Below are positions 1 through 64,000 of a stretch of 64,000 nucleotides of DNA, piece by piece. A program made the position numbers and the translations under genes. The notes under the pieces are model-generated. The model had not been told where the DNA came from. It ran no database searches and saw only the letters and a program-made list of their open reading frames with translations. This DNA comes from an uncultured Candidatus Berkelbacteria bacterium (GTDB lineage: Bacteria > Patescibacteriota > UBA1384 > XYA2-FULL-43-10 > CAINNR01). Location of the stretch: assembly GCA_903851235.1 (NCBI GenBank), contig CAINNR010000030.1, forward strand, positions 13,210-77,209, given 5' to 3'. Positions within the stretch are counted from its first letter, which is position 1. Each line of letters begins with the position of its first letter.

Positions 1-167
1 CCCATTCGATACATCCAAGCCATTTCACGCCAGTAGTCTTGATCGAATGTTCGAGGTGCTGAACCAACTAGCTGTGAGAGTTGCCCACATCTTGTCATGC
101 TGACAATTGGAAGCTCGCCATGTTCTCGTCGATTTGACTGAATGTCGTCGAGAACGCCTCTGAGCAT
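1..167 (-). CDS. small hypothetical protein, paralog A of a tandem pair (N-terminus at 167; C-terminus runs off window start)
   Basis: Frame homologous to the 246-449 ORF (RKEVTEMLRGVLDDIQSNRREHGELPIV...FDQDYWREMAWM vs KEVVEVCEDIFDSIQSHYRENGVLPVV...FYRDYWFERAWM). AGGAAG RBS 8 nt before ATG at 167. Not the 25-249 frame in the ORF track. Confidence 0.4.
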   Translation of the reverse strand, partial: MLRGVLDDIQSNRREHGELPIVSMTRCGQLSQLVGSAPRTFDQDYWREMAWMYRM

Positions 168-199
168 TTCGGTCACTTCCTTTCGGTCGGGTTGTTTTG

Positions 200-208
200 A
201 TTATAGCA
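200..208 (-). promoter_or_regulatory. extended -10 promoter element TGcTATAAT (minus strand) upstream of paralog A
   Basis: Reverse complement of plus 200-208 is TGCTATAAT. The same 20-nt block GGTTGTTTTGATTATAGCAT is repeated before paralog B. Confidence 0.4.
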
Positions 209-245
209 TACTGCCAGTGGTGGCTGGGCGGTGGGCTAAATGTTA

Positions 246-449
246 TCAAGTATCAAGGTAGAAATGATCATTGCCAACCGAAATCATCCATGCCCTTTCA
301 AACCAATAGTCTCTGTAAAATTGAGCAGTTTCCGGACTGACTGTTGGTCGTTGCCGTTCTGCTTGCAGTCGACGAACAACCGGCAAAACTCCATTTTCTC
401 GATAATGTGATTGAATGCTATCGAAAATATCTTCGCACACCTCAACCAC
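246..449 (-). CDS. small hypothetical protein, paralog B of the tandem pair (start GTG at 449 or 440)
   Basis: ORF with AGGAAG RBS. Homologous to paralog A including the conserved DYWxExAWM motif. TGA stop at 246-248. Confidence 0.45.
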   Translation of the reverse strand: MVEVCEDIFDSIQSHYRENGVLPVVRRLQAERQRPTVSPETAQFYRDYWFERAWMISVGNDHFYLDT

Positions 450-474
450 TTCCTTTCTGTCCAGGGTTGTTTTG

Positions 475-483
475 ATTATAGCA
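475..483 (-). promoter_or_regulatory. extended -10 promoter element TGcTATAAT (minus strand) upstream of paralog B
   Basis: Second copy of the repeated block ttgttttgattatagcat. Reverse complement gives TGCTATAAT. Confidence 0.4.
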
Positions 484-492
484 TCTATTAAA

Positions 493-520
493 AAAACCGC
501 CAGTGGTGGCGGTTTGAGTA
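493..520. terminator. intrinsic terminator hairpin flanked by A-run and T-run (bidirectional), ends the 528-809 minus gene
   Basis: aaaaaaaCCGCCagtggtGGCGGttt: 5-bp GC stem with poly-A/T on both sides. Confidence 0.6.
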
Positions 521-527
521 AAGTAGT

Positions 528-809
528 TTAGCTTGGGATTTTTTTCCCGCCAATTACGGCCAGAAGCAAAAGAATAGCGTACAAAATGTACGTCCACGTA
601 GGCAAATAAAATCCAATCATGTACACGATCGTAAACAAGGTGGAAACAACAAGAGTAAACAGTACTATCTCTTTTGGTGGTTTAGGCAGTCTTTTTTTAG
701 GCGGGCAATCTGAATACCAATTACCGACGGCAGTCCATGAAATGATACTAACGGCGAAACAGAAAAGCAAGAAAAACCAATTTAGTGGTAGCCCCATTGT
801 GCTTGCCAC
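528..809 (-). CDS. small integral membrane protein (93 aa, 2-3 TM helices)
   Basis: Hydrophobic segments in translation. Terminator immediately downstream on the minus strand. Confidence 0.5.
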   Translation of the reverse strand: MASTMGLPLNWFFLLFCFAVSIISWTAVGNWYSDCPPKKRLPKPPKEIVLFTLVVSTLFTIVYMIGFYLPTWTYILYAILLLLAVIGGKKIPS

Positions 810-868
810 CCTTCGTTATTATTGTTACGACAACAGTAATTTTAACACAAGTATTTAATTTTGACAAT

Positions 869-897
869 AAAAAAAACCGCCAGCGTGCGGCGGTTTG
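869..897 (-). terminator. intrinsic terminator (minus orientation)
   Basis: aaaaaaaaCCGCCagcgtgcGGCGGttt: stem followed by T-run on the minus strand. Confidence 0.55.
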
Positions 898-904
898 GTT
901 GTGG

Positions 905-1024
905 TCATCTCGACGGCGCTGGACCGGTTGGTCGATTCTGGCGATAATGAACTGTTGATGCTATTACGCGGGTTTCTCGCAGGAGTACGATGTAAGCAAT
1001 CAGCTCGCGGATGACATCCAACAT
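905..1024 (-). CDS. possible 39-aa small ORF (MLDVIRELIAYIVLLRETRVIASTVHYRQNRPTGPAPSR)
   Basis: ATG at 1024 preceded by AAGGAG 8 nt upstream. Ends directly at the 869-897 terminator. Lies antisense to the lysS promoter region. The longer 905-1210 ORF in the track overlaps the lysS start and is not credible. Confidence 0.25.
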   Translation of the reverse strand: MLDVIRELIAYIVLLRETRVIASTVHYRQNRPTGPAPSR

Positions 1025-1153
1025 GCCATCATCTCCTTTGTCAAAAGGATAGCAAAATTGAGAAAATAAAACAAGCTTTAAATTTGGCGAGTTTTTTGCT
1101 AGAGTAAAAACATAAACGGAGATTCCAGCACTGATTTCTTGCGCAGATAAACG

Positions 1154-2575
1154 TTGATGGAAACAATCAGCGTGACAGATCAGTGTAATAATTATATTAT
1201 TATGAATCAACTTGGCAAAACTGAAGAGGAGCTAATTAAATCGAGAAAAGGCAAGCGAGCGAAACTTGAGGCTCTTAATGTTGAAACCTATCCGGCGAAG
1301 TCGGAGCGAAACTACATTGTCAAAAAAGTTTTGGCGTCAGAGAAGGAGTTTATTGCCGGTGCGGAAGTGCTGAAATTGGCCGGACGAATTACGGCGATGC
1401 GTGGACATGGCGCAATTATCTTCGCTGATTTGCAAGATGAGAGCGGAAAACTTCAATTACTTTTTAAATCCGACAAGCTGGCAGAAGATTTTAAACTTTT
1501 AGATTTGTTGGATGTTGGCGATTTTATTCAAGTCGCCGGCAAATTATTTATTACCAAGGCCGGCGAAACAACACTCGAGGTTCTGTCATTTAAACTACTG
1601 ACGAAATCACTTCGGCCGTTGCCGGAAAAATGGCACGGATTAACCGACACCGAAACCAGATATCGCCAGCGTTATGTCGACTTAATTGTTAACCCGCGCG
1701 TCAAGGAACTGTTTTACAAACGATCAAAAATTATTGCGACTATCAGGAATTTCTTAGTCGAAAATGGTTTTTTGGAAGTTGATACTCCGACGCTTCAACC
1801 GATCGCCGGCGGCGCTGTTGCCAAACCGTTCGCGACACACTATAATGCTTATGATCGCGAGGTTTTTCTCCGAATTGCACCGGAGCTATATCTCAAGCGC
1901 TTGATTGTTGGTGGCTTTGAAAAGGTGTTCGAATTTGCCCGCTGTTTCCGCAATGAAGGAGTAGACGCGACACACAATCCGGAGTTTACCAACTTGGAAT
2001 TTTATTGGGCTTATACCGACTACGAAAAGCTGATGGAGTTTACCGAAGAGTTAATGAAAAATCTGGTCAAGGAAGTTTTTGGCAAAACCGATGTTGAAAT
2101 TACTGGCGAAATGGTGGATTTTAGTCTTAAGTTTCCACGAATTACATTTTCCGATTTTACCGGCGGCAAAAATACTGACGAAGCGTTTAAAGCTGCGGTG
2201 AAAAAAATCACTCGTCCAACTTTTGTTATCGATCATCCAATAGAAATATCGCCGTTGGCGAAACGTAAAGGAGAAAAAACCGTTGAACGATTCCAGCTGA
2301 TTCTTGGCGGGCTGGAAGTCGTCAACGCATTCTCAGAATTGAATGATCCGGTTGATCAGAAATTGCGCTTTGAAGATCAAGGGAAAAAGCGGGATTCCGG
2401 TGACGAGGAAGCTCATGAATACGACGCCGATTTCGTCAAAGCCTTGGAATACGGTATGCCACCGACTGCCGGCTGGGGAATGGGAATCGACAGACTAGTC
2501 ATGCTACTTACCGGATCAAAAACTTTGCGTGAGATATTACTGTTTCCGTACATGAGGCCGGAAAAGAACGAATGA
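1154..2575 (+). CDS. lysS: lysyl-tRNA synthetase, class II (true start may be the internal Met at 1202)
   Basis: Class II motifs (FRNEGVDATHNPEFTNLEFYWAY, GMGIDRLVMLL) and N-terminal OB-fold region. Confidence 0.95.
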   Translation: MMETISVTDQCNNYIIMNQLGKTEEELIKSRKGKRAKLEALNVETYPAKSERNYIVKKVLASEKEFIAGAEVLKLAGRITAMRGHGAIIFADLQDESGKLQLLFKSDKLAEDFKLLDLLDVGDFIQVAGKLFITKAGETTLEVLSFKLLTKSLRPLPEKWHGLTDTETRYRQRYVDLIVNPRVKELFYKRSKIIATIRNFLVENGFLEVDTPTLQPIAGGAVAKPFATHYNAYDREVFLRIAPELYLKRLIVGGFEKVFEFARCFRNEGVDATHNPEFTNLEFYWAYTDYEKLMEFTEELMKNLVKEVFGKTDVEITGEMVDFSLKFPRITFSDFTGGKNTDEAFKAAVKKITRPTFVIDHPIEISPLAKRKGEKTVERFQLILGGLEVVNAFSELNDPVDQKLRFEDQGKKRDSGDEEAHEYDADFVKALEYGMPPTAGWGMGIDRLVMLLTGSKTLREILLFPYMRPEKNE

Positions 2576-2578
2576 TTT

Positions 2579-2619
2579 AAAAACGCATAGCTAATAACCA
2601 TAACTAAGTAGTTAATTAG
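2579..2619 (+). repeat. 41-nt intergenic repeat element, copy 1 (downstream of lysS)
   Basis: aaaaacgcatagctaataaccataactaagtagttaattag: about 36/41 identical to copy 2 at 3942-3982. Confidence 0.5.
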
Positions 2620-2672
2620 CTAGGAAATTAAAATTATTCGTTATTAGTTATAAAATATTAGTTAGGAGAAAT

Positions 2673-3932
2673 ATGTTAGATATTGAACTGATACGAAAAG
2701 AACCGGAGGGAATTAAAAAAGCCATTGCCAGAAAGGGCGCCGATCCGGCTTTAATCGACGAAGTGGTTTTGATTGATCGCAATCGTCGCCGAGTGTTATC
2801 CGAACTGGAACGGGCGCAGTCGGAGTTAAATCGCCACTCAAAGGACATCGCCAATTTGCACGGTCAGCAAAAAATTGATGCTATCAACAACGCCGGAATT
2901 TGGTCGGCCAAAGTCAAAGAGTTAAAACCGGAGGCTGATCGATCGCAAAGGGAGTTTGTGGATATAATGCTCCTAATTCCGAATCCGCCACTCGCCGATG
3001 TTATCGACGGCGCATCCGACAAAGAAAACACCGTAAACCGTACTGTCGGGGAGATATCGAAATTTTCCTTCAAACCACTCGATCATGTTGAGTTGGGAGA
3101 AAAACTCGACCTAATTGACATCGAACGCGCTGGAAAAATCTCCGGTTCACGCTTTTATTTTTTGAAAAATGAATTGGTCCAACTGGAGTTTGCCTTAGCG
3201 CAATATGCGATGGAGATCCTGACGGCAGAAAAATTTGTGCCGATGATCACACCGGTGCTTTTAAACCGCGAAGCAATGACTGGCGCCGGATATCTGCCGG
3301 CCGGCGAGGATGAAATTTATAAAACTCAGGATGACTTGTATTTGGTTGGAACGTCGGAGCAACCGCTGGCCGGATATCACAGTAATGAAATTATTGATGG
3401 AAAAAATTTGCCCTTACGTTACGCCGGGTTTTCTAGCTGTTTCAGGCGCGAAGCCGGCAGCCATGGTAAAGATGTCCGGGGGATTCTACGGGCGCACCAA
3501 TTTGACAAAGTTGAAATGTTTTCCTTTTGCTTGCCGGAAAATTCAGAAAAGGAACATGAATATTTGGTCTCGCTGGAGGAAAAAATCGTTTCCGGTCTCG
3601 GATTGCCATATCAAATTGTTAATATTTGTGCCGGCGATTTGGGCTCCCCGGCGGTGAAAAAATATGATGTTGAAACTTGGATGCCGGGGCAAGACCAATA
3701 TCGGGAAACCCACTCCTGTTCAAATTGCACTGATTTTCAAGCTCGTCGTCTTAATATCCGATATCGCGACAAAGACGGCAAGGTTGCGCCGCTCCACACT
3801 TTAAATGGCACGGCAATTGCCATTGGTCGAATGCTGATCGCGATTATGGAAAACGGCCAGCAAAAAGACGGCAGTATCAAAATCCCGGAAATACTTCACA
3901 AATCTCTTAATTTCAAGGAAATTAAGAGATAA
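2673..3932 (+). CDS. serS: seryl-tRNA synthetase
   Basis: N-terminal coiled-coil arm plus class II core (GYHSNEIIDGKNLPLRYAGFSSCFRREAGSHGKD). Confidence 0.95.
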   Translation: MLDIELIRKEPEGIKKAIARKGADPALIDEVVLIDRNRRRVLSELERAQSELNRHSKDIANLHGQQKIDAINNAGIWSAKVKELKPEADRSQREFVDIMLLIPNPPLADVIDGASDKENTVNRTVGEISKFSFKPLDHVELGEKLDLIDIERAGKISGSRFYFLKNELVQLEFALAQYAMEILTAEKFVPMITPVLLNREAMTGAGYLPAGEDEIYKTQDDLYLVGTSEQPLAGYHSNEIIDGKNLPLRYAGFSSCFRREAGSHGKDVRGILRAHQFDKVEMFSFCLPENSEKEHEYLVSLEEKIVSGLGLPYQIVNICAGDLGSPAVKKYDVETWMPGQDQYRETHSCSNCTDFQARRLNIRYRDKDGKVAPLHTLNGTAIAIGRMLIAIMENGQQKDGSIKIPEILHKSLNFKEIKR

Positions 3933-3941
3933 CGAATAACT

Positions 3942-3982
3942 AAAAACGTATAACTAATAACCATAGCCAAGTAGTTAATAAG
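3942..3982 (+). repeat. 41-nt intergenic repeat element, copy 2 (downstream of serS)
   Basis: aaaaacgtataactaataaccatagccaagtagttaataag. Followed by (aagttaaa)x3 at 3981-4007. Confidence 0.5.
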
Positions 3983-4036
3983 TTAAAAAGTTAAAAAGTT
4001 AAAGTTATTAATTATTAGTTTGAATAGGAGGCCCAA

Positions 4037-4414
4037 GTGCAAATTAATGTCGTGACGAAAGATGTTATCATCACGGCCCGTCAGAAATCCGATATTGAGA
4101 AAAAAATCAGTCGACTTAAAAAATATTTGAAACATGAAAGTCCGGTGAATATCGAAGTTCACTTAATTGACGACTCTGGGCCGAACAAAACCGGAGTGAC
4201 GCAGAGTGTGAAAATTGATGTTGTTTCCGAGCATTACAATATTCACATCGAGGAAAAAAAGAATAATATTATGAAGGCTTTCGCCAATGCGCTCCGATCA
4301 GTTGACCGCCAGGTCCGCGATCAGCATAAAAAAGAGATCCAAAAAGCCCAAACCGGTGGCGGAAGATTTGACAAAGTTTTTGGGATTTTGGGAAAATTCC
4401 GACGGAAGAAGTGA
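4037..4414 (+). CDS. hpf: ribosome hibernation promoting factor / RaiA-YfiA family (GTG start)
   Basis: GGAGG RBS 6 nt upstream of GTG. The beta-alpha-beta-beta-beta-alpha pattern of the translation (MQINVVTKDVIITARQKSDIEKKISRLKKY...VEVHLIDD...VKIDV) is typical of HPF. Confidence 0.8.
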   Translation: MQINVVTKDVIITARQKSDIEKKISRLKKYLKHESPVNIEVHLIDDSGPNKTGVTQSVKIDVVSEHYNIHIEEKKNNIMKAFANALRSVDRQVRDQHKKEIQKAQTGGGRFDKVFGILGKFRRKK

Positions 4415-4493
4415 TGTAACGTGTCATCCTCGTAAAGACGGGAATCCACAAATAGTTTTGTCACCCTAAACTCGATTCAGGATCTCATTAATA

Positions 4494-4527
4494 GAATAAA
4501 AAAACGAGCGGCCGTTTTGGCTGCTCG
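4494..4527 (-). terminator. intrinsic terminator for the minus-strand pentapeptide-repeat gene
   Basis: ACGAGCggccgttttggctGCTCGT stem followed by T-run on the minus strand. Confidence 0.6.
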
Positions 4528-4577
4528 TGGTGTTTGGTAAAAGGTGAGTATCAGTGAAAGTCGAAGATTCTGTGGAC

Positions 4578-5174
4578 TTATGCCCATGTTCTGATCAATT
4601 CGGCAGCAGCGAGATAATCTTCCCCGTCTTTGTCGTCGCTGTGATCCCTGTCGATATTCCGGAGAAAGTCGTCAAGAGTTCCCCAGAAGCAACCGGTTTT
4701 AATCATCGGCCCGTCTACATGTCTGACGGCGTAAAGAAGGTCACTGCGACTTCCAATTGGGCCAATGTTCAGAATTCCTTGCGCTTGAAAGAGATCAGTT
4801 CCTTCGAGTGTCGTGCCTTTAATAATGGTTTGACCAAAAATGGTTCTTTCAAGATTTGTTCGATACAGATAAGCGTTTGTTAGGTCAACCCCTGTCAGGT
4901 TGGCTCCATGCAGGTTGGCAGACTCTAGGTCACAACCGATCAATTTCGCGCCGGTAAGATCGGCATAACTTAAGTCTGCGTTTTTAAGGTTGACGTAATT
5001 ATGCCGAAAACCCTTATAATATTTAATTTGCAGGTCGAGGTTACGAAGATTTGCTCCCGACAATTCGACACCGCAAAGCGACTTGCGATTGTGTGCGGCC
5101 TCCTCAACTGCCGTCTTAACACTTCGACGTCTACAAGTGAAAATGACGTCACCATATGTGTTCTTGAGTTTCAT
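4578..5174 (-). CDS. pentapeptide-repeat protein (Qnr/MfpA-like fold), start moved to Met at 5174
   Basis: Tandem A(D/N)LxxA(N/D)LxGAxL pentapeptide repeats (ANLRNLDL, ADLSYADLTGAKLIGCDLESANLHGANLTGVDLTNAYL). GGAGG RBS 6 nt before ATG at 5174. The 5175-5387 extension in the track has no support. Confidence 0.75.
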   Translation of the reverse strand: MKLKNTYGDVIFTCRRRSVKTAVEEAAHNRKSLCGVELSGANLRNLDLQIKYYKGFRHNYVNLKNADLSYADLTGAKLIGCDLESANLHGANLTGVDLTNAYLYRTNLERTIFGQTIIKGTTLEGTDLFQAQGILNIGPIGSRSDLLYAVRHVDGPMIKTGCFWGTLDDFLRNIDRDHSDDKDGEDYLAAAELIRTWA

Positions 5175-5386
5175 CTCTTGCCTCCAAAAGCCGTGTTGTT
5201 TGCGCGATTTGATTCTAGCATTAAACTTTCCAATTATCAAGAGTGTTTTTGTGAGTTGAAAAAATAGGCACAAAGTGGTAAAGTAAAAGCATAAAAGGAG
5301 ATTCTGATGCAGATTTATCACGCAGATAACCGCAGACGAAATTAGTGACAATCGGCGTGAAAGTTTGGTGTAAGAATTACAACACA

Positions 5387-8143
5387 ATGTCCTTATTCTC
5401 GAAATTTTTTACCGATTCCAGTCAAAAGGTAGTCAACCGCTATCGGAAGTTTTTAGTTGATGCCAATTCATTAGAGTCGGAGTTAAAGAAAAAATCCGAC
5501 AAACAATTGAAAGAATACACAGGAAAATTTCAAAAGCAGTTGACAGTAGTTAGTGGTCAGTTGTCGGAGGAATCAAGAATTATGGAAGAAATTATGCCGG
5601 AGGCGTTTGCCGTTGTCCGCGAAGTTTCGCGCCGAGTTTGGGGAGAGCGACACTTTGATGTCCAGCTGATTGGCGGCGCGGTTTTGCACTCGGGTCAAAT
5701 TGCCGAAATGAAAACCGGTGAAGGAAAAACCTTGGTCGCAACGCTACCATTATATTTAAACGCTTTAGCCGGTCGTGGTGCCCATTTGGTAACCGTCAAT
5801 GACTACCTTTCGAAAAGTCAGGGCGAGGGGATGGGTGAAATTTACAACTTTTTGGGCCTTTCAGTCGGTGTAATCCAAAATCAGCAGATCTCTTACAAAT
5901 TTGAGAAGAAAAAAGATTACAAACATTATTCCGAGGCTGATGGTTCGAATCTTGTGCCCTGCTCGCGACAGGAGGCCTACGCCTGCGATATTACCTATGG
6001 CACCAACAATGAGTTTGGTTTTGATTATTTGCGCGACAACATGGCTCCGAGTTTGGCCCAGTGTGTTCAGCGCGAACTACATTTTGCCATTGTTGATGAG
6101 GTTGACTCAATATTAATTGATGAAGCCCGAACACCTCTGATTATCTCGGCGCCGGCGGAAGAATCGGCGTCGCTGTACCAAAAATTTTCTGGCCTTGTTC
6201 CACGACTAAAAATTGTTGAAGATTATACCGTTGATGAAAAGGATCGAGCGGTGATGATTACCGATGAGGGAATCAAAAAAATCGAGGGCATGTTGGGAAT
6301 TGCCAATGTTTACAGCGCCGAATCAATCGAATTGGTTCATCACCTGGAGGAAGCGCTGAAGGCGCACGCATTATTTAAAAAAGACAAAGATTATGTCGTT
6401 AAAGACGGCGAAATTATTATCGTCGATGAATTTACCGGCCGATTGATGCAGGGTCGTCGATATTCCGAAGGTTTGCATCAGGCGATTGAAGCCAAGGAAA
6501 ATGTTGAAGTCAAACGCGAGTCGCAAACAATGGCGACGATATCATTTCAGAATTTATTTCGCCTGTACCACAAACTTGCCGGCATGACCGGAACTGCAGC
6601 GACGGAAGCCGAGGAGTTTTATAAAATTTACAAATTGGATGTAACCGAAATTCCGACCAATCAACCGATGATCCGTCACGACGCCGGCGACAAGATTTAC
6701 AAAACTTTTGCCGGCAAAATCGACGCAGTGGTTGCCGACATTAAATCTCGCCAGGCAAAAGGCCAACCGGTTTTAGTTGGCACAGTTTCAGTCGAGAAGA
6801 ATGAATATCTATCGAAGTTCTTGAAACGAGCCGGAATCAAACATGAAGTTTTGAACGCCAAAAACCATGAGCGGGAAGCAAAAATTATTATCAAAGCCGG
6901 GCAGATCGGCGCCGTCACCGTCGCCACCAACATGGCTGGTCGCGGGACTGACATCAAACTTGGCGCCGGAGTAGCGCGCCTTGGCGGTTTACATGTAATC
7001 GGCACCGAACGACACGAATCGCGACGAATTGACAACCAGCTTCGCGGTCGTTCCGGTCGTCAAGGCGATCCGGGATCGTCTCAATTTTATGTTTCAATGG
7101 AAGATGATCTGATGCGAATTTTCGGTGGCGACAGATTGAAATCGATTATGGAACGTTTTGGTTTGCCTGAAGATATTCCGATTGAAAACTCGATGATTTC
7201 TCGCTCAATCGAAACGGCGCAAAAGAAAGTTGAGGGTCACAACTTTGATATTCGCAAACATTTGGTTGAATATGACGATGTGATGAATTCGCATCGCAAA
7301 TACGTTTATGGCAAAAGAAGGAAGATATTGGAAAGTTCAAATGAAGATCAAAATCCAAATGTTGAAACCCGAAATTCGAATGACGAAAAAATTTCGAATG
7401 ATAAAATAGAAAATATAAGAGAGGACATTCTGGAAATTGCCAACAAAGAGATTGATGGTATCTTCACAACACTGGCGGCTGAGCCGGAGAAAATTAAAAC
7501 GGAAATCGAGGCGATTTTTACTCTCAGTCCGAAAGATTTATCAGCCGACATCGTCAAAAATGATGTCAAAAAACTTTATGTTGAGCGCGAAAAAAAATTC
7601 GGTCAGGAAGTGATGCATCAAGTAGAGCAAGCGGTTTATTTACGAACAATTGATATGCTTTGGATTGAGCATTTAACAACAATGGAGGAGTTGCGAACCG
7701 GAATTGGATTGCAAGGATATGCTCAGACTGATCCGTTAGTTGCCTACAAACGCGAATCGTATCGCCTGTTTCAGGATCTTCTATCGGCTATCAATGCCGG
7801 AGTTTTGCGAACGATTTTTCATGTCGAGGTCAATATTCAACCGCCGGCGAGCGCCATCGAATCAAGACCATTGGAATATCTTGCACCGGATCCAGATCGG
7901 GTGGGAGATATAGAAGAAAATCCAAATGACAAAACCCAAATGTCAAATGAAGTTCAAAGTTCAAACGATCAGATGTCAAACGGAATTACAACAACCATCA
8001 GACAAAAAGGGAAATCGGTTTTTGAGCGGATGGATAATGCTAATGGTGCCGGTCAAACAGTTAAATCAGCGCATAAGCCCGGCCGCAACGATCCCTGCCC
8101 GTGCGGTTCTGGGAAAAAGTACAAGAAATGCTGTGGAAAGTAA
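5387..8143 (+). CDS. secA: preprotein translocase ATPase SecA
   Basis: DEAD-motor motifs (KTGEGKT, DEVDSILIDEARTPLIIS, TNMAGRGTDI) and C-terminal zinc finger CPCGSGKKYKKCCGK. Start placed at MSLFSKFF; the track start at 5345 (GTG) is a probable extension. Confidence 0.95.
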   Translation: MSLFSKFFTDSSQKVVNRYRKFLVDANSLESELKKKSDKQLKEYTGKFQKQLTVVSGQLSEESRIMEEIMPEAFAVVREVSRRVWGERHFDVQLIGGAVLHSGQIAEMKTGEGKTLVATLPLYLNALAGRGAHLVTVNDYLSKSQGEGMGEIYNFLGLSVGVIQNQQISYKFEKKKDYKHYSEADGSNLVPCSRQEAYACDITYGTNNEFGFDYLRDNMAPSLAQCVQRELHFAIVDEVDSILIDEARTPLIISAPAEESASLYQKFSGLVPRLKIVEDYTVDEKDRAVMITDEGIKKIEGMLGIANVYSAESIELVHHLEEALKAHALFKKDKDYVVKDGEIIIVDEFTGRLMQGRRYSEGLHQAIEAKENVEVKRESQTMATISFQNLFRLYHKLAGMTGTAATEAEEFYKIYKLDVTEIPTNQPMIRHDAGDKIYKTFAGKIDAVVADIKSRQAKGQPVLVGTVSVEKNEYLSKFLKRAGIKHEVLNAKNHEREAKIIIKAGQIGAVTVATNMAGRGTDIKLGAGVARLGGLHVIGTERHESRRIDNQLRGRSGRQGDPGSSQFYVSMEDDLMRIFGGDRLKSIMERFGLPEDIPIENSMISRSIETAQKKVEGHNFDIRKHLVEYDDVMNSHRKYVYGKRRKILESSNEDQNPNVETRNSNDEKISNDKIENIREDILEIANKEIDGIFTTLAAEPEKIKTEIEAIFTLSPKDLSADIVKNDVKKLYVEREKKFGQEVMHQVEQAVYLRTIDMLWIEHLTTMEELRTGIGLQGYAQTDPLVAYKRESYRLFQDLLSAINAGVLRTIFHVEVNIQPPASAIESRPLEYLAPDPDRVGDIEENPNDKTQMSNEVQSSNDQMSNGITTTIRQKGKSVFERMDNANGAGQTVKSAHKPGRNDPCPCGSGKKYKKCCGK

Positions 8144-8179
8144 TATCGCCTACCCAGTTTTAGTCTGTGATAGCTAATT

Positions 8180-8533
8180 TTGGGGATAATAATTTACGAA
8201 GAAAAAATGAAGGAATCAAAAAAAGTAGAACTTGTTGTCTTTGTCCCGGAAAGCCATGCCGAGGCGATTCGAAAAGCAATGGGTGATGCCGGCGCCGGCG
8301 TGATCGGAAATTATACTTATTGTTTTTCGTCATCAAAAAGTACTGGTGATTTTAAACCGCAAGAAGGATCAAATCCATCAATTGGCAAAATTGGAAAGCA
8401 GAAATCAGTTGAAGAAATTCGGATTGAAACTCTTTGTGGTCGTGAAAAAGTTGAAGCAGTTATTAATACAATTTCGGCGGTTCATCCGTATGAAGAAGCG
8501 CCGGTCGATATTTATCCAATGTTGGAAATATAA
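8180..8533 (+). CDS. small alpha/beta protein, CutA1 / PII-like fold candidate (start TTG 8180 or ATG 8207)
   Basis: C-terminal HPYEEAPVDIYPM resembles the CutA HPY(E/Q)xPE motif. Family assignment from memory is uncertain. Confidence 0.4.
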   Translation: MGIIIYEEKMKESKKVELVVFVPESHAEAIRKAMGDAGAGVIGNYTYCFSSSKSTGDFKPQEGSNPSIGKIGKQKSVEEIRIETLCGREKVEAVINTISAVHPYEEAPVDIYPMLEI

Positions 8534-8567
8534 TTTTGAGCTCAGTAATCGACAAATTTATTATAAA

Positions 8568-8591
8568 AACCTCGCCGGTCGAGGTTTTTAT
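8568..8591 (+). terminator. intrinsic terminator after the 8180-8533 gene
   Basis: AACCTCGccggtCGAGGTT followed by ttttat. Confidence 0.6.
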
Positions 8592-8690
8592 AATTATCCC
8601 TAACTTTATCGACATACAGTGATGTAGCGAAGGGATAATTATTTTACTTATAACAAATCTATTTTTTTTTGGACAGAATTTGACTCATTA

Positions 8691-8699
8691 TGGTATAAT
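8691..8699 (+). promoter_or_regulatory. extended -10 element TGgTATAAT (gpmI promoter)
   Basis: TGGTATAAT lies about 90 nt upstream of the gpmI start. TTGGAC sits 19 nt upstream. Confidence 0.4.
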
Positions 8700-8714
8700 C
8701 AATACAAGAATAAA

Positions 8715-8760
8715 GAATTATGAATTAAGGGTTATGATTAAAGTCCAAAATTCATAATTC
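8715..8760 (+). repeat. perfect 12-bp inverted repeat (GAATTATGAATT...AATTCATAATTC, 22-nt spacer) in the gpmI 5' leader
   Basis: The arms are exact reverse complements. Located between the -10 element and the RBS. Confidence 0.55.
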
Positions 8761-8791
8761 ATTATTTATAATTCAATTTTTTAGGAGGGGC

Positions 8792-10363
8792 TTGAAAAAA
8801 GTTCTACTTGTTATTTTGGATGGTTGGGGGCTCTCGCCTTTAAAAGAAGGTAATTCTACCTATTTGGCAAAAACACCGAATTTGGATTGGGTATTCGGAT
8901 CGTACCCAAAAACTTCACTTTCAGCTTCCGGTATTGATGTCGGAATTACGCCCGGCGAATCCGGAAACTCCGAAGTCGGACACCTGAATTTGGGTTCTGG
9001 CCGTGTGGTTTGGAAGAGTTTACCTCGAATAGACCAAGCAATAGAAAACGCTGGTTTTTTTCGTAATGAAAATTTGATGAAATTGACCGACCAAATAAAA
9101 AAAACCGATGGGACATTGCATCTAATTGGACTTTGCTCTGCCGGCAGTGTTCACTCGAGTCTAAATCACCTATTTGCGCTCTTAAAGTTTGCCAGCGACA
9201 AAAATTTGGAAAAAATTTATATTCACATGATTACAGACGGTCGTGACACGGCGCCACAAGTTGCCAAAGAGGACATTGATCGAATTCAAGCGGAGATTTC
9301 AAAGACAGGGGTCGGCAAAATCGCCACCATTATCGGTCGGTTTTATGCCATGGATCGCGACAAACATTTTGAGCGAGTTGAAAAGGCGTATAATCTTTGG
9401 GTTTTGGGTCAGGGTGATTTTTACTCCGGTGCAAAAGAAGCTATCGACGCCAACTATCGCGCCGGCGCCGACGATGAGAAAATCGGCCCATGTTTAATCG
9501 ACAAGGATGGCCTAATCCGTCCGGGCGATGGTATTATCTTCTTTAACTTCCGAGCCGATAGAGTGCGCCAGATCCTCAATGTTTTTGAAAGTGATAGCTT
9601 CTCCGAATTTCAAAAGCAAAAAATTGACAATTTGAGTATTTTGACGATGACAAAATACTTTGACGATCAGCTATCACCGGTAATATTTCCGCCACTTGAT
9701 ATGAATAATGTTGTCGCTGATATTATCGAATCCAACAATTTAAGTCAAAGTCATATCGCCGAAACGGAAAAGTATGCTCATGTGACCTATTTCTTTAACG
9801 GTGGTGAGGAGAAACCGCACGAGCATGAAGATCAAGTTCTTGTGCCATCACAACGAGTCGAAAGTTACACCACAGCACCAGAGATGTCGGCGGTGGCGAT
9901 TAAAGACAAAGTGGTGGAAGCAATTCAAAATCAAAAAGATTTTATTGTCGTTAATTTTGCCAATGGCGATATGGTCGGCCATACTGGAAATTTGCAGGCG
10001 ACGATTAAGGCGGTTGAGTCGGTTGACGAGAATATTGGTCTGCTACTGTCATCGGCGTCGGCAAAAGGTTATAATGTAATTATCACCGCCGACCATGGAA
10101 ATTGTGAAGTAATGATTAACCCGTCGAGCGGCGAAATTAATAAGGAACACACCGGAAGTCCGGTACCGTTTGTTGTTTGTGACTTGTCGGCAAAACCATT
10201 CACGCCGCAAAACGGTAGCGATTTTAATCATGAATCGTTGTTGGAATATTCCGCTAATGCCCCGACCGGGATATTGGCCGATGTGGCACCAACAGTTTTA
10301 GGCATAATCGGTATCGACAAACCGGCGGAAATGAATGGAATAGATATCAGCAAGTTAATTTAA
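8792..10363 (+). CDS. gpmI: 2,3-bisphosphoglycerate-independent phosphoglycerate mutase (TTG start)
   Basis: ILDGWG and NSEVGHLNLGSGR motifs plus the ADHGN metal site. AGGAGGGG RBS. Confidence 0.9.
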   Translation: MKKVLLVILDGWGLSPLKEGNSTYLAKTPNLDWVFGSYPKTSLSASGIDVGITPGESGNSEVGHLNLGSGRVVWKSLPRIDQAIENAGFFRNENLMKLTDQIKKTDGTLHLIGLCSAGSVHSSLNHLFALLKFASDKNLEKIYIHMITDGRDTAPQVAKEDIDRIQAEISKTGVGKIATIIGRFYAMDRDKHFERVEKAYNLWVLGQGDFYSGAKEAIDANYRAGADDEKIGPCLIDKDGLIRPGDGIIFFNFRADRVRQILNVFESDSFSEFQKQKIDNLSILTMTKYFDDQLSPVIFPPLDMNNVVADIIESNNLSQSHIAETEKYAHVTYFFNGGEEKPHEHEDQVLVPSQRVESYTTAPEMSAVAIKDKVVEAIQNQKDFIVVNFANGDMVGHTGNLQATIKAVESVDENIGLLLSSASAKGYNVIITADHGNCEVMINPSSGEINKEHTGSPVPFVVCDLSAKPFTPQNGSDFNHESLLEYSANAPTGILADVAPTVLGIIGIDKPAEMNGIDISKLI

Positions 10364-10441
10364 AATGTAAAATATAAAGTTCAAAATTATTGAGAGCATT
10401 TTATGCTCGAACCATAGTAGTGAATTCCGTTATTTTACATT
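10364..10441 (+). repeat. 11-bp inverted repeat (AATGTAAAATA...TATTTTACATT) enclosing an inner hairpin GAGCATtttATGCTC, in the gpmI-ftsE intergenic region
   Basis: Exact reverse-complement arms about 56 nt apart. Confidence 0.4.
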
Positions 10442-10467
10442 TTGATTTTTGAATTTTAAATTTTACC

Positions 10468-11148
10468 ATGATTGAATTTCAGCATGTGACAAAAAAATAT
10501 GGCAAATACATCATTGCAGTTGACGACGTGACTTTTAAGATTGGTGCGCATGAGTTTGTGGCTTTGGTCGGACCGTCCGGCGCCGGAAAATCAACATTGA
10601 TAAAAATGTTGACGCGAGAAGAGGAGCCGACAAGCGGTAGAATTTTAGTCGCCGACCGCGACATTTTCCAATTAAAAGAGCGTGAATTGCCGTATTACCG
10701 ACGGAAGGTCGGTGTGGTTTTTCAGGATTTCAAACTCTTGGCGCGAAAAACGGTATATGAAAATGTTGCCTTTGCGCTTGAGGTTGCCGGTGTGGTTCCA
10801 TCGGTAATCAAAAAGAGAGTGGCGGAAATGTTGACATTAGTTGGTCTGGATAATCGTCCGGATGCGCTGGCGGAGGAGTTGTCCGGCGGGGAAAAACAGC
10901 GAATCTCTATTGCCAGAGCTTTAGTTCACGAGCCGAAGCTTTTAATCGCCGACGAACCGACCGGCAACTTGGATCCGGTCAATTCTTGGGAAATCATCGA
11001 ACTACTATTCAAAATCAATAAGCAGGGGACAATAGTCTTGCTAGCGACACACAACAAAGAGGTTGTTGATGCCATTCACAAGCGGGTTATCACGATGAAA
11101 GATGGAAAAGTTATCAATGACAAAGAGGATGGAAAGTACATATTATAA
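10468..11148 (+). CDS. ftsE: cell-division ABC ATPase FtsE
   Basis: Walker A GPSGAGKST, LSGGEKQR signature and Walker B LLIADEPTGNLD. Confidence 0.9.
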   Translation: MIEFQHVTKKYGKYIIAVDDVTFKIGAHEFVALVGPSGAGKSTLIKMLTREEEPTSGRILVADRDIFQLKERELPYYRRKVGVVFQDFKLLARKTVYENVAFALEVAGVVPSVIKKRVAEMLTLVGLDNRPDALAEELSGGEKQRISIARALVHEPKLLIADEPTGNLDPVNSWEIIELLFKINKQGTIVLLATHNKEVVDAIHKRVITMKDGKVINDKEDGKYIL

Positions 11149-11229
11149 TCACAAGAATGAATGACTAATAACTTATAACAAATATTGTCCAAATAACCAT
11201 TAGCTATCAGTATAATTTGTTATCCATTC

Positions 11230-12183
11230 ATGGAGTATTTCATGCAAACTAGCGGATTTTCCAACTTAATAATGACAGTTAGCAGAGTTCTGAAGATGAG
11301 TTTTTTGTCATTTTGGCGCAACCGACTTTTATCATTGGCGACAACGGTAATTATTGTTTTGGCCCTGTTCATCATCTCGATATTTTCTCTGACTATAGTA
11401 GTGGCCAACAAAGCGGCCCAAACTCTAAACGGCAAAGTTGACTTGACGGTTTATTTGAAGGATGCCGACACTGATGATCAAGTTACGGCTTTGCAACAAA
11501 TCATCGAGTCGCGGCCTGAAGTGAAAAACGTCTCGTTGATTTCCAAGGATCAAGCGTTGTCAATTTGGCAAAAAAGTCACGCCGACAACTCTGATATTGC
11601 CAATGTGATCTCCCAGGCTGACAATCCGTTGCCGCGGAGTTTCGAGATCAAAACTGCCGATCCGACGCAAATTGAAACCGTTGCTAACTTTCTTGATAAT
11701 CAGGATTACGCGCCGTTAATTCAGCAGATCAGTTATAAGCAAACAAAAGACATTGTTGACAGGTTAATTCGAATTACCGGTTTTGTCAAAACTCTCGGGC
11801 TGGCGTTATCATTGATATTTATTTTAATTTCAGTTTTAATCGTTTACAACACACTCCGTTTGACAATTTACAGTCGGTCTGATGAAATAGAAATTATGAA
11901 GTTGGTTGGTGCTTCGGATTCGTATGTTCGAGCACCGTTTATGATTGAGGGTATGACTTACGGTTTTCTTGGCGCGATTATCTCATCGATAATTTTCTTT
12001 GTCGTTTATCGAGTTTCTTTGCCGCCGGCGGAAAGTTATCTTGGCATCAGCGATTTATCTTCATCGTTATCATCAACACTTTGGTTAATTGTCGCCTCGC
12101 AATTTATTGTCGGGTTGTTGATGGGAGCAATCTGCTCCTTAGTCGCAATGCGACAGTATTTATTCGGCAAAAAAAAGAAATGA
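11230..12183 (+). CDS. ftsX: cell-division permease-like protein FtsX
   Basis: Four TM segments with a large extracytoplasmic loop. Follows ftsE. Confidence 0.85.
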   Translation: MEYFMQTSGFSNLIMTVSRVLKMSFLSFWRNRLLSLATTVIIVLALFIISIFSLTIVVANKAAQTLNGKVDLTVYLKDADTDDQVTALQQIIESRPEVKNVSLISKDQALSIWQKSHADNSDIANVISQADNPLPRSFEIKTADPTQIETVANFLDNQDYAPLIQQISYKQTKDIVDRLIRITGFVKTLGLALSLIFILISVLIVYNTLRLTIYSRSDEIEIMKLVGASDSYVRAPFMIEGMTYGFLGAIISSIIFFVVYRVSLPPAESYLGISDLSSSLSSTLWLIVASQFIVGLLMGAICSLVAMRQYLFGKKKK

Positions 12184-13319
12184 AAAAACCATACCGTCTA
12201 AATTTTATTGTCTCGCTAATAATTTTGGCACTCTGTTTTTGTCACGGAGTTTCGATATTCGCCGCCACTCAGCAGGATTTGAATAATGCCAAAGCGGCCC
12301 AGCAGCAAGCAGCAGCAGCGGCCAAGGCCAAAGCGGATCAGGCAGCGCAAATACAGGGTCAAATTTCCGTCATCAGCGGTCAAATTAACGCAACACAAAG
12401 TGCGCTAGATCAAACAAACGGTAATATTGCCGGTACTCAGACGACAATTGATGATTTAACCGACCAGATTGCAGCCCAAGAAAGTAAACTTGTCGATGAA
12501 AAAAATAAACTGGACGAGGTTGTTTCTTCTTGGTATATGGAAGGCAGCTCAGGCTTTTTTCAAACACTGTTTTCTTCGAAAAGTCTGTCGGACATGGTTT
12601 CAAAACAGCAATATTATGATTCGATCAAACAACAAGTTACTAATACAATGGATCAAATTAATGATCTAAAAGCGCAATTAGCAGCGCAAAAAAGCGATCA
12701 GCAAACGAAGATGGCAAGTTTACAAAGTTTGCAACAACAACAGAGCTCTTATAAAAGTTCGGTTGAAAATCAGAAAAGTCTTCAAACGCAAATGCTCAAT
12801 ATGACTTTGGCGCAACAGCAACAATATTTAGCTTTAGTCGCCAAGCTTCAAAACGATATCTCTCATATCTCCGCCGACCTTTACGCCCAACGAATGAAAT
12901 CTTCACCCGGTGTTGCCGGTGCTTTGGGCTATCAGTATATGCAGCCACCGAATGTCTATGTTCTTGACCCGTGGAATTTTTATGAATCGGAGTGTACCGG
13001 ATATGCCGCTTGGTATTGGAATGATGTTTTAGGAAAACATTGGGTTAACACCAGACCGGGTTCCGGTAGCGCTTGGAACTGGCCGGCGCTGGCCAGTGAT
13101 CAGGGTTACTCGGTTTCCCAAACTCCGCGAGTTGGAGCGATAATTTCATGGCAGGCTAGCTATTTATCATCCGATTGGGGACACGTGGCAATCGTCCAAG
13201 CAGTTCACTCGGATGGCACAATTGATGTTTCCGAATATAACTGGTCATATAATCATGGCGGTGATATTAAAACCAACTTAAACCCGTCAAGTCGCGGACC
13301 ATACAGTTATATTTATTGA
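12180..13319 (+). CDS. secreted coiled-coil + C-terminal CHAP-domain peptidoglycan hydrolase (PcsB-like, FtsEX-associated)
   Basis: Signal peptide and a long Q/A-rich coiled coil. CHAP domain Cys and His (ECTGYAAWYW ... GHVAIV). ATGA start-stop overlap with ftsX, so start is placed at 12180. Confidence 0.75.
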   Translation: MKKPYRLNFIVSLIILALCFCHGVSIFAATQQDLNNAKAAQQQAAAAAKAKADQAAQIQGQISVISGQINATQSALDQTNGNIAGTQTTIDDLTDQIAAQESKLVDEKNKLDEVVSSWYMEGSSGFFQTLFSSKSLSDMVSKQQYYDSIKQQVTNTMDQINDLKAQLAAQKSDQQTKMASLQSLQQQQSSYKSSVENQKSLQTQMLNMTLAQQQQYLALVAKLQNDISHISADLYAQRMKSSPGVAGALGYQYMQPPNVYVLDPWNFYESECTGYAAWYWNDVLGKHWVNTRPGSGSAWNWPALASDQGYSVSQTPRVGAIISWQASYLSSDWGHVAIVQAVHSDGTIDVSEYNWSYNHGGDIKTNLNPSSRGPYSYIY

Positions 13320-13381
13320 TATGATTTGAAATTCAAATAACGCACAAAGACAATTCCGTTTGGTTTTGATATAATAAATTT

Positions 13382-14584
13382 GTGAAGAGAAATAAAAAAA
13401 TAATTCTAAAAATTGTCACGGCGCTTTTGGCGCTTGGTTTGATTTTTTATGCCGGTTACGGTTTCGGACTCCGTCGCGGTTCAGGTGATTTCATCCCGTC
13501 TGTTATTAGCAATTCAAACTCCGGTCAGCCGGCAAACGTCGATTTTTCATTATTCTGGCAAACTTGGAACAAGGTTCGGGATTCGTACAATAATTCCTCT
13601 GATCCGCAGTCGATGGTTTATGGCGCAATTTCCGGCATGGTTTCCTCGCTCGGTGATCCATATACAGAATTTTTAAAACCGTCGGACAACAAGGCGCTGA
13701 CGTCGGATTTATCGGGACAGCTGGAAGGGATCGGCGCCGAGCTGACAATGGACAATGATGCTGTAACGGTTATTGCACCACTGGCGTCATCACCGGCGGA
13801 AAAAGCCGGAATCAAAGCCCGTGATATAATTTTAATGGTTGACGAAACATCAACCAACAATTTAACTCTGACCGAAGTTGTTAATAAAATTCGTGGCGCG
13901 GCTGGAACGCAAGTAAAACTGGAGATTCAGCACGCCGGCGCTTCCACGCCGATCAATTTGACGATCATAAGGGCAAAGATTACTGTGCCAAGTGTGACTT
14001 ACGGTTTGAATCAGGATGGAAATAAAAAAATCGCCACTTTCACCATCAGCCAGTTTGGCGACGATACCAGTTCGCTGGTGGAAAAATTTGCCAATCAAGC
14101 GATTAGTGACAAGGCGGATGGTATTATTCTCGACTTGCGCGACAACCCCGGTGGTTATTTGGACAGTGCGGTCACTGTTGCCGGCGTGTTTTTACCGAAC
14201 AATAAGCTGGTTGTTAGCGAGGTTGACAAAAATGGTAAAAAGCAAGAGTATAAAACCAGCGGCGCGGCAACTTTGGCGAATTTGCCTCTAATAGTTTTGG
14301 TTAATGGTGGTAGCGCTTCGGCATCGGAGATATTAACCGGTGCGATAAAAGATAATAAACGCGGCGAAATAATCGGCGAGAAAACTTTTGGTAAGGGTTG
14401 TGTTCAGCAAATTATACCGCTTTCCGGCGGATCGGCGCTGAAAGTCACAATCGCCAATTGGTTAACGCCAAATGGGTCGCAAATAAATAAAATCGGCATT
14501 ACGCCGGATGTTGTCGTCACGTCACCGACGGATAATTCATCTGATCCGCAAATGGAAAAAGCAAAATTGGAAATTACGAAATAA
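13382..14584 (+). CDS. ctpA: C-terminal processing (tail-specific) S41 peptidase with PDZ domain (GTG start)
   Basis: PDZ domain (GIGAEL...GIKARDIIL). S41 catalytic region (ILDLRDNPGG, GGSASASEI, TFGKG). Confidence 0.85.
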   Translation: MKRNKKIILKIVTALLALGLIFYAGYGFGLRRGSGDFIPSVISNSNSGQPANVDFSLFWQTWNKVRDSYNNSSDPQSMVYGAISGMVSSLGDPYTEFLKPSDNKALTSDLSGQLEGIGAELTMDNDAVTVIAPLASSPAEKAGIKARDIILMVDETSTNNLTLTEVVNKIRGAAGTQVKLEIQHAGASTPINLTIIRAKITVPSVTYGLNQDGNKKIATFTISQFGDDTSSLVEKFANQAISDKADGIILDLRDNPGGYLDSAVTVAGVFLPNNKLVVSEVDKNGKKQEYKTSGAATLANLPLIVLVNGGSASASEILTGAIKDNKRGEIIGEKTFGKGCVQQIIPLSGGSALKVTIANWLTPNGSQINKIGITPDVVVTSPTDNSSDPQMEKAKLEITK

Positions 14585-14612
14585 TTTTAAATTTTAAATT
14601 TATAATTTAATA

Positions 14613-15077
14613 TTGATAGTCATGAAAATAATTCTCACGTCTGAGATCAAAAACATCGGCCAAAAAGGCGATATCAAAGAAGTTAAGCCGGGATACGCGC
14701 GGAATTTTTTGTTTCCAAAAGATTTGGCGGTTCCTGCCGATTCCGCTCGTGGGCAGGAAATAATCAAAATCAAAGAGACTGAATCCGAAAAGCAGGGGGA
14801 AGAGATTGGGAAAATCGCTGAACTTGTTCGTGCCAATCAAAATTTTATAATAAAGTTCGAGCGGAAAGCTTCAAGTGAGGGAAAGTTATTTGGCAGTGTC
14901 GCCGTCAAAGAAATCAAAGTCGCGGCTGAAAAAAAGCTGGGGACAAAAGTCGAATCATTGACACCGGATCATCCGGTGAAAGAGATCGGCGACCACAAAT
15001 ATAATTTAGGGTTTAAGGGTCAGCAGACATTAGACATTATCGTCTCGATTGTGCCGTTATCGATAAAGAAGAAGTAG
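14613..15077 (+). CDS. rplI: 50S ribosomal protein L9
   Basis: MKIILTSEIKNIGQKGDIKEVKPGYARNFLFP. Confidence 0.9.
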   Translation: MIVMKIILTSEIKNIGQKGDIKEVKPGYARNFLFPKDLAVPADSARGQEIIKIKETESEKQGEEIGKIAELVRANQNFIIKFERKASSEGKLFGSVAVKEIKVAAEKKLGTKVESLTPDHPVKEIGDHKYNLGFKGQQTLDIIVSIVPLSIKKK

Positions 15078-15124
15078 CGGAAAGCGCGAAAATAATATAG
15101 AATTGGTGTAGATAGGAGGGGTCT

Positions 15125-16972
15125 ATGGCTGATGTTGGAAAAACTACCGGTGGTTCGCCGTGGGATGAACCACTACCCGAAGGTGCTGAAACTAAGAAAC
15201 CAATGCCGACAATCGTTGGTGATCTTGATGTTAGCAAAAATATTCAACAGGCGCAAACAGCCGAAAATCAGAAACCGACTGAATTAAAACTCCCGACCAA
15301 TACCGAGGAGAAAGTTGGCGCCAAAGTTGATGTTGCGGCTGAAACTCCGGTGATTACTCCGGCTCAACCGATTGCAACTTCGGCACCAAACGCTAATCCT
15401 AGCCCTCAAGTTGCACCAAAAGCCCCGGAGGCTAACTCCGATTTTTGGCAATCAATTTATGGACAAACCGCGAGCGCTCCGGTACCAACTGAAACTCTGG
15501 TTCCGAAACCAACTCAACCGGCGCAACCGAAACCGCTGGCTCCGATTGTGCCAACAGCAGTAACAAACATCATCAATCAGCCGCAACCTGTGGCATCAGC
15601 TCCCGCAACGACGCCACAAGTTCCAATCCGTCCAACGACTCAACAACCGGTATCTCAACCATCGGCACCGCTGCCAAAGGCAGATAATCTCGTGGCGCCT
15701 AATCAGAAAACAGCAAATAATCGAATTAAAACCTTTATTATTGCCGGCGTTGTCGGGGTCGTCATACTTTTCACTGGCGGAGTGTTTTTGACTGAAAAAG
15801 GTATAATTTCGATCGGTTTAGAAAAAATTTACGGCGCGATTCATCTTGATGCCATTTGGGGCGGTTTACCGGCCAACGCTGAAAACGCCTTCGCCATGTC
15901 TGCGTTGAAGATGAAAACGGAAAAAGGTTATAAAATATCGGGAAACGCGACAATCACCGTCAATAAAGGGGTAAAATCCGACTTAATCTCACCCATTGTT
16001 TCGACGGCCGGTAACCAAACATCCATCGACAGTCAGTCAACGGCGACAGAGAGTTCCGGTTTATCAACGGTTGAAGAGTTGACCACTGAAATTAACGCCC
16101 AAATTACCGATTCCGTCAGTGGCGTCGACATCAACATCAAATCAAGTGAAAACTCAAATTCTAAAATTCAGCTGGTTTATTCGAGCGACAAAATGTACTT
16201 GAAAACCTCGGACGATATTGTTTACGGCAGCCAAACAAAGGGTAGCTGGGCATCGTTAGATTTTAATAAATTTGGCAACGATAATCCAGGGCAAAGCTTT
16301 TTGGGTAGCCAATTTTCCGGTTCGGATTTCTCGATTGTCGGGAGTCGCGGTACGGAGGAAACAATTAACGGCGTTCGCTGCTTTCATTACACCGGTGTCG
16401 CGACCATTGGGAACGCCCTGCAAAATTTTGGTCTTTCGAATGACAGCATCTCCAGTCTGAACATGGATTACTGGCTTGGTACGAATGACCACTTTATCCG
16501 TCGGCTGACTATGAGAATTATTCCCGGAAGCAAGTCGGCTGTTTCCAGAATTGATATGACACTCGATTTTTCTGATTTCGGCAATAACTCTTCTGATTTT
16601 ATAATACCGGCAACTTCGACACCTTTCTCTGCTTCGGCATCAACATCATCAACAGTCGGGGCCAGAGATAATCAAAGAAAAACCGACCTCGCCAACATCG
16701 CTAAAGCTCTGGAGAGTTATCACACGGCTAACGGAGAATATCCGCAAGCGACGGGCACGGAAAAAATTTCACCGACATCTGGAACACTTTTTTCCAGTTT
16801 GGTTCCAACCTACTTATCTACACTACCACTTGACCCGAACGACCCAACCAATTATTATGGATATGTATCCGATGGCGCGAGTTATACGTTATCGTCTGTT
16901 TTGGAGGATAAAACCGACACATCGGGCAAACAGGTTGGGGCTAACTACTTGTATTTTCTTTCAAGTTTGTAA
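15125..16972 (+). CDS. large membrane-anchored protein: Pro/Ala/Thr/Gln-rich cytoplasmic N-terminus, single TM, extracellular region, C-terminal pilin-like domain
   Basis: GGAGGGG RBS. TM segment IKTFIIAGVVGVVILFTGGVFL. C-terminal RDNQRKTDLANIAKALESYHTANGEYP resembles the conserved segment that follows the N-terminal helix of type IV pilins and pseudopilins. Confidence 0.6.
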   Translation: MADVGKTTGGSPWDEPLPEGAETKKPMPTIVGDLDVSKNIQQAQTAENQKPTELKLPTNTEEKVGAKVDVAAETPVITPAQPIATSAPNANPSPQVAPKAPEANSDFWQSIYGQTASAPVPTETLVPKPTQPAQPKPLAPIVPTAVTNIINQPQPVASAPATTPQVPIRPTTQQPVSQPSAPLPKADNLVAPNQKTANNRIKTFIIAGVVGVVILFTGGVFLTEKGIISIGLEKIYGAIHLDAIWGGLPANAENAFAMSALKMKTEKGYKISGNATITVNKGVKSDLISPIVSTAGNQTSIDSQSTATESSGLSTVEELTTEINAQITDSVSGVDINIKSSENSNSKIQLVYSSDKMYLKTSDDIVYGSQTKGSWASLDFNKFGNDNPGQSFLGSQFSGSDFSIVGSRGTEETINGVRCFHYTGVATIGNALQNFGLSNDSISSLNMDYWLGTNDHFIRRLTMRIIPGSKSAVSRIDMTLDFSDFGNNSSDFIIPATSTPFSASASTSSTVGARDNQRKTDLANIAKALESYHTANGEYPQATGTEKISPTSGTLFSSLVPTYLSTLPLDPNDPTNYYGYVSDGASYTLSSVLEDKTDTSGKQVGANYLYFLSSL

Positions 16973-16993
16973 TAATAAGGTCTAGGAGTTAAT

Positions 16994-17548
16994 ATGACAG
17001 GTTTATGGATTATTGTTGGCATCATCGTATTATTACTAATCATCATTGCCTCGGTTTTTAATCGATTGGTGAGTTTAAAAAACCGTACCGATGAAGCCTG
17101 GAGCGACATTGACGTTCAACTGAAGCGGCGACATGATTTGATTCCCAATTTGGTTGAAATGGTCAAGGGTTATGCTAAACATGAAAAGGAAGTTTTTGAA
17201 AAAGTTACCGAAGCCAGAACTGCGGCAATTTCCTCCAAAGGTTTGGCTGAAAAAACTAAAGCCGAAAATCAGATCACTTCAGCCCTAAAATCGGTTTTTG
17301 CCGTAGCGGAAAATTATCCCGATCTAAAAGCCAACGAAAATTTCTTGGAGTTGCAACGCGAAGTTACTGATACTGAAGATAAAATTCAAGCCGCACGACG
17401 TTTTTATAACGGTAATGTTCGCGATCTTAATATCGCTATTGAAAGTTTTCCCTCAAATATTGTTGCCGGACTTTTTCATTATCAGAAAAAAGATCAGTTT
17501 GAGCTTGATGATGTTGCTGAACGTCAAAATGTTGAAGTTAAATTTTAA
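16994..17548 (+). CDS. lemA: LemA family membrane protein
   Basis: N-terminal TM, then LemA-type conserved region (WSDIDVQLKRRHDLIPNLVE...ENYPDLKANENF...ARRFYN). Confidence 0.85.
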   Translation: MTGLWIIVGIIVLLLIIIASVFNRLVSLKNRTDEAWSDIDVQLKRRHDLIPNLVEMVKGYAKHEKEVFEKVTEARTAAISSKGLAEKTKAENQITSALKSVFAVAENYPDLKANENFLELQREVTDTEDKIQAARRFYNGNVRDLNIAIESFPSNIVAGLFHYQKKDQFELDDVAERQNVEVKF

Positions 17549-17551
17549 AAA

Positions 17552-17623
17552 AAGTCAAAATTAAAAAGTAAAAATTCAAAATTATAGGTCAAAATTAGTG
17601 ATTATTAATTAAAATTTTGACTT
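17552..17623 (+). repeat. 11-bp inverted repeat (AAGTCAAAATT...AATTTTGACTT) in the lemA to DUF4870 intergenic region
   Basis: Exact reverse-complement arms about 50 nt apart. Contains TTGACT -35-like hexamers. Confidence 0.35.
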
Positions 17624-17664
17624 TTGACTTATAACTTTTGAGCTAATCAAAGAAGGGAGAAGTT

Positions 17665-18000
17665 ATGCCGGAGGAAAAGAAGGTTTCGAGTGATGAAAAC
17701 AATTTGGCGATGATCGCCCACATTTTGGGTATTGTCATCGGCTTCATTGGGCCATTGGTTATCTATTTAACCGCCAAGGACAAACCTTTTGCATACTCGC
17801 AATCAAAGGAGGCCTTGAATTTCCAGATTACAGTTTTGATCGCTTGGGTAGCTTGCGCAATTCTTTCGTTTATTGGTATTGGCTTCTTGCCTTTCGGCGC
17901 GGTTTGGGTGGTTAATTTGATTTTCTGTGTTTTGGGAGCGACAGCCGCCAGTAAGGGTGAAGCATATAAATATCCATTTGCGCTTCGTTTAGTTAATTAA
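17665..18000 (+). CDS. DUF4870-like small membrane protein (copy 1)
   Basis: AHILGIVIGFIGPLVIYL...KDKPFAYSQSKEALNFQITVLI pattern. Confidence 0.6.
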   Translation: MPEEKKVSSDENNLAMIAHILGIVIGFIGPLVIYLTAKDKPFAYSQSKEALNFQITVLIAWVACAILSFIGIGFLPFGAVWVVNLIFCVLGATAASKGEAYKYPFALRLVN

Positions 18001-18302
18001 TGGAGGTCAATTTGACCATCAAGCAGAAACTTTTGGCACTTTTATCGTATCTCTCAATTTTGTTGTTCTTCCCGCTGAATTTTATCAAAGGTGATGAATT
18101 TGTTCATTATCACGCAAAACAGGGCGTTGTAATGTTTGTGCTGGCAATTCTAATCGCCTTTACTTTTTGGATCCCTGTTGCCGGCTGGGTTTTTCTTTTG
18201 GCGTATTTGGTTATTTGGTTTACCGGAGTTCTTAATGCTTTGACCGGAAAATCAGAGCCAGTCCCGGTTGTTGGTAAAATCGCCGAGAGGTTGTCGATTT
18301 AG
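18000..18302 (+). CDS. DUF4870-like small membrane protein (copy 2, tandem paralog)
   Basis: LALLSYLSILLFFPLNFIKGDEFVHYHAKQGVVMFVLAIL pattern. TAATG stop/start overlap with copy 1. Confidence 0.6.
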   Translation: MEVNLTIKQKLLALLSYLSILLFFPLNFIKGDEFVHYHAKQGVVMFVLAILIAFTFWIPVAGWVFLLAYLVIWFTGVLNALTGKSEPVPVVGKIAERLSI

Positions 18303-18360
18303 TTTAGGCTTTTGTTTAGACCCGATGCTATCCGATCGAAATATTTGAATAATCTGTTCT

Positions 18361-18392
18361 AAAAAGATCGTTTGAAACGGTCTTTTTAGTTT
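18361..18392 (+). terminator. intrinsic terminator after the DUF4870 pair
   Basis: AAAAAGATCGtttgaaaCGGTCTTTTT followed by tag; the stem includes a G-U pair. Confidence 0.5.
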
Positions 18393-18453
18393 TGGAATAG
18401 ATTATTTGATATACTACTTTTGGCGCTATCACGAGAAAGGGAGGTATAGCTTT

Positions 18454-19131
18454 ATGCAGTTGCCAGTCTTAGTTGATGAATCAATGAGGCAAAGGTTCAT
18501 TGAAATTGGTGCGCTGAAGGTTGGTGGCCACTTTGTGTATTCGGGTGGTGGACATTGCGACGAATTTTTCGATTTTGAAGCCATCGTACCACGCTGGCCA
18601 GACATTATGTTCTTTTATAACAATCTTTGTGAAGGCATTAACGATCAGCGAATCAATACAGATGTTGTTATCGGTCCTGAGCGTGGTGGGATTGCATTGG
18701 CTCATATGACGTCATACTTTTTGGAGAAAACTGCCAATCGCCCTTGCCGTGGCATTTATGCCGAAAAAATTCGAGATGTGGAAGAGCGACGGTTGATTGG
18801 CTGTCGCTATAGGATTCCAGCAGTTTTTCTAAACTATCTGATTGATAGTACCGTTCTAGTTTTAGATGATATTGCTAACACCGGTGGCAACATTGCTGAA
18901 GTTGTTTCGCTTGTAAGGCAAGCTGGTGCCAAACAAATTATTGTCGCAATCATGATTAACCGGTGTTGTTTGACTGCAGATCAGGTTAGTGCTGATCGCC
19001 TTATTACAGTTGTTGAAATGCCAAATAAGGTTTGGAGCGCGGCTGATTGCCCGATGTGCAAGTCTCATATCCCGATTGACACGGAATTTGGTCACGGTGC
19101 TGAATTTCTAGCTTCACAGGCGGGCAAGTAG
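18454..19131 (+). CDS. type I phosphoribosyltransferase-domain protein (orotate-PRTase-like), C-terminal CxxC
   Basis: PRPP-binding motif VLVLDDIANTGGNIAE. GGGAGG RBS before ATG at 18454; the longer track ORF from 18406 has none. C-terminal CPMCKSH. Confidence 0.7.
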   Translation: MQLPVLVDESMRQRFIEIGALKVGGHFVYSGGGHCDEFFDFEAIVPRWPDIMFFYNNLCEGINDQRINTDVVIGPERGGIALAHMTSYFLEKTANRPCRGIYAEKIRDVEERRLIGCRYRIPAVFLNYLIDSTVLVLDDIANTGGNIAEVVSLVRQAGAKQIIVAIMINRCCLTADQVSADRLITVVEMPNKVWSAADCPMCKSHIPIDTEFGHGAEFLASQAGK

Positions 19132-19146
19132 TTTTGCCCGTTTTTT
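19120..19146 (+). terminator. intrinsic terminator
   Basis: GCGGGCAAgtagttTTGCCCG followed by tttttt. Confidence 0.6.
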
Positions 19147-19220
19147 CTATTGAAAAACGGTCAAGAAAAAGCTAAGATTGATTTAGTGTTTTCATTTTTT
19201 AGTTTTGACATTTAAAATTT

Positions 19221-19262
19221 AACTTTTAACTTTTAACTTTTAACTTTTAACTTTTAATTTTT
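19221..19262 (+). repeat. heptamer tandem repeat (aactttt)x5 plus one degenerate unit, ending 11 nt before the htpX start
   Basis: Six consecutive 7-nt units, five of them exact. The same unit is at 17616-17629 and its reverse complement (aagttaaa)x3 is at 3981-4007. Confidence 0.7.
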
Positions 19263-19273
19263 GAGTTATTTTT

Positions 19274-20164
19274 ATGAACATTTACGATCAAATCGGCAAC
19301 AACAAATTTAAAACCGTTTTTTATATCGGGGTTTTTCTGATTTTTATTATCGCCCTTGGCTGGCTCTTTTCTTACATTTATCATTCGCCAGCAATTTTAA
19401 TCATCGCCATAATTATCGCCGTCGTTCAATCAATGACCAGTTATTTCTGGGGTGATGTTGTCGCGCTAGCGATGACTCATGCGCAGGCGGCGAAAAAATC
19501 TGACAGCCCGGATCTTTTTCGTATTGTCGAAAATTTGGCGATTACCGCTGGCATTCCGGTGCCGAAAATTTATATTATCAACGATGATTCGCCGAACGCT
19601 TTTGCCACCGGTCGCGATCCAGAGCATTCATCGATCGCCGTTACCTCAGGTCTACTATCGATTATGGATAAAAATGAAGTTGAAGGCGTTATCGCTCACG
19701 AGCTTTCCCACATTGGCAATCACGATTCATTATTGATGGTGGTTATTGTGGTTTTGGTTGGTGTTGTGGCAATCGCTTCAAACTTGTTCTTCCGAGTCGG
19801 TTTTTGGGGCGGCTTTGGCGATGATCGCGAGAGTGGAAATTCTGGCGGAATAATGTTGATTATCGGAATAATTATGGCAATTTTGGCACCAATCGCCGCA
19901 ACCTTAATTCAACTGGCAATCTCTCGTAAACGGGAATATTTAGCCGATGCTAATGGCGCGCTTCTGACTCGTTATCCCGAGGGTTTGGCAAATGCGCTTA
20001 GAAAAATCTCGGCTTATAAACAACCGGTTCGTTTTGCTAACGACGCAACATCACTGCTGTTTATTATGAACCCAACAAAAAAACGCTCGTGGTTTTCCGG
20101 TTTATTCGACACTCATCCGCCGGTCGAGGAACGAATCAAAGCCTTGGAGGCAATGGCCGAATGA
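19274..20164 (+). CDS. htpX: membrane zinc metalloprotease HtpX (M48)
   Basis: HELSHI zinc motif, four TM segments and C-terminal FDTHPP. Confidence 0.9.
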   Translation: MNIYDQIGNNKFKTVFYIGVFLIFIIALGWLFSYIYHSPAILIIAIIIAVVQSMTSYFWGDVVALAMTHAQAAKKSDSPDLFRIVENLAITAGIPVPKIYIINDDSPNAFATGRDPEHSSIAVTSGLLSIMDKNEVEGVIAHELSHIGNHDSLLMVVIVVLVGVVAIASNLFFRVGFWGGFGDDRESGNSGGIMLIIGIIMAILAPIAATLIQLAISRKREYLADANGALLTRYPEGLANALRKISAYKQPVRFANDATSLLFIMNPTKKRSWFSGLFDTHPPVEERIKALEAMAE

Positions 20165-20179
20165 TCAGCTGTTCTAATA

Positions 20180-20207
20180 TTTACATTGGCAGATTTTCTG
20201 CTATACT
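20180..20207 (+). promoter_or_regulatory. sigma70-like promoter TTTACA-16-TATACT
   Basis: Both hexamers lie about 40 nt upstream of the GTG start of the next gene. Confidence 0.45.
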
Positions 20208-20246
20208 TTTTTTGTGATACAAATGCTTCACAAGGAGGCGGTTTCA

Positions 20247-20735
20247 GTGTCTAATGCAGATCGGGCTTATCAGGCGGGGATCAATGATTTGATTTGGATA
20301 TTAAATGTTGTTTCAGGACGAAGATTTATTTTTTGGGGGAAACCTCGACCTCGGGGAAGAGTATTAATTCGTGACATTAATCCACCGGAGTTTTGGAGGT
20401 TACCGGAAGTTGAGGCAATTGTTCGTTGGTCACAGATTCCGGCAAAGAATATCATTTTCATTCCAAGTGACGTTGATGATCTGCTCGGCGATCATCCGAT
20501 TGTAAGGTTGGTGGATTCTGGGTTGGCTGTGATTCGACGACCAATTTGCACTTTCTCACCAATTGGGTTTAGAATAGCTGATGCTGGTAATCGTTCAGCG
20601 GTAACGCTAATGACGCCAAATGATTCTGACCCGTCCCATCCGTTAATTTCCTCGATCACTGATCGGATGATGATCGGAGCCGTTATGAGTCAGGTTGACA
20701 GCGCTTTGGCGATGGGTGAAATGATTTTCAAGTGA
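20247..20735 (+). CDS. hypothetical protein (163 aa, GTG start)
   Basis: AGGAGG RBS 7 nt before the in-frame GTG at 20247. Has its own promoter and terminator. No family recognised. Confidence 0.5.
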   Translation: MSNADRAYQAGINDLIWILNVVSGRRFIFWGKPRPRGRVLIRDINPPEFWRLPEVEAIVRWSQIPAKNIIFIPSDVDDLLGDHPIVRLVDSGLAVIRRPICTFSPIGFRIADAGNRSAVTLMTPNDSDPSHPLISSITDRMMIGAVMSQVDSALAMGEMIFK

Positions 20736-20742
20736 CGTTTTC

Positions 20743-20768
20743 GGATGGCTATAACTGGCCATCCTTTT
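20743..20768 (+). terminator. intrinsic terminator
   Basis: GGATGGCtataactgGCCATCC followed by tttt. Confidence 0.55.
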
Positions 20769-20813
20769 AATATCAAAAATATTTTATGGTATAATTAATT
20801 AGGAGGAGAATCA

Positions 20814-21161
20814 ATGGAACTAAAAGATTATCAAAAATTTTGTCAGACGACTGCCGGAAATATGAGTGATGATCCGGAAAAGCAAATAATGGTCTGGGGT
20901 TTGGGTGTCGCCGGAGAGGCGGGAGACTTGGCTGGTTGCATAAAAAAGACCGTTGGTCACAAAAATGATCAAATTACCGGAATTCGGGAAAATCTTGGTG
21001 ACACAATGTGGTACATTGCCGAGATTTGTAATTTTTATCATTGGGATTTGAATGAAATTTTGTCGGAAAATGTTTCCAAATTAAAAAAACGCTATCCGAA
21101 AGGATTTGATGCCAAGCTGGTCAAACGCGACGGCAAAAGAATCGATTGGAATGAGAAATAA
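20814..21161 (+). CDS. MazG-like nucleoside triphosphate pyrophosphohydrolase domain protein
   Basis: GLGVAGEAGDLAG...ENLGDTMWYIAEI: the EExxE/D-type metal motifs of the all-alpha NTP-PPase family. Extended -10 TGgTATAAT at 20788-20796 and AGGAGG RBS. Confidence 0.75.
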   Translation: MELKDYQKFCQTTAGNMSDDPEKQIMVWGLGVAGEAGDLAGCIKKTVGHKNDQITGIRENLGDTMWYIAEICNFYHWDLNEILSENVSKLKKRYPKGFDAKLVKRDGKRIDWNEK

Positions 21162-21208
21162 TTGCTGATATAATTAATGTGTTAATAATAATTATCAGGG
21201 AGGAAATT

Positions 21209-21781
21209 ATGCCAGATGAAAAAAAGTCAGCGCCTGTAGCAACAACACCAGCTGCGGCGCCGGCAAAGAAAAACAACAGTACGATGATTATAATCATTGT
21301 CGTTGTTGCAGTTTTGGTTTTGGGAGTTGGTGGAACGTTGATTAGCCGATGGGTGGCGAGGAAAGCGGCGGACAAAATTGCCGGTGGAATTCTTGGCGCG
21401 GCAACTGGAAGTAATGTTTCAGTTAACTCCGATAGCGGAACAACCTCGGTTTCCAACGGTTCTGGTTCGACCTCGGTTGGCAACAATGTGGCGTGGCCAT
21501 CTGACATGCCGTCGACCGTGCCACAATTGAAATCCGGTACATTGACAATGGCAACATCGGACAAAACCAACAAGGCGTGGTCGGTCGAAGCCGACAAAGT
21601 TAGCCAAGCACAATTTGATGTATATAAAGCCTCGGTTGAATCGGCTGGTTGGACAAATACTGCCACTACTTCATTCGGCGCCAGTATGATTACCTACGAA
21701 AAAGATACTTACGACTTGACACTAATTTACGATGCGTCATCGAGCGGAGTTTCAATTTCGGTAACGACAAAATCGGAATAA
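21209..21781 (+). CDS. membrane-anchored hypothetical protein (N-terminal TM, Ser/Thr-rich linker, extracytoplasmic domain)
   Basis: GGGAGG RBS before ATG at 21209. TM segment MIIIIVVVAVLVLGVGG. The antisense ORF 21121-21666 in the track is rejected. Confidence 0.55.
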   Translation: MPDEKKSAPVATTPAAAPAKKNNSTMIIIIVVVAVLVLGVGGTLISRWVARKAADKIAGGILGAATGSNVSVNSDSGTTSVSNGSGSTSVGNNVAWPSDMPSTVPQLKSGTLTMATSDKTNKAWSVEADKVSQAQFDVYKASVESAGWTNTATTSFGASMITYEKDTYDLTLIYDASSSGVSISVTTKSE

Positions 21782-21796
21782 AATATCAGCTAAAAA

Positions 21797-21829
21797 TACC
21801 ACCGATTTTGGTCTGGTGGTATTTTTTTT
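21797..21829 (+). terminator. intrinsic terminator
   Basis: TACCACCgattttggtcTGGTGGTA followed by tttttttt. Confidence 0.6.
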
Positions 21830-21881
21830 ATCTTGACTAATTAGGTGCTATAATTAAGTCAGAATAATTAATAAATTTGTC

Positions 21882-22286
21882 ATGGATTTTGGACCACAAG
21901 ACGTACCCAAGCCCAAAGATTTGCAATCGCTGAAACGTGAAATCAGTTCTTTGGTATCAGAGAAATTTTCCGAGAAAACAATTGATTCTCGCTCGGTTTA
22001 TTCTGGTATTAAAGACAAACTCGGAGTCGAAAACATTGACGATCAAATGCTAAATTTTGCTATCAACTCGGCGGTCGAGGAGATTACAAAAGCGAAAAAA
22101 ATTGATAAACCGTTGTCTGCTGGCGAATTACAAAGACAGGTGGATTTGGTTGTCAATTGGGCGCTGATAAAAATCAAGGGAAAAAACAGTGAGCAAATTG
22201 GCCAAATCAACAGCACTGGGACAAAAGACATTGACTTTGGCAGTGGTGGCGATACAATCGTTTTGAAAGATTTCAAAATTAAGTAA
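21882..22286 (+). CDS. hypothetical protein (134 aa)
   Basis: ORF preceded by extended -10 TGcTATAAT at 21846-21854. No family recognised. Confidence 0.5.
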   Translation: MDFGPQDVPKPKDLQSLKREISSLVSEKFSEKTIDSRSVYSGIKDKLGVENIDDQMLNFAINSAVEEITKAKKIDKPLSAGELQRQVDLVVNWALIKIKGKNSEQIGQINSTGTKDIDFGSGGDTIVLKDFKIK

Positions 22287-22311
22287 TTCAAATTAATAGG
22301 ATGGAGGAAAA

Positions 22312-22671
22312 ATGAAAAAGTTGAACCAGATTTACAAATGTAGCACTTGTGGTAACATTGTCGAAATTGTTACCGGTGGTGGTGGAGAATTGGTTTGTTG
22401 CGGAGCGCCGATGGAATTGCAAAGCGAAAAGTCCGGCGAAGAAGGGATGGAGAAGCATAAACCGGTGATTGAAGAATCAATGGTTTTGGTTGGCTCGGCC
22501 CCACATCCGATGGAAGCTGAACATCACATTGAGTGGATTGAAGTTTTGGAGGGTGATGATGTTTGCAGGAAAGTTTTATCGGTTGATGACAAACCGCAAG
22601 CGGAGTTTTGTAACAAAGATATCAAAGTCGCCCGCGCATATTGTAATATTCACGGACTGTGGAAAAACTGA
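22312..22671 (+). CDS. dfx: desulfoferrodoxin (2Fe superoxide reductase)
   Basis: N-terminal desulforedoxin CxxC...CC (KCSTCGNIVEIV...LVCCGAPM). C-terminal neelaredoxin-like H-rich domain (EKHKPVIE, HPMEAEHHIEWIEV, C, H). GGAGG RBS. Confidence 0.85.
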   Translation: MKKLNQIYKCSTCGNIVEIVTGGGGELVCCGAPMELQSEKSGEEGMEKHKPVIEESMVLVGSAPHPMEAEHHIEWIEVLEGDDVCRKVLSVDDKPQAEFCNKDIKVARAYCNIHGLWKN

Positions 22672-22734
22672 CCGTTGGTCAGAAAAATGAAATTCCAATT
22701 CTTATTTATCACGCAGATTTTCGCTGATAAAAAA

Positions 22735-22754
22735 CTACGCCAATTGTGGCGTAG
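22735..22754. terminator. hairpin CTACGCCAattgTGGCGTAG, T-run on the minus side (terminator for the 22774-23229 gene; weak for dfx)
   Basis: Perfect 8-bp stem. Followed on the minus strand by tttttt. Confidence 0.5.
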
Positions 22755-22773
22755 GTGGAATTTGGTCTTTGCT

Positions 22774-23229
22774 TTAGAAGGCAAGTTGTTGTATCAATAA
22801 TTCTTTATGATCGCCGAAACTCTGAGAAAGCGCAACACAGAATTTTAACAATTCCTCAATGTCATTGCCGGCAAAGATGCCAGAAGGATCAAGGCAGATT
22901 GCTTGCAAAATACACAGTTTTGACGTAAGTTCGGCACGCAATTTTGGAAAGACGGTTCCAACGGTACCATCGTCACCGGCACGGTATTGGTATTCAAGCG
23001 CCTGTGAAACGATCGAAAATTCGCCATTGTACCATGACACTTGAATAAGATGATAATCTTTAGCACCTTCACCCAATACTTGGCTGACATTGCAGAGCCA
23101 GCTTAACAATGGTTCCAGATGTTTAGAGATATCTACCATGTTGATTTTCCCGAGTCTGATATTGTCAACGTCGATCATTGCGGCTGTTACAATCCGAGAC
23201 ATTTCGTCAACTTCACTCAGATCGAGCAT
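22774..23229 (-). CDS. hypothetical protein (151 aa), divergent from the heliorhodopsin operon
   Basis: GGGAGG RBS 6 nt before ATG at 23229. Confidence 0.55.
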   Translation of the reverse strand: MLDLSEVDEMSRIVTAAMIDVDNIRLGKINMVDISKHLEPLLSWLCNVSQVLGEGAKDYHLIQVSWYNGEFSIVSQALEYQYRAGDDGTVGTVFPKLRAELTSKLCILQAICLDPSGIFAGNDIEELLKFCVALSQSFGDHKELLIQQLAF

Positions 23230-23268
23230 CTCGCTTACCTCCCGCTTGGGAATGTTGTTGCAATCAGC

Positions 23269-23295
23269 TTAACAAAAAGTATATATCTTTGTCAA
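23269..23295. promoter_or_regulatory. palindromic operator-like motif copy 1 (TTAACAAAAAGTATATATCTTTGTCAA)
   Basis: Imperfect dyad around TATATA. Near-identical copy at 25105-25131, on the other side of the heliorhodopsin locus, also in a divergent promoter region. Confidence 0.35.
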
Positions 23296-23319
23296 AATAT
23301 TAGCTTTTTGGAGATAAAA

Positions 23320-24018
23320 ATGTCAGAAATTATTGACCCAAACGAACGTGAACACTTGGTATTAAAATATGGTGAGCAAATAAAAAACATTGTTGGTTAT
23401 AACGATCTCTCGCCTGAGGAACAGCGAGATTTGCGATACGACCCACGCAAAGATGTTTCAGTTGGACTGGATAAAATTTTCTGTCATAACGTTTATAATC
23501 GGGAAGACGGTAATTTTGCGATCGAACAATCCGGAGATGATACTTTGTTTATCGCCTATGTCCTTTCGGTTTTGGGTTTGCGTGATGGCAGGGCGCTTTT
23601 GAAATCCTATGAACGAATGGCGCCGGCGAATCAGGGTGTGGATCTGAAACAGTTGAAAGTAGAATCGGAGACAATCGATCATTCCGTTGTTGAACACTTT
23701 CTGGAAGAATTTGAGAAATCAAGGATGGATTTAACCGCAGAATTTGATGATGGTATGGATTTGGAGAACTCAACTCGATCGGAGGATATTAAACAATACT
23801 TGCGCGGTTTGATAATCTCCGGATCGTGTTTGAAACATTGTGAGATCTTGTTGCCGTTTTTTAGCCCAGAGCAGACAGCCCAAGTTGAGGAAATTATTGG
23901 AACTGTTATCGAAATGAGAAAAAAAAGAAATGACGACTTTGCAAAAAAGATAAATAATGAGGCAAAAGAGAGAAGAATTGCCGGCTTGGTAAATAAAATC
24001 GACGTTATTGATAATTAA
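23320..24018 (+). CDS. hypothetical protein (232 aa), immediately upstream of heliorhodopsin and probably co-transcribed
   Basis: GGAG RBS before ATG at 23320. The 23119 start in the track overlaps the divergent gene. Stop lies 15 nt before the heliorhodopsin RBS. Confidence 0.55.
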   Translation: MSEIIDPNEREHLVLKYGEQIKNIVGYNDLSPEEQRDLRYDPRKDVSVGLDKIFCHNVYNREDGNFAIEQSGDDTLFIAYVLSVLGLRDGRALLKSYERMAPANQGVDLKQLKVESETIDHSVVEHFLEEFEKSRMDLTAEFDDGMDLENSTRSEDIKQYLRGLIISGSCLKHCEILLPFFSPEQTAQVEEIIGTVIEMRKKRNDDFAKKINNEAKERRIAGLVNKIDVIDN

Positions 24019-24033
24019 TTTAGGGAGGAAAAA

Positions 24034-24795
24034 ATGGAGAAAAAATTGCAAGGGTTGCGGAAATTTAATTTGTTTATGGCGCTTTTGCATTTTGGCCAAG
24101 GAGTGGCGATGCTTTGGCTGTCCAGCAGTTTCAAATTACCGGTGATGAGTTCGTATTTGAAGTTTGATGTTGCGACTAGAACATTACAACCAAATCCATC
24201 AACATTATTCAGTTTGAAAATTGGCCCAATGATTGCGATTTTTCTCTTTCTGTCGGCTTTGGCTCATCTTTTAATCAGCACGGTTTTTAATGATTGGTAT
24301 AATAAAAATTTAGCTCGCGGTATCAATTTTGCTCGCTGGATCGAGTACTCCTTTTCGTCATCAATTATGATTATTGTCATAGCCATGCTGGTTGGAGTTT
24401 ATGACATCGGTGCGCTCATCCTCTTATTTGTTTTGAATGCGACAATGATTTTGTTCGGATGGATGATGGAACTTCATAATCAGTCGACTTCAAAGACTAA
24501 TTGGACATCATTCATTTTCGGTTGTATCGCCGGTTTGGCGACTTGGGTTGTAATTGCTCTTTATCTTTTTGGCTCCGGCGACAGCGCTCATCATGCGCCA
24601 AATTTCGTTTACTGGATTTACTTTTCAATCTTTATCTTTTTCAACTGCTTTGCCATCAATCAAGTTTTGCAGTACAAAAAAGTCGGATCGTGGAAGGATT
24701 ATCTATACGGCGAACGCGCCTACATTATTCTGTCATTGATTGCCAAATCACTTTTAGCCTGGCAAGTTTTCGCCGGCACTTTGCGACCAATGTAA
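24034..24795 (+). CDS. heliorhodopsin (7-TM retinal-binding photoreceptor, inverted topology family)
   Basis: Seven TM helices. Strong similarity, recalled from memory, to heliorhodopsin 48C12: FNLFMALLHFGQG; RWIEYSFSSSIMIIVIA with the counter-ion Glu; NATMILFGWMME; FIFGCIAGLATW; FNCFAINQVLQYKKVGSWKDYLYGERAYIILSLIAKSLLAWQVF with the Schiff-base Lys. GGGAGG RBS. Confidence 0.85.
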   Translation: MEKKLQGLRKFNLFMALLHFGQGVAMLWLSSSFKLPVMSSYLKFDVATRTLQPNPSTLFSLKIGPMIAIFLFLSALAHLLISTVFNDWYNKNLARGINFARWIEYSFSSSIMIIVIAMLVGVYDIGALILLFVLNATMILFGWMMELHNQSTSKTNWTSFIFGCIAGLATWVVIALYLFGSGDSAHHAPNFVYWIYFSIFIFFNCFAINQVLQYKKVGSWKDYLYGERAYIILSLIAKSLLAWQVFAGTLRPM

Positions 24796-24804
24796 CAAAT
24801 AAAT

Positions 24805-24825
24805 AAGGTGAGCCTTGCTCACCTT
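24805..24825. terminator. bidirectional hairpin AAGGTGAGCcttGCTCACCTT between the convergent heliorhodopsin and 24832-25062 genes
   Basis: Perfect 9-bp stem with a 3-nt loop. AT-rich flanks on both sides. Confidence 0.55.
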
Positions 24826-24831
24826 ATGTGT

Positions 24832-25062
24832 TCAGTACCCAAACCAAGTATGAAACCTTTCGGACTTTCCATTATCGAATTTAAGGTAATCAATGTCTGC
24901 ACCGTCTTCTTTGATAACCGCTATAATACCTTCCCTAGTGTTCGTCATTTCCAACTGACCGTAACCCCCATTAGATGGCTCACAATCGATGATTGCGATC
25001 AATGGTAATTTAAGCTGTTCTGCCCTTCGCAGAATTCTGGCGAGAATTTCTCCGGTTATCAT
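24832..25062 (-). CDS. small hypothetical protein (76 aa)
   Basis: AAGGAG RBS 8 nt before ATG at 25062. The longer track ORF to 25320 has no RBS. Confidence 0.45.
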   Translation of the reverse strand: MITGEILARILRRAEQLKLPLIAIIDCEPSNGGYGQLEMTNTREGIIAVIKEDGADIDYLKFDNGKSERFHTWFGY

Positions 25063-25104
25063 GCCAGTGTCTCCTTGGTTCAGGTGGTTCGTCACTGTGA
25101 TGAG

Positions 25105-25131
25105 TTTAACAAAAAATGTATATTTTATCAA
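25105..25131. promoter_or_regulatory. palindromic operator-like motif copy 2 (TTTAACAAAAAATGTATATTTTATCAA)
   Basis: Matches the 23269-23295 motif at about 22 of 27 positions with one indel. Confidence 0.35.
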
Positions 25132-25156
25132 TGGTTTTAAATAAAAGAGAGGCAAC

Positions 25157-25357
25157 ATGACATCTGACCAATTGCCAGTTTGGTTTTCGGTTGTGATTTT
25201 AGTTTTAACCCTTTGGAGTTTGCCGTGGAAGGGAATCGCACTTTGGAAAGCGGCAAAAAACAACGACATCGCCTGGTTTGTTATAATGATGATTGTTAAT
25301 ACCATCGGAATATTAGACATCCTCTACATTTATATTTGGGGCAAGAAAAAAGCCTAA
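25157..25357 (+). CDS. small two-TM membrane protein (DUF5652-like)
   Basis: LWSLPWKGIALWKAAKNNDIAWFVIMMIVNTIGILDILYI pattern. Confidence 0.55.
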   Translation: MTSDQLPVWFSVVILVLTLWSLPWKGIALWKAAKNNDIAWFVIMMIVNTIGILDILYIYIWGKKKA

Positions 25358-25502
25358 TTTCGTCGCCCCGGTTGACATTATCATTTAAAAAGTGTACTAT
25401 AATAGTATACAAATATTGTTTGGTAGCATTTCTCCGGCTAAATTTGAGGGAGATCTAACGAAACAATTGTTAATCTGATTGTTGTTTTTTTAATTTAAAA
25501 AC

Positions 25503-27314
25503 ATGGAACTGCGAAATATTGCAATTATCGCCCACGTCGATCATGGGAAAACCACACTAGTTGATGGTTTTTTAAAGCAATCTAAAACCTTTCGCGACAA
25601 CGAAGCTTATATGGAACAGGATCTTATTCTCGATTCTAACGATCAGGAACGTGAGCGGGGAATCACGATTTTGGCGAAAAACACGGCGATCAATTATCGT
25701 GGTGTCAAAATCAATATTATCGACACTCCAGGCCATGCCGATTTTGCAGGTGAAGTTGAACGAACGCTAAATATGGCGGAAGGCGCAATTTTGGTCATCG
25801 ATGCCCAAGAAGGACCAATGCCGCAAACGAAATTTGTTTTGAAAAAAGCTTTTGAACTCGGGCTGAAGATCATTGTTGTGATAAATAAAATTGATAAAAA
25901 GAGCGCCGATATTGAGAAGACTATTAACAACACTTATGATTTGTTTTTGGATATGGCGCAAACCGACGATCAACTAGAATTCCCAATTTTTTACGCTCTC
26001 GGTCGGGAGGGAAAATCTTGGAGTGAAATGCCGGAAAATACCGATTCTGATGCTGATTTAACCCCGATCTTGGACGCCATCATCGACTATATTCCAGCAC
26101 CGGAGAAGAATGATGACAAGCCTTTTCAAATGCTGGTTTCGGCGCTCGATTATGACAACTTTATGGGAAAATATGCCGTTGGAAAAATTAAAAATGGTGT
26201 TGTTAAATCGGGTCAACCGGTGATTTTATTGGATGCCGACGGTGTAATCGGCAACGGAAAAATCGAAAAAATCTATCTTAACTCAGGAATGAAAAAAGTT
26301 GAAGTCAATGAAGCTTCATCCGGCGATATTGTCTCAATCGCCGGTATCAAAAATGCTACCATCGGTTACACTGTTGCTGACCCATCGAATCCGCTGGCTT
26401 TGCCGGCGCCGGCGATTGAAGAGCCGACACTGCGGATCTCAATTTATGCCAATACTTCACCATTTGCCGGTCGTGAGGGAAAATTTGTTACCGCCCGACA
26501 ACTCCTAGATCGAATCAAAAAGGAGTTGGAAACCAATGTCTCAATGAGACTTGATGCGTCACAAGATGGAAATTATATTTTATCCGGTCGCGGCGAACTG
26601 CATCTTTCCGTATTTATTGAAAATTTGCGTCGCGAAGGCTTTGAACTTCAAGTCGGCAAACCGGAGGTAATTACAAAAGTCATTAATGGCGTTCTTTCGG
26701 AGCCGACGGAGGAATTAACAGTTGATGTAAAGAGTGATTTTGCCCAAACAGTCATTGGGGAAATTAGTCGAAGACGGGGAATGCTAATTCATCAAAATGA
26801 AAATCCTGATGGCACAACCAGATTGGTTTTCGAAATTTCGACTCGCGGAACGCTTGGACTCAGAAATGCCTTAATGACGGCAACAAAAGGAACGGCGGTT
26901 ATCAACTCGCTATTTTTGCGATACTCTCCGGTTGGTCCGGCGTTACCGAAAACCAGAAGCGGAGTTTTGATTGCTTTCAGCCCGGGAAAAACAGTTGCCT
27001 ATGGACTAAATATCGCCCAACAACGCGGCGTTACATTTATCCCGCCACAAACCGAGGTCTACACAGGCATGATTGTCGGGATTACTCCAACCGAGCGAGA
27101 TATGGAAATTAATGTTACCAAAGAAAAACAGCTGACAAATGTTCGGGCGGCAAGTTCAGATATGATCACAATTTTGACGCCACCGACAATATTATCACTT
27201 GAACAGTGTATCGATTTTTTGGAAGATGATGAACTTTTGGAGGTTACGCCAAGTTCTTTGCGACTGAGAAAAAAGATTTTGGATGCAACTCAGCGAAATC
27301 GAGCCAGAAAATAA
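25503..27314 (+). CDS. typA: translational GTPase TypA/BipA
   Basis: G-domain [10 protein letters not shown] and [11 protein letters not shown]-like domains. Confidence 0.95.
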
Positions 27315-27454
27315 ATTGAAGTAATTACACAGATTCGTGACACAGATATTGTGTAAATAAATCCGAAACAATTTGTCATTGCGAGTCAGCAGACGTGGCA
27401 ATCTATTTTAGACGAACTGGTTTCCTTTTTGGTATAGATTGATATAATAAGCCT

Positions 27455-27988
27455 ATGGACAAACCCGATGCCAAAAAATTGCAATTAAATAACTATGCCT
27501 TTATCGACGGGCAGAATCTTAATCTTGGAATTAAAGAACTTGGCTGGAAATTAGATCTAAAGAAATTCAGAAAATATCTGGAGGATAAGTATCAAGCCAG
27601 AAAAGTGTATTACTTTATCGGCTATATCGACGGAAATCAGGTTTTATATCAAACACTTCAAGAATACGGATATATTTTGATTTTTAAGCCAACTTTAGAA
27701 GGTCCGGGTGGGAAAATCAAAGGCAATTGTGATGCCGAGTTGGTACTTCACACAATGATTGAATATCCAAATTATCGTCAGGCGGTTATTGTTACCAGTG
27801 ATGGTGATTTTGCCTGTCTAGTCGATTATCTGATTGAGAAAGAAAAATTAAAAACAGTTCTCGCTCCTAGCAACAAAAAATATTCTTCACTTTTGCGAAA
27901 AAGTACCAGAGGAAGGTTTGTAGCTTTCATGGATGTTTTAAAGAACAAACTTATTTATAAAGCTCAAAAAAAGAAAAGGACCCCTTAG
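27455..27988 (+). CDS. NYN-domain (LabA-like, PIN-fold) protein
   Basis: YAFIDGQNL...VTSDGDF acidic motifs typical of NYN. TATAAT 6 nt upstream of ATG, a leaderless-type arrangement. Confidence 0.75.
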   Translation: MDKPDAKKLQLNNYAFIDGQNLNLGIKELGWKLDLKKFRKYLEDKYQARKVYYFIGYIDGNQVLYQTLQEYGYILIFKPTLEGPGGKIKGNCDAELVLHTMIEYPNYRQAVIVTSDGDFACLVDYLIEKEKLKTVLAPSNKKYSSLLRKSTRGRFVAFMDVLKNKLIYKAQKKKRTP

Positions 27989-28083
27989 GGACAAAACCCG
28001 TCTGGAGCCTTTTCGTAGTGATTCTGTTACAATTATATCAAATGAAATAAATATGTCAATAGACTTAAAAATTGGGAGAAATA

Positions 28084-31100
<3,017 letters not shown>

Positions 31101-31105
31101 AAAAA

Positions 31106-31125
31106 GTCCCGCGGATGAGCGGGAC
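31106..31125. terminator. hairpin GTCCCGCggatgaGCGGGAC, T-run on the minus side (terminator for the 31141-31722 gene)
   Basis: 7-bp GC stem flanked by A-runs on plus, which read as T-runs on minus. Confidence 0.55.
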
Positions 31126-31140
31126 AAAAAATAACCAGAA

Positions 31141-31722
31141 CTAGTCTTCTCGGAATGCTTTTATGCCGAAAAGTCCTTGACAGTATTTACATTGGGCGGC
31201 TTCAAGTGGTGTGGTGCCTTGGGTCGGAAACAAAACTCTGCGATCAACAACGTGTAATCCTGTCGGAGACAGTTGGCATCGTTGGCATTGCTCAATCGGC
31301 AAAATGATCGATGGTATTTGTTCAGGCTGCCTGCCTTCAACCACCTCAAGGACGATCACGACCTCTCTATTTTCTTCGCTTTTGTTTCTCCACAGACTGT
31401 AGGTTTTTTGGTCGCTACTCAATTCTCTCAAAGCTTCTAAAAGAGTCACAATCTGAATTCCGTCTACCAATGAAAAGTCTTCCATTCTCCAGAATCTAGG
31501 ATCTTCCAGTTCTTGATTGGTAAGGCGAAGCAATTCTCCTCCGGGAGCGGTTCTGACGATTTCAGTTGTCGGAAGCAATTGATTGTCACTCAGAAAAAAG
31601 ACGGGGAAAATGACAACGTTTTGATCCTGCTCTTGAGAGATAAGAATCTGTCCATTTAGATGGCAACAATCGATTGCCGTCGGAACAGAGTAAGGTGCAT
31701 AATTTCTCGTTCTGCGAATCAT
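31141..31722 (-). CDS. hypothetical protein with C-terminal CxxC...CxxC zinc-ribbon-like motif (193 aa)
   Basis: ORF with its own terminator. CQRCQ ... CKYCQ near the C-terminus. Confidence 0.5.
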   Translation of the reverse strand: MIRRTRNYAPYSVPTAIDCCHLNGQILISQEQDQNVVIFPVFFLSDNQLLPTTEIVRTAPGGELLRLTNQELEDPRFWRMEDFSLVDGIQIVTLLEALRELSSDQKTYSLWRNKSEENREVVIVLEVVEGRQPEQIPSIILPIEQCQRCQLSPTGLHVVDRRVLFPTQGTTPLEAAQCKYCQGLFGIKAFRED

Positions 31723-31801
31723 CTCGTCACCTCTGTCCTCGTATTAGGTTCGCGAGCAAAGTGTAGCAAAATTTTAAATATTTATCAAGTGCCATCGGTT
31801 G

Positions 31802-31830
31802 TTGAAAAAAAATCATGCTAGTGCTAGAAT
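31802..31830 (+). promoter_or_regulatory. sigma70-like promoter TTGAAA-17-TAGAAT for gatC
   Basis: Hexamers at 31802-31807 and 31825-31830. Lies inside the N-terminal extension of the track ORF 31799. Confidence 0.45.
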
Positions 31831-31840
31831 ACGATTAAAT

Positions 31841-32155
31841 ATGGTTGATAAAAATATAAAATCAACGAATAATTCTTGGGTTGCGAATGTTGCCCAACTA
31901 GCTCGGATTGAACTCACCAATGCCGAGGAAACCAAATTTGCCGGCCAGCTCGGCGCGGTTTTGGAGAATTTTGAACTCTTAAATCAAGTTTATACCGACA
32001 ATGTCGAAATTACCGCTCAGGTCACCGGGCTGACCAATGTTTTTCGCTCCGACGAAGTAAAAAATCCCGCTGGTAAAAAATCCCGCGACGAACTTTTATC
32101 AAATGCACCGGAAGTAGAAGACGGTTCGATAAAAGTCCCAGGAGTTTTTCAATAA
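31841..32155 (+). CDS. gatC: Asp/Glu-tRNA(Asn/Gln) amidotransferase subunit C
   Basis: VAQLARIELTNAEETKFAGQLGAVLENFELLNQV is typical GatC. Start placed at the ATG downstream of the promoter. Stop overlaps the gatA start. Confidence 0.8.
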   Translation: MVDKNIKSTNNSWVANVAQLARIELTNAEETKFAGQLGAVLENFELLNQVYTDNVEITAQVTGLTNVFRSDEVKNPAGKKSRDELLSNAPEVEDGSIKVPGVFQ

Positions 32156-33633
32156 TGACTGATTTATATAAACTAACAATTTCGGAAGCGGCGAAAAAGC
32201 TGAAAACCGGCGAGATTACCTCGCTGGATTTAACGCAATCCTGTTTGGATCGAATCGCCGAAGTTGAGCCGAAAATTCAGGCGTTTATTACCATTTGCAA
32301 CCAATCGGCAATTTCGCAAGCGAAGGAAAGTGATAGGCGTAGAACTGAAAACAAACCGCTTTCCGACCTCGACGGAGTTCCTTTTGCCGCCAAGGATTTG
32401 TTTTGTACCAAAGGAGTTTTGACAACGGCGGCTTCAAAAATTCTTAATGATTTTGTCCCCGATTTTGAGTCAACGGTGACAAAAAAATTGCTTGACGCCG
32501 GTTGTGTGCTTTTAGGCAAAACCAATCTTGATCAATTTGCAATGGGTTCATCAACTGAAACTTCGGCCTACAAAACGACAAAAAATCCTTGGGACTTGGC
32601 TCGCGTTCCCGGTGGATCGTCGGGTGGCTCGGCTGCTGCTGTTGCGGCCGATGAATGTATTTTTTCTTTGGGCACCGATACTGGCGGTTCAATCCGTCAG
32701 CCGGCATCGCTTTGCAGCGTCGTCGGACTAAAACCAACCTACGGTCGAGTCAGCCGATACGGCGTAATCGCAATGGCGTCGTCGCTTGATACCATCGGTC
32801 CGATCACCAAAACTGTTGAAGACGCGGCGATTGTGATGAATGTCATCGCCGGAATTGATGATAAAGACTCAACAACACTGCCGAATAAAACTCCGAATTA
32901 TAAAAAATCATTGGCCGGTGACATCTCCGGTTTGAAAATCGGAGTTCCAAAAGAGTTTTTTGGTCAAGGCATGAACAGCGAAGTTGAAAAGATCGTTCAA
33001 AGTGCGATTGATTTTTACCGGAGAAACGGCGCAGAAATTGTCGAAGTTTCTTTACCTCATGTAAAATACGCCCTTTCTGTCTACTATATTATTATGCCGG
33101 CGGAGGTCGCTTCGAATTTAGCCAGATTTGATGGTATCAGGTACGGTTATTCAAAAATCAAGAACCAAAAATCGGCGATAAAAAATCTGGAGGATGTTTA
33201 CATTTCCAGTCGAACCGAGGGTTTCGGCGATGAAGCCAAGCGGCGAATAATTTTGGGTAATTATGTTCTGTCCTCCGGTTATTACGACGCCTATTACAAG
33301 AAAGCTCAGCAGGTCCGAACTTTGGTCAAGAAAGATTTTGAAAAAGCTTTTGAAAAAGTTGATATTTTAATTACGCCTGTTTCACCAACCGCGGCTTTTA
33401 AAATCGGCGAAAAAACCGATGACCCGATGCAAATGTATTTATCGGATATCCACACGGTGCCAATAAATCCTGCCGGAGTGCCGGCAATTTCAATTCCCGC
33501 CGGTTTCACACTTGACAACTTGCCGGTTGGAATCCAAATCATCGGTCCGCATTTGGCTGAAGAGTCAATTTTCAAAGTCGCCAACGCTTTTCAACAAGCA
33601 ACTGATTTTCATCAAAGAAAGCCAAAAATTTGA
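32155..33633 (+). CDS. gatA: Glu-tRNA(Gln) amidotransferase subunit A
   Basis: Amidase signature GGSSGGSAAAVAA and catalytic Ser/Lys context. Confidence 0.95.
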   Translation: MTDLYKLTISEAAKKLKTGEITSLDLTQSCLDRIAEVEPKIQAFITICNQSAISQAKESDRRRTENKPLSDLDGVPFAAKDLFCTKGVLTTAASKILNDFVPDFESTVTKKLLDAGCVLLGKTNLDQFAMGSSTETSAYKTTKNPWDLARVPGGSSGGSAAAVAADECIFSLGTDTGGSIRQPASLCSVVGLKPTYGRVSRYGVIAMASSLDTIGPITKTVEDAAIVMNVIAGIDDKDSTTLPNKTPNYKKSLAGDISGLKIGVPKEFFGQGMNSEVEKIVQSAIDFYRRNGAEIVEVSLPHVKYALSVYYIIMPAEVASNLARFDGIRYGYSKIKNQKSAIKNLEDVYISSRTEGFGDEAKRRIILGNYVLSSGYYDAYYKKAQQVRTLVKKDFEKAFEKVDILITPVSPTAAFKIGEKTDDPMQMYLSDIHTVPINPAGVPAISIPAGFTLDNLPVGIQIIGPHLAEESIFKVANAFQQATDFHQRKPKI

Positions 33634-33635
33634 TC

Positions 33636-34682
33636 ATGAGCAAAAAAATCACAGTGAAAAAATACGATGTGATAATCATCGGGGCAGGTCCGGCTGGACT
33701 TTCAGCTGCTAAAATTTTAGCTGAAAATGGCAAAACGGTTTTGGTTTTAGAAAAAAACAAGGTGATCGGTCCAAAAGTTTGTGCTGGTGGTTTGACGACC
33801 AAGGATTTTAAACTCGGAATTAATAAAAAAATCGCTGATAAATTTTTTTCAAAAGTCGTTTTGCATACGCCGTTGTTTGATGATGAAATAAAAGATGACA
33901 AGCCTTTTGTTGCAACTGTTGACCGAGGCAGGTTGGGTAAGCGTATGGTTAAGGAAGCCGAAAAAGTTGGAGCAGAAATAAAAATAGATGTTGAAGTGAA
34001 AGATATAAAAAATGCTTTTGTTGAAATAGCTGATGGCAAAAAAATCTACTACAAATACCTAATTGGTGCCGATGGCTCAAATTCCTTGGTAAGAAAAATA
34101 CTGAATATAAAAAAAGAAACCCAAATGATTGCTTTCCATTATAAAGTTGCGGAGAGACTTCCTGACATTGAATTATTTTTTAATGCTGAATTGTTCGGTG
34201 CCGGTTATGCCTGGATTTTTCCGCACAAAGATTTTACTTCAATTGGCTGTGGCGCCGATATTAGATTTTTAGTGGACGCTCAACAGCTTGAGGAAAATTT
34301 CAAAAAATGGGCAAGAGAAAATTATCCCAAAGTCCAGTTTAAAGTTGATGATCGCGAAGCCTGGTATATTAATTATGATTACAGGGGCCACGAATTCGGC
34401 AATAAATTTCTGGTTGGCGACGCGGCAGGTTTCGCTTCCGGTTTGACTGGTGAGGGAATGTATTTTGCGATGATTTCCGGCATAGAAATTGCGAAAAAAA
34501 TAATTGATCCAGAATATAATCAATCAAAATTGAAAGAAATCATAGCATTGAAGAAAAAACACGAGGACATTCTAAATTTAATGGAGAAAAATAAAGTTTT
34601 GTCTCAAATTGAATATAATCTACTTGGATTGGCACAAAAAAGTCGATTACTGGACAGTCTATTAATTGAGGAATTTTGTTAA
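33636..34682 (+). CDS. FAD-dependent oxidoreductase, geranylgeranyl reductase family
   Basis: GAGPAG Rossmann motif, GADG, and GDAAG near the C-terminus. TTG at 33630 is an alternative start. Confidence 0.75.
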   Translation: MSKKITVKKYDVIIIGAGPAGLSAAKILAENGKTVLVLEKNKVIGPKVCAGGLTTKDFKLGINKKIADKFFSKVVLHTPLFDDEIKDDKPFVATVDRGRLGKRMVKEAEKVGAEIKIDVEVKDIKNAFVEIADGKKIYYKYLIGADGSNSLVRKILNIKKETQMIAFHYKVAERLPDIELFFNAELFGAGYAWIFPHKDFTSIGCGADIRFLVDAQQLEENFKKWARENYPKVQFKVDDREAWYINYDYRGHEFGNKFLVGDAAGFASGLTGEGMYFAMISGIEIAKKIIDPEYNQSKLKEIIALKKKHEDILNLMEKNKVLSQIEYNLLGLAQKSRLLDSLLIEEFC

Positions 34683-34688
34683 CAAACC

Positions 34689-35336
34689 ATGGGTAGAAAA
34701 CAACGCGAAAAAAAGGCAAGAAAAATAGAAGAGATGACGACTTTGGAGGAAGAGATGAAAGCCAAGGCTAATTTTTTCGACCCAAAAAAGTTTTTTTTGT
34801 CGCCAATCTTCATCATCTTTGTTATTTGTATTGTGGCTCTGATCGCCTACCCTTTTGTAAGCCAAAAGTATTTTCCGCAGGGGAAATACGCAATTTTAGA
34901 AACCTCCGAGGGCAATATTAAAATAGAGTTGCGAGCCGACAAAGCGCCAAAAACCGTTGCCAATTTTGTTTCATTGGCAAAATCCGGTTTTTACAAAAAT
35001 ATGATTTGGCACCGAGTGGTTAAAGGTTTTGTTATTCAAACCGGTGACCCGACCGGAACCGGAACCGGTGGCGCCGGGAGACAGGTCAATGATGAAATTT
35101 CCGATTTGAATTTTACCGCCGGTATTGTCGGTATGGCGAATGCCGGAGCCAACACCAATGACTCGCAATTTTTTATCACCACAGTCGATGGCCAAACATC
35201 ACTCAACGGAAAATATACTTCGTTCGGTCAAGTTGTCGAAGGCATGGACGTGGTAAAAAAAATTGAAGCGACACCAACCGATTCCAACGAAAAACCGCTT
35301 TCACCGGTTTATCTAAAAAGTGTGATATTAAAATAA
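34689..35336 (+). CDS. membrane-anchored cyclophilin-type peptidyl-prolyl cis-trans isomerase
   Basis: N-terminal TM plus cyclophilin core (FHRVVKGFVIQTGDP, GMANAG, QFFIT). Confidence 0.85.
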   Translation: MGRKQREKKARKIEEMTTLEEEMKAKANFFDPKKFFLSPIFIIFVICIVALIAYPFVSQKYFPQGKYAILETSEGNIKIELRADKAPKTVANFVSLAKSGFYKNMIWHRVVKGFVIQTGDPTGTGTGGAGRQVNDEISDLNFTAGIVGMANAGANTNDSQFFITTVDGQTSLNGKYTSFGQVVEGMDVVKKIEATPTDSNEKPLSPVYLKSVILK

Positions 35337-36077
35337 TGGAATCATTAGCAGAAAAAAATTTTATTTTTTTAGATGAGTCTGGAAAACCTGAAGTGTTTTC
35401 AAGTCGCGGAGTAAATTTAGTTGTAAAAAATCAGGCATCAAAATTCTTAGTTATTTCAGCGATCGGAACAACGGACCAACTTGATATACAAAGAAAAGTT
35501 ACAGCTTTTCGATCAGCTTTTGAATGATAACCAATTGACCAAAATTTTTTTGTCAGCGTACACACCAGATGCATTTCATGCGCAAGTTGATTACCCTGAA
35601 GTAATGGAAAAATTTTATGTTTTTATTAATTCTTTGAAAGAAAATAAAATAGATGTTATCGTGGTTGACAAATTGAGATGTTACGTGCCACTCCAACAAA
35701 ATTCTGGGAAAATGTATGGGGTTATGGCTGGACAATTATTGAAGAATATCTGTCATCAATCAAACAATACTGAGGTTATTTTTTCAAGAAAAGATAGCAA
35801 ATTAAAACTTCAAAAAGAACTTGAAGCCGAAGTAGAGAAAGTCCGGTTAGACTATTTACAGCAACATCCGAATTTAGATGCTAAATATTCATTGGCATAT
35901 CATCACAATCCACATTACACTCACGGTGCTTTACAAATAGCTGATTATATTTCTTTCGCGGTTTTTCAGGTTTTCGAAAATCAAAATAGAAAATGGTATG
36001 ATTTGGTTAAGCCGAGCATTGGCAAAATTCAAGATATATGTAATAAAAAATACTTCACTCGTAGCAACCCGCTGTAA
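35336..36077 (+). pseudogene. DUF3800-family gene split by a frameshift (ORFs 35336-35527 and 35481-36077)
   Basis: The first ORF begins with the DUF3800 N-terminal FLDESG motif. The second ORF carries the C-terminal HGALQIADYIS segment. Frames differ by 1 across an A-rich stretch around 35470-35500. Confidence 0.5.
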
Positions 36078-36290
36078 CTATCCAATTAAGGAAGTGCGAA
36101 CTTCGCACGTTTCATTCAGCGATTTGCTACCAATGAAGTATCTGTAGTAAGTATAACAAAGTGTGATAAAGTATGTCAATAGTCTAACAATAAAAAAATG
36201 GGAGGCGTTGCGACGTGACACGTAGTCAAGCGTTCGTTTGATCCTAGCATATCAAACTGTAAAGTAGTTTTTTCAAACTAAGGGAGAAAA

Positions 36291-36332
36291 ATGAGCGAAA
36301 CATTGAAACCGGAAAAGAATAAACAAAATTAA
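36291..36332 (+). CDS. possible 13-aa sORF MSETLKPEKNKQN with strong RBS, 4 nt upstream of the next gene
   Basis: AAGGGAG lies 4 nt before the ATG. May be a leader peptide or may simply reflect the RBS context. Confidence 0.2.
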   Translation: MSETLKPEKNKQN

Positions 36333-36336
36333 AATA

Positions 36337-36771
36337 ATGTCAAGGCGTAATCAACAAACCGTTTTAGAGAAAATTGTTCTGGGCATTTTTGCCGGGATTT
36401 GGTGGCTCGTGAAATTGCCGTTTCGTCGGAAAAAAAGTGGCGGAAAAATTTCTCTTGCCGACCAAAAGTATATTATGTCCAAACGTCATGAAATTGAAAA
36501 AATGGCCCAAAGTGATAATATATATGAGTTAAAGCATGCGGTAATTGAGGCTGATATATTGGTTGATTTTATTTTGAAAAAGCGTGGATTTGCCGGTGAA
36601 ACTTTTGCTGACCGGTTGCGTAGTGCCGAGAAAAAAATCGATCAGGCGAATTATCAAAATCTTTGGAACGCCCACAAAGTTCGAAACCAAATCGCCCACG
36701 ACGATGTGGAAATTAGTAAAGGACAATTAATAAAAGCAATAAGAACATTAATGGAGGATTATTATGCCTGA
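36337..36771 (+). CDS. membrane-anchored protein with C-terminal HEPN-like Rx4H motif
   Basis: TM segment LGIFAGIWWLV. C-terminal KVRNQIAHDD fits the HEPN Rx4-6H signature. Domain call is tentative. Confidence 0.45.
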   Translation: MSRRNQQTVLEKIVLGIFAGIWWLVKLPFRRKKSGGKISLADQKYIMSKRHEIEKMAQSDNIYELKHAVIEADILVDFILKKRGFAGETFADRLRSAEKKIDQANYQNLWNAHKVRNQIAHDDVEISKGQLIKAIRTLMEDYYA

Positions 36772-37213
36772 AGGATTACCCGGTTTTAATTCGGAATCAG
36801 TGACAAACCAACGACTTAGCCAGATTGAAAAAACTAGAGATAAATTAAATAATCTAATTTCTTCTCTGGCGTCCGGTTATCATTATTTTTTACCAACGGC
36901 AGCTCAAACGACAAAATTTTTTGCTGAAAGCAGCCCTGATTCAGCAGGCTTCCATAAAATGAATGATAGGCGGCAAAAGCTTGCGGAAATTGGTGTTGAT
37001 ATTAGTCGGCAGATGGAAGTTTATGACTTAACCCAAGAGGAAGTAAATAGTTACGAAGGGATTATTTCCGCCGCCAAAAGTTCGGGTGAGGTAAATGATG
37101 AGGAACTGGATGCAGTTGAAGCAACAGAAAAAAAGATGATTGAAATTTATCAGGCACTGAAAAAAATGGGTTACGAAGATAGTGATTTGGGAGTGGCCGA
37201 AACATCGGAGTGA
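36764..37213 (+). CDS. acidic hypothetical protein (149 aa), translationally coupled to the 36337-36771 gene
   Basis: ATGCCTGA start-stop overlap. No family recognised. Confidence 0.5.
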   Translation: MPEGLPGFNSESVTNQRLSQIEKTRDKLNNLISSLASGYHYFLPTAAQTTKFFAESSPDSAGFHKMNDRRQKLAEIGVDISRQMEVYDLTQEEVNSYEGIISAAKSSGEVNDEELDAVEATEKKMIEIYQALKKMGYEDSDLGVAETSE

Positions 37214-37216
37214 GAA

Positions 37217-38632
37217 ATGCCAGAGTTTAAAACCATAATCGGGCTGGAAATTCATTGCCAGCTGAAAACCAAGAGTAAAATGTTTTGCTCCTGTAATAAT
37301 AATGCTGAGAATGCCGAACCGAACACTTTGGTTTGTCCGGTCTGTTTGGCGATGCCGGGAACTTTACCGGTGACAAACCAAACGGCGGTTGAAATGACGG
37401 TGATGACTGGCTTGGCGTTTGGCTGTCAGATTCCGGTTGAGTCCAAGTTTGACCGCAAGCACTATTTTTATCCTGATTTGCCGAAAGGTTATCAAATATC
37501 TCAATATGATCAGCCACTTTGCAAAGGTGGAAGTGTTGAAATTAATGACCATATTATCCGTCTAAACAGAATTCATTTGGAGGAAGATGCTGGTAAGTTG
37601 ACTCATCCTGTTGGCAAAGATCACTCATTGGTTGATTTAAATCGGGCCGGAACACCGTTGATGGAGATCGTTTCCGAGCCGGATATTACTACGCCGGCGG
37701 AGGCGCGACAATTTATGGAGGAGTTGCAACTTGCGCTTCGTTATCTTGGAGTCTCAGACGCCGATATGGAAAAGGGACATTTGCGCTGTGACGCCAATAT
37801 TTCGATCCAAAAGAACGGGAAATCATCACCAATTGTTGAGATAAAAAACCTGAATTCCTTTAAATTCGTTGAACAGGCTTTAGCGTTTGAGGAGAAGAGA
37901 TTGACGGCGGATTTTGCCAATTGGCCGGAAAATCGACTTAAAATCACTCGCGGTTTTGATTCAAATAAAGGAATTACTTTTGAACAGCGACGAAAAGAGG
38001 AAGCGGCTGATTATCGCTATTTTCCCGAACCGGATCTACCGCCGATTCAGATTTCAGAGAGTCGGATATCAGAGATCAAGAAAGAAATCAAGGAATTGCC
38101 GAAACAGAAGCATCAGAGATATGTTGATGCCGGAATTCGGCCGGATATAGCGGAGAAATTGATTCGCCAGCCACAGCTGGTTGAATATTTGGAGAGCGCA
38201 GCCGAGTTGAAGCATGATATAGCATTGTTTGTTTCCGAAGAAGTTAGCCGGGCGTTGGTTGAAAATAAAATATCATTTGCCGATTATCAAAAACGCGTGC
38301 CGATTTCCAAAATCGCCGATTTATTGAATTTGGTCGGCGAAGGAATTATTTCAAAAACTTCCGCCAAAGAGATCTTCGCAGAAATGATAATGACAGGCGA
38401 GGCGCCGGCTGGTATAATTAAAAAGCAGGGGCTAGAGCAGGTTTCAGATTGCTCTGAGCTCGAATCGACAATCAATCGAGTCGTTGATGAAAATCCGGAT
38501 CTGGTTGAAAAATATCGAGCCGGGAAGACACAGGTTATCGGTTTTTTTGTCGGGAAAATTATGCAAACAACTAAAGGTAAAGCAAATCCGCAAGTCTTGA
38601 ATAGGTTGTTGACCCAAAGGCTTTCAAAATAA
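37217..38632 (+). CDS. gatB: Asp/Glu-tRNA amidotransferase subunit B
   Basis: IGLEIHCQL, Zn-binding Cys cluster and C-terminal YqeY-like domain. Confidence 0.95.
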   Translation: MPEFKTIIGLEIHCQLKTKSKMFCSCNNNAENAEPNTLVCPVCLAMPGTLPVTNQTAVEMTVMTGLAFGCQIPVESKFDRKHYFYPDLPKGYQISQYDQPLCKGGSVEINDHIIRLNRIHLEEDAGKLTHPVGKDHSLVDLNRAGTPLMEIVSEPDITTPAEARQFMEELQLALRYLGVSDADMEKGHLRCDANISIQKNGKSSPIVEIKNLNSFKFVEQALAFEEKRLTADFANWPENRLKITRGFDSNKGITFEQRRKEEAADYRYFPEPDLPPIQISESRISEIKKEIKELPKQKHQRYVDAGIRPDIAEKLIRQPQLVEYLESAAELKHDIALFVSEEVSRALVENKISFADYQKRVPISKIADLLNLVGEGIISKTSAKEIFAEMIMTGEAPAGIIKKQGLEQVSDCSELESTINRVVDENPDLVEKYRAGKTQVIGFFVGKIMQTTKGKANPQVLNRLLTQRLSK

Positions 38633-38687
38633 ATAATTTCAGCAGAATTTCAACTGACAAGTTCAGTATATTAAAAAGGAGAAATAA

Positions 38688-39260
38688 ATGGACACCATTC
38701 TCAGCATCCCCGAAAGGTTTTGGCAACCGATCGCCAATTTTGGTCCGAAAATTCCAACAATCATTATTAGTTTGGTTGTCGGTTATTTTATTATCCAGAT
38801 AATTACCGCTGTCTTGAATCGAGCTTTAAAATTTTCAAAAATGCCACGAGCGTTGATTTCCGTCATCGTATCATTGGCGTTGATTGTAATGTGGGTGGCG
38901 CTCTTTGCTGAAATTGCTAGAGAACTTGGTTTGGGATCGCTGGCAGTTACCATTTCTGGATCGCTGGCAGTTCTGGCCTTGGCATTGGCTTCCGGAGCTT
39001 CCGGGTTGGCGGCTGATATCATCTCCGGCGTATTTTTGGCTCGGGATCCCGACTTTGAAATCGGCTACAAAATAAAAGTTGGCGATGTGATAGGGATTGT
39101 TCACAGCGTTGATATTCGAAAAATCAGGGTTGTTGACGATGCCGGTATTATCTATATTTTTCCAAATGCCAAGTTGGACAAAGAGGGCTGGCAGGTCGTT
39201 TCCCGTGATGTTGCAGACAATAAAATTGATATTAAAAAGTTGTTAAATAAACAGAAATAA
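38688..39260 (+). CDS. small MscS-family mechanosensitive channel (190 aa)
   Basis: TM helices plus beta-domain motif VGDVIGIVHSVDIRKIRVVDDAGIIYIFPN. Confidence 0.7.
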   Translation: MDTILSIPERFWQPIANFGPKIPTIIISLVVGYFIIQIITAVLNRALKFSKMPRALISVIVSLALIVMWVALFAEIARELGLGSLAVTISGSLAVLALALASGASGLAADIISGVFLARDPDFEIGYKIKVGDVIGIVHSVDIRKIRVVDDAGIIYIFPNAKLDKEGWQVVSRDVADNKIDIKKLLNKQK

Positions 39261-39273
39261 AAGGAGAACTAAA

Positions 39274-40482
39274 ATGCCGAAGATTGAGTATGAAAATCCA
39301 AGTGATTTAGAAGCAATAAAGCCGAAAAAGAAACGGGGAAAGTTTGGGTTGATAATATTGATAGTTGTGATTTCATTAATTTTTGGCTCGGTTTCCGGTG
39401 TCGGCAGCATTATTTTGTTGTCAAAAAATAATGGCAGTTTGGCAAAAAAAATCGGTTTTATCAATTGGGACAATTTAACTATCCCGCTGACAGAAACAAA
39501 AAAAATTAATGTTCAAGAATCGAGCGCGATTATCGATAGCGCAAATAAGGTTTCTCCGGCAGTGGTTTCAATCGTCGCTAAATCTCAGGTGCAAACGATT
39601 TTTGGTGATACCTCTCAATCAGAGAGTGCCGGCACTGGTTTTATTATCACTTCTGATGGTTTGATTTTAACCAATAAGCATGTCGTGTCTGATGCCAATG
39701 CAACATATACGGTTATCGCCGCCGACGGCAAAAATTATGACGGCAAAATTCAATCAATCGATCCATTAAATGATTTGGCTGTGGTAAAAATTACTGCCAC
39801 CGGACTTCCGGTGGTTGAGCTTGGCGATTCTGATCAACTTTCAGTCGGCCAGTGGGTGGTGGCAATCGGTAATGCTTTGGGACAATATCAAAACACGGTG
39901 ACTGCCGGAGTGATTTCGGCCAAACAGCGGGATATTCAAGCCAGTGATTCAACTGGTGCAGCAACTGAAAATCTTTCAGGAATGTTGCAAACCGACGCGG
40001 CAATCAACTCCGGAAATTCCGGTGGGCCATTGGTTAATTTGCAAGGCCAGGTTATTGGAATTAACACTGCGGTTGCGTCCGGTGCGCAGGGAATCGGTTT
40101 TGCGATTCCGATCAATGCCGCCAAAAGCGCTATCGATTCAATCAAAAAAACCGGCAAAATTACTCGACCATATCTGGGGATCCGATATCTACCGATTACT
40201 CCGGATATCGCCAAAACCAATAATTTAAAATATGATTACGGCGCACTTGTAGTTCGTGGAAACGGCATCGGACAAGTCGCTGTTGTTCCCGGTAGCCCAG
40301 CCGACAAAGCTGGAATAGTTGAAAATGATATTGTTTTGGAGATTAACGGTGAACGAATTGACAGTACAAACAGTCTAACCTCATTGCTTTCAAAATATAA
40401 CGTAGGCGATACTGTGTCGCTGAAAATCTCTCACGCCGGCAGCGAAAAAACAGTCAAAGTCATGTTGCAATCGATGTCGTAG
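39274..40482 (+). CDS. htrA: HtrA/DegP-family serine protease with PDZ domain
   Basis: Catalytic triad context (TNKHVV, D, GNSGGPLVN) and C-terminal PDZ domain. Confidence 0.9.
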   Translation: MPKIEYENPSDLEAIKPKKKRGKFGLIILIVVISLIFGSVSGVGSIILLSKNNGSLAKKIGFINWDNLTIPLTETKKINVQESSAIIDSANKVSPAVVSIVAKSQVQTIFGDTSQSESAGTGFIITSDGLILTNKHVVSDANATYTVIAADGKNYDGKIQSIDPLNDLAVVKITATGLPVVELGDSDQLSVGQWVVAIGNALGQYQNTVTAGVISAKQRDIQASDSTGAATENLSGMLQTDAAINSGNSGGPLVNLQGQVIGINTAVASGAQGIGFAIPINAAKSAIDSIKKTGKITRPYLGIRYLPITPDIAKTNNLKYDYGALVVRGNGIGQVAVVPGSPADKAGIVENDIVLEINGERIDSTNSLTSLLSKYNVGDTVSLKISHAGSEKTVKVMLQSMS

Positions 40483-40486
40483 TATT

Positions 40487-41320
40487 TTAATTTGATATCC
40501 GAATAAATCTGTTTTTGCCCGAGTAATCTTTCAAAATTTCGATATTTTCAAAATCCTTGGTGGCAGATCGCGCCAGGGATTTTGCGTTTCTCGGATCGAC
40601 TTCGATTAAAATTTGACCGCCATCGGCAAGAAAATTTTTCGCCTCAGATAAAAAATTCTTTATTATCATCTCACCATTATTATCGGCAAAAATCGCCGTT
40701 TGTGGTTCGTGTTTTATTTCCCTGTCACTTGATCCGTCAATCGGAACATAGGGTAAATTGGCAACTATCAAATCAAATTTTCCGCTGATTTTTTCAAAAA
40801 GATTGGATTGGATAAATTCAATTTTAACTTGGTGATTATTGGCATTTTTTCTGGCTACTATCAATGCTTTTTTAGAAACATCGGATGCGAAAAAAATGGC
40901 GGTTGGCAGATTACAATTGGTGGCAATCGAGATAATTATATTTCCACTACCGCTGCCAATATCGAGAACAGTTTGTGGTTTGTGATTGGAAGTTTGTAGA
41001 AAATCCAAACATTTCTCGACCAGCAGTTCCGTTTCCGGCCTTGGAATCAAAACATCTGGTGTCAACAAAAAATCCAAACCAAAAAATTCCTTATGGCCGG
41101 TAATATAGGCGATCGGCTCGTGCAGCTTCCGCCTGGCGACCAATTTGCTTAGATCATCAACTTCAATATCCGATAATTCATATTCGGGATGCGCCAATAA
41201 AAATTCTCGCGATTTTCCGCTTGCGAATTCCAACAAAATTCTTGCATCAATCTCCGCCGACAAAATTCCGGCGGATTTTAATATATCGGTAGAGTTTTTT
41301 AATAGTTTCGATATTGACAT
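40487..41320 (-). CDS. prmC: release-factor glutamine N5-methyltransferase PrmC/HemK
   Basis: SAM motif LDIGSGSG. DLIVANLPYV is the NPPY-type motif. Lies downstream of prfA. Confidence 0.85.
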   Translation of the reverse strand: MSISKLLKNSTDILKSAGILSAEIDARILLEFASGKSREFLLAHPEYELSDIEVDDLSKLVARRKLHEPIAYITGHKEFFGLDFLLTPDVLIPRPETELLVEKCLDFLQTSNHKPQTVLDIGSGSGNIIISIATNCNLPTAIFFASDVSKKALIVARKNANNHQVKIEFIQSNLFEKISGKFDLIVANLPYVPIDGSSDREIKHEPQTAIFADNNGEMIIKNFLSEAKNFLADGGQILIEVDPRNAKSLARSATKDFENIEILKDYSGKNRFIRISN

Positions 41321-41382
41321 TTTTTACTACAATTGATATAAACAAAGTAGTCGAAACATCCTGCTGTGTCCGGAGGGGACAG

Positions 41383-41658
41383 ATGAATCGAGTAGTTGGT
41401 GTTTTGCAAAGAAACGATGAAAATGGTCTCTATGGAATTTTATTGGATCAGGATACCAGCCTCTGGTTATGTATTAGCCATTTCTTTGCACCAATGTACT
41501 TGGCATTCCTTGATAGAACGCTTCTGGGGAGGAAAGTTGAGCTGATTTATCCGATCAATCCTTTGAAGAATAGCAGACCGGAAAAAACTGCTATCCGACT
41601 GACTGTTGTGCCTGATGATACGCCAAATTGCTCTGGAGAAGAGTATATTGAGGATTGA
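41383..41658 (+). CDS. hypothetical protein (91 aa) on the opposite strand between prfA and prmC
   Basis: GGAGGGG RBS 4 nt before the ATG. Strong terminator immediately downstream. No family recognised. Confidence 0.5.
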   Translation: MNRVVGVLQRNDENGLYGILLDQDTSLWLCISHFFAPMYLAFLDRTLLGRKVELIYPINPLKNSRPEKTAIRLTVVPDDTPNCSGEEYIED

Positions 41659-41666
41659 ACTTACAT

Positions 41667-41690
41667 GACCGCCAAATAGGCGGTCTTTTT
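41667..41690 (+). terminator. intrinsic terminator GACCGCCaaataGGCGGTC followed by TTTTT (plus orientation)
   Basis: 7-bp GC stem followed by a T-run. The T-run overlaps the prfA stop codon on the opposite strand. Confidence 0.65.
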
Positions 41691-42753
41691 AGTTCTTTTC
41701 AGCCAGCAATCTTTTTCGATCTTCGGAAATTAGAGCGGAAATTATCGGTTCTATGTCACCAGCCAAAATTTTTGGAATTCCGTGCCAACTTAGGTTAACA
41801 CGATGGTCGGTAATTCTATCTTGGGGAAAATTATAAGTTCTAATTTTTTCCGATCGATCGCCGGTGCCGATTTGTGATCGACGAGTATCGCCAAGTTCCT
41901 TTTGCTTCTTCTCATCTTCAGCCGCTAAAAGTCGTGAACGCAAAATCGACATCGCCTTGGTTTTATTTTTCAATTGTGATTTTTCGTCTTGACAGGTTAC
42001 GACCATCCCGGTTGGCAAATAGGTAATTCGAACCGCCGAATCGGTGGTATTAACTGACTGTCCGCCTGGCCCGGAGGAGCGAAAAACATCAATTCTAATA
42101 TCCCCAGCTTTAATTTCAATATCCTGTTCTTCGGCTTCCGGCAAAACGGCGACGGTAATCGTTGAGGTGTGAATTCTGCCGGCTTTCTCTGTTTCCGGAA
42201 CACGTTGGACTCGATGAACACCGGATTCGTACTTCATTTTGGAATAGACTTTGTCACCGGAAATTGAAAAGGTCAGCGATTTGATTCCACCAATGCTGGA
42301 ATTTTGAGCGTCTAAAATTTCAATCTTCCAACCCTGTTTTTCGGCGTAACGCGAGTACATACGGAAAATTTCGCTGCCAAAAAGTTCCGATTCGTCACCG
42401 CCAGCCGCCGGCCGAATCTCAATGAGTACATTTTTTTCGTCATTCGGATCTTTCGGGATTAATAGCAGTTCCATCTCTTTTTCCAATTCGGTTTTTTGCG
42501 CTCTTAAATTCGGTAGTTCTTCGGCGGCGATTTCTCGAAATTCTTCATCTTCGCCATTTTGGAATTCCTCATTTTCACGAATATTTTTCACAAGCGCCAA
42601 ATAGCGCTCAATCTTTCTGGCATCGTTTTCTAAATCGGCTTTTTGTTTTGATAATTGCGAAAGTTTTTCGCTATCGGAAAGATTAGCCGGATCGGAAAGT
42701 TCCTTTTCCAGCTGTTTAAAATCTGCCAATAATTTTTCGAGTTTTTCTTTCAT
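41689..42753 (-). CDS. prfA: peptide chain release factor 1
   Basis: GGQ motif ([23 protein letters not shown]) and PxT-type recognition region. Confidence 0.95.
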
Positions 42754-42810
42754 AATTTATAAAAATCCAGATTGATTTCTCTTTCTGGATTTATTATATC
42801 GTAAAAACAG

Positions 42811-43050
42811 TTATTTATCTGCGGTTTTGGTTTTTGCTTCCCTGAATTTGGTTGCGGCTTCTTGCCTTGCGCGGAATTTATCAATTCGGCCGGCGGTGTC
42901 CATCAGCTTTTCTTTGCCGGTGAAAAACGGATGACATTGTGAACAAATTTCAACTTGAATTTCCGGCACCGTGGCGCCAACTTCAAAAGTATTCCCGCAT
43001 GAGCAGGTAACTTTGGCTTTATGATATTGTGGGTGAATGTCTTTTTTCAT
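42811..43050 (-). CDS. rpmE: 50S ribosomal protein L31
   Basis: [10 protein letters not shown]...CSCGNTFEV...[11 protein letters not shown]. Confidence 0.9.
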
Positions 43051-43085
43051 AACAAAATAATGATATCATTAGTTGAAAAAAAAAT

Positions 43086-43111
43086 CAAGCCACCGGTCGG
43101 TTGATGGCTTG
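43086..43111 (-). terminator. intrinsic terminator (minus orientation) after the 43137-43361 gene
   Basis: CAAGCCAccggtcggttgaTGGCTTG followed by a T-run on the minus strand. Confidence 0.5.
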
Positions 43112-43136
43112 TGGACAGAAGCTGCCGGTGTCAGGA

Positions 43137-43361
43137 TTATTCCAGTCGCGATGCAATGACCAAGCCGACGGCGATAGCGAAGTTGTCAGCGGTGAATTCC
43201 GAGATATCGATTCCGAAGAGTTGCGCTGTCGCGGTGTAGTAAGTCTTTGACCAATCGAGGATTTCTCTGTGTTTCTCCGAAGTGATCTTTGAATCCAAAT
43301 TTGATCGTAACATTATTTTAGCCTGATCCAGAATCATGGCAAAAAAATCAGCTGGGTGCAT
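43137..43361 (-). CDS. small hypothetical protein (74 aa)
   Basis: GGAGG RBS 7 nt before the ATG. Has its own terminator. Confidence 0.45.
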   Translation of the reverse strand: MHPADFFAMILDQAKIMLRSNLDSKITSEKHREILDWSKTYYTATAQLFGIDISEFTADNFAIAVGLVIASRLE

Positions 43362-43479
43362 TTCGATACCTCCACCGGCGGAATAAGATAGCGATTAAAC
43401 CTTATCAAACTATTGAACTTTTTTCAAGACTGTGATAGAGTTTTATTGATAAGCAAAGTATTTATTAAATCACACACTT

Positions 43480-43573
43480 CTCTCAATATCCTTGTCCCAA
43501 TTGGGGATTAATGTGAAGTGGAGGATCCCACTATGCCCGAAGAGCTATGTGGGACTAAAGAAGGAGAATTTTA
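43480..43573 (+). promoter_or_regulatory. structured 5' leader of rpsB (candidate S2 autoregulatory leader)
   Basis: CCCAATTGGG palindrome. Long-range GTCCCA...TGGGAC pairing immediately upstream of the AAGGAG RBS. Confidence 0.25.
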
Positions 43574-44281
43574 ATGGAATCACCGACCCTTCGCGAGATG
43601 CTCGCAGCCGGAGTCCATTTTGGTCACAAGCGGGCCAGATGGAATCCAAAAATGGAGGAGTTTATTTTTGCGACCAAAAATGGCGTTTCGATCATCAACT
43701 TGGAAAAAACCAAAATGATGTTGGATAAAGCTTTACAAGCTGTAACCGACGAAATCAAAGCCGGCAAAAATCTGGTTTTTGTCACCAGCAAGCGTCAAGC
43801 GCGAGAAATTGTTAAAGCGGCGGCCGAGAGTTGTGGTATGCCATACGTTGTTGAGAAATGGCGTGGAGGAACTTTGACCAACTATGCCGTGGTTTCAAGA
43901 AACTTCAAAACTCTAAAATCGCTAAATGATCAGATCGCTAGCTCCGATTTTGCAAAAATTTCAAATATCGAACAAAACAAAGTTAAGGAAAAAGCGGCGA
44001 AACTGGAACGGATTTTTGGCGGACTTGCCGAATTAAAAAAACAGCCGGACATTCTTTTCCTTATCGGTGCTCACGATGAACAGATCGCGCTTAAAGAGGC
44101 AAAAAATCAGGGAATCAAGGTTGTCGCTTTGGTAGATACGAATGCCGATCCCAGGGAAATTGATTGGCCGATTCCGGCCAATGATGATGCGACAAAATCA
44201 ATTAAAATAATCGTTGATACTTTTGCAAAAGCAATCGCCGAAGTTAAACCGAAAGCAAATTCGGTTAATGAGTCGAATTAA
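43574..44281 (+). CDS. rpsB: 30S ribosomal protein S2
   Basis: MLAAGVHFGHKRARWNPKM ... conserved S2 core. Confidence 0.95.
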   Translation: MESPTLREMLAAGVHFGHKRARWNPKMEEFIFATKNGVSIINLEKTKMMLDKALQAVTDEIKAGKNLVFVTSKRQAREIVKAAAESCGMPYVVEKWRGGTLTNYAVVSRNFKTLKSLNDQIASSDFAKISNIEQNKVKEKAAKLERIFGGLAELKKQPDILFLIGAHDEQIALKEAKNQGIKVVALVDTNADPREIDWPIPANDDATKSIKIIVDTFAKAIAEVKPKANSVNESN

Positions 44282-44306
44282 CCAATAAGACTAATTTGGA
44301 GGTTAT

Positions 44307-44897
44307 ATGGAAATTACAGCTAAAGAAATTGCCGCCTTTCGAACTAAAACCGGTTTGCCAATGATGGAAGTTAAAGCGGCCCTAATTGAAGCTGATGGCA
44401 ATGAAGAAAAAGCTATCGAAATACTGCGCAAAAAAGGTCTGGCAAAATCGGAGAAAAGAGCTGATCGGGCGACGGCAAACGGTCTAATCGATTCCTATGT
44501 CCATGCCGGCCGAATTGGTGTTCTGACCGAAGTTCTTTGTGAAACTGATTTTGTAGCGAAAAACGATGATTTCAAAAACTTTGCTCACGAAATTTCTTTG
44601 CAAATTGTCGCAACCGCTCCGAAATATTTGAAATCGGATGAAATTCCGCTTGAGGAAATTGAAGCTGAAAAGAAAATTTATCAAGAGCTTGTAAAAGAAT
44701 CCGGCAAGCCGGAAAATATCATCAGCAAAATAGTTGACGGGAAAGTTGAAACATATTTTGCCCAGGTCTGTTTGTTAAACCAGGCGTATTTTCGCGATCC
44801 CAAAATGACAGTCTCGGACTTGTTAAATGAGTTTACTGCTAAAACCGGTGAGAAAATTGTGATTTCTCGCTTTGTAAGATTTGATCTTGCTTGCTAA
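44307..44897 (+). CDS. tsf: elongation factor Ts (short form)
   Basis: ITAKEIAAFRTKTGLPMMEVKAAL and LCETDFVAKNDDF. Confidence 0.9.
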   Translation: MEITAKEIAAFRTKTGLPMMEVKAALIEADGNEEKAIEILRKKGLAKSEKRADRATANGLIDSYVHAGRIGVLTEVLCETDFVAKNDDFKNFAHEISLQIVATAPKYLKSDEIPLEEIEAEKKIYQELVKESGKPENIISKIVDGKVETYFAQVCLLNQAYFRDPKMTVSDLLNEFTAKTGEKIVISRFVRFDLAC

Positions 44898-44956
44898 GAT
44901 GAAACTGAAAGCGAATTAGATGAATAGAGCTTATCGGACTAATTGGAGGTAGACAT

Positions 44957-45514
44957 ATGATAAAAGAAATCATCAAATCAATCGAGCCGAAAATGAACGG
45001 CGCAATTATTAATTTTGAGTCGGATTTGAAAAATATTCGCACCGGTAGGGCTAGCGCCGGATTAGTGGAAGATATTATCGTCTCCTACTATGGCGCAAAT
45101 ACTCCACTCAAGCAGATGGCTTCAATTTCTGTTCCGGAGCCGACAATGCTCGCGGTTACACCATGGGACAAGCAATCTTTGGGTGATATCGAGGTGGCGA
45201 TTAAAAATGCCGATCTTGGACTTTCAATTGTTAATGACGGCAACGCTGTTCGAATTTCTCTGCCGCCGTTAACCGGCGAACGCCGAGAAGAGTTGTCACG
45301 TCAAGCGCAAAAATTAGCCGAAGCTGTTCGAGTATCAGTTCGAAATATTCGTGGCGAGGCTTGGGAGCAAATTCAAAATTCCCTTAAGAACAAGGCGATT
45401 TCAGAAGATGAAAAATATCGCGGAGAAAAGGAATTAAACGAATTGATTGATCGAAAAAATAAAGAAATTGAAGGGATCGTTGCGACAAAAATTTCTGAAT
45501 TAAAAACTATATAG
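44957..45514 (+). CDS. frr: ribosome recycling factor
   Basis: Typical RRF sequence. Follows tsf directly with no pyrH between them. Confidence 0.95.
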   Translation: MIKEIIKSIEPKMNGAIINFESDLKNIRTGRASAGLVEDIIVSYYGANTPLKQMASISVPEPTMLAVTPWDKQSLGDIEVAIKNADLGLSIVNDGNAVRISLPPLTGERREELSRQAQKLAEAVRVSVRNIRGEAWEQIQNSLKNKAISEDEKYRGEKELNELIDRKNKEIEGIVATKISELKTI

Positions 45515-45597
45515 TCTATAAACTGAGAGATTAGCATGACGGATGTAGAACAAATCACAAATTTTCAAATTAACTGTAAATCGTCATTTAGATTATC

Positions 45598-46692
45598 ATG
45601 ACATTTCTTACTATAATAATCTTCATTTTTATTCTCGGGCTCTTGGTTTTTGTCCACGAGCTAGGTCATTTTGTCGCCGCCAAATTAGCGAAAATTAAAG
45701 TCGAGGAATTTGCTTTCGGTTTTCCGCCAAGAATTTGGTCAAAGAAAAAAGGTGAGACAGTATATTCAATCAACGCAATTCCAATCGGCGGCTATGTCAA
45801 AATGCTTGGTGAGGCCGAGGAAAGTCAGAGTAAAAGATCTTATTCTCAAAAGAAACCCGGCGTTCGGGCGGCGGTTTCAATCGCCGGTGTTTTAATGAAT
45901 GTTGTTTTGGCTTGGTTAATTTTAACCGTTGGATTTGCTGTTGGCATGTCACCGTTGGTTTCCTCGCCGGATTCAATTCCCGGCAAAAAACTTTCTTCAT
46001 CAATTATTGTTGCCGGAGTAGATGATAAATCGCCAGCTTCAGTTGCTGGGCTAGAATCCGGCGACATTTTGATTTCCGCTTCCGCTCAAGGAGAGCAATC
46101 AACGATTTTTGACAGTGCGACAGCGGTGACAAATTTTACTCAATCACATGACGGGAAAAAAATTGAATTGGTTTACAAGCGCGACGGTGTTGAAAAGTTG
46201 GCGGATATAACTCTTGCCGAAAGCGGTTTGAGCCCGCTGGGGATTTCAATGGTTGAAAATTCGGTTGTCAGAACTTCTTGGTATTGGTCGCCAGTTGTCG
46301 CGTTCCGCGAAATTATTCGAATTATCAATATCAATCTTGTTTTCTTAAAATCATTTTTTGCTCAGCTTTTTTCTCACGGACAAATTTCCAGTCAGGTTGG
46401 CGGCCCGGTGGCAATTTACATCTTCACTGGCATGGCGGTCAAAGCCGGAGCGATGGTGGTTTTGCAATTTATCGCTATTTTATCAATCAGCTTGGCGCTA
46501 ATAAACATTTTGCCATTTCCAGCCCTTGATGGCGGGCGTTTACTATTCATCATCTTGGAGAAAATTTTCCGCCGAAAAGTTGTTAACGACAATGTTGAAA
46601 ATATAATTCACACTATCGGTTTTGCTCTCATCATTCTGTTTGCCGTGATTGTCACCTATAAGGACATAATCAACCTGATTATCAAAAAATGA
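45598..46692 (+). CDS. rseP: RIP site-2 zinc metalloprotease RseP (M50) with PDZ
   Basis: HELGHFVAAK, PDZ insertion and C-terminal LNxLPxxxLDGG. Confidence 0.85.
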   Translation: MTFLTIIIFIFILGLLVFVHELGHFVAAKLAKIKVEEFAFGFPPRIWSKKKGETVYSINAIPIGGYVKMLGEAEESQSKRSYSQKKPGVRAAVSIAGVLMNVVLAWLILTVGFAVGMSPLVSSPDSIPGKKLSSSIIVAGVDDKSPASVAGLESGDILISASAQGEQSTIFDSATAVTNFTQSHDGKKIELVYKRDGVEKLADITLAESGLSPLGISMVENSVVRTSWYWSPVVAFREIIRIININLVFLKSFFAQLFSHGQISSQVGGPVAIYIFTGMAVKAGAMVVLQFIAILSISLALINILPFPALDGGRLLFIILEKIFRRKVVNDNVENIIHTIGFALIILFAVIVTYKDIINLIIKK

Positions 46693-46790
46693 CGCTGATT
46701 TGCCGTTGTCCTCGGACCAGTTTAAGACCCGACTGATGCTGAAATAAATTCAGCATGACAATTTGTCCATCGTTAATATATAATAAATTT

Positions 46791-48002
46791 ATGAAAGCCT
46801 CAAAATTTTTATTGAAAACTCAAAAAGAGTTGCCGCGTGACGCCGATTCGGTTAACGCCAGTTTTTTAGTCCGTGCCGGCTATGTCCAGAAACAGATGGC
46901 CGGAGTTTATGCGCTTTTGCCCCTAGGATTTCGGGTTTATCAAAAGATTGAAAATATTGTTCGTGAAGAGATGAACAGAATTGATGGACAAGAACTTTTA
47001 ATGAATGTACTGCAAACTAAGGAACTTTGGCAGGAAACCGGTCGCTGGGACAAGGTTGAAGAGGTGATGTACCGTGTTGGTAATGACATCGGCTTGGCGC
47101 CAACTCATGAAGAGCAAATCACCGACATTGTCAGAAAAAAAATTTCATCATATAAAGATTTACCACTATCGCTCTATCAAATTCAAGTAAAGTTTCGCAA
47201 CGAACCGCGTGCCAAATCTGGACTTTTACGCGGTCGTGAATTTTTGATGAAAGATATGTACAGCTTTCATGCTAATGAAAAGGATTTCAAAAAGTACTAT
47301 AAAAGTGTTGCCGAGGCTTACGATAAAATCTTTGACAGAATTGGACTGGAGACAAAATTTGTTGCCGCCAGTGGTGGAATGTTTTCAGACTATTCGGATG
47401 AATTTCAGGTTATTTGTCAAACCGGAGAAGACACGATATATTTTTGCCAAAATTGCGATTTTGCTGAAAATGCTGAAATTTCCAAAATTAAAGCCGGCGA
47501 TAAATGTCCGAAATGCAACGGCACTATCAAAGAGGAAAAAGCGATTGAGGTTGGGAATATTTTTCCCCTTGGAACAAAATATTCGAAATCAATGGGAGCC
47601 AAATTCTTGGACGCCGATGGCAAAGAACAAAATATGATAATGGGTTGCTACGGGCTTGGTTTGACTCGAACGTTGGCAACTTTAGTCGAGGTTTATTACG
47701 ACCAGCAAAATTCGAAAATGATATGGCCAAAATCGGTCGCGCCGTTTGTGGTTGAAATTATTTCTCTGAACAAAAATATTGAAGCGGAAAAACTTTATGA
47801 AGAGCTGTTAGATAAAAATATCGAAGTATTGTATGATGATCGGGAAATTTCTGCCGGAGAGAAATTTGCCGATGCTGATCTGGTCGGTGCGCCGATCCGA
47901 ATTATTATCTCAGAGAAGTCTATTGCCGCCGGTGGTATTGAAATTATTCACAATTCAAAAACTGAAATTGTTTCTATTTCCGAAATATATACGAAACTCT
48001 AA
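46791..48002 (+). CDS. proS: prolyl-tRNA synthetase (compact form)
   Basis: Class II motifs (FRNEPRAKSGLLRGREFLMKDMYSFH) and anticodon-binding domain. TATAAT 6 nt upstream of ATG at 46791. The 46755 start is an extension. Confidence 0.9.
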   Translation: MKASKFLLKTQKELPRDADSVNASFLVRAGYVQKQMAGVYALLPLGFRVYQKIENIVREEMNRIDGQELLMNVLQTKELWQETGRWDKVEEVMYRVGNDIGLAPTHEEQITDIVRKKISSYKDLPLSLYQIQVKFRNEPRAKSGLLRGREFLMKDMYSFHANEKDFKKYYKSVAEAYDKIFDRIGLETKFVAASGGMFSDYSDEFQVICQTGEDTIYFCQNCDFAENAEISKIKAGDKCPKCNGTIKEEKAIEVGNIFPLGTKYSKSMGAKFLDADGKEQNMIMGCYGLGLTRTLATLVEVYYDQQNSKMIWPKSVAPFVVEIISLNKNIEAEKLYEELLDKNIEVLYDDREISAGEKFADADLVGAPIRIIISEKSIAAGGIEIIHNSKTEIVSISEIYTKL

Positions 48003-48125
48003 TTTTTCTCTTTAGCTCAATCATTGACCTAATAAATTTGAAAATATTTGATTAATCTTTTTCACTTCCGTACTTTTCAGTCTGGAAGTAAAAACTGAAC
48101 CTTTGAGTTTGGTATTTATAAAAAA

Positions 48126-48147
48126 CGCGACTCAGTTATGGGTCGCG
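48126..48147 (-). terminator. intrinsic terminator (minus orientation) after the lipoprotein gene
   Basis: CGCGACtcagttatggGTCGCG followed by a T-run on the minus strand. Confidence 0.5.
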
Positions 48148-48159
48148 CAATAGTTGTGA

Positions 48160-48582
48160 TTACTTTTTACTGTCAGATTTCACTGTAGGTGCTTCTGCGG
48201 TCGGTGTTTCAAATTTTGGAAAATCAGATGCTTTAATTGCTATCCTAACACGGAAATCTGGGTCATTCGGTTGACAAACTTGCAGCCTTACCACGAACAC
48301 TGTGTCGTTAACCTTAATACTTTTGTCCCCAGTTACCTCCCAATGGCAAAATCCGTCTTTGTCGGCAACAATTATCTTGTACAGTCCAGTTGAATTGATT
48401 GGCACTGATCCTCGGGCAACGACTCCAGCAAGAATTGTCGATGATTTAGCAATGTCCGGCAGGAAATTGGTCTGACCCTCAAGCCTCTCTGGACCTCTGG
48501 ACAAACGCATGGTAAAATGGCAACCAGCAGAACACGTCATGATAGTAGCAATAACTGCCAAAACCAAGTAGCAACGCTTCAT
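48160..48582 (-). CDS. putative secreted lipoprotein (140 aa)
   Basis: Signal peptide ending in the lipobox-like SAGC. GGAGGG upstream. No family recognised. Confidence 0.5.
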   Translation of the reverse strand: MKRCYLVLAVIATIMTCSAGCHFTMRLSRGPERLEGQTNFLPDIAKSSTILAGVVARGSVPINSTGLYKIIVADKDGFCHWEVTGDKSIKVNDTVFVVRLQVCQPNDPDFRVRIAIKASDFPKFETPTAEAPTVKSDSKK

Positions 48583-48643
48583 GGTAGGTCGCTCCCTCCA
48601 ATGTAGTTGAAGACTAAGAATAATATATACTTATTTATTTAAA

Positions 48644-49903
48644 ATGTCAATATCAAAGGAACAATTGCAGAATTTACCTACCGGGCCGGGTATTTATCAA
48701 TTCTATGATAACTCTGGCGGGATTTTGTATATCGGTAAAGCGAAAAATTTGCGCAATCGTGTCAAGTCATATTTTCAAAAGTCAGAGGATTTGCAGGAAA
48801 CCCGATCGGAAGCGATTTTTCAAATGGTTGGGTTAGCCAATCAAATTAAAATTGTCGAAACTGATTCGGAAATTGAAGCGGTTTTTTTGGAAGCCGAGTT
48901 GATCAACAAAATTAAACCGAAATATAATTCAAGACAAAAAGATGATAAAAGTTTTCAGGTTATTGAAATCTCAAAAGATGAAATTCCCAGAGTTGAACTT
49001 CGTCGGACGAGAAATGTAGACTTGAAAAATAAAAACTTCTACTATTTTGGACCGTATCCATCCGGCGATATTGTAAAACGAGCGCTGCGAATTTTACGAA
49101 AAATTTTCCCGTTTGCAAATTGTTCGCAAACAAAATATCGCCGAGCTGAAAAAATATCCAAAGCTTGCCTCTACGGTGACATAAATTTATGTTTGGCGCC
49201 GTGTGAAAAATCATCAATCCCAGAATGTAAAAAACAGGTCAGCTATTTAAAAGATTTTTTATCCGGCAAAAAACAAAAGATTATTCAATCGCTGTCCAAA
49301 GAAATGACTGATTTAAGCCGAAGGAAAAAGTATGAAGAGGCGTCTGTTATTCGCGATAAATTATTTGCTTTGGAACATCTAAACCGATTTTCTGTCGGGC
49401 TAAAAGATAGTTTTGATGATTTTAGAACTGGTTCGATTTTCGCCAGAATTGAGGCCTATGATATTTCAAATATTGGCGGAGAATTTTCTGTTGGCGCAAT
49501 GACGGTGGTTTCTTTAGGAAAAATTGACAAAAGCGACTACAAAAAATTCAGAATAAAAACTGTTAGTGGCGCCAACGATATTGCTATGATGGTCGAGGTA
49601 ATCAGACGGCGATTTTCTAATAATTGGCCTCGACCGAACCTGATTGTCATTGATGGTGGCGTGACACATTTGAAATCAGTTAATTTTGAACTCCAAAAAT
49701 TAAAAATTAGTATTCCGACAATTGCAATCGCCAAGGGTCCAAATCGAGATAAGGATGAATTTCATTTCACTTCGCCGGAAATTGGAAAATACTTCCAAAA
49801 AAACCCCGAGTTAAAAAATTTTGCCATTATCGCTCGCGATGAAGCCCATCGATTTTCGCAGAACTATTATCGCAAATTGCACCGGAAAAATTTGTTGAAA
49901 TAA
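48644..49903 (+). CDS. uvrC: excinuclease ABC subunit C, short form lacking the C-terminal (HhH)2 domain
   Basis: GIY-YIG domain (GIYQFYD...ILYIGKAKNLRNRVKSY), UVR motif (KKYEEASVIRDKLFALEHL) and endonuclease domain ending at 419 aa. Confidence 0.8.
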   Translation: MSISKEQLQNLPTGPGIYQFYDNSGGILYIGKAKNLRNRVKSYFQKSEDLQETRSEAIFQMVGLANQIKIVETDSEIEAVFLEAELINKIKPKYNSRQKDDKSFQVIEISKDEIPRVELRRTRNVDLKNKNFYYFGPYPSGDIVKRALRILRKIFPFANCSQTKYRRAEKISKACLYGDINLCLAPCEKSSIPECKKQVSYLKDFLSGKKQKIIQSLSKEMTDLSRRKKYEEASVIRDKLFALEHLNRFSVGLKDSFDDFRTGSIFARIEAYDISNIGGEFSVGAMTVVSLGKIDKSDYKKFRIKTVSGANDIAMMVEVIRRRFSNNWPRPNLIVIDGGVTHLKSVNFELQKLKISIPTIAIAKGPNRDKDEFHFTSPEIGKYFQKNPELKNFAIIARDEAHRFSQNYYRKLHRKNLLK

Positions 49904-49907
49904 AAAA

Positions 49908-49931
49908 CCCGCCTAAGTTGGTGGGTTGAAG
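49908..49931 (-). terminator. hairpin AACCCGCCtaagttGGTGGGTT with T-run on the minus side; overlaps the last codons of the 49913-50539 gene
   Basis: Stem contains one G-U pair. A-run on plus at 49904-49909 reads as a T-run on minus. Confidence 0.4.
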
Positions 49932-50539
49932 TTTGAAGCCGTGTCCGGCACCGGTTTTGGTGACGGAGATAGGATTTTTTTGATCATCGATTTGACTAAA
50001 CTCCGCAAAGTCAGCGGATCTTTTGGTGACTGGTTCAGACAGAACCATGGCCAGAGATATACCGGCATCGCGATTCTTAGGATGTTGACCACAAACAGTT
50101 GATGCGGAAGAAGGAGTAACAGGAGACTCATGGTCCAAAAAACTAAAAACTGAAACAATCTGTACCCTCGGTTGACAATCAGCGGATTATTACTAAGTAT
50201 GTTACCTTCTCTGTAACAATGACTGGCCGGGAATAGAGCCATAAAACCGATAAAGATCCCAAAAATGGCAGACTTTGTGAAGTCTTTAAGTTCTGGGGCA
50301 AAATTAAGGGCTTGAAATGAGACGAAAATCCATATGACAATCAAATTCCAGCGATCGATTCCAAAAAATGCGGCGATTCGGATCAACCAACCGGCGATTT
50401 TCAGCAACAAGTTATCTATCCGCCCTGCCAACGGAACCACTCCTCTCGAGCGAGTTCGGATTCGCAATGTCATGTTATCATCAATTGCAAAAAACATCAA
50501 TGAATGCGGGCAGATCTTTCGCTTCGCTTCTTCGGACAA
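49913..50539 (-). CDS. hypothetical polytopic membrane protein (start uncertain)
   Basis: About four hydrophobic helices. No convincing RBS at any candidate start. No family recognised. Confidence 0.4.
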   Translation of the reverse strand: MSEEAKRKICPHSLMFFAIDDNMTLRIRTRSRGVVPLAGRIDNLLLKIAGWLIRIAAFFGIDRWNLIVIWIFVSFQALNFAPELKDFTKSAIFGIFIGFMALFPASHCYREGNILSNNPLIVNRGYRLFQFLVFWTMSLLLLLLPHQLFVVNILRIAMPVYLWPWFCLNQSPKDPLTLRSLVKSMIKKILSPSPKPVPDTASNFNPPT

Positions 50540-50721
50540 AGTTATATGGATGTTGTCAGGATGACGTTACAATCAGTAAATCCCACGACTAGATCGGGGA
50601 TGACGCAATCATATATCAGCCAATAATCATAAACCATCTAGCGCTACTTGCCAACATGATCTATAATAGTAGTATAGAGAAACGACGAATTATATTAAAC
50701 AAGAATTAGGAAGGAGAAAAT

Positions 50722-50988
50722 ATGAAAGAGGAAAAGGAAAAGGGAAAATTGGTTGGTGTTATCAGTCACTTTTTTCCCCACGTTTCGGCGGCGGTTTTGA
50801 AGGTAAAAACTCCAATCAAAATTGGCGACAGAATCAAAGTTGTCGCACCGATTGGCGAGGAATTTGAACAGGAAATTTCCTCGATGCAAATTGATCGCAC
50901 CGAGATTCAGTCGGCAAAAGCCGGTGACGAAATCGGCTTGAAAGTTGATCAAAAAGTTCATGAAGGCTGCAAGGTTTATTTGCAATAA
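50722..50988 (+). CDS. small beta-barrel protein, translation-factor domain-2-like (88 aa)
   Basis: AAGGAG RBS. KLVGVISHFFPHVSAAVLKV...GDRIKVV pattern. Tentative call. Confidence 0.45.
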   Translation: MKEEKEKGKLVGVISHFFPHVSAAVLKVKTPIKIGDRIKVVAPIGEEFEQEISSMQIDRTEIQSAKAGDEIGLKVDQKVHEGCKVYLQ

Positions 50989-51121
50989 ATTTACCAAGTG
51001 ATCTTGTAGGCAATAGCCAAACAATATCCAAATTTCAATAATCAAATATTTGGAATTTGGCTGTTAAAATTTGTTTGTATCTTGTTTCTTGATTATACTA
51101 GCGAAGCGGGAGGGCAGAATT

Positions 51122-51865
51122 ATGCGTCGACCATTGATAATTGGAAATTGGAAAATGAACACCAACATCTCAGATGCTGTTGTTTTGGCGACAGTCATTC
51201 GCGATGGAGTTGAAGATATTTCAAATGTCGAAATTGTTATCTGCCCGCCGGCAATTTGGTTAACAGAGGTTTCAGAGATTATTCACAAAAATATCGGCCA
51301 TCTTGGACTCGGAGCGCAAAATATCCACTACCTGACTGATGGCAGTTATACCGGCGAAGTTTCTGCAACAATGGTTCGCGATGTTGCAAAATATGTCATT
51401 ATCGGACATTCGGAGCGAAGAAATAGTTTTGCCGAAACAAATGGAATTGTTGCGCGAAAAGTGGCGGCGGCGCTTGATGCCGGGCTAGTTCCGATTGTTT
51501 GTGTCGGGGAGAAGAAAAAGAGCGAGAAATCGGCGGTTGAAATTGTCAAGCAACTCAAGGAGTCATTGGTTGGTATAAACAAAAATGAACTTGAACAAAT
51601 TGTTGTTGCCTATGAGCCGGTCTGGGCTGTCGGCGCCGACGAGCCGGCAACGCCGGAATATTCTGCGCAGATTATCAACCAACTGCGAGCAATTGTTTCG
51701 CCTCAGACGCCGATTATCTATGGCGGCGACGTGAGCTCCGGCAATATCTACAGTTTTATGCAACGGCCGGAAATTGACGGCGTGCTTGTTGGACGTGAGA
51801 GTTTGAATGGGCAAAATTTTATCAAACTTTGCCGGATTGTGGCGGAGTATAAGAAAATAATTTAA
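51122..51865 (+). CDS. tpiA: triosephosphate isomerase
   Basis: GNWKMN, IGHSERR and AYEPVWAVG. GGAGGG RBS before ATG at 51122. Confidence 0.9.
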   Translation: MRRPLIIGNWKMNTNISDAVVLATVIRDGVEDISNVEIVICPPAIWLTEVSEIIHKNIGHLGLGAQNIHYLTDGSYTGEVSATMVRDVAKYVIIGHSERRNSFAETNGIVARKVAAALDAGLVPIVCVGEKKKSEKSAVEIVKQLKESLVGINKNELEQIVVAYEPVWAVGADEPATPEYSAQIINQLRAIVSPQTPIIYGGDVSSGNIYSFMQRPEIDGVLVGRESLNGQNFIKLCRIVAEYKKII

Positions 51866-51895
51866 AATTCCGGCAGAGCCGGTTGGAGGGTTTTT

Positions 51896-52891
51896 ATGAC
51901 AAAAGTTGCAATCAATGGCTTTGGTCGGATTGGTCGAGCGGCGGCAAAAATAATATTGGACTCAGAGGATCTGGAGCTTGTTGCCATTAACGATCTTACC
52001 GATCCAGAAACTTTGTTATTTTTGTTGACCCACGACACATCTTACGGATTATTTGACAAAAAAATCACTTTTTCAGACAAGGAAGTTACCATCGATGATA
52101 AAAAAGTTTACTTTTTTGCCGAAAAAGAGCCGGCAAAACTGCCGTGGGAAGCGCTTGGTATTGATGTTGTAATAGAGTCAACTGGAGTTTTTTTAACCAC
52201 CGCCGATTGCCGCGACCACATTCGGGCAGGAGCAAAAAAAGTTGTAATTTCGGCGCCGGCCAAAGATGAGGAGACGCCAACATATCTTATCGGTGTCAAT
52301 ATGGACACATATCACGGCGAAGACATTGTCTCTAACGCTTCTTGCACCACCAATTGTATTGCGCCGGTGATCAAAGTTTTGAACGATAATTTTGGTGTTA
52401 AACAATCATTATTTACCACCGTTCACTCATACACTGCCGACCAGAACTTGGTTGACGGTCCGCACAAGGATTTGCGCCGGGCGCGGGCGGCGGCTTGTAA
52501 CATCGTGCCGACAACAACCGGCGCGGCGAAAACCGTGACCAAAATTATCAAAGAGTTAGATAAAAAATTTGACGGTTTAGCAATTCGAGTTCCGACACCG
52601 GTGGTTTCTTTATCGGACATTGTGGCGGTCACCGACCGACCGACTTCAATAGAAGAAATTAACAAAGCTTTTGAATCAGCGGCAGAATCAGAAATGCGGG
52701 AAATATTAACCGTGACAAATGAGCCGATCGTTTCCTCCGACTTAATTGGTAATTCGGCGTCATCAATCGTTGACATGAGTTTAACCAATGTCGTTGGCGG
52801 CAATTTAATCAAAGTTATTGCTTGGTATGACAATGAATGGGGATATTCCTGCCGCTTGGTTGAAATGGCAAAATTGATTGCAGAAAAATAA
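51896..52891 (+). CDS. gap: glyceraldehyde-3-phosphate dehydrogenase
   Basis: INGFGRIGR and ASCTTNCIAP. Confidence 0.95.
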   Translation: MTKVAINGFGRIGRAAAKIILDSEDLELVAINDLTDPETLLFLLTHDTSYGLFDKKITFSDKEVTIDDKKVYFFAEKEPAKLPWEALGIDVVIESTGVFLTTADCRDHIRAGAKKVVISAPAKDEETPTYLIGVNMDTYHGEDIVSNASCTTNCIAPVIKVLNDNFGVKQSLFTTVHSYTADQNLVDGPHKDLRRARAAACNIVPTTTGAAKTVTKIIKELDKKFDGLAIRVPTPVVSLSDIVAVTDRPTSIEEINKAFESAAESEMREILTVTNEPIVSSDLIGNSASSIVDMSLTNVVGGNLIKVIAWYDNEWGYSCRLVEMAKLIAEK

Positions 52892-53715
52892 ATGGATAAA
52901 AAACAGATTGCAATTTTTGAAGGCAAAAAAATCCGTCGTCACTGGGACGAAAAATCTGAGCAGTGGTTTTTTTCAGTAGTAGATATTATTGCTGTTCTTA
53001 TTGATCAAATGGATTTTCAGTTAGCTAGAAAATATTGGAACAAGCTGGCAGAAAGACTTCGCAAAGAAGGAAGTCAGTCGGTGACAAATTGTCACCGACT
53101 GAAATTGCAAGCATCAGACCGCAAATTTTATCAAACTGATGTTGCTAGTACGGAAACTATCTTCCGCATTATTCAATCGGTTCCGTCAAAAAAAGCTGAA
53201 CCAATAAAATTATGGCTAGCACGTGTTGGCAATGAACGAATAGAAGAAATTCAGAATCCAGAAAAAGCGTTAGATCGGTCAAGAGAATATTGGCAAAGAA
53301 TGGGTCGAAGCCAAAAATGGATTCAGCGGCGAATGATGGGGCAGGAAGTTAGAAATAAATTAACCGATTATTGGGCTGATCACGAAGTAAAAAAACAAGA
53401 TGAATATGCGATTCTGACAAATATAATCCATGCAGAGTGGACTGACTTGTTAGTAAAGCAACACAAAGAATTAAAAAATTTAAAGGCTGAAAATTTGCGC
53501 GATTATATGACGATGCAGAGTTAATTTTTACCGCTTTGGCCGAACTTTCTACTCGCCAAATCGCAGAAGGAATGGATAGTACAGGTCTTGAGGAAAATAA
53601 AATTCTAGCGGAAAAAAGTGGGCGAATCGCTAAAAGTGCCAGAATGGAATTGGAGCAAAAATCAGGTAAAAAGATTGTAAGTAGCGAGAGTTTCAATTTA
53701 CTCAGTAAGAAATAA
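52892..53715 (+). pseudogene. Bro-N / DinD-like anti-repressor family gene with a 1-nt frameshift near 53510-53515
   Basis: N-terminal Bro-N-like region (IAIFEGKKIRRHWDEKSEQWFFSVVDIIAVL). The reading frame ends at 53524 but continues in the +2 frame to 53715 with no start or RBS (ELIFTALAELSTRQ...GKKIVSSESF). Restoring one base in ATGACGATGCAGAG would join the two parts. Confidence 0.5.
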
Positions 53716-53727
53716 CTGCGAGTAATT

Positions 53728-54063
53728 ATGGAAATAGGACGTTTTAATCCAGAAGCGAAAATTAGTGATCCCAAGGCCAGATATCTTGGAATGCTGACTG
53801 AGATGATTGGTTGGAGCGACGAAATTCCGGCTGAAGATATCCACAATGGAAATTATAAAGTTAGAAAAAATTGGTGGGTGACAATTCGAAATATTACATA
53901 TTTGATATTACGTAATTGTATAATTTCAGATGAATCTAAACGACAAATTAGTAATTTCAATGACAAGTTTAGTTCAGAAGAATTTAATGGTAGGTACACA
54001 ACCAAAGAAGATATCGCTGAAGGAAATGAATTCGTTGATTTTTTGATCAGAGAATTGCAATAA
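53728..54063 (+). CDS. hypothetical protein (111 aa)
   Basis: ORF between the Bro-N pseudogene and hydB. No family recognised. Confidence 0.4.
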   Translation: MEIGRFNPEAKISDPKARYLGMLTEMIGWSDEIPAEDIHNGNYKVRKNWWVTIRNITYLILRNCIISDESKRQISNFNDKFSSEEFNGRYTTKEDIAEGNEFVDFLIRELQ

Positions 54064-54074
54064 AACAAAAAATT

Positions 54075-55073
54075 ATGGAAATAATTTCAGCACTAAAAGA
54101 ATCAAACTTAATCGGTCTTGGTGGAGCCGGATTTCCGACTTGGCAAAAATGGCGAGCAGTCAAGGAGTCACTAGGGGCCAAGCGGTTCGTTATTTGTAAT
54201 TTGTCAGAAGGTGAGCCGGGCGTTTTTAAGGATGAATATATTTTGCAAAATCATTTACTTGAACTCGTTGGTGGCATTGTTTTGGCCAAAGAAACTGTTA
54301 GCGCCGGGCGAGCATATATCTTTCTCAATGATAAATATCGGAAGTATCTGCCAAAGATCAACCGAGCGGTAAAAGGGAAAAAAATTGAGATTTTTATCGA
54401 TACCGGCCGTTATCTTTGCGGCGAAGAAACAACGCTGTTGCAAACTATTGAGGGGAAGTTGCGCCAACCACGTTCAAAACCGCCATACCCGACAACCTCC
54501 GGATTATATGGATATCCAACTTTGATAAATAACGCCGAAACGCTCTACCGAGCCTACTTGATTTCTCAAGGTGGTAGTGATTTAAAACGATTTTATTCAA
54601 TTTCCGGCGATGTTGTTAGCAAGCGAATTGTCGAAGAAAAAATTGGTGCAAAAATTCGCGAAGTGATTCCGGCGCGGTTTCTGGATCAGATAAATTTTGT
54701 CAGAGTTAGCGGTCCATCGGGTTTTTTCGCCAAGCCGGAGGATTTTGAACAGATAGTCTCCGGAACCGGTGCAGTGGAAATTTACGGCAAAAAGCGGAAG
54801 ATCCTTGAAGGTCTCATCGATTCAATCACATTTCTTAAAAATGAATCTTGCGGAAAGTGCACGCCTTGTCGCGAGGGAACGTACCGAATTGCCGAACTGC
54901 TGAACAAATTGATCGCGACTTCAAGTTTATGGGACCGGAAGGAGATAATTGAACTGATTTCCGAAATCGCCCAAACTGCTGCTGTCACGAGTTTCTGTCC
55001 GCTAGGGGCATCAATTGCTCGGCCGGTGACAACGGCCATTGATAATTTTAAACAGGAGATTTTGGGTGAATAA
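54075..55073 (+). CDS. NuoF-like NADH-binding flavoprotein subunit of [FeFe]-hydrogenase (HydB-like)
   Basis: GLGGAGFPTWQKW; FMN/NADH motifs SEGEPGVFKD; 4Fe-4S CGKCTPCREG. Confidence 0.8.
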   Translation: MEIISALKESNLIGLGGAGFPTWQKWRAVKESLGAKRFVICNLSEGEPGVFKDEYILQNHLLELVGGIVLAKETVSAGRAYIFLNDKYRKYLPKINRAVKGKKIEIFIDTGRYLCGEETTLLQTIEGKLRQPRSKPPYPTTSGLYGYPTLINNAETLYRAYLISQGGSDLKRFYSISGDVVSKRIVEEKIGAKIREVIPARFLDQINFVRVSGPSGFFAKPEDFEQIVSGTGAVEIYGKKRKILEGLIDSITFLKNESCGKCTPCREGTYRIAELLNKLIATSSLWDRKEIIELISEIAQTAAVTSFCPLGASIARPVTTAIDNFKQEILGE

Positions 55074-56817
55074 AACTTTTGAGATAAAAATCAATGGTAA
55101 AAAATATAAAGCATCGTCAGATGACACGATCTTATCTGTAGCAAAGAAAAATTCACTGGAAATTCCGACGCTTTGCCACCACCCGGATTTGGCACCAAAT
55201 GCCAGCTGCCGATTGTGTTTGGTGGAAATCAAGAAAGCCCAAAAGTCTGATGTTGTCACATCATGTAACACTTTTGTTTCCGAAGAGATGGAAATTAAAC
55301 TTGATACGCCGAAAGTTAAGTCAGCTAGAAAAATAAATCTGGAGATGCTTTTATCCGATCACATCAAAAAATGTGGCGAGTGTAACTGGCAGGACAATTG
55401 TGAATTAAAAAAATTAGCTCATGAATTCGGCATCAAAGAATCACGATTTCCCGAACGTCGCCGGCGATATAAAATTGACAGTAAAACCCCATCGATTCTC
55501 TGGGATTCGGCTAAGTGTATTGAATGCGGAAATTGCGCCTCCTCATGCAGCGAGATTGCCGGGCTTTCAAATATCGGAAGCAAATATCGCGGTCACTCAA
55601 TAATTTTTGGGCCCAAAGGTGGCAAAAGTTTTTCCCAGACCGATTGTGTTTTTTGCGGTCAATGCATTTTGCGTTGTCCTTCCGGATCTTTGCAGGAGAA
55701 ATCGGAAATTGATGGTGTCGAAAAACTATTATCAAACAAAAAAAATCAAATTTTAGTTGCCGAGTTTGCGCCGTCAACTCGCTATTCAATCGGCGAACTG
55801 TTCGGAATCCCACCAGGGAAAAATTTGGAATTAAAACTGGTTTCGGCCCTTAAAGAATTGGGTTTCGATTATGTTTTTGACATCAATTTTGGTGCCGATA
55901 TCACAACTGTCGAAGAAGCGGCTGAATTGATCGAACGGTTGCAAGTGAAAAATGATCAGCCGATGTTTACTGCTTGTTGCCCGGCCTGGGTTCGCTATGT
56001 CGAAACCTTCCACCACGATTTGATTCCGAACTTGACGACAACCAAATCTCCGGCCCACTGTTTGGCGCCGGTGGTAAAATCATATTTTGCAAAAAAAATT
56101 AACACCCGGCCATCAAAAATAAAAATCGTTGAGATTATGCCTTGTGTGGCAAAAAAATACGAGGCAAAACTGCCGGAAATGCGTCTGGGACACCGTCTTG
56201 AAGTTGATTTCGCCTTAACCGTTCGAGAAGCAGCGAAAATTTTAAAAAATAAAAAAATTGATTTACCGAATTTAGCGGATGGTCAATTCGATTCACCTCT
56301 GGCCGAATACTCCGGAGCGGCGGCGATTTACGGTTCCTCTGGTGGAGTAATGGAATCGGCACTCCGAACAGTCGTCGCCAAACTTTGTAATTGTGATCTG
56401 CCAAAATTGGAATTTAGGGACGTTCGCGGAATGGAAGGAATTAAAGAAGCTTCGGTAGATATTGATGGCGAAATTTTGGAAGTTGCAGTCGTTTCCGGCT
56501 TGAAAAATGCCGGAAAATTACTGGCTGATATGAAATCCGGCATTAAACGATATGATTATGTTGAAGTTATGGCTTGCCCCGGCGGCTGTCTCGGCGGTGG
56601 CGGCCAACCGATTCCGACAACGCCGGAAATCAGAGCAAAAAGAAGCGCGGCATATTATAGCGATGATGCCGAGAAAAAAATCAGGCGGGCGCATGAAAAC
56701 CAAGATATTATCAAAATGTACTCAGGCTTGGATACCAAACCGCTTGGACCGAAAGCTTTGAAACTATTTCATCGAAAATTCAAAATCAGGCAGCCAAAAT
56801 TAAAGGGCAAAAAATGA
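55066..56817 (+). CDS. hydA: [FeFe]-hydrogenase catalytic subunit HydA (N-terminal 2Fe-2S plus 4Fe-4S ferredoxin domains, then H-cluster domain); GTG start overlapping the hydB stop
   Basis: H-cluster signatures L1 TACCPAW, L2 MPCVAKKYE and L3 EVMACPGGCLGGGGQP. Ferredoxin-type Cys clusters. AGGAG RBS 7 nt before GTG. Confidence 0.9.
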   Translation: MNKTFEIKINGKKYKASSDDTILSVAKKNSLEIPTLCHHPDLAPNASCRLCLVEIKKAQKSDVVTSCNTFVSEEMEIKLDTPKVKSARKINLEMLLSDHIKKCGECNWQDNCELKKLAHEFGIKESRFPERRRRYKIDSKTPSILWDSAKCIECGNCASSCSEIAGLSNIGSKYRGHSIIFGPKGGKSFSQTDCVFCGQCILRCPSGSLQEKSEIDGVEKLLSNKKNQILVAEFAPSTRYSIGELFGIPPGKNLELKLVSALKELGFDYVFDINFGADITTVEEAAELIERLQVKNDQPMFTACCPAWVRYVETFHHDLIPNLTTTKSPAHCLAPVVKSYFAKKINTRPSKIKIVEIMPCVAKKYEAKLPEMRLGHRLEVDFALTVREAAKILKNKKIDLPNLADGQFDSPLAEYSGAAAIYGSSGGVMESALRTVVAKLCNCDLPKLEFRDVRGMEGIKEASVDIDGEILEVAVVSGLKNAGKLLADMKSGIKRYDYVEVMACPGGCLGGGGQPIPTTPEIRAKRSAAYYSDDAEKKIRRAHENQDIIKMYSGLDTKPLGPKALKLFHRKFKIRQPKLKGKK

Positions 56818-56886
56818 TGCACAATATTAAAGATGCGGAAATTGAAAACAAAACGTTTTTTCTTCAGATTGGCCGGAGTTATGCTT

Positions 56887-57945
56887 ATGAAAAACAATGA
56901 ACAGATTGCAAAACAAAATACATTTACAGAATTTTTACTTTATACGACGCCGAATGGCAGGGTGAAAGTTGAGATATTTTTGCGTGATGAAAATGTTTGG
57001 TTAACACAAGATAAAATTGCTCTTTTGTTCGGTGTTCAAAGGCCGGCAATTACCAAGCATTTGAAAACCATCTTTGAAAGCGGAGAATTAGATGAAAAAA
57101 TGGTTAGTTCCATTTTGGAACATACCACGCAACATGGTGCTTTGGAGGGGAAAACACAAACTCAATCGGTAAAATTTTATAACCTTGATGCGATTCTTTC
57201 CATTGGATATCGAGTAAATAGCGTCCAAGCTACACAATTCCGTATTTGGGCGACGGAAAGATTGAAAGAATATATTATCAAGGGTTTTTCAATGGATGAT
57301 GAACGGCTGAAGGATCCTCGCTATATTTTTGGTAAGGATTATTTTGAGGAGCAATTGGCTAGAATCAGAGATATCCGTTCCAGTGAACGAAGATTTTATC
57401 AGAAAATAACCGATATTTATTCACAATGTAGCGCCGATTATGATCCAAATGAAGAAATTACAAAACAATTTTTTGCCACTGTCCAAAATAAACTTCATTT
57501 TGCTATCAGCGGTCAAACCGCGGCGGAAATTATTTATCAAAGAGCCGGCAGTAAAAAACCGAACATGGGTTTGACTACATGGAAAAATGCGCCCAGAGGG
57601 GCAATTCGAAAAACTGACATCGTCATTGCCAAGAACTATCTTGACGAAAAAGAGCTGGATGGATTAAACAGAATTGTCACAATGTATCTTGATTATGCTG
57701 AAATGCAAGCGCGAAACGGCAAATTGATGCAGATGAAAGATTGGGTGAAAAAATTGGATGCATTTTTGCAGTTTAATGAAAAAGATCTTTTGCAGAGAAA
57801 TGGTAAAATTAGTCATGAAGTCTCGTTGGCTTTGGCTAAATCTGAATATGAAAAATATCGGATTGTTCAAGATAAAAATTATATTTCTGATTTTGACCGT
57901 GAAGTCAAAAAGTTTTTAGATTTTGATAAAAAAAAGAAAGAATAA
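56887..57945 (+). CDS. RhuM-family protein (start 56833, 56881 or 56887)
   Basis: FLLYTTPNGRVKVEIFLRDENVWLTQDKIALLFGVQRPAITKHLKTIF is the RhuM-type N-terminal region. Confidence 0.7.
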   Translation: MKNNEQIAKQNTFTEFLLYTTPNGRVKVEIFLRDENVWLTQDKIALLFGVQRPAITKHLKTIFESGELDEKMVSSILEHTTQHGALEGKTQTQSVKFYNLDAILSIGYRVNSVQATQFRIWATERLKEYIIKGFSMDDERLKDPRYIFGKDYFEEQLARIRDIRSSERRFYQKITDIYSQCSADYDPNEEITKQFFATVQNKLHFAISGQTAAEIIYQRAGSKKPNMGLTTWKNAPRGAIRKTDIVIAKNYLDEKELDGLNRIVTMYLDYAEMQARNGKLMQMKDWVKKLDAFLQFNEKDLLQRNGKISHEVSLALAKSEYEKYRIVQDKNYISDFDREVKKFLDFDKKKKE

Positions 57946-57947
57946 AT

Positions 57948-64000: not shown

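Follow-up and report, generated by a model that had tools for sequence, protein, structure and literature searches.

Genes A, B, and C, which lie next to the heliorhodopsin (HeR) gene, are probably lineage-specific inserts, and the proximity of B to HeR would be a by-product of insertion and not a sign of shared function. They are most likely ordinary accessory genes with fast turnover. Genes of this kind are common in small CPR genomes. The window, meaning the whole 64-kb stretch of DNA that was analyzed, contains the HeR locus of a Berkelbacteria-type CPR (Patescibacteria) genome. A preliminary description of this DNA had proposed four genes around HeR (A to D) as candidate transducers or chromophore-handling proteins. 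All five open reading frames (ORFs) that it listed lie where it placed them. No domain for either role and no known HeR-partner domain was detected in A, B, or C, and the partner interpretation is mostly unsupported.

The heliorhodopsin gene

24034-24795, plus strand: HeR (Pfam PF18761, 1.5e-105; NCBIfam HeR equivalog, 3.2e-107)
24023-24028, plus strand: HeR Shine-Dalgarno (SD) site GGGAGG, conserved with locus L089
24803-24827, no strand assigned: hairpin of 11 bp where HeR and C converge, predicted as a minus-strand terminator

The HeR product matched PF18761 over residues 8-250 with 352 bits (cut-off, 26.7 bits). It scored 357.6 bits against the NCBIfam HeR equivalog NF038020, for which the cut-off is 100. 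On these sequence matches, its identification as a heliorhodopsin is certain. In the translation, the retinal-lysine SxxxK motif of helix 7 is SLIAK, within YIILSLIAKSLLAWQ. SLIAK is listed among the common HeR motifs of CPR (PMC9166423). The protein is 81-86% identical to other Berkelbacteria/Patescibacteria HeRs (L088, 86%; L089, 85%; L006, 85%; L007, 81%).

Survey of heliorhodopsin loci

Using tblastn and iterated HMM searches, we surveyed 160 HeR loci (145 nonredundant, with 1.17 Mb of flanking DNA). The preliminary description had proposed judging the four genes by the conservation of the neighborhood in related genomes. DUF5652, the family of D, recurs. B and C were found at 0 of the 160 loci and were absent even where HeR is 81-86% identical. 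A was found once, as a remnant. MsrB is present in 9 of the 160 loci and MsrA in 6. A census of neighbors at 132 loci retrieved the published groups SDR, ABC transporter, DUF2177, and photolyase, plus Dfx and rubrerythrin. None of the immediate HeR neighbors at these 132 loci resembled A, B, or C.

Conserved backbone of the locus

21209-21781, plus strand: g200, exported and bearing a lipobox or membrane anchor, with ~110 aa in its C-terminal domain
21882-22286, plus strand: g134, conserved hypothetical of the backbone, no family match in Pfam or NCBIfam
22312-22671, plus strand: Dfx, desulfoferrodoxin-type superoxide reductase (PF06397, 1.7e-16; PF01880, 1.6e-15)
25503-27314, plus strand: TypA/BipA-like GTPase, synteny marker (87-89% identical in L007, L089, and L088)
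29043-31100, plus strand: LigA, backbone marker

We take 25503-27314 to be TypA/BipA-like by recognition of its sequence alone. Locus L089 reads g200, g134, a gene for 270 aa on the minus strand, MsrB, a gene for 156 aa, MsrA, Dfx, HeR, DUF5652, and TypA. Locus L088 reads g200, g134, MsrB, a gene for 157 aa, Dfx, HeR, a radical SAM gene, DUF5652, and TypA. L007 and L006 have yet other genes upstream of HeR. The shared backbone would run HtpX ... g200, g134, (MsrB/MsrA in relatives), Dfx, HeR, DUF5652, TypA ... LigA, and its junctions would gain and lose lineage-specific genes.

Dfx is immediately upstream of HeR in L088, L089, and the distant L166, and the gap is 26-50 nt in L088 and L089. We infer that it was the ancestral immediate upstream neighbor. 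Homologs of g134 with 54-56% identity occupy the equivalent position in L088 and L089. Homologs of g200 were found in 11 other HeR loci, and in 5 of these the homolog shares the strand of HeR and lies 43-158 nt upstream. Among Patescibacteria loci, g200 is the most persistent upstream HeR neighbor. One of the 12 members of the g200 family matched Pfam DUF6591 (1.7e-5), and profile searches with the family against the PDB gave no match.

Gene D

25157-25357, plus strand: D, DUF5652 two-TM protein of 66 aa (Pfam PF18893, 5.4e-22)

The preliminary description had called this gene DUF5652-like, and it is a true member. It scored 77.7 bits against Pfam DUF5652 (cut-off, 23.4) and covered 61 of the 71 profile positions. 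Two hydrophobic stretches are visible in its translation. The accompanying statement that none of the four genes matches a known family therefore stands for A, B, and C and fails for D. We know of no function for the DUF5652 family. A DUF5652 gene lies 31 nt downstream of HeR in L007 and 47 nt downstream in L089. In L088 it also lies downstream, with the radical SAM gene between. In L016, which has unrelated synteny, it lies 38 nt upstream of HeR and is divergent. An apparent frameshift in the DUF5652 gene of L002 is a scaffold gap of Ns. D thus appears to be the only gene among the four with conserved linkage to HeR. The recurrence is newly observed here and carries limited weight, since the window and three of the four other loci have a common ancestry, which leaves two independent contexts.

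Gene A

22774-23229, minus strand: A, acidic soluble orphan protein of 151 aa, pI 4.55 (ORF, SD, codon usage)
22735-22754, minus strand: terminator-like hairpin and T-run downstream of A (terminator prediction)
22668-22682: second terminator-like site downstream of A (terminator prediction)

A has the SD site GGGAGG 8 nt 5' of its ATG. It had no family or PDB match in searches of Pfam, NCBIfam, PADLOC, PHROGs, and the PDB. A word-index search of 5.8 billion proteins retrieved only A itself. Its sole relative is a 35%-identical remnant in L006 (1 of 160 HeR loci), which lies on the opposite side of HeR. The remnant is <100 nt from the HeR gene and has no start codon for the conserved N-terminal part. 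This adjacency is a biased observation because the sensitive search for relatives of A covered HeR loci only. An AlphaFold2 model of A from the single sequence had a mean pLDDT of 46.0 and was unusable.

Gene B

23320-24018, plus strand: B, acidic soluble protein of 232 aa, predicted all-helical with a basic C-terminal tail (three-sequence family)

The SD site of B is GGAG. The start at 23320 was preferred over an in-frame ATG at 23119 because the N terminus MSEIIDP aligns with both homologs (MAEIINP-like). Among 5.8 billion proteins, the word index found only B itself. An exhaustive phmmer search of 1.84 billion representative proteins found two true homologs, P0003 (45% identical) and P0005 (32% identical). 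The three proteins share 46 invariant positions, which argues that B is a conserved protein. In locus L086, ligA begins 21 nt after P0003. P0005 has a different gene upstream. The contigs of the two homologs are ~1.2 kb, and an HeR gene may lie a few kb away.

In the clade of the window, HeR and ligA, the gene beside the B homolog in L086, are parts of one syntenic block.

Several other matches to B were set aside. The giant repeat proteins P0004 (7.7e-21) and P0006 (1.5e-5) are artefacts. Their scores come from a PDQEDLRYDP-like motif of ~30 residues, present in 6-16 copies in these low-complexity proteins. Matches to a Fic-domain protein (PDB, E = 0.21), to ORC6 (PDB profile search, E = 0.46), and to a PHROG scaffolding protein (E = 0.0037 over 37 residues) were not significant. 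The AlphaFold2 model of B from the three-sequence alignment had a mean pLDDT of 44.3 and was unusable. Foldseek searches of the PDB with the low-confidence models of A and B (pLDDT, <50) gave no match at E ≤ 0.001, a result that carries no meaning with such models.

B was described earlier as ending 15 nt before the ribosome-binding site of HeR. That distance is the one from the B stop codon to the HeR ATG, and the SD site falls within it, 4 nt after the end of B. No terminator-like site was found between the two genes, so read-through from B into HeR is plausible. Weak promoter-like sites are present within the 3' end of B, at 23930-24035. B and HeR are probably cotranscribed, and the earlier wording, "almost certainly," was somewhat overstated.

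Gene C

24832-25062, minus strand: C, acidic orphan protein of 76 aa (ORF, SD, codon usage), a lineage-specific insertion between HeR and DUF5652

C has the SD site AAGGAG 8 nt upstream, a promoter-like site (TTGATA-17-TAAACT), and a terminator. No homologs were found among 5.8 billion proteins by word index or in the 160 HeR loci. A likeness to AccA (acetyl-CoA carboxylase carboxyltransferase alpha; NCBIfam, 0.041; PDB, 0.0025) was rejected as chance because the score sums three stretches, each with an individual E value of at least 46.

Coding evidence for the three genes

A, B, and C look like real coding genes. Each scores best in its annotated frame (0.17, 0.31, and 0.22), compared with 0.26 ± 0.05 for the long ORFs of the window. 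Their GC content and codon usage are host-like. A and C are on the minus strand, and nearly all genes of the window are on the plus strand. The identical arrangement (100% identity) was assembled in five separate ENA assemblies and is therefore no assembly artefact. None of A, B, and C matched a Pfam family at E ≤ 0.1, and searches of NCBIfam gave only noise at E ≤ 1. A and C showed no homology to each other. No paralogs of A, B, C, or D were found elsewhere within the 64-kb window. No tRNA or Rfam family was found anywhere in it.

Probable insertions into the backbone

22672-24018: lineage-specific insertion block of about 1.3-1.35 kb in the Dfx-HeR spacer (A, B, terminators, divergent promoter region)
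23263-23289, plus strand: 27-nt motif in the divergent A|B intergenic region, 81% identical to 25100-25126
25100-25126, plus strand: the 27-nt motif again, between C and D

A and B are read as an insertion into the Dfx-HeR spacer because Dfx abuts HeR in the relatives. In DNA alignments with L088 and L089, the window matches to the Dfx stop codon and resumes at ATTTAGGGAGGAAAAA-ATG. The stop codons of Dfx and B mark the left and right junctions, respectively. The SD context of HeR, ATTTAGGGAGGAAAAA, is common to the window and L089. C and its promoter are likewise read as an insertion of ~0.3 kb because DUF5652 follows HeR after 31-47 nt in L007 and L089.

The polarity was taken from a neighbor-joining (NJ) tree of HeR, which is a tree of one protein and is unbootstrapped. 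Its topology is ((L006,L089),window),(L007,L088). Dfx and HeR are adjacent on both sides of the branch of the window and also in L166, so one insertion is more parsimonious than two precise deletions. We infer that A and B were inserted in this lineage and were not repeatedly lost elsewhere.

A two-gene cassette (A, minus strand; B, plus strand) would have entered the Dfx-HeR spacer together with its terminators and divergent promoter region. This insertion would have kept the ancestral ribosome-binding site of HeR. A second small cassette would have entered between HeR and DUF5652. It would have brought C, which is on the minus strand, along with a terminator hairpin and a promoter region new to DUF5652. 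Within the window, the 18-nt core of the motif occurs only at the two sites listed, each 51 nt 5' of the ATG of the plus-strand gene. The 27-nt motif is absent from the relatives.

Interpretation of the inserts

Read-through from B into HeR would follow from the site of the insertion, so the position of B is no evidence of a common function. As probable recent insertions confined to one lineage, the three genes A, B, and C are unlikely to be dedicated HeR partners. The results suggest that there is no functional tie between these genes and HeR. Published HeR partners are described as lineage specific and diverse (PMC8612252), and nonconservation is therefore weaker evidence here than in most systems.

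A broader reading concerns the backbone. In this Berkelbacteria-type clade, a photo-oxidative-stress operon, (MsrB-MsrA-)Dfx-HeR-DUF5652, may have HeR as its light sensor, with g200 as the oldest conserved companion of HeR in Patescibacteria and B as a newly acquired client. We regard this reading as tentative and rather unlikely. If it is true, the membrane protein DUF5652 and the exported, extracellular g200 would be HeR partners not described before. To our knowledge, the published partners are all cytoplasmic enzymes or an ABC transporter.

B, possibly with A, could instead be a newly recruited, lineage-specific cytoplasmic effector or transducer, to which HeR would signal through a light-induced change of its cytoplasmic face. 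Glutamine synthetase, photolyase, and the ABC transporter were first noticed as HeR partners by operon-like adjacency. B is soluble and acidic, and it shares with HeR one strand and a 15-nt gap that has no terminator. An A-like gene also adjoins HeR in L006. The published partners are diverse, operon encoded, and lineage specific (PMC9529153, PMC9769723, PMC11109279, PMC8612252). However, B is missing from every relative, including those with the most similar HeRs, and its homologs are in non-HeR contexts, so far as the short contigs show. It has no signaling domain in Pfam or NCBIfam, and its structure model is unusable. An insertion that left the ancestral SD site intact accounts for the B-HeR junction. 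A newly recruited partner role is disfavored, and we consider it improbable.

More improbable still is a small module of mobile, selfish, or defense type (toxin-antitoxin-like or a phage moron) that enters short spacers and carries A|B and C as its cargo. Both are precise insertions in short spacers, each with its own terminator and promoter, and the 27-nt motif occurs in both intergenic regions, 51 nt before the start codon that follows. The inserts are oriented opposite to the surrounding genes, and the same junctions hold other inserts in other lineages. However, PADLOC gave no match for A, B, or C, and PHROGs gave only noise, the best being the 37-residue match of B. No relatives of the three genes were found on 2.9 million viral contigs. 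There is no integrase or transposase, and neither direct nor inverted repeats flank the junctions. The sequences of A and C are unrelated, and all three genes are host-like in composition.

It is just as hard to credit that A, B, and C are partly chance ORFs in leftover intergenic DNA, with C the most plausible case because it is short, has no homolog anywhere, and has as its only database similarity the three insignificant AccA stretches, given that C has a strong SD site, a promoter-like site, a terminator, and codon usage that favors the annotated frame to a degree typical of the host, that B shares its invariant positions with two homologs, and that a relative of A exists.

The preferred reading remains that of lineage-specific inserts. 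Gene neighborhoods are the main source of candidate HeR partners, and HeR function is being worked out partner by partner. This case illustrates that tight operon-like spacing can arise from a recent insertion, and it removes three unsupported candidates. Attention shifts to the conserved neighbors, namely, Dfx, the Msr enzymes, DUF5652, and the exported DUF6591-like protein.

Comparison with known systems

Transducers of the Htr type, which serve sensory rhodopsins, have two TM helices, HAMP, and methyl-accepting signaling domains and are cotranscribed with the adjacent rhodopsin. A, B, and C differ from them in having no HAMP or MCP-signal match in Pfam. By eye, their translations have no long hydrophobic stretch, and GRAVY is negative in two of the three. 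No Pfam or NCBIfam match to retinal- or carotenoid-handling enzymes (Blh, Crt) was found for A, B, or C.

Operon-encoded HeR partners include glutamine synthetase (PMC9529153) and photolyase (PMC9769723). B resembles these partners, and the ABC transporter OmrDE, in being a soluble protein encoded directly upstream on the same strand, probably in one transcript. Ten groups of HeR neighbors have been published (PMC11109279): glutamine synthetase (GS), NAD+ synthetase, photolyase, MerR, TerC, ABC transporter, SDR, alpha/beta hydrolase, DUF2177, and DUF2238. By Pfam and NCBIfam, A, B, and C fall in none of them. The published partners recur in many genomes, whereas the arrangement of A, B, and C is repeated in no related genome.

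Bulzu et al. (2021, PMC8612252) and, for CPR, Chiriac et al. (2022, PMC9166423) linked HeR to genes of oxidative stress. The linked genes named are those for catalase, peroxidase, thioredoxin, glutaredoxin, and glyoxalase (PMC8612252, PMC9166423). The main texts of these two papers (PMC8612252, PMC9166423) do not mention superoxide reductase or Msr. The backbone described here is similar in that HeR directly follows Dfx and, in relatives, also follows MsrB and MsrA. The rubrerythrin and photolyase of the neighbor census are a further likeness. At this locus, it is Dfx, a gene outside the proposed four, that shows the linkage, and A, B, and C have no share in it. The Dfx, MsrA/MsrB, DUF5652, and g200 neighbors agree with published work that connects HeR with oxidative stress, and they provide concrete, testable instances for the idea, also published, of a tie of HeR to protection from light-induced oxidative damage.

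Gene content of the heliorhodopsin locus

The 19- to 29-kb region of the window contains genes almost all on the plus strand. The strand bias is strong across positions 1-64000, where GC skew stays positive and ORFs of at least 180 aa lie nearly all on the plus strand. Two small genes beside the heliorhodopsin (HeR) gene, A and C, are among the few minus-strand genes of the window. No tRNA or Rfam-recognizable RNA was found in the 64 kb. The genes of the locus are as follows.

19274-20164, plus strand, HtpX-like protease (sequence recognition only)
Between the HtpX-like gene and g200, a 173-aa ORF and then a MazG-like protein
21209-21781, plus strand, g200, an exported protein (190-200 aa)
21882-22286, between g200 and Dfx, g134, a 134-aa ORF
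22312-22671, plus strand, Dfx, a desulfoferrodoxin-type superoxide reductase
22774-23229, minus strand, A
23320-24018, plus strand, B
24034-24795, plus strand, HeR
24832-25062, minus strand, C
25157-25357, plus strand, D, a DUF5652 protein
25503-27314, plus strand, TypA
27455-29040, two more ORFs
29043-31100, plus strand, LigA

The gene at 24034-24795 is HeR beyond doubt (Pfam, 1.5e-105; NCBIfam equivalog, 3e-107; SLIAK lysine motif). The genes noted in the preliminary description are present at their positions, and the identical arrangement was recovered at 100% identity in five independent ENA assemblies. B was described as ending 15 nt before the HeR ribosome-binding site. The 15-nt gap exists, but it spans the B stop codon to the HeR ATG and contains the Shine-Dalgarno site. 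The statement that none of the neighbors belongs to a known family holds for A, B, and C, which returned nothing beyond noise in Pfam, NCBIfam, PHROGs, PADLOC, and PDB sequences. It does not hold for D, a true member of the uncharacterized family DUF5652 (77.7 bits against a 23.4-bit cutoff).

A near-consensus promoter, TTGACA-17-TACTAT, lies at 25372-25400 in the spacer ahead of typA (25358-25502). The typA leader is about 100 nt long and shows, by eye, a short AT-rich hairpin and a T-run just 5' of the start codon. This spacer matched no Rfam family at the gathering score.

Neighborhoods of related heliorhodopsins

With the HeR protein as the query, we retrieved 80 loci each from GTDB species representatives and JGI metagenomes. 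The 160 loci (145 nonredundant) contained 1.17 Mb of flanking DNA. The nearest HeRs, at 81 to 86% identity, were from MAGs of Berkelbacteria and other Patescibacteria, which identifies the window as part of a CPR genome. Neighbors were sought with tblastn and iterated HMM searches over all six-frame ORFs. Homologs of B and C were each found in 0 of the 160 loci by either search. A homolog of A was found in 1 locus, and homologs of D were found in 4. Dfx was present in 3 loci and g200 in 11. The preliminary description took A to D as candidate HeR transducers or chromophore-handling proteins. This partner interpretation is only partly supported, as DUF5652 alone of the four is conserved beside HeR.

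Two of the closest related loci, L088 and L089, are decisive for the neighborhood test. Their gene orders are as follows.

L089: HtpX, DUF998, g200, g134, 270 aa (minus strand), MsrB, 156 aa, MsrA, Dfx, HeR, DUF5652, TypA, 322-aa homolog, LigA
L088: g200, g134, MsrB, 157 aa, Dfx, HeR, radical SAM/B12 protein, DUF5652, TypA

The Dfx end is 26 to 50 nt from the HeR start in both loci. The HeR stop codon is 31 to 47 nt from the DUF5652 start in L089 and in L007, another close relative. Upstream of HeR, L007 encodes a DUF2207 protein and a 236-aa ORF, and L006, also a close relative, encodes an 834-aa surface protein. The radical SAM protein of L088 (3452-5260) is a 602-aa B12-binding protein and occupies the same junction as C in the window. 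The typA-ligA slot is also variable in this clade. It is empty in L007 and contains one ORF in L089 and two in the window.

Probable insertions on both sides of heliorhodopsin

In the DNA alignment, the window tracks L088 and L089 to the end of the Dfx stop codon, beyond which it diverges. It realigns directly after the B stop codon at ATTTAGGGAGGAAAAA-ATG, the HeR ribosome-binding context common to L089. These boundaries make 22672-24018 (~1.35 kb) one block, at a place where the spacer is 26 to 50 nt elsewhere. The block comprises A with its two terminator-like hairpins, B, and, between the two genes, a divergent intergenic region of 90 nt. The gap between HeR and D is 361 nt in the window versus 31 to 47 nt elsewhere, and it holds a hairpin, C, and a 94-nt intergenic region.

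The neighbor-joining tree of HeR was ((L006,L089),window),(L007,L088). Dfx is directly upstream of HeR on either side of the window's branch, in L089 (3034-4962 region) and L088 (1212-2601 region), and in the distant locus L166 (33-326). Given this adjacency, parsimony favors a single insertion in the window's lineage over two precise deletions, a polarity that comes from an unbootstrapped single-gene tree. The HtpX-to-LigA block seems to have several sites at which orphan genes are gained and lost. A plus B, and C, are probably lineage-specific accessory cassettes that would have entered the short spacers on either side of HeR. The tightness of B to HeR would then be a consequence of position.

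Homologs of A, B, and C

A word-index search of 5.8 billion proteins returned only A, B, and C themselves. When B was searched exhaustively with phmmer against 1.84 billion representatives, two true homologs were retrieved, P0003 (215 aa, 45% identity, 4e-45) and P0005 (212 aa, 32% identity, 9e-19). Two giant repeat proteins also matched and were rejected, as their scores were artifacts of a repeated motif of ~30 residues. The three B-family proteins have 46 invariant positions in common, which indicates that B is a real, conserved, and very rare protein.

The closest homolog, P0003, is encoded directly upstream of ligA. On a 1.2-kb contig, its gene (L086 111-758) is separated by 21 nt from the ligA downstream of it (780-1184). 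The window and its relatives have ligA 2.5 to 4.2 kb downstream of HeR, within a syntenic block that includes both genes. The P0005 gene, on L087, follows a different gene, a homolog of which is 3 kb from HeR in L101 with no B-like gene nearby. Neither homolog repeats the order of B then HeR on these short contigs, where HeR may lie a few kilobases away. It is unlikely that B is a newly recruited HeR partner, a reading that a shared transcript with HeR and the documented diversity of HeR partners would favor.

The sole relative of A is in the sister genome L006 (6812-7231, minus strand; 35% identity over 109 residues). It is convergent to HeR and 50 nt downstream of it. This adjacency carries little weight because relatives of A were sought sensitively only inside HeR loci. 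The relative may be decaying, as no ATG, GTG, or TTG start precedes its conserved N-terminal part.

A motif shared by the two probable insertions

A 27-nt stretch occurs in both the A-B (23263-23289) and C-D (25100-25126) divergent intergenic regions, with 22 of 27 positions identical. Its 18-nt core, TTAACAAAAANTRTATAT, occurs only at these two sites in the 64 kb, in each case exactly 51 nt before the next plus-strand start (B or D). Read by eye on the minus strand, the motif supplies the spacer and -10 element of a TTGAYA-N17-TAARCT promoter for each of A and C. Of these two promoters, the scan called only that of C. The motif was not found in the relatives. Any estimate of its chance occurrence is circular, as the pattern was derived from its own two copies. 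Both insertions may have carried it in as a common promoter or operator. The common motif hints at selfish, mobile, or defense-type modules, but there are no hallmark genes and no repeats, and we consider such an origin improbable. No paralogs of A, B, or C were found within the window, and no viral-contig relatives were found.

Coding potential and predicted structures

A, B, and C each have a good Shine-Dalgarno site 6 to 8 nt from the start. The annotated frame scores best in each, and codon usage and GC content are host-like. It is accordingly quite doubtful that some of these ORFs, chiefly C, are non-genes. The proteins are acidic (pI 4.5 to 5.0), and their translations contain no long hydrophobic stretch. 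AlphaFold2 predicted B as all-helical from a three-sequence alignment (mean pLDDT, 44.3) and A as four helices and a hairpin from a single sequence (mean pLDDT, 46.0). Foldseek searches of the PDB with these low-pLDDT models gave no match at an E value of ≤0.001.

Conserved neighbors of heliorhodopsin

The immediately adjacent genes in 132 nonredundant loci were scanned against Pfam. Upstream neighbors included SDR (9), ABC-2 permeases (4), DUF2177 (3), ABC ATPase (3), and Dfx (3). Downstream neighbors included ABC ATPase (7), ClpB-type AAA+ (6), FolB (4), photolyase (3), rubrerythrin (2), and pyrimidine-dimer glycosylase (2). The census is validated by its recovery of published neighbor groups, which include SDR, ABC transporter, DUF2177, and photolyase (PMC11109279).

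The exported protein g200 has no solid Pfam match, so it is absent from this census. The 11 other HeR loci that encode it are all from Patescibacteria. In five loci it is on the same strand, directly upstream of HeR at 43 to 158 nt (L104 374-910, L040 5271-5843, L082 5386-5946, L105 4385-4921, and L121 1322-1876), and with these five it ranks second to SDR among upstream neighbors. Each member has either a lipobox or a membrane anchor at the N terminus, and 1 of 12 matches DUF6591. In the window's clade, g200 and HeR are 2 to 3.4 kb apart, and the pair is pushed apart by inserted genes (g134, MsrB, MsrA, and Dfx, plus A and B in the window).

MsrB is just ahead of Dfx in L089 and L088, as is MsrA in L089. 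Of the 160 loci, 9 encode MsrB and 6 encode MsrA, versus ~1 each expected per 1.17 Mb of flank (a rough figure from one copy per 1 to 4 Mb, with nonindependent loci). Dfx, MsrB, MsrA, and HeR look like an oxidative-damage repair cluster that contains HeR. The census neighbors are consistent with the oxidative and light-damage theme described for HeR (PMC8612252, PMC9166423). The locus is a further example of a CPR HeR locus with oxidative-stress neighbors and lineage-specific orphan genes, a kind already known.

Follow-up and report, generated by a model that had tools for sequence, protein, structure and literature searches.

Extended -10 promoters of the sigma-70/sigma-A type, which carry a TGn element (the '-16 region'), are known from E. 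coli and especially from low-GC Gram-positive bacteria. Bacterial bidirectional promoters arising from the symmetry of the -10 element were reportedly described by Warman et al. in 2021.

A link between heliorhodopsin and oxidative stress has been proposed (PMC8612252, PMC9166423). In the window, that is, the whole 64-kb stretch of DNA analysed here, the heliorhodopsin gene and the gene preceding it lie between two similar sites, S1 and S2. These sites are likely related copies of one extended -10 promoter of the sigma-70 type, specific for the gene family of the 151-aa protein p151. The features of the locus are the following.

22735..22754, minus strand: hairpin followed by a T-run, resembling an intrinsic terminator, directly after the p151 stop codon
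22774..23229, minus strand: gene of p151 (151 aa), a member of a rare uncharacterised family of predicted helical bundles
23266..23295, minus strand: S1, promoter block of the p151 gene, 30 nt long, TTGACAAAGATATATACTTTTTGTTAAGCT; -35 TTGACA at 23295-23290, ATATAC at 23284-23279, TG of the extended -10 at 23274-23273, -10 TAAGCT at 23271-23266
23269..23298, plus strand: candidate mirror-image promoter for p232 and heliorhodopsin, TTAACA-18-TGtCAAAAT, score 7.7
23320..24018, plus strand: orphan gene of p232 (232 aa), 16 nt 5' of heliorhodopsin
24034..24795, plus strand: heliorhodopsin gene (Pfam PF18761, E = 1.5e-105)
24803..24827, no strand assigned: hairpin with a stem of 11 pairs, likely a terminator, where the heliorhodopsin and p76 genes converge
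24832..25062, minus strand: orphan gene of p76 (76 aa), with the Shine-Dalgarno sequence AAGGAG 9 nt before the ATG
24855..24995, minus strand: tentative trace of decayed p151-family coding sequence, in a frame other than that of p76 and with three stop codons
25103..25131, minus strand: S2, promoter block of the p76 gene, 29 nt long, TTGATAAAATATACATTTTTTGTTAAACT; -35 TTGATA at 25131-25126, ATATAC at 25123-25118, TG at 25111-25110, -10 TAAACT at 25108-25103
25157..25357, plus strand: DUF5652 gene (Pfam PF18893)

Organization of the Heliorhodopsin Locus

The assignments of heliorhodopsin and DUF5652, made in a sequence-only reading of this DNA, were upheld by Pfam, and a desulfoferrodoxin is encoded in the neighbourhood. 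Relatives lacking the antisense gene, with heliorhodopsins 81-86% identical, contain a tight plus-strand SOR-heliorhodopsin-DUF5652 operon free of the motif. The gaps in this operon are 28 and 50 nt, and DUF5652 directly follows heliorhodopsin (L087, L007). Such an ancestral operon, common to Berkelbacteria-like genomes, fits the proposed oxidative-stress link (PMC8612252, PMC9166423).

Genes of the p151 family are located antisense, directly 3' of heliorhodopsin, in the related loci L168-170, L171, L167 and L006. In L173-175 heliorhodopsin is absent, yet a single site and the antisense gene are present after the preceding gene. In the window, the slot held by a p151 homolog in related genomes is filled by p76.

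In a word-indexed search, the only match of p232 among 5.8 billion proteins is p232 itself, and the gene is absent from relatives; a scaffolding-protein match (E = 0.004) was discarded as noise. No remnants of neighbour genes were detected inside the p232 region. The p232 gene is part of a lineage-specific insertion between SOR and heliorhodopsin, which would have interrupted the ancestral co-transcription of these two genes.

Proteins Encoded Beside Heliorhodopsin

Seven homologs of p151, with 31-44% identity, were found among 1.84 billion representatives by a full HMMER scan, the only search that recovered the family, while a word-indexed search returned the query itself alone. The conserved motifs in the family alignment are W-L-C, LQAIC-DPS and FC. 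The structural model of p151 is all helical (pLDDT 85, pTM 0.81) and a structure search gave no specific fold match; according to the model, p151 is probably a plain helical bundle and does not look DNA-binding.

A word-indexed homolog search with p76 returned p76 alone, an orphan known from this organism only, and an AccA-like match (E = 0.04) was discarded as noise. The model of p76 (pLDDT 71) contains one helix and four strands and matched neither a PDB entry nor any DNA-binding fold, which argues against the earlier suggestion that this 76-aa protein acts as a regulator. No similarity of p151 to p76 or p232 was found, and the three proteins gave nothing significant in Pfam, NCBIfam, PHROGs and PADLOC. 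A viral origin was rejected, as IMG/VR contained no relatives.

The coding trace at 24855..24995 was scored 8.5 bits by the family HMM over profile positions 61-114. Of 1000 dinucleotide shuffles, one scored as high, as did none of 162 other tiles of the window, and the homolog P0011 aligns to the trace with 33% over 48 residues. These weak similarities tentatively suggest that a decayed p151 paralog may be located under S2.

Similarity and Uniqueness of the Two Sites

The 27-nt sites S1 (TTAACAAAAAGTATATATCTTTGTCAA, 23269-23295) and S2 (TTTAACAAAAAATGTATATTTTATCAA, 25105-25131) had been reported with exact letters and coordinates, and both are located in divergent intergenic regions, as described. 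Their likeness, given earlier as about 22 positions, is real, with 22/27 matches recovered without gaps, and it reaches 5-6 nt further left: the alignment of 23263-23295 with 25100-25131 has 27 matches over 33 positions and a single gap. When the two intergenic regions were shuffled with their dinucleotides preserved, about 3 of 10,000 shuffles attained the alignment score. Among the pairs formed by the 16 strongest promoter-like sites of the window (mean score 8.45, sd 2.45), S1-S2 is the top pair with a score of 20, followed by pairs scoring 15, 14 and 14.

The shared core AGYTTAACAAAAA is present in the 64 kb only at S1 and S2, and no further sites of this kind were found in the window. A dispersed intergenic repeat or miniature mobile element was rejected, as the 64 kb contain just two copies and all copies sit at a fixed distance 5' of a gene start. 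The contigs L001-L005 of the same organism are 100% identical and the 'variant' in L002 is an N-gap, so these contigs carry no polymorphism information. An RNA element is unlikely, since Rfam gave no match anywhere in the window.

Promoter Structure of S1 and S2

Read on the minus strand, S1 has all the elements of an extended -10 promoter of the sigma-70 type, TTGACA-18-TGtTAAGCT, and the promoter scan predicted S2 to be a promoter of the same type, TTGATA-17-TGtTAAACT. The -35 boxes match TTGACA at 6/6 positions in S1 and 5/6 in S2, and the spacers of 18 and 17 nt are within the sigma-70 criterion of 16-18 nt. Both -10 hexamers have A at position 2, T at position 6 and a preceding TGn, its TG at -15/-14; they are weak relative to the consensus (TAAGCT 3/6, TAAACT 4/6) and rely on the TG extension. 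S1 is the best sigma-70 match 5' of the p151 gene (score 11.3), with 36 nt from the end of the -10 to the ATG, while S2 scores 10.5 and its -10 ends 40 nt before the ATG of p76. The start codons downstream are preceded by the Shine-Dalgarno sequences GGGAGG or AAGGAG. Seven strong promoter-like sites of the window, S1 and S2 among them, are located 36-41 nt from a start codon, and about ten others share the form TTGAnA-17-TGnTAnnnT, an empirical CPR promoter architecture useful for annotation.

In the related locus L166, the TTG of the -35 box was called as a start codon by one gene caller.

The candidate plus-strand promoter at S1 ends 21 nt before the ATG at 23320. The mirror arrangement recurs in L168, where TTAGCA-18-TGtCAAGAT is located 22 nt before the DUF5652 start. 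By its promoter score, the plus-strand promoter at S1 is probably weaker than the minus-strand one; at S2 such a promoter is doubtful. The central TATATA/TATATT was rejected as a plus-strand -10, because the -35 boxes that would go with it are poor and lack conservation.

Conservation and Specificity of the Promoter Block

The comparison of orthologous loci proposed in the sequence-only reading revealed that the promoter block is conserved in related genomes. It is present 5' of the p151 homologs in L166, L167, L168-170, L171 and L173-175, upstream of the genes of P0008-P0013. The shared 30-nt block has the form TTGACAAA..ATATAC..TGnTAnnnT, the element TGnTAnnnT being present in all orthologs; their spacers are mostly 18 nt, with 15 nt in the L166 copy. 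In 1.15 Mb of related loci, both strands, the pattern TTGAYAAA-N0-3-ATATAC was found only in the 5' regions of family genes and at S2. Among 160 heliorhodopsin loci from other species, the motif was found in none.

Identity of the block among family promoters is 73-87%, compared with about 55-60% for flanks and 5' UTRs and 61-64% for coding DNA. The S1-S2 identity of 83% is inside the ortholog range, and S2 is 70-83% identical to the family promoters, inside or just under their own range. All seven distinct family promoters contain the hexamer ATATAC unchanged, at a fixed distance to the -10 and a variable distance to the -35, a constancy left unexplained by the -35/-10 model. In a control, the typA promoter of the same genomes was conserved to the same degree (24-28/30), and so was its spacer; selection as on any promoter therefore suffices to account for the conservation of the block.

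Alternative Explanations

In the sequence-only reading, S1 and S2 formed a 27-nt palindromic operator, and the whole heliorhodopsin cluster would be under the control of a single dimeric regulator, for which the 76-aa protein was a candidate. The presence of two similar sites in both divergent intergenic regions beside heliorhodopsin agrees with this, as do the outer arms of S1, TTAACAAAAA and TCTTTGTCAA, complementary at 8/10 positions. However, the dyad symmetry is weak and does not exceed the background: in S1, 16/27 positions are self-complementary, a level met by 90 of 4661 intergenic 27-mers of the window (2%), and S2 at 14/27, with a best register of 18/26 met by 18 windows (0.4% of 26-mers). 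Across orthologous sites the left arm TTGACAAA is invariant, whereas the right arm varies like a -10 (TGTTACACT, TGCTAAATT, TGATAATAT and TGCTATGAT, with the variants TTGTTAC, TTGCTAA, GTGATAA and TTGCTAT), and the outer half-sites do not co-vary. The apparent palindrome would arise because the -35 box (TTGACA) is pseudo-symmetric with the complement of the extended -10: TGTTAA, composed of the TG and the first bases of the -10, has a complement similar to a -35 box. Control of heliorhodopsin by the motif is likewise not borne out, since the element goes with the minus-strand genes: elsewhere a single site is tied to the antisense gene, even in L173-175 without heliorhodopsin, and heliorhodopsin loci without this gene lack the motif. 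Given also the orphan status of p76 and its model, a palindromic operator is very unlikely and is largely refuted by the comparative data. Of the single regulator proposed for the cluster, what stands is a conserved cis-element of the same kind in both promoter regions; the symmetry, the tie to heliorhodopsin and a third site do not. None of the findings requires control by a single trans-acting factor. An operator of the MerR type in the spacer was rejected, since the spacers are 15-18 nt and 19-20 nt with a centred dyad are required.

A chance likeness of two unrelated AT-rich promoters is scarcely credible. On the same scale, scores of 12-15 are already seen for generic promoter pairs of the window, and about 15 other intergenic pairs score higher than S1-S2, owing to other repeats; against this stand the shuffle P of about 3e-4, the position of S1-S2 4.7 sd above the mean of promoter pairs, and the fit of S2, in the syntenic slot, to a pattern that is specific for the family and gave no false positive in 1.15 Mb. 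Rather unlikely, too, is a block that combines the promoter with an operator around ATATAC for a trans-acting regulator, e.g., a light- or oxidative-stress-responsive repressor. Such a factor would co-regulate the p151-family gene and, via the mirror-image promoter, the divergent gene; in the window, co-control of both copies would couple p232-heliorhodopsin, p151, p76 and DUF5652. In favour of a regulator are the ATATAC at its fixed -10 distance in seven promoters, though the proteins are only 31-44% identical, the local dyads formed by A- and T-tract flanks (AAAGCATATACTTT in L168, AAAATATACATTTT in S2), the rank of S1-S2 as top promoter pair of the window, and the oxidative-stress neighbourhood with desulfoferrodoxin and the published heliorhodopsin context (PMC8612252, PMC9166423). 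The equal conservation of the typA spacer, the background symmetry, half-sites varying independently and the lack of a third site in 64 kb speak against it. Moreover, the T-tract side of the block is not conserved in L167, L171 and L173, no regulator gene was recognised nearby, the models of p76 and p151 show no DNA-binding folds such as helix-turn-helix or ribbon-helix-helix, and p232 has no family match; a regulator encoded at a distance may exist. The pattern TTGACAAA..ATATAC..TG also gave five phage matches with no family gene downstream, which were rejected as relatives of the block and represent unrelated promoters. The similarity of S1 and S2 as the closest promoter pair fits shared regulation as well as shared descent.

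A further proposal, quite unlikely on the present evidence, is an undescribed module of Berkelbacteria-like CPR, in which a rapidly evolving, cysteine-bearing four-helix-bundle family is encoded antisense beside heliorhodopsin and superoxide reductase. The 30-nt block with its invariant ATATAC would be the control point of this module, switched by a light- or redox-responsive factor. If this were true, the duplicated block would tie heliorhodopsin expression to the light/redox response in this genome.

Probable Origin of the Two Promoter Copies

The reading of S1 and S2 as two copies of one family-specific promoter, with the consensus TTGAYA, 17-18 nt, TGnTAARCT, is the likely one. In Berkelbacteria-like genomes, the fast-evolving p151-family genes occupy, antisense, a constant slot 3' of heliorhodopsin or, in loci without heliorhodopsin, 3' of the gene that would precede it. 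Here, the intact family member is located 5' of heliorhodopsin, together with S1 and the orphan p232, and the ancestral slot 3' of heliorhodopsin would retain the second promoter copy, S2. Since S2 is in the ancestral slot, common descent is the most likely relation between the two promoter copies. S2 may now drive p76, an orphan ORF that possibly overlies what is left of another member of the family. As we infer from the promoter anatomy, the RNA polymerase holoenzyme would read each block on the minus strand, starting about 30 nt before the start codon, and the mirror image of S1 probably also drives p232 and heliorhodopsin on the plus strand, though less strongly.

Accordingly understood, the motif would be an extended -10 promoter of the ordinary kind, its two copies being due to descent, which is modest as a regulatory discovery. 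The rare, fast-evolving family of predicted helical bundles beside heliorhodopsin has a promoter conserved better than its own coding sequence. Since the function of heliorhodopsin is largely open, this recurrent neighbour is a testable lead.

Comparison with Known Promoters and Operators

Similar to extended -10 promoters, S1 and S2 contain a TTGACA-like -35, a spacer of 17-18 nt and a TG one base before TAnnnT, preceded by a T-rich stretch, and are located 30-40 nt 5' of a start led by a Shine-Dalgarno sequence. They differ in the unusually poor -10 hexamers (TAAGCT, TAAACT) and in the additional invariant ATATAC of the spacer.

Operators of the TetR, Fur/PerR and MerR types are also AT-rich, have a partial dyad and lie between or over the -35 and -10 of divergent genes, but S1 and S2 have neither significant symmetry nor a conserved second half-site. 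Promoters of the MerR type have spacers of 19-20 nt, in contrast to 17-18 nt in S1 and S2. Unlike the case of dimeric-repressor operators, neither a regulator gene nor a regulon was found in the window and related loci.

As in compact divergent promoters, transcription in both directions is predicted to rely on one short AT-rich block at S1 and in L168, and the symmetry of the promoter elements itself would create the opposite-strand promoter. The bidirectional promoters described before reportedly have overlapping -10 elements, whereas here each -35 overlaps the extended -10 of the other strand, and the predicted starts are about 45 bp apart.

Gene organization of the heliorhodopsin locus

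The gene layout described by the sequence-only reading was confirmed; heliorhodopsin (HeR) and DUF5652 were borne out by Pfam, which also assigned a desulfoferrodoxin-type superoxide reductase (SOR). The proteins p151, p232 and p76 gave no family hit and were orphan-like in a word-indexed homolog search. The two similar 27-nt strings, S1 and S2, are located exactly where they had been placed.

Features of the locus
22312-22671, SOR (Pfam)
22672 to ~24018, insertion 1 (p151, S1, p232)
22774-23229 (-), p151, 151 aa
23269-23295, S1, 5' of p151
23320-24018 (+), p232, 232 aa
24034-24795, heliorhodopsin (Pfam)
24796 to ~25140, insertion 2 (hairpin, p76, S2)
24832-25062 (-), p76, 76 aa
25105-25131, S2, 5' of p76
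25157-25357, DUF5652 (Pfam)

Contigs from the organism itself show no variation, all being identical. The comparison set comprised 160 heliorhodopsin loci, half of them taken from genomes and half from metagenome contigs (80 each), with best HeR identities of 81-86% to the organism's own; by these loci, the organism falls among Berkelbacteria-like Patescibacteria. The S1/S2 motif is carried by none of the 160 loci. Locus L087 has the order SOR-HeR-DUF5652-typA on a single strand, with gaps of 28 nt and 50 nt; L007 has HeR-DUF5652-typA; L086 shares this order, with HeR followed by an inserted 602-aa gene (3452-5260, plus strand; radical-SAM-like by eye). Accordingly, an ancestral operon in the window has received two lineage-specific insertions. 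In Berkelbacteria-like genomes the ancestral gene order seems to be the SOR-HeR-DUF5652 operon, with very short gaps (L087 2609-4019; L007 4980-5997; L168 474-2432).

Similarity of S1 and S2

The similarity is real, and the best local alignment reaches further left than claimed: 23263-23295 and 25100-25131 are identical at 27/33 positions with one gap. The score of this alignment was matched in about 3 of 10,000 dinucleotide shuffles of both intergenic regions. The ungapped match (22/27) is the region's top direct repeat. No further copy of the core AGYTTAACAAAAA was found in the window at 0 or 1 mismatch. The pair ranks only about 16th among all intergenic pairs of the window, because several other intergenic repeats are present. 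Tandem-like TTTTGACTTTTGACTT / AAAGTTAAAAGTT motifs are common to the AT-rich intergenic regions 10364-10467, 17549-17664, 19132-19273 and 59100-59186, pairs of which outscore S1-S2.

Predicted promoter structure

On the minus strand, S1 reads TTGACA-AAGATATATACTTTTTGT-TAAGCT and S2 reads TTGATA-AAATATACATTTTTTGT-TAAACT. Each contains a -35 box, a TG one base ahead of the -10 and a -10 with A2 and T6; spacers are 18 nt (S1) and 17 nt (S2), the distances from the -10 end to ATG are 36 nt and 40 nt, and the Shine-Dalgarno sequences downstream are GGGAGG and AAGGAG, respectively. In a survey of every window gene with an upstream gap, TTGAnA-17-TGnTAnnnT was the form of the genome's strong promoter-like sites, as in S1/S2, and for seven such sites, these two among them, the distance to the start codon is 36-41 nt. 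Among 16 aligned promoter-like sites, S1-S2 is the top of 120 pairs (score 20; mean 8.45, sd 2.45), and S1 or S2 against other promoters scores 12-14; therefore, generic promoter grammar accounts for much, though not all, of the likeness.

S1 also has a mirror image on the plus strand, TTAACA-18-TGtCAAAAT, ending 21 nt before the p232 ATG, since the complement of the -35 box supplies the TG and the start of a -10. The same arrangement lies 22 nt before DUF5652 in L168; in L173 and L166, whose intergenic regions are long, a separate promoter further off serves the divergent gene. The mirror promoter of S2 is poor. The string CAATCAGCTTAACAA on the -10 side of S1 (23261-23275) has an inverted copy, TTGTTAATCTGATTG (14/15), in the typA leader (25467-25481), which is probably a chance match.

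The p151 family and its probable promoter block

An exhaustive HMMER search of 1.84 billion representatives yielded seven homologs of p151 with 31-44% identity, sharing the motifs W-L-C, LQAIC-DPS and FC. This rare, unannotated family, represented in L166-L176 and L006 besides the window, is predicted to consist of helical-bundle proteins of about 145 aa (model pLDDT 85). The proteins evolve fast, and this stands out: their identity is 31-44%, against 81-95% for HeR and typA between the same genomes. On the homologs' contigs, the family gene lies antisense in one fixed slot, which p76 fills in the window. In related genomes the block is kept upstream of p151 homologs, the same block as S1 being found 5' of every homolog with enough sequence.

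Family gene context and upstream block in related loci
L168-170: M48-p190-SOR-HeR, antisense family gene, DUF5652-typA; block TTGACAAAAGCATATACTTTTTGCTAAATT
L167, L171: HeR, then antisense family gene; block TTGACAAAGATATATACCTATTGTTACACT
L006: HeR, then antisense family gene
L173-175: without HeR, family gene between p190 and NYN-ligA; block TTGACAAAAGAATATACTTGGTGATAATAT
L166: block TTGACAAAATATACTTTTTGCTATGAT
L172: shifted variant of the block

In 1.15 Mb searched on both strands, TTGAYAAA-N0-3-ATATAC matches only homolog upstream regions and S2. The block is 73-87% identical, against about 55-60% for flanks and 5' UTRs and 61-64% for coding DNA; the S1-S2 identity, 83%, lies inside the ortholog range. 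S1 and S2 are best explained as promoter copies, related by descent, of an antisense gene family adjoining heliorhodopsin.

In L166 (1223), the gene caller began the homolog P0008 (169 aa) at the TTG of its -35 box, giving it about 21 spurious N-terminal residues. In L006, an IS3-like transposase start lies beside a degenerate homolog. The heliorhodopsin-DUF5652 slot looks like a hot spot of gene turnover.

S2 is the sole block copy not located 5' of a recognisable family gene, though it occupies the slot of the family. Below it, the family HMM gave a faint minus-strand match (8.5 bits, attained by 1/1000 shuffles and 0/162 other window tiles), in a frame different from that of p76 and interrupted by three stop codons. 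This trace fits, weakly, with a second family member having decayed and left its promoter behind as S2. A Shine-Dalgarno sequence, a start codon and a terminator of its own accompany p76, and with a single-sequence fold of pLDDT 71 it may be a genuine young gene.

Dyad symmetry and the operator question

The sequence-only reading took S1/S2 for a palindromic operator of one dimeric regulator controlling the heliorhodopsin cluster. The dyad is weak: self-complementarity of S1 is 16/27, a level attained by 2% of the window's intergenic 27-mers, and that of S2 is 14/27, with a best register of 18/26 attained by 0.4% of 26-mers. Against this background, the shared motif is real, but the palindrome is not distinctive. 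The outer "half-sites" behave differently, the left being an invariant -35 and the right drifting like a -10; the 64-kb window has no third site, and no DNA-binding fold was found in the predicted structures of p76 and p151. These points weigh against any operator, and the palindromic reading is unsupported.

A factor bound in the spacer and acting besides the promoter is a minority possibility, favoured by the unvarying ATATAC of family promoters, which stays 7-9 nt from the -10 but lies anywhere from -1 to 5 nt from the -35. However, the typA promoter of the same genomes is equally conserved (24-28/30 positions, spacer 12-16/17); therefore, ordinary selection on a strong promoter suffices to explain conservation of the block.

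Other intergenic elements

The conserved typA/bipA promoter reads TTGACAAA.TGAGAAAAA.AG.GTA.TATT (window 25372-25502; L087 4044-4176; L007, L086, L170, L171), with a diverged spacer in the window. Its leader of about 100 nt starts with a conserved ATATTGTTTGGTAGA and carries a T-run ahead of ATG; it lacks an Rfam match, so it may be an undescribed leader element. tRNA and Rfam hits are absent throughout the window.

A 42-nt intergenic repeat, TAAAAACGCATAGCTAATAACCATAACTAAGTAGTTAATTAG, lies at 2578-2619 and 3941-3982 (37/42 identical), either side of gene 2673-3932; a similar string, ACGCATAACTAATAGCGAATAGCC, occupies the HeR-DUF5652 gap of L087 (~3765-3800). The box GATTTATCACGCAGATAA with flanking similarity is common to the regions ~1097-1156, ~5276-5335 and 22684-22770, one of which separates SOR from the p151 terminator. 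Few ORFs are listed at ~60069-64000 because one long gene (>733 aa in L182) runs past the window end.

Relation to known systems

The motif itself is of moderate-to-low interest, and the recurrent uncharacterised heliorhodopsin neighbour of somewhat more. The SOR-HeR-DUF5652 operon is consistent with the connection to oxidative stress that has been published for heliorhodopsin. The kind of element represented by S1 and S2 is already known; the novelty lies in this instance and in its gene family.

Follow-up and report, generated by a model that had tools for sequence, protein, structure and literature searches.

The window analysed here, i.e., the whole 64-kb stretch of DNA, carries a heliorhodopsin (HeR) gene which is tightly preceded, on the same strand, by an ORFan coding for an acidic soluble protein (Table 1). 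The 253-residue open reading frame announced in a preliminary description of this DNA is present, and the five peptides quoted there were all located in its translation: RWIEYSFSSS at residue 101, NATMILFGWMME at residue 135, FNCFAINQVLQYK at residue 203, GERAYIILS at residue 226 and SLIAKSLLAWQVF at residue 234. As the only promoter-like site of the pair lies upstream of the 232-residue ORFan, co-transcription of this gene with HeR is plausible. Downstream, a hairpin occupies the interval between HeR and a convergent gene of 76 residues, for which no family match was found in NCBIfam. With its T-run on the minus-strand side (terminator scan), this hairpin appears terminator-like, mainly for the minus-strand gene, and might possibly serve as a bidirectional stop. 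A divergent 151-residue ORFan and, 1.4 kb upstream of HeR, a desulfoferrodoxin gene complete the upstream region, while a gene for a small DUF5652 protein follows on the other side.

Table 1. Features of the heliorhodopsin locus and of its surroundings (positions in the 64-kb window), followed by the mapped residues of the encoded protein (residue numbers of the query) and their counterparts
Feature	Position	Strand	Evidence or correspondence
FtsE/FtsX, nearest ABC pair	10468..12183
Desulfoferrodoxin (superoxide reductase)	22312..22671	+	PF06397 and PF01880; TIGR00320, 149.5 bits vs 146.9
151-aa ORFan, divergent from the ORFan-HeR pair	22774..23229	-	35% homologue directly downstream of the HeR of locus L006
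Sigma-70-like promoter match, upstream of the ORFan-HeR pair	23269..23298	+	divergent intergenic region; consensus match only
232-aa acidic soluble ORFan	23320..24018	+	gene call in loci L001-L003; stop 15 nt before the HeR start
Shine-Dalgarno-like GGGAGGA, HeR ribosome-binding site	24023..24029	+	GGAGG core ends 5 nt before ATG; read from the sequence
Heliorhodopsin (HeR) CDS	24034..24795	+	ATG start, 253 aa and stop; PF18761, NF038020, PDB, residue map, model
E104 codon	24343..24345	+	within the HeR CDS
K238 (Schiff base) codon	24745..24747	+	within the HeR CDS
11-bp hairpin in the interval separating HeR from the 76-aa ORF	24803..24827		terminator scan and sequence
76-aa convergent ORF downstream of HeR	24832..25062	-	gene calls in loci L001-L005
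DUF5652 small two-TM protein (66 aa)	25157..25357	+	PF18893, E 5.4e-22
FAD protein, geranylgeranyl-reductase family	33630..34682		TIGR02032, 164 bits vs 158.8
NuoF-like subunit	54075..55073		accompanies the [FeFe]-hydrogenase
[FeFe]-hydrogenase	55039..56817		ORF scan of the window
Schiff-base Lys	K238 in S234-L-I-A-K238 (SLIAK)		48C12 K241; S234 = 48C12 S237 / TaHeR S234
Counter-ion, single TM3 Glu	E104		48C12 E107
Counter-ion-holding Ser pair	S74, S108		48C12 S76, S111
His pair	H19, H78		48C12 H23, H80
Remaining water-filled Schiff-base cavity	N12, Y89, N98, R101, Y105, E227		48C12 N16, Y92, N101, R104, Y108, E230
Glu149 cluster	E146, W102, Q210, Q213, Y223		48C12 E149, W105, Q213, Q216, Y226
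AB-loop Pro	P36		48C12 P40
Surface cluster	Q22, S239, W243		48C12 Q26, S242, W246

The assignment of this protein to the heliorhodopsin family, with seven transmembrane helices, was among the claims of the preliminary description and has been borne out. Indeed, the search with the heliorhodopsin model suggested there gave an end-to-end match to Pfam Heliorhodopsin PF18761 (profile positions 1-242 of 242, E 1.5e-105, 352.3 bits for a cutoff of 26.7), and the protein scored 357.6 bits against the NCBIfam equivalog NF038020 'heliorhodopsin HeR' (cutoff of 100). In addition, a sequence search of the PDB matched every solved heliorhodopsin, including, over residues 3-252, TaHeR (6is6, E 1.6e-81) and 48C12 (6su3, E 3.1e-61) as well as the eukaryotic heliorhodopsin Cv06 (9vfc, E 1.9e-41). 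These matches to Pfam, NCBIfam and the PDB being far beyond chance, the heliorhodopsin observation is confirmed. An AlphaFold2 model obtained from an input alignment of 37 sequences (pLDDT 80, pTM 0.75) contains seven predicted helices (residues 3-30, 63-83, 99-119, 125-151, 157-180, 190-215 and 220-249) and the AB-loop beta-hairpin typical of HeRs (residues 34-62, with strands 34-45 and 50-62). Using Foldseek, the best match of this model was 6is6 (TM 0.87, 53% identity), 6su3 being found with a TM of 0.84 and type-1 rhodopsins with TM values of 0.5-0.65 and 10-16% identity. A type-1 microbial rhodopsin was considered and rejected, with no match to PF01036 at E <= 0.1 and with Ser234, and not Asp, located four residues before the Lys. 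Regarding the orientation in the membrane, 12 Lys/Arg residues are found on the N-terminus and the BC, DE and FG loops versus 4 on the AB, CD and EF loops and the C-terminus; based on this positive-inside count, the protein is predicted to have the inverted HeR topology with a cytoplasmic N-terminus (N-in), a defining trait of the family.

To map functional residues, the protein was aligned to 48C12, to TaHeR and to its 120 closest homologues in the database, the family-defining residue lists and the roles being those of the 48C12 structure paper (PMC7049168). All the role residues collected in Table 1 are identical between the query and 48C12. The counter-ion Glu and the retinal Schiff-base Lys, which had been placed in TM3 and TM7 from the letters alone, were found aligned with their counterparts in the two reference proteins: E104 with 48C12 E107 and TaHeR E108, and K238 with K241 and K238, respectively. 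The SxxxK motif of TM7, with a Ser where type-1 rhodopsins have an Asp, defines membership of the family and is present as S234/K238. Altogether, the query agrees with 48C12 at 40 of the 42 mapped sites, and at 37 of the 42 the residue is common to the query, 48C12 and TaHeR. The exceptions with respect to 48C12 are Thr170, which replaces the helix-E pi-bulge Pro172, and Leu168, which replaces Ile170. At this helix-E position 170, 50 of the 120 nearest homologues have Thr, but 77 of 80 genome loci have Pro. K238, E104, S234, H19, H78, S74, S108, N98, R101, W102, Y105, E227, Y89, E146, Q213, Y223 and Q210 are invariant in all of the 120 nearest homologues, while N12 is kept in 117 of them, the remaining three being gapped. 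The Schiff-base Lys is invariant in the 80 genome loci as well.

Concerning known heliorhodopsins, the preliminary description had likened the protein to 48C12 along its whole length. The full-length match stands, but the query is closer to TaHeR from the Thermoplasmatales archaeon SG8-52-1 (PDB 6IS6, 7U55; 54.5% identity over 244 residues, same length class) than to 48C12, the founding member of the family (PDB 6SU3, 6UH3; 45% identity over residues 3-252). With TaHeR, whose host is an archaeon and not a CPR bacterium, the query shares the SxxxK motif, the Glu counter-ion, both His residues, I199, F203, N204 and A207. However, TaHeR A200 and F172, located at the rim of the fenestration, are replaced by F200 and L168, which resembles the tighter opening of 48C12; M210 is replaced by Q210, as in 48C12, and Pro174 by Thr170. 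The entire Schiff-base cavity is the same as in 48C12, from which the query differs by an AB loop two residues longer.

Heliorhodopsins have been described in this part of the bacterial tree. Patescibacteria were counted among the HeR-bearing monoderm phyla (Bulzu et al., 2021; PMC8612252), and a screen of 1326 CPR genomes returned 115 rhodopsins, mostly HeRs, in 86 genomes; the HeR carriers included class UBA1384, and SLIAK ranked among the three most frequent TM7 motifs (Chiriac et al., 2022; PMC9166423). The query belongs to the same family and super-phylum as these CPR HeRs and possesses the SLIAK motif, but its upstream neighbourhood was found in its strain only. The NCBI taxonomy assigns the genome 'Candidatus Berkelbacteria bacterium UBA1384' to Berkelbacteria. 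An identical protein is present in NCBI and ENA, on contigs of up to 78.7 kb, and the nearest named relatives (76-85% identity) are entered in NCBI as 'heliorhodopsin HeR [Candidatus Berkelbacteria bacterium]'. With this identical public record, the publications on CPR and UBA1384 and the curated NF038020 equivalog, which would name the protein automatically, the finding is not new: the type of protein, its occurrence in the lineage and the sequence itself were all on record. We consider it very probable that the gene codes for a canonical TaHeR/48C12-type heliorhodopsin in a Candidatus Berkelbacteria-like CPR bacterium.

Loci of relatives were collected by scanning one genome per species. The best one (L006) belongs to a Berkelbacteria MAG from Lac Pavin, with a HeR 85% identical to the query, followed by a Patescibacteria MAG (L007, 81%) and by the complete 915-kb genome of Berkelbacteria GW2011_GWE1_39_12 (L008, 77%). 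Between the query and the HeR of L006, pN is 0.109 and pS 0.808, i.e., a pN/pS of ~0.13, which is given instead of dN/dS because synonymous sites are saturated against all relatives but one. The gene is thus intact and under strong purifying selection, and hence no relic. The gene order M48 peptidase, hyp200, HeR, DUF5652, TypA and LigA is common to the window, L006 and L007. This synteny, together with the presence of DUF5652, assigns the window to a CPR bacterium of the Berkelbacteria type. The block 21882..24018, which includes the desulfoferrodoxin gene, is absent from both relatives: upstream of HeR, L006 has a gene for an 834-residue surface protein and L007 two minus-strand genes for membrane proteins. 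On the basis of this differing content, the hyp200-HeR interval is a variable hotspot. Among the fetched loci, desulfoferrodoxin was found near HeR elsewhere only in a contig of the same strain (L001); its adjacency to HeR is therefore strain-specific and not syntenic in relatives.

Since the function of HeRs has been pinned down only via their neighbours, i.e., glutamine synthetase (PMC9529153), a photolyase (PMC9769723) and an ABC exporter (PMC11109279), a close look was taken at the genes surrounding the query. In the ~10 kb on either side (14613..36077; ORFs of at least 100 residues and the 66-residue DUF5652 protein), glutamine synthetase, photolyase, ABC exporter and histidine kinase were not found. 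When ORFs located within 4 kb of HeR were clustered across 81 loci, no family occurred in more than 12 loci; the commonest one is a generic ABC ATPase (12 of 81), which is not near the query HeR, and of the families shared among these loci only hyp200 occurs in the window. A conserved partner is thus not encoded beside the query HeR.

Three neighbours were examined as candidate partners and rejected. The 232-residue protein has no match in Pfam or NCBIfam and retrieved nothing but itself among 5.8 billion proteins; an exhaustive HMMER search of 1.84e9 representatives gave four other matches, three of them at E <= 1e-10. Its gene is not beside HeR in L006 or L007, the closest relatives, and its remote relatives are encoded elsewhere, the 45% identical one adjoining ligA and the 32% identical one an unrelated gene, which disqualifies it as a conserved HeR transducer. 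For the 151-residue protein, a word-index search found no relatives, and its one homologue (35%), in L006, is located on the opposite side of HeR; two cases are too few for an interpretation. As for DUF5652, jackhmmer placed it next to HeR in only 3 of 81 loci: the window, L016 and L007, where it follows HeR by 35 nt.

The wider gene content of the window agrees with the reduced, fermentative genome that had been described from the sequence, with desulfoferrodoxin and an [FeFe]-hydrogenase, and is of the CPR type. Besides HeR, 49 ORFs of the window were scanned against Pfam, including translation, secretion and cell-division genes and, for glycolysis, tpiA, gap, pgk, fba and iPGM. When the window was scanned for tRNAs and Rfam families, there was no match. 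The statement that this window lacks a retinal-synthesis gene likewise holds. Among these 49 ORFs, there was no convincing match to the blh, crtB, crtI and crtY families, and no convincing beta-carotene dioxygenase, phytoene synthase/desaturase or lycopene cyclase was encountered in the 64 kb. The FAD protein of the window was considered as a lycopene cyclase, to which it shows a weak match (Lycopene_cycl), and rejected: according to its TIGR02032 score, it is a member of the geranylgeranyl-reductase family, and it is the sole isoprenoid-type enzyme of the window.

Saccharibacteria, the one CPR group examined in this respect, are devoid of blh and their retinal is thought to be host-derived, exogenous retinal being used by HeRs as well as by CPR rhodopsins (PMC9296517). 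Their rhodopsin SacR resembles the query in being a CPR rhodopsin without blh and with a presumed host-derived retinal; the two differ in that SacR is a type-1, energy-conserving DTS proton pump whereas the query is an inverted HeR without transport hallmarks. A lateral opening has been reported as the entry route of external retinal into TaHeR (PMC9296517), and the fenestration residues F160, C164, G167, F203, N204 and A207 are all retained in the query. As a carotenoid or retinal pathway is absent from the 64-kb window and CPR bacteria are generally devoid of one, the chromophore is most likely scavenged from the host or the environment, presumably via this lateral fenestration.

From the characterised proteins, which are 45-55% identical to the query, we infer retinal binding, a photocycle and no transport. 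All-trans retinal and K238 would be covalently joined in a protonated Schiff base, which the single counter-ion E104 would balance and to which S234 would be hydrogen-bonded. Upon illumination, retinal would be isomerised to 13-cis and the Schiff-base proton would move to the internal water-filled cavity (H19, H78, N98, R101, Y105 and E227) without ever being released, by homology to 48C12 in which the proton is kept in an internal cavity after photo-isomerisation (PMC7049168). A long-lived intermediate might then alter the protein surface and thereby modulate a partner protein, with no movement of ions. The role of the protein is hence most likely that of a non-pumping photosensor or regulator using scavenged retinal. 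The role favoured in the literature for CPR HeRs, a light-triggered response to photo-oxidative stress, agrees only loosely with the superoxide reductase encoded nearby, a link to oxidative stress that is peculiar to this strain.

Several other functions deserve to be weighed against this one. It has been demonstrated for actinobacterial and Firmicutes HeRs that they assist enzymes or transporters in a light-dependent manner (PMC9529153; PMC9769723; PMC11109279), and the query might similarly regulate a glutamine synthetase, a photolyase or an ABC exporter, an ABC ATPase gene lying within 4 kb of HeR in the 12 loci mentioned above. We regard such a helper role as rather unlikely here: none of these genes is encoded within 10 kb of the query, the nearest ABC pair being FtsE/FtsX, and the immediate neighbours are ORFans which differ between the closest relatives. 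A partner restricted to this lineage would be the 232-residue ORFan itself, as a soluble transducer co-transcribed with HeR. The two genes are indeed on the same strand and tightly spaced, each with its own ribosome-binding site and with a promoter-like site only upstream of both, and they occur together in all contigs of the query strain. The absence of this ORFan next to the HeRs of L006 (85%) and L007 (81%), the location of its few relatives and its position in a variable hotspot nevertheless make such a signalling pair very improbable. Regarding transport, some HeRs, such as the viral V2HeR3, do move protons (PMC9448325). The hallmark residues of this protein, i.e., Glu E191, which corresponds to TaHeR I199 (PMC9448325), the gate Trp W195 and E205, are replaced in the query by Ile199, Phe203 and Gln213, respectively. 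Moreover, the query falls together with TaHeR and 48C12, two proteins with a fully hydrophobic extracellular half that are contrasted with the proton-transporting viral HeRs (PMC9448325). From these substitutions a transport role appears unlikely, and a proton channel or pump of the V2HeR3 type would be a great surprise.

A different reading arises from the fenestration, which a recent preprint reinterprets as a carotenoid-binding site, proposed for HeRs in general (Kornilov et al., 2025). The motif put forward (F162, C166, G169, F206, N207 and A210 in 48C12 numbering) consists of opposed aromatics at 162 and 206, small residues at 166 and 210, Gly169 and Asn207, and by sequence it is fully retained in the query as F160 and F203, C164 and A207, G167 and N204, with G167 and F203 invariant across the 80 genome loci. 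The protein could accordingly be a light harvester with two antennae, retinal and an exogenous xanthophyll at the fenestration, whose main role would be light capture and not sensing. The evidence of the preprint consists of docking and sequence statistics and not of measured binding, an energy-conserving output is not known for a non-transporting HeR, and the same fenestration residues also serve for retinal entry; we thus hold this possibility to be unlikely. It is decidedly doubtful that, in what would be an oxygen-sensitive fermentative CPR episymbiont, the HeR is not a light sensor at all but a receptor or scavenger of host retinoids or carotenoids, or that it signals via the upstream ORFan. 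Finally, the variable, ORFan-rich block flanking HeR could suggest that the gene is a decaying leftover of horizontal transfer or that it sits on a mis-binned, contaminating contig. This is almost certainly not the case: the ORF is intact with all key residues kept under the selection reported above, its GC content is comparable to that of the remaining window (0.39-0.41), and the 64 kb around it are a contiguous array of housekeeping genes of the CPR type, in which the synteny of TypA and LigA is shared with related MAGs.

With a photosensor or regulator using scavenged retinal as the preferred reading, this locus adds one more case of a genome-reduced CPR bacterium in which HeR is kept while retinal synthesis is apparently absent, and it supports the published idea that the chromophore of these bacteria comes from their hosts or neighbours. 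A fermentative genome of ~1 Mb represents a small search space for a HeR partner. As the locus has no conserved neighbour, the partner question is no easier here than at many other HeR loci, and the locus adds little to the existing knowledge of HeRs.

Many of the close relatives were recovered from habitats that may be dark, such as groundwater (Rifle), deep anoxic lake water (70-90 m in Lac Pavin) and anaerobic digesters, and such habitats would fit light sensing awkwardly. It is mildly odd that the chromophore lysine is invariant in relatives from these possibly dark environments.

Regarding the residues of the heliorhodopsin, the characteristic pi-bulge of this family has been ascribed to a helix-E proline (Pro172 in 48C12, the founding member), a position occupied in the Berkelbacteria protein by Thr170. 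Of the 120 nearest homologues, 50 have threonine there, as opposed to only 2 of the 80 genome loci. Among the heliorhodopsins of other records, those of loci L028 and L055 have leucine at both conserved histidine positions (H19L and H78L, query numbering) together with W102F and S108T in the same proteins. Since the lysine and the glutamate counter-ion are retained alongside these four substitutions, the sequences suggest a variant Schiff-base cavity in these two proteins.

According to the record titles of seven loci (L006, L008, L009, L012, L037, L043 and L058), the close relatives originate from depths of 70 and 90 m in Lac Pavin, from groundwater at Rifle and elsewhere, from bins of anaerobic digesters and from a mine sampled in South Africa. 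Light supply in these habitats is questionable, and the retinal lysine is kept in every one of these close relatives.

The variable block preceding the heliorhodopsin gene is missing at the syntenic position in both the Lac Pavin Berkelbacteria MAG (L006) and the Patescibacteria MAG L007, and its 151-aa and 232-aa ORFans have essentially no relatives in searches among billions of proteins. Immediately 5' of its own heliorhodopsin gene, L006 carries an 834-aa surface protein, to which the N-terminus of the long open frame at the window end is similar. In three Chloroflexota loci (L058, L079 and L083), folate/pterin biosynthesis-like genes (GTP cyclohydrolase I-like, dihydroneopterin aldolase-like and HPPK-like, named by sequence inspection only) and a short-chain dehydrogenase lie within ~1-3 kb of the heliorhodopsin gene, which could represent a lineage-specific association.

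Elsewhere in the window, five unrelated genes stand between gatC-gatA and gatB, namely a geranylgeranyl-reductase-family FAD protein, a cyclophilin, a DUF3800 protein and two ORFs without family match. The first of these places an isoprenoid reductase in this CPR amidotransferase operon. The row of tpiA, gap, NuoF-like, [FeFe]-hydrogenase, pgk and fba genes is broken by a Bro-N domain gene and a RhuM-family gene, two gene types mostly carried by phages or islands.

Coordinates of the features discussed (window positions unless a locus is named)
Feature	Position	Remark
Variable block 5' of heliorhodopsin	21882..24018	134-aa no-hit ORF, desulfoferrodoxin, 151-aa ORFan (-), 232-aa ORFan
Thr170 codon	24541..24543	
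gatC-gatA to gatB	31799..38632	
Geranylgeranyl-reductase-family gene	33630..34682	4-nt overlap with gatA stop
Glycolysis/hydrogenase row	51071..60017	
Bro-N domain gene	52892..53524	inside row
RhuM-family gene	56833..57945	inside row
Open frame, >1324 codons	60027..64000	runs past window end; N-terminal TM segment
L006 surface protein	L006 3722..6226	
L028 heliorhodopsin	L028 8001..8759	
L055 heliorhodopsin	L055 1044..1799

Follow-up and report, generated by a model that had tools for sequence, protein, structure and literature searches.

A cyclophilin and a membrane-anchored HEPN protein as residents between gatA and gatB in Patescibacteria, with variable cargo at the gene junctions

In a 64,000-nucleotide stretch of DNA from an uncultured Candidatus Berkelbacteria bacterium (the window, which was analysed as a whole), the three GatCAB subunits all score above equivalog cut-offs, but their genes are not contiguous: 3583 nt with six ORFs separate the stop of gatA from the start of gatB. 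The question is whether an intact operon was recently interrupted here, as held by the original prediction of a single 3.6-kb insertion of unrelated genes, or whether the split is old. The genes are ordered gatC-gatA, a GGR-family flavoprotein, a membrane cyclophilin (ppi), a DUF3800 pseudogene, a 259-nt spacer, a TM+HEPN protein (W144, hereafter HEPN), an acidic protein (W149) and gatB (Table 1). Profile matches and ORF coordinates confirmed the separation of gatCA from gatB and the position of every gene previously placed in the gap. The subunit gene gatC was also called, as 104 aa, in contigs L001 and L002. The 193-aa ORF upstream of it had no match in Pfam, NCBIfam or PHROG, and has homologues at the same position in two relatives (38% identity in L088, 27% in L090).

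Table 1. Features of the gatCAB block, with positions counted from the first nucleotide of the window.
Feature	Position	Strand	Remarks
ligA	29043..31100	+	685-aa ORF; conserved neighbour upstream of gatC
193-aa ORF	31141..31722	-	sole minus-strand gene of the block
gatC	31841..32155	+	TIGR00135, 80.3 bits vs cut-off 47.1
gatA	32155..33633	+	TIGR00132, 620.7 bits vs cut-off 481.1
GGR-family FAD flavoprotein	33630..34682	+	TIGR02032, 164 vs 158.8; junction 1
cyclophilin ppi	34689..35336	+	PF00160, E 5e-50; hydrophobic N-terminal segment
12-bp direct repeat ATTAAAATAATG, left copy	35327..35338	+	spans ppi stop overlapping DUF3800 ATG
DUF3800 pseudogene	35336..36077	+	halves 35336-35527 and 35481-36077; junction 2
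3' spacer of DUF3800 cassette	36078..36336	+	259 nt
12-bp direct repeat, right copy	36328..36339	+	includes HEPN ATG
TM+HEPN protein W144	36337..36771	+	144 aa; conserved core operon member
acidic helical protein W149	36764..37213	+	149 aa, pI 4.6; junction 3
gatB	37217..38632	+	NF004012, 599.9 bits vs 338; GatB_N and GatB_Yqey domains both found
MscS-like channel	38688..39260	+	Pfam MS_channel matches; conserved downstream neighbour
HtrA protease	39274..40482	+	conserved downstream neighbour

The window is metagenome-assembled and the frameshift in its DUF3800 gene lies near A-runs, features compatible with an assembly artefact, either a chimeric contig or a sequencing error. However, the independent contigs L001, L002, L091 and L092 repeat the junction of gatA with GGR and the ppi-gatB stretch. 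These contigs, from other samples, are 99.7-100% identical to positions 30786-34480 and 35158-37453, gap-free and with the frameshift included, positions 34481-35157 (the 3' end of GGR and the 5' part of ppi) lying outside their cover. The gene order also matches that of relatives, and we consider an artefact extremely improbable.

All eight relatives selected through GatB (at 51-79% identity) have a gene of the HEPN family just upstream of gatB, usually after a cyclophilin gene. Another set of loci was chosen only by similarity to HEPN (the best 80 of 484 confirmed candidate stretches; the wider family comprises 3074 clusters, and its more distant members may be located elsewhere). Here, gatA was found upstream of HEPN in 47 of 48 metagenomic loci, gatB downstream of it in 39 of 49, and ppi in 22 of 48. 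The ten loci without a following gatB are mostly of a Paceibacteria type, ligA-gatC-gatA-HEPN, and HEPN directly follows gatA even in loci of this type with neither ppi nor a nearby gatB; HEPN is the more persistent operon resident of the two. Both cyclophilin and HEPN separate gatA from gatB in relatives whose GatB identity is as low as about 45-50%, and HEPN alone does so down to about 37-40%. Across L083-L090, ppi is found at the same position (44-77% identity), and in L083, L085 and L087 HEPN is directly flanked by ppi and gatB. L085-L090 share the gene order gatB-MscS-HtrA-prmC-prfA-rpmE-rpsB-tsf-frr. Among 61 non-CPR gatA loci used as a control, none contains a member of the HEPN family, and gatB adjoins gatA in 41.

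Since cyclophilin and HEPN are conserved in place in distant relatives, the split represents an old, stable operon architecture. The two have held their place between gatA and gatB from deep in the lineage onwards. As a full explanation, the locus is likely to represent a super-operon of Patescibacteria (CPR), old and vertically inherited, of the form ligA-gatC-gatA-[j1]-ppi-[j2]-TM-HEPN-[j3]-gatB-mscS-htrA.

The prevalent adjacency of gatA and gatB outside CPR, the GC dips over parts of the gap and the defence-associated pseudogene within it would fit a recent event in which a contiguous gatCAB was split by 3.6 kb of unrelated genes gained horizontally as one block. This reading is contradicted by the synteny data, ppi and HEPN being kept in place in relatives at 37-79% GatB identity. 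In addition, GC and codon usage of both genes are native-like (GC of ppi, 0.418), and the sole demonstrable scar of an insertion encloses 1001 bp rather than 3.6 kb. We therefore regard a recent block insertion as very improbable. An arrangement conserved in distant relatives, which the original prediction had itself set against an insertion, was found for part of the gap, namely ppi and HEPN. The compositional comparison that it proposed singled out GGR and DUF3800 as low-GC outliers, but not ppi, HEPN or W149, which look native.

Under the preferred reading of an old split operon, what varies is found at gene junctions. Across relatives, gatA/ppi (junction 1), ppi/HEPN (junction 2) and HEPN/gatB (junction 3) hold non-homologous cargo or nothing. 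The idea of an insertion hotspot inside an essential operon thus stands for these three junctions, with their variable cargo, but not for ppi and HEPN, which are old residents. On comparison of the loci, the junctions repeatedly hold different, always co-oriented cargo, tightly packed and all on the operon strand. Junction 1 of relatives contains EamA, GlnA, MazG or a sigma-like gene, or is empty, and cargo at the junctions of relatives includes two MjaI-type restriction-modification systems, an MTase-Mrr fusion, NYN genes (three times) and RhuM/Fic. Only some of the gap's other genes, located at gene junctions, are demonstrable later insertions. Taken together, an old split-operon architecture and later cargo insertions are very likely.

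At junction 1 of the window, GGR (likely true start, the ATG at 33636) is a low-GC outlier (GC 0.358, z -1.7) and had no tblastn match in L094-L173; it is lineage-specific cargo. The DUF3800 gene has the lowest GC of the window's 64 genes (0.327, z -2.7), and this pseudogene and GGR are the lineage-specific, low-GC items of the window.

The one clean insertion is at junction 2. Each half of the DUF3800 gene falls under the Pfam threshold; with one base skipped, the match covers the whole profile (positions 1-148) at 34.4 bits vs 21, and the repaired ORF is assigned to PADLOC DUF3800_VII (E 9e-14). The reading frame is not intact, a +1 shift having occurred at some point within 35451-35527. L091, a second assembly from another sample (99.74% identity, 6 SNPs, no gaps), shows the gene split in the same way, and the frameshift, as originally proposed, is real. 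The 12-mer ATTAAAATAATG occurs exactly twice in the window (0.03 expected), and its two copies, 1001 bp apart, are both at offset -9 from their start codons. Virtual excision of 1001 bp, comprising one copy and the intervening DNA, yields ...ATATTAAAATAATGTCAAGGCG, in agreement with the junction between ppi and HEPN in L083, L085, L099, L100 and L102, and restores the overlap of the ppi stop with the HEPN start, the ancestral form. On the evidence of this repeat, the DUF3800 gene and its 259-nt tail constitute a clean 1001-bp insertion at that overlap, with a 12-bp target duplication. No transposase or integrase domain was found in any gap ORF, nor terminal inverted repeats at the ends of the cassette.

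The 259-nt spacer had been described as structured, which was not upheld: its folding z-scores (-1.07 and -0.39) give no significant structure, and Rfam 15 yielded no spacer match even at E<=10 (searched over 35200-36400; four weak matches, none a DUF3800 motif, all lie outside the spacer) and nothing at E<=1 over 35900-36500. The spacer contains a terminator-like hairpin (36094-36108), a block (36198-36289) with 65% identity over 91 nt to the spacer upstream of HEPN in L089, and the previously noted 13-aa sORF (36291-36332), with an SD-like AAGGGAG upstream.

Because a flanking repeat was found at only 1 of the 19 cargo junctions tested, the proposed insertion mechanism rests on this clean case and on positional regularities. 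A second start-codon insertion is seen at BipA/ligA, where the promoter-like leader of ligA has been captured by an NYN gene. We propose that cargo would land at, or survive only at, start-codon junctions, where it would adopt the expression signals of the resident gene and leave gatB transcribed; A-rich 'AAAATAATG' stop/start overlaps may supply microhomology for insertion.

The coupling of the HEPN-like membrane protein to an acidic partner was borne out at junction 3, where the start of W149 (pI 4.6) overlaps the HEPN stop by 8 nt. W149 had no match in Pfam, PADLOC or PHROGs, and its single-sequence AF2 model is all-helical (pLDDT 68). A jackhmmer search grouped it with ORFs in the same slot of L089, L095, L104 and L105, the last carrying three tandem copies. 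The family is patchy, always positioned between HEPN and gatB, and W149 was not classed with the insertions; this acidic family evolves fast, and W149 is its member at junction 3 of the window.

HEPN itself has an all-alpha HEPN bundle fold, with HepT-type HEPN toxins as its closest structural matches. It scores below all Pfam HEPN thresholds (best pEK499_p136, 14.1 bits vs 26.6), as do distant family members (HEPN_Swt1, 21.2 vs 27.5). Residues R116, N117 and H121 do not vary across 36 sequences, and RNxxxH is kept in 148 of 149 cluster representatives of the family, which is found in Berkelbacteria, Paceibacterota, Parcubacteria and Kaiserbacteria. HEPN identity follows GatB identity (Spearman 0.69, p 3e-7), and its dN/dS is 0.06, vs 0.03-0.04 for GatB and ppi. 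These sequence comparisons point to vertical inheritance under strong purifying selection. With this selection and an invariant Rx4H motif, HEPN is probably a dimeric RNase that is active and oriented towards the cytoplasm. Two TM helices are seen in some distant members of the family, along with weak matches to SH3_3 that stay below threshold.

Could HEPN and the overlapping W149 be a toxin-antitoxin or abortive-infection module, an addiction element lodged in an essential operon? The likeness to HepT toxins agrees with this, as do the small size, acidity, fast evolution and translational coupling of W149, its triplication in L105, and the defence-like nature of other cargo at the same junctions. 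However, in most loci HEPN has neither an acidic partner nor an MNT-type antitoxin, and the Pfam scan found no nucleotidyltransferase domain in the genes neighbouring HEPN in the window. Moreover, HEPN is membrane-anchored, unlike HepT toxins, has no match in PADLOC or PHROG, and is single-copy in the window, vertically inherited and under strong purifying selection. We consider such a module unlikely.

HEPN may have a role tied to tRNA-dependent amidation, for instance at the membrane with tRNA or mRNA as its target; that HEPN is functionally linked to GatCAB is a tentative proposal, and a rather doubtful one. Genomic inertia alone is a somewhat less doubtful possibility, if short of an even chance: ppi and HEPN would have been fixed early and kept because genomes this small seldom rearrange and depend on long operons, while HEPN would have an unrelated membrane or RNA role. 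Consistent with this, co-linearity extends equally far for ligA, mscS, htrA, prmC and prfA, and the neighbouring genes ppi, mscS and htrA encode envelope proteins, none of them a translation factor. By tblastn, gatA is preceded by ligA in 23 of 29 CPR loci and in 17 of 59 outside CPR, including some Firmicutes, without a known functional link; deep synteny at this locus therefore need not imply shared function, and conserved adjacency can be inertia. Inertia does not account as readily for HEPN being the tightest neighbour, separated from gatA and gatB by few-nt gaps or overlaps in most loci, for its remaining with gatA where ppi, mscS, htrA and gatB do not, or for its place immediately upstream of gatB in every GatB-chosen context.

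Several elements of the locus resemble known systems. GGR passes the profile of the archaeal DGGGPL reductase/bacterial GGR superfamily, and its best solved relative, similar over the full length, is the Thermoplasma DGGGPL reductase 3oz2 (E 1e-13); no specific enzyme is indicated, the scores being far below each equivalog cut-off (ChlP/BchP 123 vs 343, DGGGPL reductase 64 vs 780, MenJ 53 vs 700). DUF3800 genes with associated structured RNAs have been described (DUF3800-I to XI; Weinberg et al. 2017, PMC5737381). Our repaired ORF is likewise a full-length DUF3800 with a non-coding tail inside the same insertion, but the tail has no Rfam 15 match or significant folding signal and the gene is frameshifted. 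By analogy with integron cassette arrays and defence islands, the junction cargo is co-oriented, tight, non-homologous, at fixed positions and under host transcription, and includes restriction-modification, NYN and Fic genes; here, however, the landing site is inside an essential operon, the repeat is present at one junction only, and Pfam scans of the window genes and the larger cargo ORFs of relatives found no integrase. HepT/MNT toxins and UPF0332/DUF86 minimal HEPN proteins (PDB 5yep, 7ae2, 8xdj, 2hsb, 1wwp) share only 8-13% sequence identity with W144, which, unlike HepT/MNT, has an N-terminal membrane anchor and no MNT partner, and is encoded in a housekeeping operon. The KEN domain of Ire1 is a membrane-tethered HEPN RNase. 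As an analogy only, W144 has a similar architecture (a membrane anchor, sometimes an extracytoplasmic part, then a cytoplasmic HEPN domain) but no kinase domain, the likeness being one of architecture and HEPN fold. Finally, the locus shares its three subunits, their order and strand with the canonical, Bacillus-type gatCAB, with ligA nearby as in some Firmicutes; whereas the canonical genes are contiguous, the sampled Patescibacteria add one or two residents, membrane cyclophilin and TM-HEPN, and variable cargo between gatA and gatB.

We searched the region between gatA and gatB with an ORF listing and family scans, which reproduced the genes and coordinates of the original prediction (listed below). 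The source names of the GatB homologues place the genome in Candidatus Berkelbacteria, within CPR/Patescibacteria; exact look-ups of its GatB and of W144, the small membrane protein with a HEPN-like domain, returned no record. Positions 30786-34480 and 35158-37453 were recovered gap-free at 99.7-100% identity in independent contigs from other samples, with 34481-35157 outside that cover. Since independent contigs reproduce them, neither the gene arrangement nor the frameshift in the DUF3800 gene is an assembly artefact.

Features of the gatCAB region and of the BipA-ligA interval, with window coordinates
Feature	Position	Remarks
BipA	25503-27314	
NYN-domain gene	27455-27988	GC 0.348, low
322-aa ORF	28072-29040	GC 0.357; no family match
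ligA	from 29043	
gatC	31841-32155	equivalog cut-off exceeded
gatA	32155-33633	equivalog cut-off exceeded
Geranylgeranyl-reductase-family (GGR) flavoprotein	33630-34682	TIGR02032, 164 against 158.8
Cyclophilin (ppi)	34689-35336	N-terminal hydrophobic anchor
12-mer, copy 1	35327-35338	at the ppi stop/DUF3800 ATG overlap
DUF3800 halves	35336-35527 and 35481-36077	two overlapping ORFs, each a weak match to one half
Spacer	36078-36336	259 nt, between DUF3800 and W144
13-aa sORF	36291-36332	
12-mer, copy 2	36328-36339	contains the W144 ATG
W144	36337-36771	144 aa, one TM helix
W149	36764-37213	149 aa, acidic, pI 4.6
gatB	37217-38632	equivalog cut-off exceeded

The genes between gatA and gatB had been interpreted as a 3.6-kb insertion of unrelated genes into the gatCAB operon. 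The synteny comparison named as a check on that claim gave a different picture. In all eight contexts chosen through GatB homologues (79 to 51% identity) we found the order ligA-gatC-gatA ... gatB-(MscS)-HtrA-prmC-prfA-rpmE, with a HEPN-family gene directly upstream of gatB; seven of the eight also had a cyclophilin of 215-221 aa. All-against-all BLAST identified the conserved gene of 142-148 aa as the orthologue of W144 (47-69% identity) and not of the acidic W149. We also ran the HEPN alignment by itself against metagenomes, kept the best 80 loci (33-60% identity, i.e. the most W144-like) and based the counts on non-redundant ones flanked by at least 1.6 kb. Among these HEPN-selected loci, gatA was upstream of HEPN in 47 of 48 and gatB downstream in 39 of 49. 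The 10 loci without a nearby gatB mostly had a longer form of the protein (about 190-330 aa), whose named relatives are Paceibacterota, Parcubacteria and Kaiserbacteria; their order was ligA, an ORF of ~95-100 aa (probably gatC), gatA and HEPN, in which neighbours lie apart or overlap by a few nt. As a control we used the non-CPR gatA loci from a GatA scan of genome contigs, whose matches (48-59% identity) were mostly non-CPR bacteria: none of 61 had a HEPN-family member, and gatB adjoined gatA in 41 of them. Identity to the window correlated between HEPN and GatB (Spearman 0.69, p 3e-7), and between two close relatives dN/dS was 0.06 for HEPN, 0.04 for ppi and 0.03 for GatB. The separation of gatCA from gatB is thus old and stable, and under the refuting condition set with the original prediction a single recent insertion is therefore refuted; the locus is shown to be a super-operon of ancient origin, in which two genes other than gat (ppi and HEPN) are resident and the cargo at three junctions varies. 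In one relative (L089, 5270-6762) gatA was uncalled, yet tblastn found GatA similarity up to 6749; the gene may be frameshifted or simply missed. A 193-aa ORF (31141-31722) is the sole minus-strand gene of the ligA-to-htrA block; family scans found no match to it, and weakly similar counterparts hold this position in L088 and L090.

The HEPN-like membrane protein of the original prediction was borne out. Across an alignment of 36 homologues H113, K114, R116, N117, A120 and H121 are invariant, giving an R-N-x3-H motif, and the AF2 model of W144 (pLDDT 88) is confident and has a TM helix at 9-26 and a helical bundle. No Pfam HEPN model reached threshold for W144, and among PDB sequences the HEPN profile had no meaningful match; only a fold search produced any. 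Searched with the profile, 1.84 billion cluster representatives yielded 3074 clusters at E<=1e-3, with member names reading only "Patescibacteria group"; RNxxxH was present in 148 of the 149 best-scoring clusters, most of which had at least one hydrophobic helix upstream. The invariant catalytic-type motif, the strong purifying selection and the tight coupling of the gene to both gatA and gatB suggest that W144 is an active RNase, tethered to the membrane, facing the cytoplasm and co-expressed with GatCAB. That it acts on tRNA or in amidation would be guilt by association only, with the caveat that ligA, which is not known to be functionally linked to gatCA, shares synteny with it in 23 of 29 CPR and 17 of 59 non-CPR loci.

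W149 was predicted to be an acidic partner coupled to HEPN, and its ATG does overlap the W144 stop by 8 nt. Family searches with W149 found no match, and its single-sequence AF2 model is weak (pLDDT 68). jackhmmer placed it in one family with acidic ORFs that occupy its position in L089, L095, L104 and L105, with E-values relative to a small database. The two proteins could form a toxin-antitoxin pair, which is possible for this genome and unlikely as a general case, because most HEPN loci have no partner at all. L105 has three tandem W149-like paralogues (133, 131 and 148 aa) between HEPN and gatB (2502-3878). W149 (36764-36773) and gatB (37217-37226) both start with ATGCCnGAn (M-P-E), the gatB of relatives starting with MSD or MDE; the shared start may be what is left of a gatB-start duplication dating from the W149 insertion, or chance.

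The cargo differed from lineage to lineage. At gatA|ppi, where the window has GGR, relatives have nothing (L083, L088), EamA (L085, L100), GlnA (L087), a sigma-70-like gene (L089) or MazG (L090). At ppi|HEPN, where the window has the DUF3800 gene, most have nothing, and others a 161-aa ORF (L088), NYN (L089) or NYN with an MTase-Mrr fusion (L101). At HEPN|gatB, the place of W149, most again have nothing, and the rest have acidic ORFs, NYN (L122), an MjaI endonuclease with a methylase (L158), or RhuM/Fic with MjaI and a methylase (L123). All cargo ORFs of at least 130 aa lie on the operon strand. The predicted insertion hotspot thus holds as three junctions with non-identical cargo between lineages, and not as one 3.6-kb block. 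Complete, co-oriented restriction-modification gene sets were found within the gatCAB operon of relatives (L123, 1847-4320; L158, 8375-9791; L101, 5766-8004), comprising an MjaI-type endonuclease with an N6/N4 methylase, an MTase-Mrr fusion and a RhuM/Fic gene. The glutamine synthetase gene of L087 (7621-8946) fits the use of glutamine as amide donor by GatA. The closest solved relative of GGR is the Thermoplasma DGGGPL reductase 3oz2.

The compositional check proposed for the gap agrees with synteny. Against a mean GC of 0.414 (sd 0.032) for the 64 window genes, DUF3800 (0.327, the lowest of the 64) and GGR (0.358) are low, whereas ppi (0.418), HEPN (0.384) and W149 (0.398) are unremarkable. 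Further low-GC genes, possibly acquired, are found at 8180-8533, 52892-53524, 53728-54063 (GC 0.33) and 56833-57945.

The frameshift in DUF3800 was confirmed. A one-base skip in the doubly open zone 35451-35527 gives a 246-aa DUF3800 protein that matches the whole profile above threshold (34.4 against 21) and PADLOC DUF3800_VII at 9e-14, and the frameshift is common to a second strain, 6 SNPs apart; the gene is a real pseudogene. Exactly two copies of the 12-mer ATTAAAATAATG are present in the 64-kb window (0.03 expected), spaced exactly 1001 bp apart and at equal offset from their own start codons. Virtual removal of one copy and the intervening DNA gives ...ATATTAAAATAATGTCAAGGCG (empty-site junction ...GATATTAAAATAATGTCAAGGCG), and the restored junction is the ppi-stop/HEPN-start overlap of L083, L085, L099, L100 and L102. 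Because of this spacing, and because excision recreates the junction of relatives, we conclude that a single, discrete insertion brought in the DUF3800 gene together with its 259-nt tail and duplicated 12 bp of the target. Neither a transposase nor terminal inverted repeats are present in this cassette. A search for repeats of at least 14 nt in 33400-37400 missed the 12-mer, which emerged from reading the junctions. No convincing flanking repeats were found at 18 other cargo junctions, where insertions are either older or of different origin.

The spacer, described as structured in the original prediction, has no detectable structure (folding z-scores -1.07 and -0.39, on both strands), which matters because structured RNAs are known to accompany DUF3800 genes (PMC5737381). 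A known RNA family was rejected: near the spacer Rfam gave nothing at E<=1 and, at E<=10, only chance-level matches, all outside it; over the whole 64-kb window no family reached the gathering score. The tail contains a hairpin at 36094-36108. The predicted 13-aa sORF is present; it has an SD-like AAGGGAG upstream, stops 4 nt short of the W144 ATG and is out of frame with W144. A block of ~90 nt (36198-36289) is 65% identical to L089 9075-9178, upstream of HEPN in both, with the core GAGGCGTTGCGAyrTGACAC and TATCAAACTG (search pattern GAGGCGTTGCGANNTGACAC), whereas the cargo upstream of it differs (DUF3800 in the window, NYN in L089). It was absent from viral contigs, and nhmmer found no further copy in the other loci of the set. 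The block may act as a promoter or operator inside the operon; alternatively, it may be a 3' end that cassettes share.

A second start-codon-precise insertion, made up of the low-GC NYN gene and the 322-aa ORF, lies between BipA and ligA (27315-29042), which are 40 nt apart in L083; the promoter-like leader (TTGACA..TATAAT..CTATG) found ahead of ligA in L083 now stands in front of NYN in the window. Insertions would persist only if co-oriented and fused at start codons, with gatB expression kept, and the A-rich TAATG overlaps may supply microhomology for integration. The junction cargo (restriction-modification, NYN, Fic, DUF3800) and the clean scar illustrate an acquisition route for genomes with almost no intergenic DNA, by which accessory and defence genes can be slotted into essential operons that stay unbroken.

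CPR/Patescibacteria are believed to depend on GatCAB for Gln-tRNA and Asn-tRNA. Kept inside the gatCAB operon in at least two candidate phyla, the TM-HEPN gene is a concrete candidate for a factor so far missing from indirect aminoacylation or from its quality control. Its product combines a membrane anchor with an invariant motif of RNase type, and its family, of more than 3000 clusters, has no Pfam model. We regard as rather improbable the broader reading in which the TM-HEPN protein is an unrecognised fourth GatCAB partner in CPR, an RNase that might clip or clear Glu-tRNAGln and Asp-tRNAAsn that escaped amidation, or tether the transamidosome to the membrane, and in which, separately, the stop/start junctions of this operon serve the defence cassettes of ultra-small genomes as a general landing pad that needs no integrase.

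Searches of the full-text literature gave nothing relevant on HEPN with GatCAB, HEPN with Patescibacteria, or gatCAB with the Candidate Phyla Radiation. The fold, the gat genes, DUF3800 and GGR each belong to a known kind; the novelty lies in a gatA-(ppi)-TM-HEPN-gatB architecture conserved in CPR lineages, and in the use of its junctions as landing sites.
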